Shown here piece by piece: positions 1 to 24,000 of a stretch of 24,000 bases of DNA; positions within the stretch are counted from its first letter, which is position 1, and the number at the start of each line of letters is the position of its first letter. The position numbers and the translations under genes were made by a program. The stretch covers positions 34,068 to 58,067 of the forward strand of contig NZ_SBEF01000008.1 in assembly GCF_004011885.1 (NCBI RefSeq), read 5' to 3'. The notes under the pieces are model-generated. The model had not been told where the DNA came from. It worked only from the letters and a program-made list of their open reading frames with translations, and did no database searches. The DNA comes from Serratia microhaemolytica (GTDB lineage Bacteria; Pseudomonadota; Gammaproteobacteria; Enterobacterales; Enterobacteriaceae).

Positions 1-141
1 CAGCGAGGGCCAATCAGCAAAACGGGCAGCGATGGGCTGCCATTCGCGGCTATTACCAAGCAGACCATGTAGCCAGACTAGCCAAGGTTGCCCTGCGGCA
101 ATCGGCTGCCCTGCGCGCTGCCATACTTGAGCCGCTAACAT
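1..141 (-). CDS. menH: MenH (SHCHC synthase, alpha/beta hydrolase), N-terminal 47 codons; gene runs off the window start
   Basis: Hand translation of the minus strand from ATG 141..139 gives [47 protein letters not shown]. The PWLVxLHGxxG..EW block matches the MenH N-terminus. The ATG overlaps the menD stop (caATGtTAG), fitting menD-menH operon order. Absent from the ORF track because it is truncated. Confidence 0.75.
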
Positions 142-1814
142 TGGCCTGACGCCAGCAGATTCACCAACTGACGCAAGCTCTCTGCCCCTTCGCTCGCAGC
201 GACCGTCACTTCAATCAAGCTTGCCCCCTGATGCTGCCAGCCCTGTTCAACCGCCTGCTCAAGTTGGCACCAGTTTTCCACTCGCGCATATTGCAGGTGA
301 AACATTGCCGCCGCGTGGCTAAATTCAATATGTTGAGGCATACAGAAAAAACGTTGACGCTGTGCCTCTGGTGTCGGCAGCAAAGAAAAGATCTGTCCAC
401 CATTGTTGTTGATCACCAATAACAGCAACGGTGTGGTGCAGTCGCGCAGCAGTGCCAGTGCATTCAGATCGTACAATGCCGAGAGATCACCGATGATCAC
501 CAGTGTCGGTTTCTGGTTGGCGCGTTGTACACCGGCAGCAGTAGAAATCAGCCCATCAATACCACTGGCTCCGCGATTGCTGAACACCGGGTAGCCGACG
601 GGTAACTGAGCCAATGCATCAATGAGTCTGACAATCAGACTATTACCAACAAAAAGTTGCCCCTGTTCGGCCAATAACTGTGGTAATCGTTGTGCTAACT
701 GTGCTTCACCAAACTGTTCGGCAACATGGTTAGCAGCCAGTTTGGCACTCTTGCTGGCTAACTCAGTAAGCCCGCTCGCCCAAGCAGGCTGGGATTGTGG
801 CGGATGCAATGCCAACCACTGCGCAATGTCGGCACAGATGCGTCGGCCTCGGTGGTGTGCCGGATCAAGCCGTCCCGGTAGCGGGTCGATCAGCCAATAC
901 TCTGCCGGTTGGCAAGTTGCCTGCCACTGTAATAAGCGTTTTCCGGTCAAGCGGCTGCCGACTTGTAGCACCAGTTCAGCTTGTGACAACCATTTGCCTG
1001 CTTGTGGGTGTGCCAGCCAGAGATCTGCACACGGCAGTGGTTGCCCGGTCTGTGAAAGCAGATCGCCAATCAGTGGCCAACCCAGTGTTGCAGCCCAATT
1101 AGCCAGCAGTTCACCCTCGTACGGTTTTAAGCGACCGGCAATCACTACGCCACGTTTTTGCCGCCATACTGGCCAATCCAGTTCAGCACTGATTGGTTGT
1201 GCCACAGACTCCAGTAACCAGGGACGATGCTGTTGCCACCAGTCCCCCAACGCTGCTGACCATTCGGCATATTGCTGCTGATCACCACCATAGAGCGGTT
1301 CGGCAAACGGGCAGTTAATATGCAAGCCACCGTGTGATAGCTGAGCCATAGCACTATCAAGCACCGAAACTAACCAGCGTGCAGGGATCTCTGGGCTGGG
1401 GCGCGGTAACTCAATAGTCTGTTTAGCATGGCTGGCATACAGCCCAGTTTGGCGAATCGCTTGGTTAGCACCACAATCAATCAGCTCTACTGGGCGATCA
1501 GCGGTTAACAGCACTAAACGTTCACCGGTTAATCCGGCTTCGATCAAGGCCGGATAGAGATTGGCAGCCGCTGTGCCAGAAGTGACAATGATTGCAACTG
1601 GCTCGGCAGAGGCTTTGGCTAGCCCCAACGCTAAATGCGCCAATCCGCGCTCATCAAAATGGGTGTGGCAGATAAATTTGCGACTGTCAGCCGCAGCCAG
1701 TGTCAACGGTGCAGAGCGCGAACCAGGGGCGATGCAAACATGTCGTACCCCATGACGCGCCAACGCCTCTAACAGCAACGCTGCCCAGCGACGATTGAAA
1801 ACACTTGTAGACAT
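135..1814 (-). CDS. menD: 2-succinyl-5-enolpyruvyl-6-hydroxy-3-cyclohexene-1-carboxylate (SEPHCHC) synthase MenD
   Basis: 559-aa ORF. The N-terminus [42 protein letters not shown] and the ThDP-binding region [12 protein letters not shown]...NNNGGQIF are collinear with E. coli MenD as I remember it. menH follows immediately. Confidence 0.93.
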
Positions 1815-1917
1815 GATTGGCTCACAAATCGTTAAACAAAATTCCTTTCAGCTTCCGAATCGGGCCCAGGAAACAGCCCAATCCGCTGCGCTGCATTATA
1901 GCTGCACATTGGCTTAG

Positions 1918-1939
1918 CACTTTGCGCTGGCGCAAAGTG
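1918..1939 (-). terminator. Hairpin downstream of gntR (cactttgcg-ctgg-cgcaaagtg), no U-tract
   Basis: 9-bp perfect stem 17 nt past the gntR stop. No T-run on either strand, so an intrinsic-terminator call is weak. Confidence 0.3.
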
Positions 1940-1955
1940 AGATAACTTATTGCTG

Positions 1956-2996
1956 TTAAATCAAAGCAGCAGATTGCTCAACAACTTCGCTGCCCAGACT
2001 CTGGCCAAAATCAAGCGAGAAACCGACATCTTTGTGCCACTCCGCCACTGCTTGCCCCGAGAGACGAGCCAGCAACATGCTGGCAGCCATGCGTCCGATA
2101 GTTTCACGAGGTGTTACGATAGTGGCCAGTTTGGGTGTCAATGCCTGGCCAATGTCCAAGGCATTGCTACCGGCAATCGCTATCTGCTGTGGCACCGCAA
2201 TCGATCTGGCCTGACAACGCAATAACGCCCCAACCGCCAAATCGTCATTGGTGCAGAATATGCCATCCAACTCTGGGTAACGTGCCAGTGCCGCCTCCAA
2301 CAACTCGCCGCCTAGGGTAAAAGTGGATGACTGCTCGGTCAACAGATGCCGACCAGACAAACCATTATCCTGCATTGCCTGGTAATAGCCCTCCATCCGC
2401 AACTGGGTGCGTCTATCCAGCCGCGCACCGAGATAAATCACCTGGCGTCGGCCACGGCGTAACATTTCTGTCACCATCGCGCGCGCCGCTGCCTGGTGAT
2501 CCATGCCGACCACCATGTCGATCGGATCCTGCGGCAGATCCATCGTCTCCACCACCGGAATTGCTGCGGTGGCGATCATCTTGCGTGTCCGCGCGGTATG
2601 TTGACTCTCTGCCAGGATCAGTCCATCAACATGGTAAGAGAGCAGCGCGGCGATCTGCTGTTCCTCGCGTTGCGGGCTATAGCCGTAATGCGCCAGTAGC
2701 GTCTGATAACCCGCCGGCTCAGTCACCGACTCAATACCTTGGATAAGGGCAGAAAATACTTGATTAGACAGCGATGGGATCAAGATACCAATCGCCTTAC
2801 TGGTGGCGTTAGAGAGAATGTCTGGCACGCGATTGGGAATATAACCCAGTTGTTCTACGACCTGTGCAATCCGTGCCCGGGTCGCTTCAGCAACAGTGAG
2901 CGGATCACGCAGGTAGCGACTCACCGTCATTTTGGTAACACCGGTTTGATCGGCAATATCTTGTAGCGTTGGTCTGCGTTTGCGTATCGCGTTCAT
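1956..2996 (-). CDS. gntR: LacI-family gluconate utilisation repressor GntR
   Basis: MNAIRKRRPTLQDIADQTGVTKMTVSRYLRDP...GYIPNRVPDILSNATSKAIGILIPSLSNQVF...LAHYGYSP...FCTNDDLAVGAL is collinear with E. coli GntR. I chose the ATG at 2996 (M12 of the track ORF) because it aligns with the E. coli start and the extension would run through the operator palindrome. Confidence 0.9.
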   Translation of the reverse strand: MNAIRKRRPTLQDIADQTGVTKMTVSRYLRDPLTVAEATRARIAQVVEQLGYIPNRVPDILSNATSKAIGILIPSLSNQVFSALIQGIESVTEPAGYQTLLAHYGYSPQREEQQIAALLSYHVDGLILAESQHTARTRKMIATAAIPVVETMDLPQDPIDMVVGMDHQAAARAMVTEMLRRGRRQVIYLGARLDRRTQLRMEGYYQAMQDNGLSGRHLLTEQSSTFTLGGELLEAALARYPELDGIFCTNDDLAVGALLRCQARSIAVPQQIAIAGSNALDIGQALTPKLATIVTPRETIGRMAASMLLARLSGQAVAEWHKDVGFSLDFGQSLGSEVVEQSAALI

Positions 2997-3013
2997 CTCT
3001 ATATCCTGGCTGA

Positions 3014-3029
3014 ATGTTACTTGTAACAT
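3014..3029. promoter_or_regulatory. GntR operator (ATGTTAC-TT-GTAACAT) in front of gntR
   Basis: Perfect 7+7 palindrome matching the known E. coli GntR operator half-sites ATGTTA/TAACAT, 18 nt upstream of the gntR ATG. Confidence 0.7.
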
Positions 3030-3054
3030 TACCCGGTTGGGTGGAAAAAGTCAG
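3026..3054 (-). promoter_or_regulatory. Candidate sigma70 promoter of gntR (-35 CTGACT, 17-nt spacer, -10 TAATGT) overlapping the operator
   Basis: Read on the minus strand: ctgact-ttttccacccaaccggg-taatgt. The -10 lies inside the operator palindrome, which would give autorepression. Confidence 0.35.
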
Positions 3055-3080
3055 CAGGCGCGATCTGACCACATGATGAT

Positions 3081-3256
3081 CAGATGCAGTTCTACACCCG
3101 TTCCTTAGACGACAATACGCTAATGAGGCCACTTTACCTGTATGCTGCTCAAAACCAGATGCAGCTCAACAACCCTATCTGGTTGAACCACTATCGATGC
3201 AGTTCAACCACTGTCGAGCGCTCAACAACTCTTGTGCTGATCCACTGAACTGCCGA
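3081..3256. repeat. Degenerate GATGCAGYTCAAC(A/C)AC repeats between gntU stop and gntR promoter
   Basis: Copies at 3081-3099 (cagatgcagttctacaccc), 3157-3175 (agatgcagctcaacaaccc), 3195-3213 (cgatgcagttcaaccactg) and 3215-3231 (cgagcgctcaacaactc), plus an inverted partial copy at about 3243-3256. Confidence 0.4.
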
Positions 3257-3272
3257 ATCTCACATCAAGCTG

Positions 3273-4613
3273 CTAGAGGAAGCTGTAGATCACCATCGCC
3301 ACTATTCCACCGGTAGTGCCAATGATCGTCTCCATCACAGTCCAAGTCTGCAATGTCTGTTTCTCTGAAAGCCCTAAATAACGGTTAGCTAACCAGAAAC
3401 CGGAATCATTGACATGCGACAGCACGATAGCACCTCCACCAATTGCGATCGTCACTGCCGCCAGTTGTGCACCACTCAAACCGAGCGGTGTCAACATTGG
3501 CAGAACTAACCCACACGCAGTTAACATCGCCACTGTCGCCGAACCTTGGATCACACGGACTGCTGCTGCCAGAATGAACGCCAGCGCCACAATCGGCAAA
3601 CCTGAATCGGCCAGCATATTGCCCAGCGCAGCACCTACCCCAGAATCGACCAGCACCTGCTTGAATACCCCGCCCGCACCGGTAACCAGAATAATCACAC
3701 CGGCTGGCTGTAGTGCGCTGTTACAGACATTCATCACCTGTTCACGCGACATACCGCGACGAATACCGAGCAGATAGAACGCCGCCAAGCAGGCAACCAT
3801 AATCGCCGTGAACGGGTGACCAATAAATCCTAACCAGTTATGCAAGTTAGAACCCTGCTCAACAAAACGGCTAACAATGGTCTTCAATCCTATCATCAGC
3901 AGCGGTAAACCAATCAGGCCCATCGCCAAACCAAACGAAGGCAACGGTTTGCTCTGGTCATGCACGCTAGTTTGTGCCTCGGCAGGCAGTGGTACATCAA
4001 CAAATTTGCTGATAAAAGTACCAAACAGCGGCCCTGCCAAGATCATCGCCGGGATCGCTGCCATCAGCCCGAACAAAATCATGTAACCGAAATCGGCACC
4101 CAATTCAGAAGCCACCAGGATCGGCCCTGGTGCAGGGATCAAAAATGCTTGGCAAGTGGCAATACCGGCCAACAGTGCAATACCAATTTTGACCACACCG
4201 CCACCACCGCGTCGCACAATCGCGAACGCCACCCCAATCAACAACACCACCGCGACATCAAAAAACAGCGGTAATGCGCAGACAAAGCCGGTAAGTGTGA
4301 TCGCCCAGTTGGCACGCTTGACACCAAAGCGCCCCAGCAGCGTGTGTGCCACACGATCCAGCGCCCCAGTCACTTCCATCACCTTGCCAAACATTGCCCC
4401 TAATGCCACCACCACAGCAACAAAACCCAAGGTTCCGCCCATTCCCTTTTGGATAGTACTGGCAATATTGGCCGGACTCATACCAGCGGCCAATCCCGCC
4501 ACCATAGAAACTAAAATTAGTGAAACAACGGCGTGCAGACGTGCCTTCATCACCAGGAAAAGCAGCAGCACAATCGAACCTGCTGCGGTCATGATCAAAG
4601 AGAGGTCAGACAT
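3273..4613 (-). CDS. gntU: GntP-family gluconate:H+ permease (GntU/GntT-like)
   Basis: From M21 of the track ORF (MSDLSLIMTAAGSIVLLLFLVMKARLHA...GMGGTLGFVAVVVALGAMFGK...VIQGSATVA...SHVNDSGFW) it gives 446 aa collinear with E. coli GntU. SD aaggaa lies upstream of ATG 4613. The choice of gntU over gntT as symbol is tentative. Confidence 0.88.
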   Translation of the reverse strand: MSDLSLIMTAAGSIVLLLFLVMKARLHAVVSLILVSMVAGLAAGMSPANIASTIQKGMGGTLGFVAVVVALGAMFGKVMEVTGALDRVAHTLLGRFGVKRANWAITLTGFVCALPLFFDVAVVLLIGVAFAIVRRGGGGVVKIGIALLAGIATCQAFLIPAPGPILVASELGADFGYMILFGLMAAIPAMILAGPLFGTFISKFVDVPLPAEAQTSVHDQSKPLPSFGLAMGLIGLPLLMIGLKTIVSRFVEQGSNLHNWLGFIGHPFTAIMVACLAAFYLLGIRRGMSREQVMNVCNSALQPAGVIILVTGAGGVFKQVLVDSGVGAALGNMLADSGLPIVALAFILAAAVRVIQGSATVAMLTACGLVLPMLTPLGLSGAQLAAVTIAIGGGAIVLSHVNDSGFWLANRYLGLSEKQTLQTWTVMETIIGTTGGIVAMVIYSFL

Positions 4614-4725
4614 AGGTATATATTCCTTCAATCTCCCCGCAATAATGGCATGGCAGGGGCTATTTTTAAGCAATGTCTGCCAGAGTGCTGATTGCTACTC
4701 TGGGCAGTCATATCGGAGTTCAGTC

Positions 4726-4741
4726 TGTGGCAGAGTTCACA
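4726..4741. promoter_or_regulatory. cAMP-CRP binding site (TGTGG-cagagt-TCACA)
   Basis: One mismatch to the TGTGA-N6-TCACA consensus, in the divergent gntU/gntK control region. E. coli gnt promoters are CRP-dependent. Confidence 0.55.
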
Positions 4742-4769
4742 CTTTCAAGCTTCGTGCTTTCACAACCGA

Positions 4770-4803
4770 CCACGTTACCGGTAACATGTTACCGGTAACG
4801 TGG
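4770..4803. promoter_or_regulatory. 34-bp perfect palindrome = two overlapping GntR operators (ACGTTACCGGTAACAT / ATGTTACCGGTAACGT)
   Basis: ccacgttaccggtaac-at-gttaccggtaacgtgg. Each half is itself a 16-bp GntR-type operator (4772-4787 and 4786-4801). It lies between the divergent gntU and gntK starts. Confidence 0.75.
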
Positions 4804-4858
4804 TGGATTAACAGTCTTGAACAGCGCGTTTTTTGCAAAATGAGACAGAGGTCAAATT

Positions 4859-5368
4859 ATGGCGGGGAAATGCATTATTGTTATGGGCGTGTGCGGTAGC
4901 GGCAAATCGAGTATTGGCTTGAGTGTTGCGCAAAAACTGGGGGCTAAGTTTATTGACGGTGATGATCTGCACCCAAAAGCCAATATCCAGAAAATGGCTG
5001 CTGGTAACCCGCTTAATGATCAGGATCGTGCGCCCTGGCTGGAGCGGATCCGTGATGCCGCTTACAGTCTTGAACAGAAAAATGAGGTGGGTGTTATCGT
5101 CTGTTCAGCACTAAAACGTCAATATCGTGATCAGATCCGTGAAGGCAATCAATCAGTCTGTTTTCTGTTTATGGATGGTGATCAGCCGTTGATCCTGAAA
5201 CGAATGCGCGCACGTAAAGGCCATTTCATGCGTGAAAACATGGTGCAAAGTCAATTTGATACCTTAGAGCGCCCAGATGGCGAAGCCGGTGTCTTTCGGG
5301 TAGATATCGATGGCAGCTTTAACCAAGTGGTCGATCGGGCACTGGCAGCACTGGAGCAGGCGCCATGA
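4859..5368 (+). CDS. gntK: Gluconokinase (gluconate kinase)
   Basis: P-loop VMGVCGSGKSS, then FIDGDDLHPKANIQKMAAGNPLNDQDRAPWL, VCSALKRQYRD and ARKGHFM, collinear with E. coli GntK/IdnK. Confidence 0.92.
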   Translation: MAGKCIIVMGVCGSGKSSIGLSVAQKLGAKFIDGDDLHPKANIQKMAAGNPLNDQDRAPWLERIRDAAYSLEQKNEVGVIVCSALKRQYRDQIREGNQSVCFLFMDGDQPLILKRMRARKGHFMRENMVQSQFDTLERPDGEAGVFRVDIDGSFNQVVDRALAALEQAP

Positions 5369-7161
5369 TCAACCCTGATATCTCTGCAATCACTGAACGG
5401 ATCCGCCAGCGCAGCCAGCAGCGGCGTCAGGCTTTTCTTGCCCGCATCCAGCAACAAGCCGAGCAAGGGAAAACCCGTGCAACATTGGCCTGTGGTAATC
5501 TGGCTCATGCCGTTGCTGCCTGTAGCAGTGACGACAAGCGGCGCATCCTTGATATGACGCGCGCCAATGTCGCGATTGTTACCGCCTACAACGATATGCT
5601 CAGCGCCCATCAGCCCTACCAACATTATCCAGATCAAATCAAACAGGCGTTAAGTGAACTCGGGCATAGCGCACAGGTAGCCGGTGGTGTACCGGCAATG
5701 TGTGATGGCATCACCCAGGGACAACCCGGCATGGATATGTCGTTGTTCTCACGTGATTTGATTGCACAAGCAACCGCAGTTTCGCTCTCGCACAACACCT
5801 TTGATGCCACGCTGCTGCTCGGTGTCTGCGACAAAATCGCACCAGGGCAGATTATGGGGGCACTCTCCCATGCTCACTTGCCCACTGCATTTGTGCCGGT
5901 AGGCCCAATGAGCAGCGGTATCAGTAATGATGAAAAGGTCAAAGTACGCCAAGGTTACTCAGCGGGCAAATTAGGGCGCGATGCACTACTGGAGATGGAG
6001 TGTAACGCCTACCACGCACCTGGCACCTGCACCTTCTACGGCACTGCCAACACCAATCAATTGGTGTTTGAAGCGATGGGTCTGATGTTACCAGGCTCAG
6101 CTTTTGTCGCGCCAGACAGCGAACTGCGCCAAGCGCTAAACGCAGAGGCCGCTCGCCGCATCAGTGCGATGATCCCCGGTGCCCCAGCCTACCGCCCTTT
6201 AAGTAGCGTGTTAGATGAGCGCTCACTGGTCAACGGCCTGGTTGCGCTGCTCGCCTCTGGCGGGAGTACTAATCACAGCATTCACATGGTGGCAGTAGCG
6301 AAAATGGCTGGTTTACTAATAACTTGGGATGACATTAACGACCTCTCAGAGGTCGTACCGCTACTGGTGCGCATGTACCCCAACGGTTCCGCCGATGTTA
6401 ACGCCTTCGAACAGGCTGGTAGCGTTCCTGGATTGATGCGCCGTTTGGCTGAACAGCAGTTGATCCACATGGATGCACTGCCGGTCTTTGGTAGCATGGC
6501 GGATTATCTGACTCGACCAACGCTACAACAGGGAAAACTAATATGGCAAGCGGTAGGTGAGAGCCAAGATCCAAGCGTACTGGCGACCAGCGGTCAATAC
6601 TTTCAAGCTACCGGCGGCACTCGCCTACTGACAGGTAATCTTGGCCGTGCGGTGGTCAAAGTTTCTGCTGTTGCCACGGAATACCGCACCATTGAAGCGC
6701 CAGCACGCATCTTTTCCTGCCAACATGCAGTCGAAGCGGCTTATCAAGCTGGAGAGCTTAATCAGGATGTGGTGATTGTCGTGCGTCACAATGGTCCGGC
6801 TGCGAACGGAATGCCTGAACTACATAAGCTGATGCCAATATTGGGCAACTTGCAAAATGCTGGTCACCGGGTCGCACTGGTCACCGATGGGCGTCTCTCT
6901 GGGGCATCCGGCAAGATCCTGGCAGCCATTCATGTCACACCGGAAGCACTGCATGGCGGCACCATTGGACTGCTACAAGATGGCGACCTACTGCGTATCG
7001 ATGCAGAAACAGGAAGTATCGATTGCCTGAGTAATTTGAGTGGTCGTGCGCAGGCTGACATCGATCTCACGCAACAACAGCAGAGTTGGGGACGTGAACT
7101 GTTTAATGTGATGCGCCGAACCATCTCCAGCGCTGAGTGTGGTGCCACTATTTTTGATTAA
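5365..7161 (+). CDS. edd: Phosphogluconate dehydratase (Entner-Doudoroff)
   Basis: 598 aa with LACGNLAHAVAAC, YNDMLSAHQPY, GGVPAMCDGITQGQPGM, GVCDKIAPG, APGTCTFYGTANTNQ, GGSTNHSIH and TDGRLSGASGK, matching E. coli Edd throughout. The start overlaps the gntK stop (ATGA). Confidence 0.95.
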   Translation: MINPDISAITERIRQRSQQRRQAFLARIQQQAEQGKTRATLACGNLAHAVAACSSDDKRRILDMTRANVAIVTAYNDMLSAHQPYQHYPDQIKQALSELGHSAQVAGGVPAMCDGITQGQPGMDMSLFSRDLIAQATAVSLSHNTFDATLLLGVCDKIAPGQIMGALSHAHLPTAFVPVGPMSSGISNDEKVKVRQGYSAGKLGRDALLEMECNAYHAPGTCTFYGTANTNQLVFEAMGLMLPGSAFVAPDSELRQALNAEAARRISAMIPGAPAYRPLSSVLDERSLVNGLVALLASGGSTNHSIHMVAVAKMAGLLITWDDINDLSEVVPLLVRMYPNGSADVNAFEQAGSVPGLMRRLAEQQLIHMDALPVFGSMADYLTRPTLQQGKLIWQAVGESQDPSVLATSGQYFQATGGTRLLTGNLGRAVVKVSAVATEYRTIEAPARIFSCQHAVEAAYQAGELNQDVVIVVRHNGPAANGMPELHKLMPILGNLQNAGHRVALVTDGRLSGASGKILAAIHVTPEALHGGTIGLLQDGDLLRIDAETGSIDCLSNLSGRAQADIDLTQQQQSWGRELFNVMRRTISSAECGATIFD

Positions 7162-7190
7162 AGCCAATAATCGCCGATTAACTCACACTG

Positions 7191-7217
7191 CCGACAACCG
7201 GTAGCACGCGTTGTCGG
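7191..7217 (+). terminator. Hairpin after edd (ccgacaac-N11-gttgtcgg), weak U-tract
   Basis: 8-bp stem 30 nt past the edd stop, followed by tggtt only. Confidence 0.3.
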
Positions 7218-7378
7218 TGGTTAACACGCTAGCCTAACAACCAGCTAAAAGCCCCCCGACCTGACACCGTTTTGCTGAAATTGGCACTAAAACAGAGCGA
7301 CTTACCGTCGCAGCAATAACATAACCAGATACACTGCCTGAAAAGAAGACAACTAAATCCACTAACAGTAAAAACTGT

Positions 7379-7407
7379 TTGACGCCCTGCGGCAAATGGG
7401 GTTTAAT
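7379..7407 (+). promoter_or_regulatory. tRNA-Phe promoter (-35 TTGACG, 17 nt, -10 TTTAAT, GC-rich discriminator)
   Basis: ttgacg-ccctgcggcaaatgggg-tttaat-gcgcgtcgtt, ending 10 nt before the mature tRNA 5' end. The GCGC discriminator is typical of stringently controlled stable-RNA promoters. Confidence 0.6.
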
Positions 7408-7417
7408 GCGCGTCGTT

Positions 7418-7493
7418 GCCCGGATAGCTCAGTCGGTAGAGCAGGGGATTGAAAATCCCCGTGTCCTTGGTTCGATTCCGAGTCCGGGCACCA
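7418..7493 (+). tRNA. pheV: tRNA-Phe (anticodon GAA at 7451-7453), encoded CCA
   Basis: The 76-nt sequence GCCCGGATAGCTCAGTCGGTAGAGCAGGGGATTGAAAATCCCCGTGTCCTTGGTTCGATTCCGAGTCCGGGCACCA is identical to E. coli tRNA-Phe as I remember it. The pheV versus pheU symbol is arbitrary. Confidence 0.97.
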
Positions 7494-7657
7494 TCATCTT
7501 TTCCTGCATCAAAGCACGCTGGTTAAGAGATGAGAGCCTTAACGGGTGGTTAATACTGGCATCGTCCATTTTGTCCTCTGGCATTGCTGTTTAAAAGTGG
7601 TTTTCTTAATCGTTGTGATTTTAAATAGTTCTGTGCTGGTTGATAATACGTTCGACT

Positions 7658-7694
7658 GCCAAAAATAGGGAACCTGCTGGTAACAGGATCCCTA
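7658..7694 (-). terminator. Intrinsic terminator downstream of the integrase gene
   Basis: On the minus strand atagggatcctg-ttaccag-caggttccctat (12-bp stem, 1 mismatch) is followed by TTTT. Confidence 0.55.
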
Positions 7695-7760
7695 TTCTCA
7701 TGTCAAGTCAATAATCATCATCCCAGTCAACTAGACTTATGTCAAGGGATGAAGGGTTTT

Positions 7761-8744
7761 TTATCTCTTTTTATCGGTATAAATCGCCAATTCCGATTCT
7801 AATGTCTTCCCGACGATTTTCATATCTAACTCTACATACTCCATTGTGGTGCTGACACAACAGTGTCCCAGCAGATTTTTCACCAGTTGCAAATTACGAT
7901 CGGGCGACTTCATTAAATCTGTGGCCAAGGTATGGCGAAAACGATGTGGTGACACCTCAAAACCACACATCTTGGAAAGTCGATTGAAAAATGAACGTAC
8001 TTTCTGCCGAGCATGTTCAACATCCCACTCGACTTGCTGATTGAGCACCACGCGATCGACATCAAACAGAAAGTCATTGGCCGTCGCTCCGACAGATTCA
8101 GCCTGTGCCATCAATCGCTGCAAACGTGATTTTAGTACCGTCACAATCGGCACTCGCCATTCTCGGCGAGTTTTACTCCCTTCCAGACACAGATCCAAGT
8201 ACCCTTCAAGGAGATTCACATCACGTAAACGGATATGCAAAAGTTGATTAAATCGTATACCGGTGTAACGCAACATATCAAGCACTGTCAGCCAATACCA
8301 AGCTGGATAAAGGGCATTACGTCCGCCGCGTTGTCCCTGACCTTTGCCTTCCGCCTCTTCACATTGCTCCATCAACAGATAAATTTTGAGCATCTGTGTT
8401 CGCGTCAAGGTTTTCTTTTTCTTTTTGTCACGTGGAACATTGCATTGGTTAAAGGGATTTTTACCCGCAGGCAATAACTCATGCTCCAGCGCATGGTTAT
8501 ATAGCGCCCGCAGGTGTGCCATTTTATTGTTCCATGTCTGCGATGATCGTTTCTTATCATTCAGCAGATGACGCCGCCAGCGCAACACTTGTTGATGGCT
8601 GATCCGTGCCGGTGGCACACCTTCATCCAGATAGTCAACAAACCCCTTAACGACTTTACGGTAGCTCTGCTCTGAAATAGCTTTAAGTCGGCGCGCGAGA
8701 AAATATTCTTCCAAGAGTTCATCCCAAGTGATTTCATTGCACAT
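7761..8744 (-). CDS. int: Tyrosine-type site-specific integrase of the ICE
   Basis: 327 aa. It has an N-terminal SAM-like core-binding region and a C-terminal catalytic region (YTGIRFNQLLHIRLRD ... HRFRHTLATDLM ... LLGHCCVSTTMEYV, i.e. R, HxxR, H, Y). SD ggagaagg is present. It lies adjacent to the tRNA-Phe att region. Confidence 0.88.
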   Translation of the reverse strand: MCNEITWDELLEEYFLARRLKAISEQSYRKVVKGFVDYLDEGVPPARISHQQVLRWRRHLLNDKKRSSQTWNNKMAHLRALYNHALEHELLPAGKNPFNQCNVPRDKKKKKTLTRTQMLKIYLLMEQCEEAEGKGQGQRGGRNALYPAWYWLTVLDMLRYTGIRFNQLLHIRLRDVNLLEGYLDLCLEGSKTRREWRVPIVTVLKSRLQRLMAQAESVGATANDFLFDVDRVVLNQQVEWDVEHARQKVRSFFNRLSKMCGFEVSPHRFRHTLATDLMKSPDRNLQLVKNLLGHCCVSTTMEYVELDMKIVGKTLESELAIYTDKKR

Positions 8745-8757
8745 ATGACCTTCTCCG

Positions 8758-10092
8758 TTATCCTTGTGAAAAGAAAAGATGCTGACTGTCCGCTTGAACA
8801 GTAATGCCTCTCAAGCGGGCAACCTTAATAAGATAACCATTAACTTTGTTAAACTTCATCTTTTTTTCATCAGGTTGGGATAAGTTCGCTGGAGTAAAAC
8901 GTTCTCCTTTTCGTGTACGGTGCAGTTGTAATTTTTCAAAAGCAGACTGGATCTTCTCTCGTTTGTGCTGACATCCACTTTCTTTAATAAATAGATAAAA
9001 AATATCTGGCACCAACAGGTACACGAAACCGGCAATAAAATGCACGCGTGACGCAGGTTCATTCGCGCTAATCGTACCAGTCGACAAACCATGAATCAGC
9101 CAAGTTAGGAACTGTTCCCCGAGTGACCGCACAGGTACTATTTCCGTGTCTCCATAATCCTCCAACGGTACAGGTGATAGTTTTGTGGGTTCATCTGGCA
9201 GCATGACAGGGATCGGTGTGTCCTCAGCAATCTCACTTTGTGATGGCATCACATCAGGCTGAATAGGTGCTACATTGGGCACTGTCTGCGCTGTTGATGG
9301 CAGTAATGTGACGATATCGAACTCATGCGAAGGCACAAGAGGTTCAATCGTTGTGGCGGGTTGGTTCATGGCCAACGGTGAAGCAACACGTTCTGCCGAC
9401 TGTTGCAGTAATGACCTGATTAATGGCATGGCTGGCTTGCTATTCCACAATGCGCCAGCAAGATTACTCAAGGCTGCCGGATTGCCTGCTAACCAACGGA
9501 TCCCCGCTATGGGCATCAACTGATTGGCGATCACCGCAGCCAACGCCGAAATGTCCTTAGCAGCCAGCGAAGATGGACGAAACCGGAAGCGATAAGGCCC
9601 AGCAGGCACAGTGATCCCCGGTTGCCAGATATTTCCCGTACTCTCCTCACCCTCCAGGTGAGTTAATAAGGGCAGATGGTAAAACAGGGCAGCCCAGAAA
9701 ATGACCGCTTGCCACATCACGCCTTGTGATGCCTGATCTTCTGGTGTGGCACCGGGTGGGAACATATAGCCTTTCGACAGCCTAACGGCATTGGCAGTAA
9801 AGCGTAGCGTTAAATCACCAAATCCACCGGTGTATGCCCAGTCACCACAGATAGCAGCAGGAACATGCTGCACATATTCCAGTAACTGGGTGATGGGCAT
9901 CAGATACAGGCTCTGATACAGCTCACTGGGCAGTGAACTGCTCTCCTTAATCTTTAGCAGGCAATCTTGGCGTAATGCGCTGGTCAGCAAGCTATCTACG
10001 GATTCAGGGGCATAGTACCCCTCGTGCGTTGGTGCTAACGAGGTATCACGCAGCGCTGTACGTAATAACAATGTTTTGATTTTACTGAGCAT
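8758..10092 (-). CDS. traI: ICE relaxase/putative helicase, TraI_2 family (PFGI-1 class, MOBH-like)
   Basis: 444 aa. The N-terminal pattern (...LLEYVQHVPAA...GGFGDLTLRFTANAVRL...VIFWAALFYHLP) and the C-terminal block (FLTWLIHGL..ISANEPASRVHFIAGFVYLLVPDIFYLF...IQSAFEKLQLH) resemble the Pfam TraI_2 / TraI_2_C proteins of PAPI-1/ICEclc-type elements. This is recognised from memory only. It stops 13 nt before int. Confidence 0.65.
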   Translation of the reverse strand: MLSKIKTLLLRTALRDTSLAPTHEGYYAPESVDSLLTSALRQDCLLKIKESSSLPSELYQSLYLMPITQLLEYVQHVPAAICGDWAYTGGFGDLTLRFTANAVRLSKGYMFPPGATPEDQASQGVMWQAVIFWAALFYHLPLLTHLEGEESTGNIWQPGITVPAGPYRFRFRPSSLAAKDISALAAVIANQLMPIAGIRWLAGNPAALSNLAGALWNSKPAMPLIRSLLQQSAERVASPLAMNQPATTIEPLVPSHEFDIVTLLPSTAQTVPNVAPIQPDVMPSQSEIAEDTPIPVMLPDEPTKLSPVPLEDYGDTEIVPVRSLGEQFLTWLIHGLSTGTISANEPASRVHFIAGFVYLLVPDIFYLFIKESGCQHKREKIQSAFEKLQLHRTRKGERFTPANLSQPDEKKMKFNKVNGYLIKVARLRGITVQADSQHLFFSQG

Positions 10093-10188
10093 GAAAAGGA
10101 GCCGAGGGAATCAACCCTAATAGACGATTAATTTTGTTATCGCTGATTTCATTCTAAATGAAAGAGTTAAGAGCAAGTTACAAATTCA

Positions 10189-10695
10189 TCAGCGCTTCTC
10201 TTCTTTGAGGTCTTTTTCGTGGAGATCAATGTTTATCAAAGCCAATTTCACCCCCTCATAAATATCCCCTTGCCCCAAATTATGAGCACGCTTCCACAAC
10301 GGTTCATCAAGCGGTAGCCAGAGTGGCAGCCAGTGCGTTGACCCACTGACGGGTGCTGCACTCTCCTGCTCCTTTGAAAGATCTCCTGCTGCGTCTTGAT
10401 ATTCTCCCTTTTTTCTGCTGATGTTATTGCCGATACCAACAAATAGCGCTGTGAAAAAGGACACAGTAAAAGTGAGCATCCAGGCTTGTAAGATCAAGTG
10501 CTTGGCAAAACCCATTTTGACTTCAATAGTGGTGTCTACCATCTCTTGCCCTATCTCAATCAATCCGCTTGTTGGGAAGAATACAACAGACATCATTACG
10601 AAAAATGGCGTAAATAACATGCTCTCTTTCAGTGCATGGATCAGCAGGGGTAATAGTCTTTTGCACGGATTAATGGCGTTTTTCAATGGATTCAT
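10189..10695 (-). CDS. Hypothetical membrane protein (2-3 TM segments, charged C-terminus)
   Basis: 168-aa ORF co-oriented with traI. Hydrophobic segments are FTPFFVMMSVVFFPTSGLI and LILQAWMLTFTVSFFTALFVGIG. No family recognised. Confidence 0.55.
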   Translation of the reverse strand: MNPLKNAINPCKRLLPLLIHALKESMLFTPFFVMMSVVFFPTSGLIEIGQEMVDTTIEVKMGFAKHLILQAWMLTFTVSFFTALFVGIGNNISRKKGEYQDAAGDLSKEQESAAPVSGSTHWLPLWLPLDEPLWKRAHNLGQGDIYEGVKLALINIDLHEKDLKEEKR

Positions 10696-10756
10696 TGTGT
10701 TCTTTCCAATCGCAGATTAAGTCAGCTTACCATGACAAAAACACAACATTGTGACG

Positions 10757-10789
10757 ATAAAAAACTCTCAACAGCGAAGTGAGAGTTTT
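10757..10789 (-). terminator. Intrinsic terminator (minus strand)
   Basis: On the minus strand aaaactctca-cttcgctgt-tgagagtttt is followed by TTTTTTAT. Confidence 0.65.
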
Positions 10790-10903
10790 ATTCAGACAGA
10801 TATCCCCCTCTTTCGAAGGGGATGAGGTTATTCCAAGGTGAATGACTACTTGTAATGTCAAGCGTTCTGGCACCATTGAGACATAGTTAACATCCTCTCT
10901 TTA

Positions 10904-10943
10904 AGAAAAAAAGAGGGCCTTGTCCCATGAGGAACAAGGCCCC
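10904..10943 (-). terminator. Intrinsic terminator of the antirestriction-radC transcription unit
   Basis: On the minus strand gggccttgt-tcctcatggg-acaaggccc (9 bp) is followed by tcTTTTTTTctt, 75 nt past the radC-like stop. Confidence 0.7.
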
Positions 10944-11017
10944 ATGGGGAGATAACAGGGGTTATAACTGCTGCTATCCAACAGTAAATGGTGATGAGAT
11001 CACATTGGGTAAAAACA

Positions 11018-11470
11018 CTACAATAAGCCTTGATCAGCAAAGGAGACTATTTGCCCATGACCAATCACCATATGATCCAGCACAGGGACATCTATCAATG
11101 ACAGTGCTTGCTTTAACCTATCAGTGACCTGCCTGTCTGCTTGGCTGGGTTCTGCCACACCTGAAGGGTGGTTATGGGCAAAAATGACAGCGCCTGCATT
11201 GTAAAACAGCACCTGTTTGACGATTTCTCGCGGATAAACATTGACTGAATTCAATGTGCCAGTGAATACCGTTTCACCGGCAATCAAACGATGTTGGTTG
11301 TCTAGATACATCACAAAAAAGATTTCGCGCTCTAGCCCTTCCAGATGTAAACGCAGGTAGCGACGCACCGTACCAGAATGAGTGAACTGGATCTCACATG
11401 TTTGTAGTCGGCTCTCCAACAAACTGATTGCCTGTGTGATGATTTTCTGTTCATGATCTTGATAATACAT
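11018..11470 (-). CDS. radC: RadC-like JAB/JAMM domain protein (DUF2466)
   Basis: 150 aa with the JAMM motif AVIFAHNHPSGVAEPSQADRQVT and C-terminal LDHMVIG. Typical island RadC/YeeS/YfjY-like protein. Confidence 0.9.
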   Translation of the reverse strand: MYYQDHEQKIITQAISLLESRLQTCEIQFTHSGTVRRYLRLHLEGLEREIFFVMYLDNQHRLIAGETVFTGTLNSVNVYPREIVKQVLFYNAGAVIFAHNHPSGVAEPSQADRQVTDRLKQALSLIDVPVLDHMVIGHGQIVSFADQGLL

Positions 11471-11494
11471 GGTATTTTCCCGTCATAAAAAGGG

Positions 11495-11534
11495 GGGAAT
11501 ACCCTGCCTTTGGCGGGACGTATTCCCGCAAAGG
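11495..11534 (-). promoter_or_regulatory. 5'-leader two-helix RNA motif, copy 3 (upstream of radC-like gene)
   Basis: On the minus strand H1 is CCUUUGCGGGA-AUACG-UCCCGC(C)AAAGG and H2 is GGGAAUAC/GUAUUCCC, followed by CCCUUUUUA. The motif ends 25 nt before ATG 11470. Confidence 0.55.
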
Positions 11535-11589
11535 TTAATGAATTCATCTGCCTCACCGGTAACGGCTTCAGGCATGAATAAACGTGATG

Positions 11590-12057
11590 CTAATCAATTG
11601 CACCGGCAATGGCAAAACTCTCGCGAACGTCAAATGAGTAATCACGAAGCCAGTGATAACATTCGGTGAAGTACTCGTCCTCTTGGTTCTTATCGTGCGC
11701 CAGCTCAGCTAATGCACACAATGCAAACAGTGAAACCGTTATCCCTAATGCCTGAGCGCTCATCTCACCTTGGTAATAATTGGATTGCACGCTGATCCGA
11801 TAGGTCTTTTCAGTCTTAGGACAGATAAAAAAACCTCCATTTGAAAGCGTGTACCAATCCCAACTATCAATCAGGTAATCATCACAGAATTGTCGAGCAA
11901 AACGGAAGCAGAGGTCATTGAAGACAAATAAATTATACTCAATGTTCTGTCTACCCTGTTGCCTCATCGTGACGGACTGTTTGTAACAGCCCAGTGCCAG
12001 AGACTCCTCCCGAAATGCTTGGATGCCGGTTATATTAACTTCAATGGATTGTGTCAT
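11590..12057 (-). CDS. Antirestriction protein, ArdB/KlcA (Pfam Antirestrict) family
   Basis: 155 aa. WDWYTLSNGGFFICP...YQGEMSAQALGITVSLFALCALAE...YHWLRDY...AIAGAID is collinear with E. coli YfjX/YafX/KlcA-type proteins. Confidence 0.85.
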   Translation of the reverse strand: MTQSIEVNITGIQAFREESLALGCYKQSVTMRQQGRQNIEYNLFVFNDLCFRFARQFCDDYLIDSWDWYTLSNGGFFICPKTEKTYRISVQSNYYQGEMSAQALGITVSLFALCALAELAHDKNQEDEYFTECYHWLRDYSFDVRESFAIAGAID

Positions 12058-12077
12058 GGTCGATCCTCAAAACATGC

Positions 12078-12110
12078 AGGATCTGCCCTTTGCGGAGAGA
12101 TCCCGCAAAG
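12078..12110 (-). promoter_or_regulatory. 5'-leader two-helix RNA motif, copy 2 (upstream of antirestriction gene)
   Basis: On the minus strand H1 is CUUUGCGG-GAUCUCU-CCGCAAAG and H2 is GGGAUCU/AGAUCCU (one G.U pair), followed by GCAUGUUUU. The motif ends 21 nt before ATG 12057. Confidence 0.55.
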
Positions 12111-12144
12111 TGTGGGTAAAATGGCAGTATTCAAATAACTTGAC

Positions 12145-12513
12145 TTAGATGTGACGATAAGACCACACAAGTTTTTTAGCTAAAAAACACGCTTCAATGT
12201 AGGCACTGTTGATATCACACCGAATAGAGTCATCAATCGCACAATATTGATAGTGATAATCGCCAGAGGCAGTGAAATAGCGACATAAAATAGTGAATTG
12301 GCAATAACCCTCAATTAAGTTATCAACAATCACGCGACAGCCAAAACTTCCTGACTTGCTCTCCATCCATTTACTTTCAATCACTTGGTACATTTCACGT
12401 TCTGCTTGCTTAATTTTTTTCGGCAAAACATGACGTAAAAATGAAGCGGCGTATTTGAAAAAAGGAACAGTCTGGATCTCAAATCCAACACGGATCTCAG
12501 TTGCTATTTGCAT
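12145..12513 (-). CDS. Hypothetical protein (122 aa), first gene of the antirestriction-radC unit
   Basis: ORF taken from M11 of the track ORF (MQIATEIRVGFEIQ...) because SD ggag lies 7 nt upstream of ATG 12513. No family recognised. Confidence 0.6.
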   Translation of the reverse strand: MQIATEIRVGFEIQTVPFFKYAASFLRHVLPKKIKQAEREMYQVIESKWMESKSGSFGCRVIVDNLIEGYCQFTILCRYFTASGDYHYQYCAIDDSIRCDINSAYIEACFLAKKLVWSYRHI

Positions 12514-12532
12514 GGTGTACTCCAATAAAAAA

Positions 12533-12574
12533 GGGAACACCATGCCCCTGATGGGATGGATGCTCCCTTCAGGG
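12533..12574 (-). promoter_or_regulatory. 5'-leader two-helix RNA motif, copy 1 (upstream of the 122-aa ORF)
   Basis: On the minus strand H1 is CCCUGAAGGGA-GCAUCCA-UCCCAUCAGGG (one A-A mismatch) and H2 is GGGAGCAUC/GGUGUUCCC (two G.U pairs), followed by UUUUUUA. The motif ends 20 nt before ATG 12513. Confidence 0.55.
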
Positions 12575-12627
12575 TGAGTTTAGATTGGATGCCCAGCGCG
12601 TTAGCACTGAAGACATGGCGGTAGATT

Positions 12628-12813
12628 CAAGAAACCTTCATCGTCGCGTCATAGTGCGCGGGTATTGACGATATCTGCTTCCAAAGGTGTGCAGATGTAC
12701 CACATTTGCATGTTCTCCCTTGCAGGCTACGGGAGTGTTGTTGTGCCGCCACCCGAAGGCGTTCCTCACAGGCGACAGGAACATTGGTGGTTGCTCGAAA
12801 GCAACGGATAAGC
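12628..12813. repeat. Structured ~185-nt element, copy A (candidate ncRNA or ssDNA element; strand unresolved)
   Basis: Aligns end to end with 15136-15317. Five helices are conserved, two with compensatory changes. No conserved reading frame. Confidence 0.7.
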
Positions 12814-12891
12814 CTGAACATTCTTGAATGACTTTTCGTAAATGTCAAGACGATACTCTTTTTGGGGTTCCTGGCTCCAATCAAACCATAC

Positions 12892-12920
12892 TTGACGTGA
12901 AAAGTCAGGCACTCTATCAT
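12892..12920 (+). promoter_or_regulatory. parDE promoter (-35 TTGACG, 17 nt, -10 TATCAT)
   Basis: ttgacg-tgaaaagtcaggcactc-tatcat, 29 nt upstream of the parD ATG. A TGAC-N7-GTCA dyad overlaps the -35. Confidence 0.6.
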
Positions 12921-12948
12921 TGTGTGAATAATTAACACTGGAGGCAGC

Positions 12949-13191
12949 ATGAGCAGAACAACAAGTGTGACCATTGGCGAACAACTCAATGCATTCATTA
13001 GCCGTCTCATCGAAAGTGGACGCTACGGCTCTGCCAGTGAAGTGATGCGTTCCGCGTTACGATTGCTTGAGCAGCAGGAAGCCAAAGATGAACAAATTCG
13101 CTTGGCCGTTCTCGCCGGACTGGAAAGCGGCGAGAGCCCTCTCTCACTGAGTGACATCGCTGCACAAAAAAAGCAAAAGCATCGTGTATAA
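12949..13191 (+). CDS. parD: Type II antitoxin, ParD family (ribbon-helix-helix)
   Basis: 80 aa. MSRTTSVTIGEQLNAFISRLIESGRYGSASEVMRSALRLLEQQE is the canonical ParD/COG3609 N-terminus. SD ggagg is present. Confidence 0.88.
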   Translation: MSRTTSVTIGEQLNAFISRLIESGRYGSASEVMRSALRLLEQQEAKDEQIRLAVLAGLESGESPLSLSDIAAQKKQKHRV

Positions 13192-13471
13192 ACTCACTGA
13201 ACGCGCGGCTGATGACTTCGGCGGCATTTATGATTATACCTTGCTGAAATTTGGCGAAGCACAGGCGGATCTTTACACCGATACCCTTGAGGCATTCTTC
13301 GAAACATTAGCTGAAATGCCTACTATCGGACGTGATTATCTTGTCGTTCCTGGCATAATGCGTATTGAATTCCAACAGCATGTTATTTTTTATTCTGTTC
13401 GGGATAACGATATTCTGATTATCCGTATATTACACCAACAAATGAGTCATGAGCGCCATGTAGGGCATTGA
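13184..13471 (+). CDS. parE: Type II toxin, ParE/RelE family
   Basis: (M)YKLTERAADDFGGIYDYTLLKFGEAQADLY...IIRILHQQM is the typical ParE pattern. I chose GTG 13184, which overlaps the parD stop (GTGTATAA). GTG 13151 is an alternative start. Confidence 0.82.
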   Translation: MYKLTERAADDFGGIYDYTLLKFGEAQADLYTDTLEAFFETLAEMPTIGRDYLVVPGIMRIEFQQHVIFYSVRDNDILIIRILHQQMSHERHVGH

Positions 13472-13517
13472 GATTTTAATTAATGTGACGATCATACTGT
13501 TTACATACTTTGTAAAA

Positions 13518-13543
13518 GGTCACAGCCAGTGTGGGCTGTGACC
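13518..13543. terminator. Hairpin between convergent parE and recombinase genes
   Basis: ggtcacagcc-agtgtg-ggctgtgacc (10-bp perfect stem). TTTT follows on the minus strand and the tail on the plus strand is weak. Confidence 0.55.
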
Positions 13544-13567
13544 GAAACGTCCAGCGCTGTGTAACCG

Positions 13568-14455
13568 TTATTCATCGCCCTGACGAAAATAAACCTGTTT
13601 GACATATCGGCCTCTGCCATCACCATGCCCTAAATCCATAGAGACCAATGCGCCTGCTTCTTCACGGCTCATACCCATTTTAATATGATGATCCACTGCA
13701 TCGCGTGCATAAGCATAACGTAAACTGTGTGGCGAATATTTGCCGTTTAAACCGGCTTCACGCACGACATTTCTATACCGATCAATGGCAGTATGTAGTG
13801 AAGACCGATTAATCAGCTTGCCGTCATTTTCATTACAGTACGTTATTGCACGAGCAAGTAGAGACAATACTTTATCACGTTCAAAAATCGTTGTTTCACG
13901 AGGACGCCCCCCTTTAGTGCCAAATACCACACGCACCCGTTCATGACCCTTTTGTAATTCAGCCTGCCACGTCTTAAGCGATTTTGCTGATTGCACCGCT
14001 TCTTCTGTTCTTAAACCAATATAGCGAGAGAGTTCAATCGCCAATGCAACACCAGGATCTTTCTCTAAAACCAATTTAATCACTTCATGCAACTTCTCAT
14101 CAGGGATAGGTCGTTTAGTGCCATCTCGGCTGGCGCCCGCAATCCCCAATGCCCTATTACTCAGTTGTTCATGATGAGAATCAGATAGCTTATTTCTGCC
14201 TGCCACCGACAAGATGGCGCGCAGCGCTGCCATTTCATTTTGCAGTGTACGCAGCGATATATTTTCCACCTTTCGACTATTAATGTAATTTTCAATATGC
14301 TTAATCTTGATGTGTTTTACATCTTTGATTTGAATATTGAGCTTTGCCAGGCGCTCAGAAAATCGGTCAGCAATTTTCGAACGATCCGCCACAGTTTTAA
14401 AGCTCCCACCCGCCTGACGAGCGAATGTTACAAGTTGCTTGCTCAGTTTAGACAT
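13568..14455 (-). CDS. Second tyrosine recombinase (small phage-integrase-family protein, Integrase_1-like)
   Basis: 295 aa with IGLRTEEAV (Arg), SPHSLRYAYA (HxxR) and DLGHGDGRGRYVKQVY (His, Tyr). SD ggaga is present. The subfamily name is from memory only. Confidence 0.75.
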   Translation of the reverse strand: MSKLSKQLVTFARQAGGSFKTVADRSKIADRFSERLAKLNIQIKDVKHIKIKHIENYINSRKVENISLRTLQNEMAALRAILSVAGRNKLSDSHHEQLSNRALGIAGASRDGTKRPIPDEKLHEVIKLVLEKDPGVALAIELSRYIGLRTEEAVQSAKSLKTWQAELQKGHERVRVVFGTKGGRPRETTIFERDKVLSLLARAITYCNENDGKLINRSSLHTAIDRYRNVVREAGLNGKYSPHSLRYAYARDAVDHHIKMGMSREEAGALVSMDLGHGDGRGRYVKQVYFRQGDE

Positions 14456-14809
14456 ATCGATATCTCCAATGGCTCACCCAACCGTCAACAAAATAATTTC
14501 ATCTCCGACGACACGGTTATTCTTGCGCTTCCTGCGTCTCAACGGGTACCTGTGCATCGGAGCGGCGAAATGTTGAGTTATTGCAAGGCTCCCCAGGTCT
14601 CTGACCTGTTTGCTGCTAATGCAGAGCTGACATTCGTCAAGCTGCCTCCGACACTACTTTCGCAGTGTCGCCATCGATACCGAGTTGATTGATTTCCTCC
14701 TTATAAATGGAACGGTTAGACGGTTTACCGTCATCGTTACGTTGATGTTGAAAGTCAATCCCAGTTACCACAGTGACTACGTGTGTGTCAGAGGGTACTG
14801 GAATGGTGA

Positions 14810-14830
14810 AAACCACGCATGGCGTGGTTT
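14810..14830. other. Hairpin aaaccacgc-atg-gcgtggttt
   Basis: 9-bp perfect stem. On the minus strand it reads as stem + TTTTCAC (terminator-like). Confidence 0.45.
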
Positions 14831-14842
14831 GCCGTTAATGAC

Positions 14843-14897
14843 GCTTGCGGCGTCACTTGGTAGTGTCTTCGCCACTTCACAAGTGACGCCGCAAAGC
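14843..14897. repeat. Long imperfect inverted repeat / cruciform-capable hairpin
   Basis: gcttgcggcgtcacttg (14843-14859) pairs with caagtgacgccgcaaagc (14880-14897) with one bulge. An inner agtg/cact stem is present. The left arm also contains the local palindrome tgacgc-ttgcg-gcgtca (14839-14855). Confidence 0.7.
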
Positions 14898-14952
14898 TCC
14901 GTGTTCCTAATGCATCGCCGTAAAGCGGCCAAATGTACCAATTGGCCTTATT

Positions 14953-15024
14953 ACGTCATGCAAAAGTCATACGGATCTCAAGGCGTCATGCAAAGAAATA
15001 AAGACGTTACGTCATAAAGACGTG
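14953..15024. repeat. Phased CGTCAT(G/A)(C/A)AA(A/G) direct repeats (TGACG-type half-sites)
   Basis: cgtcatgcaaa occurs at 14954-14964 and 14984-14994 (30-bp phase) and cgtcataaag at 15010-15019. Extra gacgtt/gacgtg lie at 15003 and 15019. Confidence 0.6.
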
Positions 15025-15135
15025 TTGAAACTCATCTCGGCAAAAATTCCCGATATGAGCGAACTGGCTAGCATGCATGGACAACGCTATGCATGTGCAA
15101 GTGGAATTACAGCCAACATACATATACATGGCTGC

Positions 15136-15317
15136 CAAGAACCTTCATCGTCGCGTCATAGTGCGCTTGTATTGACGACATCTGCTTTCAAAGGTGAGCA
15201 GATTTACCCATTTGCATGGACTCTCTTGCAGGTAACGAGAGCTCATGTAGCCACCCGAAGGCGTTCCTCACAGGCTACTAGGAACATTGGTGGTCGTCGT
15301 TTGACGACAGATAAAGC
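15136..15317. repeat. Structured ~185-nt element, copy B
   Basis: Homologous to 12628-12813 (see copy A). Flanking sequence is unrelated. Confidence 0.7.
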
Positions 15318-15482
15318 GATTGAAGACTATCAGTGGTGGAGGTGTTCGTCAAGCGGTGTCAGCCCAACCCCAAACAACTCCGTAAGATGAGGAGGTTGTT
15401 CAGTGCTGCTTGATGGATGTAAAATGTAGCGACTTATTGACACTACAAGAGATAAATCTAAAAGGATGAATGGTTAAGATAC

Positions 15483-15839
15483 TTGTTTAGCTTTTTTGGA
15501 GCATCATTTATTGCTGTATGTGCTCTTGCTTACAAAGAAAAAGATATTTACTGTAAATTCATCAGAAATCAAATCTGGGTTTTTGGATATTGTCTTTTCG
15601 GGGCAAGCGCTGGCTCACTGGTCACTCTAAATATATTTCATGGATACATTATAAACATAAAAGAACTCATACAGGAGAATAGAACAATTGAAGATTATTA
15701 TAATACTGGTTTTAGTTTTTTGATAATCATGCTTGTATTATCAATAGCGATGCTGGTTACATTGCACATTATTGATAAAATCATTTTTTCAAAAAATAAA
15801 AATGTGAGCAACGTTAAAAATGATGATGGTGGTAGTTAA
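15483..15839 (+). CDS. Hypothetical small membrane protein (3-4 TM), AT-rich
   Basis: 118-aa ORF with hydrophobic segments. Only a TTG start is available (upstream stop at 15459) and there is no good SD, so the coding status is uncertain. Confidence 0.4.
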   Translation: MFSFFGASFIAVCALAYKEKDIYCKFIRNQIWVFGYCLFGASAGSLVTLNIFHGYIINIKELIQENRTIEDYYNTGFSFLIIMLVLSIAMLVTLHIIDKIIFSKNKNVSNVKNDDGGS

Positions 15840-15841
15840 AG

Positions 15842-15869
15842 AAAAAACTGATTTTTTTCGACAAATCAG
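15842..15869 (-). terminator. Intrinsic terminator (minus strand) downstream of the lipoprotein gene
   Basis: On the minus strand ctgattt-gtcgaaaa-aaatcag is followed by TTTTTTC. Confidence 0.55.
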
Positions 15870-16015
15870 CAATCGACTCCATACCGTTCGCCAGGACGCT
15901 GGTTAGCGCCTGGCTTCACGCAATCTGTTGCCCATGAGGGATTTATAGATGACACAATTCAATTCATAGGAATGTGTACGGAAAATAGTTCTAAGACTCG
16001 AGACAATTCCAATAA

Positions 16016-16579
16016 TTATCGAACAGTACCTTCTGCAACACCTTTAACTTCTGCCATTAACTCCTTTAAGCCTTCACCTGTTAACGTTTGAGGGGATGAA
16101 GAACTATAAGTTATATACAGCCGACTCCCTACACCATTTTTTTCAACCTCGATGGTGAGGTGGTCACCATAATCACCCCAATTATTACCCATTTTGTAAT
16201 AACTGCCAGGCATCGACTCCCATTTCTGTCCATTACTAGTAATTGCACTGGCAACCCAATCACCTGATGTATTCTTTTTTCTAATGGCCTCTACTTCTTC
16301 ATTAGAATAAAACTTATAATGCCGCTTCAATCTTGCTGCCGCAGTATCGACATCAACAGGAATGTCATATTGCTTTAATGTCGACTCTTTCTTCGCAACT
16401 TTTTGACTAGATGAAGCTGATGCTGTCTTATCTGCTGAGCCATTGTCAGATTTGAACGCATTCATAAGACTTTCAGCGCCATCACTGACTTTTTTATTTA
16501 TCTCTGATATTTCAGACATAGAACAGGCTGTAGTAAGAATTGACAATAAACCAATCACCAGAACCTTTTTTATAAACAT
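16016..16579 (-). CDS. Hypothetical lipoprotein
   Basis: 187 aa with signal peptide + lipobox MFIKKVLVIGLLSILTTAC. SD aagggg is present. AT-rich. No family recognised. Confidence 0.7.
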   Translation of the reverse strand: MFIKKVLVIGLLSILTTACSMSEISEINKKVSDGAESLMNAFKSDNGSADKTASASSSQKVAKKESTLKQYDIPVDVDTAAARLKRHYKFYSNEEVEAIRKKNTSGDWVASAITSNGQKWESMPGSYYKMGNNWGDYGDHLTIEVEKNGVGSRLYITYSSSSPQTLTGEGLKELMAEVKGVAEGTVR

Positions 16580-16703
16580 ATCATACCCCTTGCTTTCATA
16601 TCACGTATAGTGGAATGAGTAATAAAAAAAATAATTCGTTTATAAAACATTTACAAGAACCTGAAGTAATTCAGGTGAAACCCCAAGAAGACATCTGTCA
16701 AGT

Positions 16704-17285
16704 TCACTGGCGTTCTTTGTCTTCCCGTTTTTCGTTTATCAATCGTCGTTTCAATCTAAAATAGGTGGGTCGCGAGATACCTGTTTTCTCTGCTACTGTT
16801 CTAAATGGCAACCCCTGCTGAATCAGGGATAATGCTGTTGCTGTTGCAGGATGAGGTTTCCTTCCAAACTTTACCCCAGAGTCCATCGCCGCAATACGTC
16901 CTTCATTGGTGCGCTCTAAAATACGTTCACGTTCAGCCTCGGCAACAGCAGCCAGGATCTGGATCACCATTTTCCCCATGGAACCTTCCGTGCTAAGACC
17001 GTTTTCCAAAAAGCGGATAGCAATCCCTTTTTTGTGGCAGGCATCAATGATGTGAATCATATCAGCAGTATTACGTCCAAGCCTGTCCATCTTGGTACAG
17101 ATAATGATATCGTCTTTTTCAGCACGTCCAAGCAAACGCTGTAGACCTTCACGTTCGTCAGTGGCTCCGGTCATCGTGTCGGTAAAAATTCTATCTTCCC
17201 TCACACCAACAGCTTTTAGCTCAGCGAGCTGTAACGTCAGCTTCTGATGGCTGGTTGATACCCTGGCATAGCCCAATAACGCCAT
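16704..17285 (-). CDS. Serine recombinase (resolvase/invertase family)
   Basis: 193 aa with MALLGYARVSTSHQ (catalytic Ser), KMDRLGRN, AAVAEAERERILERT and a C-terminal HTH (GISRPTYFRL). Confidence 0.9.
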   Translation of the reverse strand: MALLGYARVSTSHQKLTLQLAELKAVGVREDRIFTDTMTGATDEREGLQRLLGRAEKDDIIICTKMDRLGRNTADMIHIIDACHKKGIAIRFLENGLSTEGSMGKMVIQILAAVAEAERERILERTNEGRIAAMDSGVKFGRKPHPATATALSLIQQGLPFRTVAEKTGISRPTYFRLKRRLINEKREDKERQ

Positions 17286-17292
17286 TTAAGTC

Positions 17293-17407
17293 TCATAAAT
17301 CGTTTTTGATACACAAGAGTATCATAATATATAAAATACGATTTATGATACTCCTTTTTATGCAAATTTTGATGAGTATCAAATATTATAATATCTGACA
17401 CTCATCA
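17293..17407. promoter_or_regulatory. res-like array of dyad sites upstream of the serine recombinase gene
   Basis: Dyads: tcataaatcgt/acgatttatga (17293-17303 / 17338-17348); tgatac-N6-gtatca (17307-17324); tgatactc-N20-gagtatca (17346-17381); tgatgagt-N22-actcatca (17370-17407). Confidence 0.55.
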
Positions 17408-17498
17408 CGATAACTACAAACCCCTTGAAGCCACCCGCTGATGGTGTCAAGATGGCAGTCGGGCAAATAATCAACAACCAGGCAAGCAGGAGAGTAAC

Positions 17499-17906
17499 AT
17501 GGCAACCAGACAAGAACGTGCTTTCCAGCGTGGTATTCGAGCTGCTGCGTTTTGGCGAAAAGTGAAAAGTGGCGTGTTAGCTTGGGATGCACACTGTGTT
17601 GCTGTGGCGAAAAAACGCAATCTTCCTGGTTGGGTAGGGCATACGCCACTGGGCATCATTGGCTTAACAAGCCTTATACTGGTTGCAATGGGCTTGTTTA
17701 TGGTTGCCAGTATCGTTTTCACCCTGCTCGCAACGTTACTGGCTGTACTTCTACTCAAAACTCCAACCCAATCTGAATCAGGCAACCAAGCGAAAGCAGT
17801 ACAACCAACGGTCGACTCTCCTTACTCTATTTACTCTGGTATGGAGTACAGCGAAGTTACACACCATCAACAAGAACACGATAAGTGGTTTAATAACTGG
17901 TGGTAA
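17499..17906 (+). CDS. DUF3742-like ICE membrane protein
   Basis: 135 aa. A basic N-terminus (MATRQERAFQRGIRAAAFWRKV) is followed by two TM segments. SD aggag is present. Its position divergent from and next to traG is typical of DUF3742 proteins in this ICE family. The family call is from memory. Confidence 0.55.
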   Translation: MATRQERAFQRGIRAAAFWRKVKSGVLAWDAHCVAVAKKRNLPGWVGHTPLGIIGLTSLILVAMGLFMVASIVFTLLATLLAVLLLKTPTQSESGNQAKAVQPTVDSPYSIYSGMEYSEVTHHQQEHDKWFNNWW

Positions 17907-17928
17907 TGACATGAAGGCAATAAATGGT

Positions 17929-17963
17929 GTAAAGAGCACCAATCGCTAGATGGTGCTCTTTAC
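17929..17963. terminator. Hairpin between convergent DUF3742-like gene and traG
   Basis: gtaaagagcacca-atcgctaga-tggtgctctttac (13-bp stem). U-tracts are poor on both strands. Confidence 0.45.
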
Positions 17964-17970
17964 CAGCAAG

Positions 17971-19512
17971 TTATTTAGGCATTACATTATCTACTCCCTT
18001 CGTCGCCACAGTTCCGCTAACTTTGGAACCTAGTGAACCGCCCGTGTTTTTAGGTTCTTGACTACCATTACTCAATGATCTCCCTACTGCATCGCCAACA
18101 TTCACCCCAGCCCATGACAACGCCCCAATCCACACCATCGGCAATACCAAGAACATCGAACCCATCACCATGTTCATGATCAGATCATCTGAACTATTTT
18201 GTAACCCAGCCATATTAAAACGGCTATGGGTATCGGAACTGTAGAGTGCCGTTAACAGCCAACTGTCCAGCCAACGTGCCAGCTCCCACCAGAACGTCAG
18301 GAAGTTCAATGCAAAAATCACAAACGTCAATGTGATCACCGTTTTGAACTCATAAGCGGCAAATACCAAAATCAGCGGCAACATCACATACAGCGCCATC
18401 AGTAACACCGCCTGCACCATTGGCAATGCCTGGCGCATCGCATCCAGTGCCGGAAATGCCGCTAGGCTGCCTAATGCCGTACCCGCAATTGAACCGACGC
18501 GTGTAATGGCATTGGTGGTGGTAAAATCCGCATTGCCACCGTAGCCCGCATAGGCGTGTCCATTTTGTGAGGCATTCAGACTTTTCGGGCTGACAAGGCG
18601 GCGGATCACTGCTTCTTCATAATCTCCACTTGCCGCGTTAATCAGTTTCATTGCCGCCGAAATACGTAACCACATGCCCGGATTGGCTTGTGCCATCACC
18701 CGCGCTTTCAAACCATCATCCGCATCACTCCACCATTCCGTACAATAGGGATAGCCCCCTTGCCCGGTGTTCGGGCGTGCGCTGTCACGGCTCTTGATAT
18801 AAGGAAAGTCAGGTCTAGGCATTTTCGATTGCATTTTCGGGTAGTACTCCGCCAAAAACAGTTTACTGCCCAACCATTCGATATCTTTCAGCACCGCTTT
18901 GTCAGTCGTATATCCACGATCAGCTCGCTGCCAGTCGTACAATGCCAACGAATAACAGTCATTGGCAAAATCCTGTAACTCCTCAGCCAAAGCACGGTTG
19001 GCAATACGGGTATGTTGGATCTCAAAACGCAACTGTCGTAGATCAGGGCGGCAAGGAATGGTGGCCACCGAAGCCTGGGTGATCCCCTTTGACAGCTTAT
19101 GCACCAACACCCACCATATCGGCGCGGCAGCCGTTTTGCCATTCAGGCTGGAAATCACATTGGCATAACCACTTTGATCCGGTTTTTTCGGTGTCCAGGT
19201 ACCGCATGTTGCAGCGCGTGAAGCGTCATACTGTAAAGTACTCAGGCTGACGTTGAGCAGCGGCGCACAGCAGGTAATGATCACAAAAAATGCCCCATAC
19301 ACCGTGTTCTCAATACGCGGTAACGAGAGCATTCCCTTGTTGCCTTCATCTTCGCCCTCTTCACGTACTTTCAGCCAAATACTCATCACTTTGAAGGCCA
19401 GGGGCAGCGCAAACAACCCCGTGCCAACCAACAGACTCCACAGGCCGTTATTGATCACCCAGCCCAAGAGCGTTAGAAAAAATTCAAGATAACTGTTAGT
19501 GCTCATCATCAC
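17971..19512 (-). CDS. traG: Conjugal transfer protein TraG (TraG_N domain, GI-type T4SS)
   Basis: 513-aa polytopic membrane protein. MMMSTNSYLEFFLTLLGWVINNGLWSLL...LPRIENTVYGAFFVI matches the TraG_N proteins of ICEHin1056/PAPI-1-type ICEs. Its start overlaps the upstream stop by 4 nt. Confidence 0.8.
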   Translation of the reverse strand: MMMSTNSYLEFFLTLLGWVINNGLWSLLVGTGLFALPLAFKVMSIWLKVREEGEDEGNKGMLSLPRIENTVYGAFFVIITCCAPLLNVSLSTLQYDASRAATCGTWTPKKPDQSGYANVISSLNGKTAAAPIWWVLVHKLSKGITQASVATIPCRPDLRQLRFEIQHTRIANRALAEELQDFANDCYSLALYDWQRADRGYTTDKAVLKDIEWLGSKLFLAEYYPKMQSKMPRPDFPYIKSRDSARPNTGQGGYPYCTEWWSDADDGLKARVMAQANPGMWLRISAAMKLINAASGDYEEAVIRRLVSPKSLNASQNGHAYAGYGGNADFTTTNAITRVGSIAGTALGSLAAFPALDAMRQALPMVQAVLLMALYVMLPLILVFAAYEFKTVITLTFVIFALNFLTFWWELARWLDSWLLTALYSSDTHSRFNMAGLQNSSDDLIMNMVMGSMFLVLPMVWIGALSWAGVNVGDAVGRSLSNGSQEPKNTGGSLGSKVSGTVATKGVDNVMPK

Positions 19513-19853
19513 GCTCCCAGTTGTTTAAAGAATGTGTATTCACACACCACGATAAACGCCACACTGGCCAGCATGATGCGCCTCAGTGGTTGACGATATT
19601 CCGTGCGAAAGCCTGGCGCGTGGTGAATTTTCCAGAAAAGCCAACCCAGTGCGACATACAGCATCAACCGCCACAACAGCCAACCCAAACGGTGAGCATA
19701 AAACCATGCCTGTACCGCCACGATTTCAGACGGATGTTGCAAGGCAAGATAGGCACCCAGCAGGGCGACAACAGAGAACAGCAGTAGCCCTAACAACACC
19801 TTGCCAGCAGGCAGCAGGATTTTTTTCCAGTGTTTCCAGTGAATCGGTTTCAT
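19509..19853 (-). CDS. Small ICE membrane protein (3 TM)
   Basis: 114 aa. SD aaggggg is present. Translationally coupled within the T4SS operon. Confidence 0.65.
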   Translation of the reverse strand: MKPIHWKHWKKILLPAGKVLLGLLLFSVVALLGAYLALQHPSEIVAVQAWFYAHRLGWLLWRLMLYVALGWLFWKIHHAPGFRTEYRQPLRRIMLASVAFIVVCEYTFFKQLGA

Positions 19854-19862
19854 TGTGCCCCC

Positions 19863-21260
19863 TTATTGATTTTCCAACTGATTGACGCGACTGTCGGTGT
19901 CGTCGTCAATCTGGGTCTGGGGATGAGTAGCAATACGCTGGTTCTCGCGCTCAATAATGGTTAACGCCGAGTTGTTCGCTAGCGCTCGCCGGATTTCCAT
20001 CTCGTTTTTCAATGCAGTCAGTTCACGATCAAGCGCATCAATACGACGTTGCGCCTCTTCCATCGCCGCTTTCTGATTGCTGGCATTAGGTTCAGCCATG
20101 CCGGTGATCAACATGCGACGCATCAATAAAGCGGTCTCTATTGTCTCGGCCATCGCCAATTCACTAGCCAAACGTGCGACTAGGGTGGCATTATCGGGAT
20201 CACGTTTCAGTGCAGTGATTACATTGGCAGTGATAGGAAGCCCACCACTCTTTAATTTCGCCAGTTCCTCAACCGAAAGGGGAACTGCACCATTCACCAG
20301 TTTGACCAACTGCTCACTGTTGCTTTTAGTGGTTTCTTCCAGCATGGGTGAAAAGCCGGTACCTGCCACTGTGCCTGCCTGATCGTCACTGCTGCCGCTG
20401 GTACACTTTGTCGCATCACTACAGGTGCGCTGGGTTTTGTCGCCCAACACTTTCACTACCGCTTGTGCGGCTTCTTCAGCACGGCTGAATTTCTGGCAGA
20501 CGCTGCCATTGCACTGACTGCCACTGACAGCCTGAGTGCTGGTCACCGGCAGACCGTTCATCATATTAAAGCCAGCAGCCACCAAATCATGGGTGGGGCG
20601 AATAGCCGGTTGCCCGGCACCGCCACGCTGTTGCCCACCGATCCAGGGACTCCCTCCTGTGCCCGTGACCTTACGTCCCGCTTCATCACTGCGCACCGCA
20701 TCACCACCGCCGTTATTGACAATCGAGGTGTATTCACTGAACATCGCCTGCTGTGACCAGTCATTGGTGGTGAAATCCGCCATCTTTTTCGCCATGCTCT
20801 CACAGTTCAGTTGTGCCTTATCAAACGCCACATTGGCCTGCAACATACCGTTGGTCAGCATCTCATACAGACCGGGATTGGCGCGTTGAATAAGCATGGC
20901 GGGCAGGCTGGCCACCGCTCCCGTTGCGCCTTGGATCACTTCTCCCATCAGATTTTTAAACCCTGCTGTCATGCCGTTAAGCTGGTTGCCCACTGTGGTT
21001 TTCAAATCAAAATTCCCACACATCAGATTGCTGCGCCAACCGATGTTGAACCCTAGCTTTTGCATCTGACTGCGGGTTGGCGGTTGTGAAATCACCGAAC
21101 CGCCACCGAGGGTATAAAATAACCTGTCGGAAACAGCACCAGTGACCGCTGCACCGGTGCTGTTTCCGCTCATCTGGGATGACAAAATGGGGAGGGCTGC
21201 CCATGAAGACAGGCTGGACAATGCGAAGGTAGCCACAACAAACATCTGCGAAATTTTCAT
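19863..21260 (-). CDS. ICE T4SS protein, PFL_4711 (TIGR03755) family, secreted
   Basis: Start moved to ATG 21260 (SD gaggggg 6 nt upstream), giving MKISQMFVVATFALSSLSSWA as signal peptide. The size and the position between the TraU-like gene and TraG fit the conserved gene order. Confidence 0.7.
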   Translation of the reverse strand: MKISQMFVVATFALSSLSSWAALPILSSQMSGNSTGAAVTGAVSDRLFYTLGGGSVISQPPTRSQMQKLGFNIGWRSNLMCGNFDLKTTVGNQLNGMTAGFKNLMGEVIQGATGAVASLPAMLIQRANPGLYEMLTNGMLQANVAFDKAQLNCESMAKKMADFTTNDWSQQAMFSEYTSIVNNGGGDAVRSDEAGRKVTGTGGSPWIGGQQRGGAGQPAIRPTHDLVAAGFNMMNGLPVTSTQAVSGSQCNGSVCQKFSRAEEAAQAVVKVLGDKTQRTCSDATKCTSGSSDDQAGTVAGTGFSPMLEETTKSNSEQLVKLVNGAVPLSVEELAKLKSGGLPITANVITALKRDPDNATLVARLASELAMAETIETALLMRRMLITGMAEPNASNQKAAMEEAQRRIDALDRELTALKNEMEIRRALANNSALTIIERENQRIATHPQTQIDDDTDSRVNQLENQ

Positions 21261-21271
21261 CACGATCCCCC

Positions 21272-22240
21272 TCAAAAATTAGTACTAGTTAAAAAGCGCT
21301 GTCCTCGACGCTGGCAACAGCTATAAGGTTGCCAGAGTGCAAATGCCGCAGTGTTGTCACTGGCCGCACTGTGACTACCATCGGGAAATACCGCACACTG
21401 GCGGCTCATTTGCGGTGCTAAACGTTGCCATTTGTGATTGCGAGCGTTGTTTTCTTCTACGGGATCCGGTGGCCAATAACCGTCTTTACGGTTGCCTTTT
21501 AAAGTCTGATAAACATGTGCCTGGCCACTGCGGGTAATGATGTCTGCTACCCGCTGTGCCACCACGGCGGCGGCTTTATCATCATCAACCTGATGAATAA
21601 ACCCTGAACGCGGGTAGACCGCGCCCCACATATTGCCGCTCAATTGACTACCCACTTCACGCGAGCCGGGGATCAAGGCTTCCGGGTAGAGCGTTTCGGG
21701 GATACTCAGACGCCAGGCCACTACATCCAAAGGACTCAGAAAATAGGGCATAAACGGCGTGGCAGCAGTACTACAGGAGTAACCGGGTACACTGCCACCA
21801 ATCGTTGAAGTGGCCGGATGCCCGATGGCATCGGCGTATTTAAAACGCAACTTGGTATCACGTTGCTTGGGGTTTTTCATATCAGCAGGATTACCGCCAT
21901 CCGCAGAGAACCCGGTTAGGCTGCTGGTGAGCAGATTTTCCATCCCCCCTGACGTCTTGCTGACCAACGCCATTTCCTTCCAGGGATTCCCCCCTGGTGT
22001 GCCATAGGTCGAGACCACCACTTCAGGAATAAAGTGGGTCACTTTTACTGAAGTTTTAACCGTACAGCCAAACATCGAGCAGAACAGCCAATAACAGACG
22101 CCACTGACACGCCAACTGATACAATCCTGTGTCAATGCGCTGGCCGCAATCTGTGCCGTATTCATTGCCGCCACCGTAGCCGGTAGTGTCGCAGTAAACA
22201 GCGTGGTGGCCACGGCAATTGCTGAGCTGGTTCGCTTCAT
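21272..22240 (-). CDS. traU: TraU-like ICE T4SS protein, PFL_4710 (TIGR03756) family
   Basis: 322 aa with a signal peptide. The Cys-rich motif CISWRVSGVCYWLFCSMFGC is typical of the TraU family. ATGA overlap with the upstream gene. Confidence 0.78.
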   Translation of the reverse strand: MKRTSSAIAVATTLFTATLPATVAAMNTAQIAASALTQDCISWRVSGVCYWLFCSMFGCTVKTSVKVTHFIPEVVVSTYGTPGGNPWKEMALVSKTSGGMENLLTSSLTGFSADGGNPADMKNPKQRDTKLRFKYADAIGHPATSTIGGSVPGYSCSTAATPFMPYFLSPLDVVAWRLSIPETLYPEALIPGSREVGSQLSGNMWGAVYPRSGFIHQVDDDKAAAVVAQRVADIITRSGQAHVYQTLKGNRKDGYWPPDPVEENNARNHKWQRLAPQMSRQCAVFPDGSHSAASDNTAAFALWQPYSCCQRRGQRFLTSTNF

Positions 22241-22641
22241 GGTTGCCCTCCTGCCTGCTGACGCAGTGCCGTGGCAAGGACAATATCCGTGGTGCCATAC
22301 ACCACATCACGTTCATCAAACACCACCGCAGGCACTTTACTCACCCCCAGTTCCCAGGCTTTCACTACCTGCTGATAGGCGTGAGCCAATTGCTGCTGCT
22401 GTTGCGCCCAGCGTGGTGAAGCCATCACCTGCTTCACCTGGGCGGCAGCCTGAACCGGATCAGCAGAAAGTGAACCAAAAAACTGGGCTTGTAGCTGTTC
22501 AGGTGCATCCAGTGGCACCACCATGACATCTGTTGGCAAGTGATTAGGCATGTGCTGGCTGTCGGTATACAGCACCGTCCCTGCCAACACAGAAGCCGAC
22601 CATAAGGCCGGCAACGGAAAGATAAAATGACTGAATTTCAT
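22237..22641 (-). CDS. ICE T4SS protein, PFL_4709 (TIGR03757 / DUF1525) family
   Basis: 134 aa with a signal peptide. The C-terminal AWELGVSKVPAVVFDERDVVYGTTDI matches the family signature as I remember it. Confidence 0.7.
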   Translation of the reverse strand: MKFSHFIFPLPALWSASVLAGTVLYTDSQHMPNHLPTDVMVVPLDAPEQLQAQFFGSLSADPVQAAAQVKQVMASPRWAQQQQQLAHAYQQVVKAWELGVSKVPAVVFDERDVVYGTTDIVLATALRQQAGGQP

Positions 22642-22795
22642 TGCGCATCTCCATCAGACTAACTCGCCTGACAGCGTGCGCGGGGAAGCTTAGAAAAGCT
22701 GCAAAAAACTCAAAATGCGATTGGGTGAGTTAAATTGGGGGATCTCAGAAAATATCCCACAAATTTCTTTTTTAACGAGTGCAGGTGAAAACCAA

Positions 22796-24000
22796 CTACT
22801 CGATGACAACCGGTATGCCAATTTGATTGGCAATCGGCGTATATAAATCAACATCTACACTAGGCGCGCTGATTGAAACAATCAGCGAATACCTTACTCG
22901 CTGATTGTAACGCTCTAGTACTGGTCTTGTTTTCCACCATCCACGAGCAGGATAAATGGCGATAGCTCCCCTGCTAGCCAATTCCGCTGCACTACCCCGC
23001 CAAATATCGGCATGCAGTGAACCTTTATGCCGATTCATTTTTCCAATGATCCAATCCGGATCATTATCGTTTCTGTTTGCACGTTCATCATCGTCTCTAG
23101 CAGCAGCATTTATTCGCGCCCTGAACTGTTCTTCGCTTTCCAAGGGGCGTTTAACATCAAACCGAAGACCATGAGACTCATAACAATAGCGCGAGGTCAC
23201 ACCACGGGCTGATGGATTCGGTTCAATAAAGTATGAAAGTGTTACCCGCATTGCTACTTGGGTATTACCTAAAACTTCAAGCTCATCCAATGGCCATGGC
23301 AGGCGATGCAGATTCATATCCCGTAGCTGAGCATCTTTTCCTGGCTCTCGTTTAAACGGTTGCAGAGTTTCCTCGCAAATCATGGTTAGCGAGTTGCCGG
23401 CGCTCCAAAGAGCCCGCTCAAGATCGGGTTCACCGAAACCACAGTGCCTGACCAAGTGGGTCATTTGAGCTTTGGTAGGTGTTCCTCGGGCAGGCAAAAA
23501 AAGGCTTTTCATCGCTGCTGTCCATTCTGCTGAATGTACGATGAGGCCACGAATACTTTCAGGCCATAGGTCAGGATAGTTAGCCATTAGTTGAGCAGCC
23601 ATTCTTGCGCACAGTGCAGAGGCGGCACTAGTGGCGTTGCTGGTCGTCAATAATCGTTCACTAGGGCTAGCATGGGTGGTTAGCAGGCTTAAACTAGGCA
23701 TCCATGCGGCTCCTAAGCCATCTTTTGCTACATTGCCCCCTTCAAAAACCACATCTGGCTTTAATGGCCAATGAGCTTGCCATGTCTGTGATGTGGTACT
23801 GAACGGACTTAAACCGCCCGCTTCTGCAATGGGGGTGTAATGCCTTGCATCTTCCTGAATGTTAACCAGATCGGTCATCGCGCCTACGGTCAATGCATTC
23901 CAAGCTTGTGCTGGGTCGTGAATACCATCAGAGGAATTACTGTTTGGATATTCCATCCAAGCGTTTGGATCATTGATATTACCTGCAGAAATGACAAAGA
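22796..24000 (-). CDS. S8 (subtilisin-family) serine peptidase, C-terminal ~400 codons; N-terminus outside the window (IetS-like)
   Basis: The frame stays open upstream of the track's Met: hand translation of 24000..23957 gives FVISAGNINDPNAW (oxyanion Asn motif). The catalytic Ser region is TSNATSAASALCARMAAQL. A long C-terminal extension follows. Confidence 0.8.
   Translation of the reverse strand, partial: FVISAGNINDPNAWMEYPNSNSSDGIHDPAQAWNALTVGAMTDLVNIQEDARHYTPIAEAGGLSPFSTTSQTWQAHWPLKPDVVFEGGNVAKDGLGAAWMPSLSLLTTHASPSERLLTTSNATSAASALCARMAAQLMANYPDLWPESIRGLIVHSAEWTAAMKSLFLPARGTPTKAQMTHLVRHCGFGEPDLERALWSAGNSLTMICEETLQPFKREPGKDAQLRDMNLHRLPWPLDELEVLGNTQVAMRVTLSYFIEPNPSARGVTSRYCYESHGLRFDVKRPLESEEQFRARINAAARDDDERANRNDNDPDWIIGKMNRHKGSLHADIWRGSAAELASRGAIAIYPARGWWKTRPVLERYNQRVRYSLIVSISAPSVDVDLYTPIANQIGIPVVIE

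Follow-up and report, generated by a model that had tools for sequence, protein, structure and literature searches.

Conserved mRNA leaders before three neighbouring ICE genes: a candidate two-state switch

Three adjacent genes of an integrative conjugative element (ICE), on the minus strand of the 24,000-nucleotide stretch of DNA analysed here (the window) each carry their own copy of one common type of mRNA leader, of ~70 nt. The leader family is conserved and is absent from Rfam. We computed its position and strand, the covariation of two helices (H1 and H3), the copy-specific complementarity of a further pairing (H2/T) and the energetics of the competing folds. With about even confidence, we propose that the leader is a two-state cis-regulatory element combining a terminator/antiterminator pair with masking of the ribosome site, one strand, X', being common to both; transcription termination and translational masking would be its predicted effects.

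The leader family and its genes

The operon that holds the three leaders is made up of the following elements.

12820-12848, minus strand, sigma-70-like promoter TTGACA-17-AAGAAT, directly 5' of STAXI
12672-12806, minus strand, STAXI RNA (RF01728), score 86.1 bits (gathering score 40.5); leader copy 3 begins 90 nt downstream
12145-12513, minus strand, first gene, 122 aa, without Pfam family
11590-12057, minus strand, PF03230 antirestriction gene (Pfam E=4e-23)
11018-11470, minus strand, RadC-like JAB gene (Pfam E=4e-44)
10914-10943, minus strand, canonical intrinsic terminator 3' of radC, 13-bp stem then CTTTTTTT

Judging from its sequence, the promoter is probably that of the operon, and its position upstream of STAXI was conserved in five other loci. 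The terminator is probably the 3' end of the three-gene unit. An earlier reading of this DNA, made from the sequence only, had placed such a leader before each of the three genes. The first gene most likely starts at ATG 12513, which has GGAG 7 nt upstream, rather than at the in-frame ATG 12543 of the open reading frame listing. Across loci, the genes behind the leaders encode RadC, PF03230 antirestriction proteins, ArdC, N6-methylases and DUF1281 proteins, and the leader-bearing clusters also encode several small proteins without Pfam family. ArdC, antirestriction protein, RadC and orphan methylase are of kinds that aid incoming DNA against host defences, and the operon genes are antirestriction-type, with a probable anti-defence or establishment role. 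These ICEs, of the family with a TraI_2 relaxase, TraG_N and TraU, are vehicles of resistance, metal-tolerance and virulence genes.

We searched for further copies with covariance models. The first, R1, was built from four non-window sequences (Serratia/Morganella only), and in a search of 107 kb it picked up all three window copies in gene-strand orientation (E = 2e-4, 0.022 and 0.029). The refined model, R2, gave 52 matches across the window and 14 related loci; they represent 43 distinct copies and 18 sequence types. A metagenome scan contributed only two loci. With filters off, R2 scored the radC, first-gene and antirestriction copies of the window at 43.9, 32.6 and 25.5 bits (E = 9e-11, 2e-7 and 2e-5), the radC copy being part of its training alignment and the antirestriction and first-gene copies being left out of it. 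The rest of the window, opposite strand included, reached at most 18.2 bits. All R2 matches lay in gene-strand orientation except one that was weak and doubtful (L004, 6006-6061, minus strand, 27.3 bits), and nearly all had ATG as their 3' end. More copies were found in Ralstonia, Enterobacter, Klebsiella and Salmonella SGI-4 ICEs, where they end at most 3 nt from annotated starts. Folding z-scores against dinucleotide shuffles were -3.3 for the radC copy, -3.8 for the antirestriction copy and -3.0 for the first-gene copy. The matches to R1 and R2 and these z-scores go beyond chance. The single gene-strand architecture that the sequence-only reading had seen in the three leaders is supported.

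The intergenic gaps of the window span ~83-119 nt, of which the leader fills 65-74 nt. The distance from the stop codon to H1 varies from ~19 to 55 nt, and the leader is anchored on the start codon, not on the upstream stop codon. A near match was absent from 5,426 E. coli genomes; the antirestriction/radC-like region of K-12 CP4-57, wherein the genes are 8 nt apart, lacks the leader. Literature searches turned up no description of the leader. A repetitive extragenic palindrome or miniature mobile element, which would occur as near-identical DNA copies placed variably with respect to genes, was considered and rejected, as the copies diverge widely yet keep their pairs, almost every one of them stopping at a start codon. 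On the technical side, when the raw leaders were aligned with MAFFT and folded with RNAalifold, the registers were inconsistent and only 8 pairs came out, so that iterative covariance models were used instead, and an N-padded hand alignment was dropped as unfit for model building.

Three helices and the strand they share

The window copies contain the following elements.

11468-11541, minus strand, leader copy 1, ending at the radC ATG (11470-11468); R2 43.9 bits, R1 25.7 bits
11534-11507, minus strand, copy 1 H1, CCUUUGCGGGA / AUACG / UCCCGCCAAAGG (3' side UCCCGC[C]AAAGG); minimum-energy fold
11495-11527, minus strand, copy 1 T/H2, X GGGAAUAC (11527-11520) pairing with X' GUAUUCCC (11502-11495)
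11491-11485, minus strand, copy 1 U-tract, after T/H2
11471-11503, minus strand, copy 1 H3, GGUAUU..CCC with GGG..AAUACC; minimum-energy fold
12055-12119, minus strand, leader copy 2, ending at the antirestriction ATG (12057-12055); R2 25.5 bits
12110-12088, minus strand, copy 2 H1, CUUUGCGG / GAUCUCU / CCGCAAAG
12076-12106, minus strand, copy 2 T/H2, GCGGGAUCU (12106-12098) with AGAUCCUGC (12084-12076), one G.U
12058-12087, minus strand, copy 2 H3, GG..GAUCCU.CA with UG.AGGAUC..CC; minimum-energy fold
12511-12581, minus strand, leader copy 3, ending at the first-gene ATG (12513-12511); R2 32.6 bits
12574-12546, minus strand, copy 3 H1, CCCUGAAGGGA / GCAUCCA / UCCCAUCAGGG
12533-12567, minus strand, copy 3 T/H2, GGGAGCAUC (12567-12559) with GGUGUUCCC (12541-12533), two G.U
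12532-12524, minus strand, copy 3 U-tract, UUUUUUAUU (U6AUU), gapless after T
12511-12544, minus strand, copy 3 H3, CAUGGUGU.CCC with GG.G.ACACCAUG; minimum-energy fold

Read on the minus strand, H1 and H2 occupy in all three leaders the positions first given for them (in copy 2, the GGGAUCU/AGAUCCU pairing of H2 is at 12104-12098 and 12084-12078). The U-run, SD and ATG follow H2 at near-constant spacing, as had been noted, the 3' end of H2 lying 24, 20 and 19 nt before ATG. The third helix, H3, is formed by X', the segment 3' of H1, and the SD region down to position -1 of the start codon. In each of the three window copies, the minimum-energy fold combines H1 with H3; among 20 representatives folded at full length, 18 have H3 in that fold. 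In copy 1, H3 masks positions -1 to -6 as well as an SD-like GGGA, with 9 X':SD pairs when folded at full length; in copy 2, the SD GAGGA is paired (10 X':SD pairs); in copy 3, GGAG and the start codon itself are masked. H3 was missing from the sequence-only reading, as was the adjacency to STAXI and radC RNAs described below, and it is the best-supported helix.

Counted on an alignment fitted to the covariance model, 92.9% of the cells in the H1 and H3 columns of the 43 distinct copies were paired (91-97% in the H3 columns), as compared with 71.8% after shuffling, and 21 of the 23 pairs, 11/12 in H1 and 10/11 in H3, showed changes on both sides. The covariation score of H1 and H3 was 0.557 versus 0.198 for shuffled alignments, none of 500 being as high, and it was at most 0.131 when partners were slid. 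H1 and H3 thus covary strongly in homologous leaders, where the sequence-only reading had suggested that covariation be sought. The top of H1 is near-invariant (GGG:CCC in 40-41 of the 43 distinct copies), while the remaining stem covaries.

For H2, the column-based count was weaker, yet in the same direction, with 69% and 72% of cells paired at slides 0 and +1. Because two registers coexist, this test is blurred, and we used instead an alignment-free comparison of each of the 18 types' own partners with those of other types. Own partners paired better in H1 (-17.3 vs -10.9 kcal/mol), H2 (-14.3 vs -9.8 kcal/mol) and H3 (-10.5 vs -6.0 kcal/mol), each with a permutation p<=2e-4, a value that is optimistic because the 18 types are partly related. 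The longest H2 run was 8.6 with own partners versus 6.4 with those of other types.

In its extended form, H2 becomes the long hairpin T, which reaches right up to the U-tract. T and H1 have the GGGA, the loop and the 3' arm in common; the overlap of H1 and H2 that had been pointed out is thus real, and their full co-formation is excluded. By minimum-energy folding, which leaves co-transcriptional kinetics out, RNA truncated ahead of the U-tract had T as its best fold in 10 of 20 representatives, 0-4 unpaired nt separating it from the tract, and in two window copies out of three. T was not the best fold in the other 10, the radC window copy among them. The preference for T in truncated RNA agrees with the earlier description of H2 and the U-run as terminator-like and in competition with H1. 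In copy 1, the T hairpin (-15.8 kcal/mol) comes close to H1 (-16.0 kcal/mol), and the truncated RNA has a fold of lower energy than T. In copy 2, T is the minimum-energy fold after truncation, 7.1 kcal/mol better than H1 alone; in copy 3, it is again, at -20.2 vs -17.8 kcal/mol, with 0 unpaired nt before the U-tract. At least five U are found in the next 8 nt in 15 of 20 representatives, and type A has a 15-bp stem, a GCAA loop and then U6. The sequence pattern of an intrinsic terminator, a stable G+C-rich hairpin with a U-rich tract starting 0-2 nt beyond it, is seen in copy 3, partly in copy 1, which has U5 with a suboptimal T, and weakly in copy 2, which has only U4 (UUUU, 12072-12069) after T. 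A simple terminator scanner passes over T, whose interior is longer than the 8-nt loop that it allows. Incidentally, T came to our notice when a hairpin-picking script repeatedly took it over H1.

The base pairs also carry a strand sign. G.U outnumbers A.C by 54 to 25 in H1 and H3. When H2 is compared between the strands, the gene strand gives the longer helix in 22 of 42 distinct copies and the complement in 4, in line with the earlier proposal of an RNA read from the gene strand. That proposal drew on G.U pairs within H2 in two copies, and indeed the radC copy has none, the antirestriction copy one (a run of 10 pairs versus 6 on the complement) and the first-gene copy two (11 pairs versus 6 on the other strand).

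Neither a conserved unpaired core able to bind a ligand nor a conserved small ORF was found among the leaders. A weakly conserved, UUGACA-like 5' box was tried as a fourth partner of b, the variable part of X', and rejected (own-copy run 2.8 vs 3.4 with other copies, p~1); it was also rejected as the -35 of an internal promoter, since it has no -10 at the right spacing and promoter scans of the leader were negative.

A possible switch and its alternatives

In the switch that we propose, X', made of b and then UCCC, would have two competing partners. Pairing with the upstream X, that is, the GGGA atop the H1 5' arm and the H1 loop, would give T, ending at the U-tract like a terminator. Because T and H1 have nucleotides in common and are mutually exclusive, H1 would act as antiterminator. 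Pairing of X' with the downstream SD and the bases to -1 or AUG would instead give H3 and block ribosome binding. The full-length leader would settle to H1 and H3, with translation off, while X' held in T would leave the ribosome site free. As T and H1 are near in energy, the leader would amount to a double lock: the transcript would stop at the U-tract, or run on with its ribosome site masked. Escape may come from keeping X' occupied or from a polymerase that ignores T. Since both end states look like "off", an activating input must be postulated; a search for one (leader peptide, protein, tRNA or ligand) found none for the leaders. The U-rich stretch could also be only an H3 loop or a site for ribosomal protein S1. 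If the unit does both stop transcription and mask the ribosome site, silencing and then release of ICE genes would be explained.

The leader can be compared with known systems. With terminator/antiterminator attenuators (BglG/LicT RAT, trp-type) it shares a 5' leader position, a U-tract and exclusive hairpins with a strand in common, H1 covarying and H2/T being copy-specific. In contrast to them, it has no leader peptide, known binding protein or ligand domain, the 3' strand of its terminator doubles as the anti-SD of a third helix, and the unit is repeated ahead of each operon gene. With SD-sequestering operators and dual riboswitch platforms it shares a hairpin over the SD to the start codon that alternative pairing would free: SD and start are paired in the stable fold, and H3 covaries. 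Unlike these, the leader, of ~72 nt, lacks a conserved unpaired core and occurs with or without an upstream STAXI or radC RNA. In the repZ/repA leaders of IncI-alpha/IncB plasmids, translation is activated by base-pairing between an upstream hairpin's loop and the 5' side of an SD-masking hairpin. The likeness lies in an upstream loop complementary to the 5' arm of an SD-hiding hairpin, on a conjugative element; theirs, however, is a true long-range pseudoknot with a leader peptide and an antisense RNA, whereas here only ~10-15 nt separate the partners, which overlap H1 and stop at a U-tract. In the MS2 maturation gene (delayed folding) and IS10 transposase mRNA (fold-back), the equilibrium fold hides the ribosome site, and here too only a transient or alternative conformer would be translatable; as compared with them, the leader has no long-distance interaction, and no promoter was found inside it.

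A refinement of the proposed switch would name its trigger: an ICE or host factor, protein or RNA, may bind X' or the GGGA/UCCC top of H1, in the manner of RAT and BglG/LicT, and so choose among T, H3 and an open state. The near-invariance of that top in an otherwise covarying stem is consistent with it, as are the near iso-energetic T and H1, which a gated switch predicts, and the several Pfam-less small proteins of the clusters. We nevertheless consider it unlikely, since no candidate factor was found and the use of GGGA/UCCC in three helices already accounts for their invariance. A single trans-acting RNA cannot pair with all types because their loops and b differ. CsrA-type control was rejected, the GGA being in stems, not loops, and so was an RNA thermometer, the SD pairing with CCC, not U.

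It is likewise improbable, to a similar degree, that there is no switch, the leaders being leaky intergenic terminators or mRNA-stabilising hairpins with a structured ribosome-binding site, which would set fixed expression ratios in the operon. T and the U-tract do lie between consecutive genes, a canonical terminator ends the unit and no sensor was found. Yet a fixed terminator has no need of a competing H1, nearly all pairs of which covary, nor does such a reading fit the complementarity of X' to both X and the SD region, type by type, or the anchoring on the start codon rather than on the stop.

The compact H-type pseudoknot, structural or translational, that the sequence-only reading had offered as an option would have H1 and H2 coexist, and we regard it as very unlikely. 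Most types do show complementarity between the H1 loop and the segment 3' of H1, but the GGGA used by H2 is already paired in H1, the 0-4-nt linker to X' appears, from established pseudoknot geometry, too short to cross the groove of a 9-12-bp H1, and loop:b pairing without GGGA is weak (mean -1.4 kcal/mol). Just as little probability attaches to a role of the hairpins in DNA rather than in RNA, where they would serve the single strand as a priming site or a promoter while it is transferred by conjugation. The ICE setting next to STAXI speaks for such a role, which was once discussed for STAXI (PMC2864571), and for the radC copy the antisense strand gives a fold no weaker than that of the sense strand. 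Against it stand the ends of nearly all copies at a start codon with the SD paired, the excess of G.U over A.C, the more frequent finding of the longer H2 in gene-strand orientation, and the double-stranded promoter of sigma-70-like type that is conserved upstream of STAXI.

We give almost no credence to a place of the three leaders, as diverged members, in the radC or STAXI family of Rfam, a membership that had been raised from their gene context (they do precede RadC, antirestriction and methylase genes, within the context of radC, antirestriction, methylase and integrase reported for both motifs), since both models stayed without a match on the leaders even at E<=10 with a query of 96 nt, radC RNA, unlike the leader, folds into several stems and a pseudoknot over ~149 nt, and in two other ICE loci (L016/L017) radC RNA and leader are distinct neighbouring matches.

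STAXI and radC RNAs upstream of the leader

The radC model (RF01754) had no match in the whole window at its gathering score of 40 bits, and at E<=10 none on 10900-12900 or 11465-11560; as a positive control, it gave 79.5-123.7 bits on the radC RNAs of L016/L017. The STAXI model left the leaders unmatched, STAXI being a pseudoknot unit repeated two or three times and the leader a single two-hairpin unit. The published consensus of radC RNA comprises ~149 nt with four stem regions and a pseudoknot, and the models of the two motifs (Weinberg et al. 2010, PMC2864571) span 149 (radC RNA) and 153 (STAXI) positions. The radC and STAXI RNAs resemble the leader in their ICE gene neighbourhoods and adjoin it physically, but they are much larger and differently structured.

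The order of STAXI and then leader recurs in five other loci (L001, L002, L004, L005 and L006), and in L016/L017 a radC RNA lies directly upstream of the leader. The STAXI or radC RNA is ~10-90 nt from the leader, which also stands alone before downstream genes. There is a small chance that the leader is the common, so far unannotated output module of STAXI and radC RNAs, working as a per-gene AND gate. Phage put RNA and EAR RNA make the transcription complex termination-resistant. By analogy, a STAXI or radC RNA, present once at the operon 5' end, might confer termination resistance or sense a signal, and only modified complexes would pass T; T would then stay, with X' kept off the ribosome site, and the gene would be translated. 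Unmodified or stray transcription would stop at T, or go on in the H1 state and be masked by H3. If so, antirestriction-type genes of ICEs would be expressed only from properly initiated transcripts.

On the function of radC and STAXI RNAs, literature searches gave nothing past the 2010 paper. Since each lies directly before the leader, its effect may be readable on a defined downstream switch, and the leader would be the first concrete handle on these two RNAs. Incidentally, the window holds a second STAXI match, at 15161-15309.

The ICE end and the probable start of the 122-aa gene

The tRNA-proximal end of an integrative conjugative element (ICE) falls within the window.

Features of the ICE end
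7418-7490: tRNA gene
7761-8744, minus strand: tyrosine integrase
8758-10092, minus strand: TraI_2 relaxase
minus strand: 168-aa ORF with no Pfam family
10943-10914, minus strand: strong canonical terminator after the radC gene, 13-bp stem, then CTTTTTTT
11018-11470, minus strand: RadC-like JAB gene (radC)
11590-12057, minus strand: PF03230 antirestriction gene
minus strand: 122-aa gene with no Pfam family, the first of the three leader-bearing genes (followed by the antirestriction gene and radC)
12672-12806, minus strand: STAXI (Rfam, gathering score)
12848-12820, minus strand: sigma-70-like promoter TTGACA-17-AAGAAT, just 5' of STAXI
13568-14455, minus strand: Integrase_1-domain gene
14540-14688, minus strand: EFASI (Rfam, gathering score)
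15161-15309, minus strand: second STAXI (Rfam, gathering score)
beyond the Integrase_1-domain gene, minus strand: resolvase, TraG_N and TraU genes
11534-11541, 12111-12119, 12575-12581: weak UUGACA/ACUCA-like box

The promoter position upstream of STAXI is kept in five Serratia/Yersinia loci (TTGTCG-17-TACGAT), which suggests that an mRNA transcribed from double-stranded DNA begins with STAXI. Given this promoter and the terminator after radC, the region looks like one unit, ordered promoter, STAXI, three leader-gene pairs, terminator. The terminator bears a weak likeness to our leader model (18 bits) and scores 19 bits against Rfam suhB/mmgR, under the family threshold. An internal promoter may exist where the antirestriction gene ends, ahead of the radC leader: a weak sigma-70-like site (TTGCCA-17-TAGCAT) stands there at 11587-11615 on the minus strand. 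EFASI and the second STAXI sit upstream of the Integrase_1-domain gene, which has no short leader; the order STAXI-EFASI-integrase-STAXI was found again in four related ICE loci (L001, L002, L004, L006).

For the first gene, the most likely start codon is ATG 12513 rather than the in-frame ATG 12543 of the ORF listing, as it is favoured both by the Shine-Dalgarno (SD) sequence GGAG 7 nt upstream (12523-12520) and by the leader model.

A leader segment with two partners

In the leader (about 70 nt) before each of the three genes, the sequence-only reading had described a hairpin, H1, and a second helix, H2, in which X, the GGGA topping the H1 5' arm plus the H1 loop, pairs with X', the segment 3' of H1. 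All of these helices were recovered where it had placed them, and the G.U pairs reported in H2 of two copies are indeed present (0, 1 and 2 in the longest runs of the window copies). H2 ends 24, 20 and 19 nt before the ATG, and the three leaders fold better than dinucleotide shuffles (z = -3.3, -3.8 and -3.0). The upstream ATG 12543 falls within X' of the first-gene leader. Before H1, the UUGACA/ACUCA-like box is weakly conserved (columns 1-8 of leader alignment A9); it showed no complementarity to X' and no matching -10 element.

RNAfold revealed a helix absent from the earlier description. In all three window copies a second hairpin, H3, stands directly 3' of H1, its loop being the U-run, and pairs X' with the SD region and the bases down to -1; in the first-gene copy the AUG is included too. 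Since X' pairs in both H2 and H3, it is complementary to two places, X and the stretch immediately before the start codon. H3 belongs to the full-length fold in 18/20 representatives.

When the RNA was cut just before the U-run, the X:X' pairing extended through the H1 3' arm, itself folded, into a single hairpin, T, which ends 0-4 nt from the U-tract. T was the minimum-energy fold in 10/20 representatives, including the window first-gene and antirestriction copies, and was almost equal to H1 in the radC copy (-15.8 vs -16.0 kcal/mol). At least five U occupy the next 8 nt in 15/20; in sequence type A, a 15-bp stem with a GCAA loop is followed by U6. H1 and H2 had been proposed to form either a mutually exclusive pair or a compact pseudoknot. 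The former holds, because T and H1 have nucleotides in common. A pseudoknot with H1 intact is unlikely from known pseudoknot geometry, because only 0-4 nt link the 9-12-bp H1 to X'.

A conserved family distinct from radC RNA and STAXI

The protein database yielded only ten relatives of the antirestriction protein, with 42-60% identity in the aligned region. Their alignment, used to scan genomes and metagenomes, led to 14 loci, most of them ICEs of Serratia, Yersinia and Morganella. In the intergenic regions of these loci the leader architecture recurs before many different genes, including those for ArdC, the antirestriction protein, RadC, DUF1281, an N6-methylase and small proteins without a Pfam family. 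R1, a covariance model of four non-window leaders with H1+H3 as structure, recovered 3/3 window copies on the gene strand. The refined model, R2, gave 52 copies (43 distinct rows); a doubtful minus-strand match (L004 6006-6061, 27.3 bits) was left out of our own counts, for which 42 distinct copies were used. All the others, of 18 sequence types, are oriented as their genes, and nearly all end with the ATG. With filters off, R2 found exactly three good matches in the window (43.9, 32.6 and 25.5 bits), the top opposite-strand score there being 18.2 bits. The family extends to Salmonella SGI-4 and to an ICE on a Klebsiella plasmid; E. coli K-12 CP4-57 yielded no leader.

Computation shows that the leader structures are conserved. 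In the model alignment, 92.9% of H1+H3 cells are paired, vs 71.8% in shuffles, and 21/23 pairs show two-sided change; the covariation score of 0.557 (0.198 in shuffles) was reached by 0/500 shuffles and fell to at most 0.131 with partners slid. To avoid relying on an alignment that the model itself had shaped, we added an alignment-free test, comparing each strand, in one representative per type, with its own partner and with those of other types. H1, H2 and H3 were all type-specific (permutation p<=2e-4 each). For H2, own partners gave -14.3 vs -9.8 kcal/mol and longest runs of 8.6 vs 6.4 pairs; a column-based count pointed in the same direction, blurred by two coexisting registers. The proposal of an RNA on the gene strand, rather than a DNA structure, was borne out by the shared orientation and start-codon ends of the copies and by 54 G.U vs 25 A.C in H1+H3, and the H2 bias agrees, the gene strand giving a longer H2 than the complement in 22 of the 42 distinct copies and a shorter one in 4.

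Membership of the radC RNA or STAXI families, raised earlier, did not hold: neither Rfam model (RF01754, RF01728) matches the leaders, even when a 96-nt query was run at E<=10. The whole window at gathering scores gave no Rfam match on the three short leaders, and the leaders match no Rfam 15 family. The published radC alignment describes a structure of about 149 nt, multi-stem with a pseudoknot. It ends just short of the leader module; in one published radC sequence, the flank from motif to ATG folds as H1+H3. Genuine radC RNAs (80-124 bits with the radC model) were examined in two ICE loci, L016 (Ralstonia) and L017 (Enterobacter plasmid). An R2 leader, ending at the annotated start, follows 2/6 of these RNAs by 10-28 nt (radC RNA plus leader, L016 15997-16232 and L017 15569-15833). 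A third (L017 12010-12152) has only a weak match, 13.1 bits, 3 nt on (span 12010-12228). More leaders stand alone before later genes. Likewise, STAXI has a leader behind it in five Serratia/Yersinia loci, at most about 35 nt away, and in the window, where up to 90 nt separate the two.

A possible two-state switch

The best-supported reading is that the leader is a two-state cis-regulatory element with X' as the shared lock; termination, masking and trigger are what we infer for it. With X' paired to X, the terminator-like hairpin would be made and the ribosome site left free; with X' paired to the SD region, translation would be blocked and H1 re-formed. T and H1 are predicted to be near in energy when the U-tract is transcribed, and the full-length equilibrium would be H1+H3, that is, off. 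As both outcomes look repressive, an input would be needed. It could come from a factor that binds H1 or X', from a kinetic window open to the first ribosome, or from the upstream STAXI or radC RNA making transcription resistant to terminators. If the last is true, T would be compatible with read-through while keeping the ribosome site open.

Attenuators and SD-masking hairpins are the known kind of element to which the leader belongs. Literature searches found no description of these leaders, and three aspects appear new: the terminator 3' strand doubling as anti-SD, the repetition of the unit before each gene, and its consistent placement behind STAXI or radC RNA.

In Salmonella pSGI4 (L019 4731-9298) and the Klebsiella michiganensis plasmid-borne ICE (L018 7227-12288), leaders stand before DUF1281, N6-methylase and several hypothetical genes, with ArdC in the cluster; strains of both carrying leaders are obtainable for experiments.

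Follow-up and report, generated by a model that had tools for sequence, protein, structure and literature searches.

Two similar stretches of the host DNA of Serratia microhaemolytica, separated by unrelated sequence, raise the question of what kind of element is repeated here, whether it acts as RNA or as single-stranded DNA (ssDNA), and on which strand. Both lie in a window of 24,000 nt (the whole stretch of contig NZ_SBEF01000008.1 analysed). An earlier note, based on the letters of the window, offered them as a multi-hairpin element that could be a new non-coding RNA or could work as ssDNA, and favoured neither strand.

Two diverged copies of the STAXI motif

The two repeats, named copies A and B, were aligned end to end.

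12628-12813, minus strand: STAXI copy A, full conserved element (RF01728 match at 12672-12806; conserved in homologues over ~12628-12812)
15136-15317, minus strand: STAXI copy B, full conserved element (RF01728 match at 15161-15309; extent from the alignment to copy A)

They are identical in 156 of 189 columns (82.5%), with 10 gap columns, whereas the 100-nt flanks on the two sides show 50% and 49% identity, which is the level of shuffled sequences under identical scoring (mean 50%, maximum 54.5%). Thus, the copies correspond over their whole length and the flanks are unrelated, as the earlier note had claimed, and the limits it gave agree with the block conserved in about 100 homologues (~12628-12631 and ~12812). 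The conservation is structural and not coding, since no frame is kept between the copies: the ATG at 12710 opens 33 codons in copy A, while the equivalent ATG in copy B is in a shifted frame with a stop after 21 codons.

The element is not new, because the proposed cmsearch against the STAXI model identifies both copies. Copy A scores 86.1 bits (12672-12806) and copy B 78.7 bits (15161-15309), both on the minus strand and full-length on the model, against a gathering score of 40.5 bits, the curated threshold for membership in RF01728. The motif was published in 2010 by Weinberg et al. (PMC2864571), and a routine Rfam scan annotates both copies. Neither copy matched any other Rfam family even at E<=1. 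The radC RNA motif, which the earlier note had also proposed for comparison, drops out, since its covariance model (RF01754) had no match in 10000-17500 even at E<=1.

The host element is an integrative conjugative element (ICE) of the PFGI-1/MPF_G class inserted at tRNA-Phe, with genes for a TIGR03760 relaxase, TIGR03755 and TIGR03756. Published surveys describe this class of ICE as rich in STAXI; of the RNAs detected in MPF_G ICEs, 80% are STAXI or radC RNAs (PMC5587801). The homologues in genomes and plasmids all belong to Enterobacterales (Erwinia, Pantoea, Klebsiella, Salmonella and Xenorhabdus); in a scan of genome contigs with a loose core pattern, 8 of 119 loci were real and the rest were mostly chance matches in GC-rich genomes. 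SGI-4 of Salmonella, an experimentally tractable ICE, shows the same arrangement.

Architecture: one 5' hairpin and three pseudoknot units

One topology, a 5' hairpin and then three H-type pseudoknot units, is shared by the approximately 100 homologues. Most of these were collected in a single pattern-based scan of metagenomes and they are related by descent, the counts given for them here not being independent events. In copy A the parts are as follows (PK, pseudoknot stem; helices 1 to 5 are those drawn in the earlier note).

12790-12805, minus strand: 5' terminal hairpin (helix 5); in the homologues 486 Watson-Crick pairs, 11 G·U, 0 mismatches
12745-12782, minus strand: pseudoknot unit 1; PK GUUCC/GGAAC (inner helix 4), P1 GUCGCC/GGCGGC, inner hairpin GCC-UUCG-GGU
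12697-12735, minus strand: pseudoknot unit 2; PK CUCCC/GGGAG (helix 3), P1 GUA-CC/GGUAC, inner hairpin ACAU-GCAA-AUGU
12634-12696, minus strand: pseudoknot unit 3; PK AUCUGC/GCAGAU (helix 2), enlarged inner hairpin AUCGUC/GACGAU (helix 1), P1 below it
12684-12688 with 12634-12638, minus strand: P1 of unit 3, ACCUU with AAGGU; in the representatives AU 12 / GC 5 / GU 4 and UA 16 / CG 7

Structure was assessed in 25 representatives with less than 93% identity. Among them 92.6% of cells are paired, versus 33-53% with slid partners, and 22 double-sided pair changes occur, versus 2-8 with slid partners; none of 500 shuffles reached the observed values. In the terminal hairpin, whose sequence is replaced between the two copies with the pairing kept, as noted before, both sides change in four of five pairs of these representatives. 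In unit 1, one PK pair (x-x') is found as TA 26 / AT 26 / CG 7, and P1 covaries at five positions. The C:G to T:A double change that had been pointed out in helix 3 is present in the copies and recurs in the homologues as one PK pair of unit 2 (CG 64 / TA 31); P1 and the inner hairpin of this unit are weaker (75-77% paired). In unit 3, the pairing of helix 1 covaries in the homologues, helix 10 of the comparative set occurs as GC 21 / AT 4, and helix 8 of that set is invariant. Covariation thus extends to both PK and P1 in units 1 and 3 and to PK in unit 2, which corresponds to the repeated units of STAXI. Folding of single sequences without pseudoknots gave no better energies than shuffles on either strand (z = -0.89 and +0.58).

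All five helices can be drawn in both copies at the positions given earlier, and four and a half of them are real. The outer part of helix 4 (ccacc/ggtgg) is complementary in sequence but finds no comparative support and no covariation, and it competes with one of the P1 stems. The three P1 stems, which were absent from the earlier note, make each unit a pseudoknot.

The 3' part of unit 3 lies outside the Rfam match, which stops at 12672 in copy A and 15161 in copy B, some 40 nt short of the real 3' end, because the inner hairpin of this unit is enlarged. The third unit is thereby completed here, the Rfam model truncating it in this subfamily.

The earlier description as a multi-hairpin non-coding element with compensatory changes is borne out by covariation in the homologue set. 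The same covariation bears on the view that the copies are remains of a MITE or IS end, of a degraded duplicated gene, or att-site duplicates of Integrase_1. The two direct copies, 2.5 kb apart, do flank a recombinase gene, and pairs spaced 2.2-2.8 kb recur at many loci; however, the copies diverge by 17% over their whole length with compensatory changes, share no frame and belong to a curated RNA family, neither terminal inverted repeats nor a transposase turned up, and elsewhere single copies precede unrelated operons, with up to three copies per plasmid. Because of the covariation, we regard this view as essentially refuted and its probability as negligible.

The gene-sense strand folds and is preceded by a promoter

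The minus strand, which is the gene-sense strand, folds, because G·U pairs are far commoner than A·C pairs (120 versus 13 in 101 sequences); the ratio is 28:8 at the level of the units and 76:29 in the 25 representatives. One invariant G·U pair and the cUUCGg loops are likewise on the minus strand. Together with the conserved position of a sigma-70 promoter, this settles the strand that the earlier note could not assign. The -10-like hexamers noted on the plus strand (tagatt, 12622-27; tataca, 15123-28) do exist, but they fall beyond the conserved block, where the flanking sequence varies from one homologue to the next.

The predicted minus-strand promoters of the two copies are:

12820-12848, minus strand: sigma-70-type promoter of copy A; TTGACA 12848-12843, spacing of 17 nt, AAGAAT 12825-12820; predicted start ~12813
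15324-15352, minus strand: promoter of copy B; TTGACG 15352-15347, spacing of 17 nt, TAGTCT 15329-15324 with a preceding TG (extended -10)

Using a score of at least 8 of 12 and an end of the -10 box 12-17 nt (mode 14) before the first hairpin, a sigma-70 promoter was found as a consensus match, not as a mapped start, in 92 of 95 distinct 5' contexts of the homologues, versus 2.3% in a random-position control. There are 26 variants of the promoter, in otherwise diverged flanks. The -35 and -10 boxes are upstream of the structure and are unpaired within it. From the fixed distance in 92 of 95 contexts we infer that the promoters are used, which would make STAXI the beginning of an RNA whose 5' end the conserved promoter fixes. 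The divergent DUF2442 gene that is conserved beside the promoter in small plasmids is absent from the window.

A function as ssDNA in conjugation has to be weighed here, be it as a single-strand initiation (priming) signal, as part of an oriT, or as a single-strand promoter of the Frpo type located on the strand that is transferred. A DNA element was considered by Weinberg et al. in view of the DNA-handling neighbours (PMC2864571); the element is in the apparent leading region and adjoins the relaxase gene, it is also carried by small plasmids that need priming signals, and in F-like plasmids repeated structured elements precede ssb and antirestriction genes (PMC11541004). Against this, it is the gene-sense strand that folds, while a Frpo-type promoter needs the template (transferred) strand; the -35 and -10 boxes are not paired in the structure; cUUCGg loops stabilise RNA and not DNA; none of the Frpo candidates of Samuel et al. 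contains the STAXI core; and a DNA role would leave an ordinary promoter, conserved at a fixed distance, unexplained. The ssDNA alternative of the earlier note thus gains no support, and strand asymmetry and promoter together make a strong argument for RNA. We consider the ssDNA reading disfavoured and its probability quite low.

Two particular DNA structures, a d(cGAAg) mini-hairpin on the plus strand and a Frpo-like fold-back of the promoter, were rejected on the strand asymmetry. The sole nearby inverted repeat (9 nt, at copy A) is part of the parDE promoter, which is divergent, and leaves the -10 box uncovered.

Two architectural classes downstream of STAXI

On the minus strand, copy A precedes the antirestriction-radC unit and copy B the second recombinase gene, in agreement with the earlier note.

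12525-12548, minus strand: terminator-like hairpin and T-run between copy A and the next ORF
12523-12511, minus strand: SD GGAG and ATG of the ORF after copy A
11018-12513, minus strand: genes downstream of copy A (ORF, Antirestrict, RadC)
12145-12513/12543, minus strand: the ORF of this group, with no Pfam or NCBIfam match
11590-12057, minus strand: Antirestrict PF03230, ArdB/KlcA-type, downstream of copy A
11018-11470, minus strand: RadC PF04002, downstream of copy A
14849-14890, minus strand: conserved hairpin GGCGUCACUU...AAGUGACGCC in the spacer between copy B and EFASI
14540-14688, minus strand: EFASI RNA motif RF02957, 86.1 bits (gathering score 51.2), 448 nt beyond copy B in the direction of transcription
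13568-14455, minus strand: Integrase_1 PF12835 tyrosine recombinase gene downstream of EFASI

The homologues fall into two architectural classes, one with EFASI and an integrase gene (class i) and one with a terminator-like hairpin and establishment genes (class ii); the gene families that follow STAXI are Integrase_1, DUF3577 and antirestriction genes. EFASI is found 300-450 nt after STAXI in 61 of 108 STAXI instances, and Integrase_1 follows it in 39 of the 43 cases with an ORF. In the spacer hairpin, the 10-bp stem hardly varies, and two of its pairs covary (CG 57 / TA 2; TA 39 / GC 20). A positioned promoter of its own precedes EFASI in only 2 of 54 contexts, and EFASI appears to be co-transcribed with STAXI rather than to be an independent sRNA.

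Terminator-like hairpins within 200 nt of STAXI were detected in only 25 of 93 homologues. In class i there was one among 53, and in class ii they lie 40-105 nt after STAXI in 20 of 36. No intrinsic terminator abuts the conserved 3' boundary in the 93 homologues, save four early matches which are the inner hairpin of unit 3, inside STAXI. A T-run at this boundary is seen in one consensus and is not general. Provided that the promoters are used, STAXI would be the 5' domain of a longer transcript and not a compact terminated sRNA.

These data also bear on the possibility that STAXI acts in trans as an independent RNA, either by itself or together with the spacer and EFASI. It might, for example, be a sponge or decoy for a protein of the host or the ICE, several molecules of which would be bound by the three repeated pseudoknots, or it might be an RNA anti-defence factor expressed on entry. 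Rfam types STAXI as Gene; sRNA, the repeated units suggest multivalent binding, each homologue with the positioned promoter has it as its own, the class ii hairpins stand before the next ORF, and in small ColE1-like plasmids no gene on the same strand follows the STAXI-EFASI module. In addition, STAXI and EFASI RNAs were detected in E. coli vesicles by RT-qPCR, which is not strand-specific (PMC12370729). However, terminators close to the 3' boundary are missing from most copies, class i copies continue into EFASI and the integrase gene, and targets complementary to the invariant single-stranded motifs are not enriched in 874 kb of related loci (8 versus 6.7 expected). A trans-acting RNA is therefore possible, but we think it rather unlikely.

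A proposed shared leader of ICE establishment operons

Our preferred reading, which we hold to be probable, is that the STAXI copies are promoter-driven 5' RNA domains, most likely a cis-acting leader shared by establishment operons of the ICE. Each copy would be transcribed from its own sigma-70 promoter, with a start few nt before the first hairpin. Because the transcript would begin just there, its first ~185 nt should fold into the 5' hairpin and the three H-type pseudoknot units. From copy A, transcription would proceed through the terminator-like hairpin into the ORF, the ArdB/KlcA-type antirestriction gene and radC, and from copy B through the conserved hairpin and EFASI into the Integrase_1 recombinase gene. 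We infer that one cis-acting module heads several establishment and accessory operons of the ICE and may subject them to a common control that operates once transcription has been initiated. It might do so by protecting the 5' end, by controlling read-through of the downstream terminator or of Rho, or by binding one shared protein.

A purely cis-regulatory role for a downstream ORF cannot account for everything, because the modules of the ColE1-like plasmids have no such gene on the same strand. As a counterpoint to the leader, the 20 of 36 class ii hairpins would also fit a stand-alone sRNA of ~250-300 nt.

It is tempting to speculate further that STAXI is a promoter-coupled cis-acting RNA device for a burst of establishment-operon expression after entry of the ICE, although we give this only a small chance. 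In one version, RNA polymerase would be made resistant to downstream intrinsic or Rho-dependent terminators, as by phage HK022 put; in the other, the RNA would be an operator occupied by a single-stranded-DNA-binding protein once the incoming ssDNA is gone, as in T4 gene 32 autoregulation. If true, either version would end the orphan status that the motif has had since 2010, and the Frpo single-strand promoters of plasmids would have a counterpart acting at the level of RNA.

As a discovery the present finding is minor, since the motif has been public since 2010 and an Rfam scan suffices. It is of use to researchers working on ICEs and on orphan RNA motifs in that the strand is settled, and the results on promoter, strand and structure make the function of STAXI experimentally approachable.

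Comparison with known systems

Both copies, at about twice the gathering threshold, resemble STAXI (RF01728) in the 5' hairpin followed by three repeated pseudoknot units, in the location on an MPF_G ICE with all sequence homologues found in Enterobacterales, and in the neighbours, which for STAXI are genes for Ssb, topoisomerase, antirestriction proteins or integrases and here are antirestriction and integrase genes. UUCG tetraloops, typical of the STAXI repeats, occur in unit 1 of both copies (cUUCGg), while unit 2 has no UUCG loop and unit 3 another loop. The inner hairpin of the third unit is enlarged in the subfamily found here, and the positioned sigma-70 promoter and the split into EFASI-linked and terminator-linked copies were not found in the searched parts of the 2010 paper and its supplement (PMC2864571). 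EFASI (RF02957) corresponds in position to the Rfam description, 300-450 nt 3' of STAXI and before an integrase gene. It has another structure and is not the element studied here.

In type III toxin-antitoxin systems, a terminator and the gene of an endoribonuclease toxin come after tandem pseudoknot-forming repeats (ToxI-like). STAXI was rejected as such an RNA: its repeats are not identical, and no toxin of the ToxN/AbiE type is found downstream, where there is an ORF with no Pfam or NCBIfam match, antirestriction, RadC, DUF3577 or an integrase. The phage HK022 put antiterminator and the pseudoknot of the T4 gene 32 leader are promoter-proximal, cis-acting structured RNAs. Like them, STAXI is a structured 5'-end RNA with pseudoknots, upstream of terminators or genes for DNA-binding proteins in a mobile element; the likeness is an analogy and not membership, there being no sequence similarity or demonstrated structural similarity.

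Frpo/ssi single-strand promoters were reportedly described by Masai and Arai in 1997. In the leading regions of F-like and IncI plasmids they fold as DNA on the template strand, with -35 and -10 inside the stem (Samuel et al. 2024, PMC11541004). Frpo/ssi and STAXI are both repeated structured elements of 200-300 nt before ssb, antirestriction or establishment genes in the region transferred first. Unlike Frpo/ssi, STAXI folds on the sense strand (120:13, 76:29) and has its boxes upstream of the structure, not in a hairpin, and no sequence similarity to the Frpo candidates of Samuel et al. was found.

In the Reg576 system of the Gram-positive plasmid p576, a shared DNA operator for a repressor protein heads the establishment operons (PMC6294495). 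That module is DNA with a repressor, whereas the STAXI module is a transcribed RNA structure without a known regulator. In both cases, a single regulatory module recurs in front of several establishment operons, one of them with an antirestriction gene, and in p576 it serves to coordinate their expression after entry.

Two STAXI copies in an MPF_G integrative conjugative element

The two segments at 12628-12813 (copy A) and 15136-15317 (copy B), which the earlier note had described as full-length aligned copies with unrelated flanks, are identical in 156 of 189 columns of an end-to-end alignment (82.5%, 10 gap columns), while the 100-nt flanks of both copies reach 49-50% identity, the level of shuffled sequences under the same scoring. 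The proposed helices were recovered at the positions reported there, as was the small ORF argument: the ATG at 12710 opens 33 codons in copy A, and its counterpart in copy B is in a different frame and runs into a stop after 21 codons. The element is, however, not a new non-coding RNA. The comparison with Rfam that the earlier note had itself suggested was performed with the whole window and all 4227 families, and it assigned both copies to a catalogued family, STAXI. Four matches exceeded the gathering score:

7418-7490, tRNA, anticodon GAA
12672-12806, minus strand, STAXI (RF01728), 86.1 bits (gathering score 40.5)
14540-14688, minus strand, EFASI (RF02957), 86.1 bits, between the STAXI copies and upstream of the Integrase_1 gene
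15161-15309, minus strand, STAXI (RF01728), 78.7 bits (gathering score 40.5)

A permissive scan of 10000-17500 revealed no further family and no match to the radC motif. Thus, both elements are almost certainly STAXI; the repeat is genuine but of a known kind, a pair of STAXI copies accompanied by EFASI on an MPF_G integrative conjugative element (ICE). In the description by Weinberg et al. 2010, the name stands for "Ssbp, Topoisomerase, Antirestriction, XerDC Integrase", and the motif is given as a pseudoknot in two or three repeats near DNA-handling genes (PMC2864571). EFASI owes its name to occurring "frequently around STAXI and integrases". Of the RNAs that Cury et al. found in MPF_G ICEs, 80% were STAXI or radC RNAs (PMC5587801).

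Chromosomal sequence (GntP permease, Edd-type dehydratase) fills the left third of the window up to tRNA-Phe and is followed by the PFGI-1-class ICE with these features:

7761-8744, tyrosine integrase
8758-10092, minus strand, MobH/TraI relaxase (TIGR03760)
11018-11470, RadC
11590-12057, ArdB/KlcA-type antirestriction protein
12628-12813, minus strand, STAXI-A
12949-13471, plus strand, parDE pair
13568-14455, Integrase_1 (PF12835)
15136-15317, minus strand, STAXI-B
16704-17285, resolvase
17971-19512, TraG_N
19863-21275, TIGR03755
21272-22240, TIGR03756/TraU
22237-22641, DUF1525

The MobH/PFGI-1-class relaxase comprises only 444 aa and aligns only to the N-terminal ~200 positions of the TraI_2 model and to the C-terminal TraI_2_C domain. 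The region 10092-11018 likely harbours oriT and the boundary of the leading region. Three ICE ORFs on the minus strand had no match in Pfam or NCBIfam: 12145-12513 (about 122-132 aa, between STAXI-A and the antirestriction gene), 10189-10695 (168 aa) and 16016-16579 (187 aa). The ICE also carries an S8 subtilase-family ORF (22796-23956, minus strand), whose similarity to the anti-phage peptidase IteS (NCBIfam NF042956) is weak and far below threshold (42.9 bits, cut-off 900).

Homologues and extent of the element

A loose core pattern yielded mostly chance matches in species-representative genomes, with eight real loci, all in Enterobacterales. BLAST against plasmids found 42 records with up to three STAXI copies each, among them Pantoea, Klebsiella, Salmonella, Erwinia and Xenorhabdus, and a specific pattern detected 120 loci in metagenome contigs, many with STAXI pairs spaced by 2.2-2.8 kb, as seen for copies A and B. 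The sole match to the STAXI pattern in the viral collection (IMG/VR contig IMGVR_UViG_2744055093_000005, 1210-1294) has two unit cores 47 nt apart instead of the usual 61-64 nt. A profile built from both window copies gave 237 matches, corresponding to approximately 100 distinct near-full-length sequences. Since the homologue matches stop consistently at the equivalent of about 12626-12631, the conserved element reaches around 40 nt past the 3' end of the Rfam match, in agreement with the element borders proposed from the sequence.

STAXI is predicted to contain three pseudoknots

Covariation was analyzed in 63 distinct repeat units. P1, the Rfam stem of a unit, has five covarying positions, among them CG 45 / TA 14 and GC 51 / AT 12; another P1 pair occurs as AT 25 / GC 15 / TA 5 / CG 4. 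The pseudoknot (PK) stem GxUCC/GGAx'C covaries at x (TA 26 / AT 26 / CG 7 / TG 4). This bears on the composite helix 4 of the earlier note: its inner part, gttcct/aggaac, is the covarying PK stem, but the outer ccacc/ggtgg never covaries and competes with P1, and the 5 of 25 sequences in which its sole variable pair is lost are precisely those with compensation in P1. In the full-length set, four of the five pairs of the 5' hairpin (helix 5) covary, as do helix 3 (CG 64 / TA 31) and helix 1 (GC 86 / AT 15), which lies outside the Rfam match; helix 2 (atctgc/gcagat) is invariant.

In an alignment of 25 representatives with less than 93% identity, the sequence ACCUU in the loop of helix 2 (12684-12688) pairs with AAGGU in the 3' tail (12634-12638), and two of these pairs show compensatory changes. 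The 3' part is therefore a third pseudoknot unit, which shares the topology of units 1 and 2, in the order PK 5' strand, P1 5' strand, CUGNNA-type linker, PK 3' strand, inner hairpin, P1 3' strand. The PK stem here is helix 2, and helix 1 is an enlarged inner hairpin, because of which the covariance model stops early.

The full structure comprises 51 pairs in 10 helices. Among the 25 representatives, 92.6% of the cells are paired, compared to 33-53% when the partners are slid by one to three columns, and double-sided changes occur at 22 pairs versus 2-8 with slid partners. None of 500 shuffles reached the observed pairing and covariation values. P1 and the inner hairpin of unit 2 are least supported (75-77% paired). 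The folding energy of a single copy was indistinguishable from that of shuffled sequences on either strand, and thus the support for the structure is comparative, not thermodynamic. On this basis, STAXI is predicted to fold on the sense strand as a 5' hairpin followed by three pseudoknots.

Strand and promoter

The earlier note had left the strand open. A G·U pair on the minus strand corresponds to an A·C mismatch on the plus strand and vice versa. For the minus strand, G·U pairs exceeded A·C mismatches at the unit level (28 vs 8), in the helices of the earlier note in 101 sequences (120 vs 13) and in the full structure of the 25 representatives (76 vs 29). In addition, one G·U pair in the inner hairpin of unit 1 is invariant, and this hairpin is capped by a cUUCGg loop. 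Judged by these features, the minus strand is predicted to fold; it serves as the sense strand for every neighbouring ICE gene, and it is very probably from this strand that the RNA is made.

Directly upstream of copy A, a promoter scan detected TTGACA-17 nt-AAGAAT (12848-12820, minus strand, 10/12 matches), and for copy B TTGACG-17 nt-TAGTCT with an extended -10 TG (15352-15324, minus strand). An equivalent promoter (score of at least 8/12, A at -11, T at -7) is present in 92 of 95 distinct 5' contexts, with the -10 region ending 12-17 nt (most often 14) upstream of the base where pairing of the 5' hairpin starts; of 30,000 positions drawn at random from these loci, only 2.3% passed this test. 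The otherwise diverged flanks contain 26 hexamer/spacer combinations, which argues that the promoter was kept by selection and not by descent alone. STAXI is thus probably transcribed from its own predicted sigma-70 promoter. The STAXI alignment file of Weinberg et al. has a pseudoknot line and no promoter annotation. The -10-like hexamers noticed previously on the plus strand do exist, but they are not part of the conserved block and belong to flanks that vary between homologues.

A perfect 9-nt inverted repeat, TGACTTTTC / GAAAAGTCA (12829-12837 / 12899-12907), spans the interval from the STAXI-A promoter to a divergent promoter (TTGACG-17-TATCAT, 12892-12920, plus strand), which precedes the toxin-antitoxin pair parD (12949-13191) and parE (13151-13471). 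The repeat may be a ParD operator which also touches the -35 region of STAXI-A.

A role as single-stranded DNA, which Weinberg et al. raised and considered less attractive than RNA because of the UUCG loops (PMC2864571), would make STAXI an ssi, an Frpo-like promoter or oriT. We regard this as very improbable. The structure is strand-asymmetric and predicted for the sense strand, whereas the strand transferred in leading regions serves as the template for their genes (PMC11541004). Moreover, the promoter upstream is an ordinary one, the tetraloop is of the RNA type, and the STAXI core was not found among published Frpo candidates.

Two architectural classes

The 108 STAXI instances analyzed fall into two downstream classes. 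In class i (61/108, represented by copy B), STAXI has EFASI 300-450 nt downstream in the same orientation, and the Integrase_1 gene comes next in 39 of the 43 cases with an ORF. Terminator-like hairpins were found here in 1 of 53 contexts, and a positioned sigma-70 promoter of EFASI itself in only 2 of 54. The otherwise poorly conserved spacer contains a strongly conserved hairpin (14849-14890, minus strand; GGCGUCACUU / AAGUGACGCC, 10 bp, loop of about 22 nt) with two covarying pairs and no Rfam family. The simplest reading is one long transcript consisting of STAXI, spacer hairpin, EFASI and integrase. EFASI may then be a part of the STAXI transcript rather than the independent sRNA of the Rfam description.

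Class ii (47/108, like copy A) is without EFASI and continues with DUF3577, small unknown ORFs or antirestriction genes. A terminator-like hairpin follows STAXI at 40-105 nt in 20 of 36 distinct contexts, compared to 14% of random windows. In the window it is located at 12548-12525 (minus strand), just before a Shine-Dalgarno sequence and ATG at 12523-12511. The listed start of the gene after STAXI-A, ATG 12543, falls within this hairpin, and ATG 12513-12511, with GGAG upstream, is the better start. The 80 nt preceding it offer overlapping G/C-rich hairpins (GGGA..UCCC, CCC..GGGG, GGGGCA..UUCCC+U6), which resemble an attenuator.

SGI-4, an ICE of Salmonella Typhimurium whose database record is that of a circular "plasmid" (NZ_CP061046.1, 2956-9979), carries Integrase_1, a hypothetical gene, STAXI and a class ii operon with ArdC-like, DUF1281 and N6-DNA-methylase genes. 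It is an experimentally tractable system with the arrangement of the window. ColE1-like plasmids of 4.4-8.4 kb from Pantoea, Kosakonia and Mixta (NZ_CP134743.1, NZ_CP069322.1, NZ_CP082907.1, NZ_CP032706.1) harbour the promoter-STAXI-spacer-EFASI module on the RNAI strand, followed neither by an integrase nor by another gene on that strand. All four encode Rop, RNAI was detected in three, and the module is flanked by an HTH gene and a DUF2442 gene.

Possible function

STAXI usually lacks a terminator directly after it and heads establishment- or accessory-type operons. We tentatively propose, as a possibility somewhat short of an even chance, that it functions as a cis-acting leader. STAXI would form the 5' domain of the downstream operon transcripts and act as a common leader module, so that several operons could come under one post-initiation control. 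Candidate controls are protection of the 5' end, read-through of a downstream terminator or of Rho on the long untranslated leader, and binding of a shared protein. A trans-acting sRNA or a multivalent protein decoy would also fit the setting in small plasmids and the class ii terminators, but this is rather unlikely, considering that most copies have no terminator and that no enriched complementary target was found. A mobile repeat, a degraded gene or an att duplicate is essentially excluded by the covariation and by the occurrence before many unrelated operons.

Our analysis adds modestly to the known motif by resolving the strand, finding a conserved promoter, completing the third pseudoknot unit and distinguishing two architectural classes. 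As a common leader, STAXI would resemble the Frpo single-strand promoters of F-like plasmids (PMC11541004) and the shared repressor operators of p576 (PMC6294495), where likewise one repeated regulatory module heads several establishment operons.
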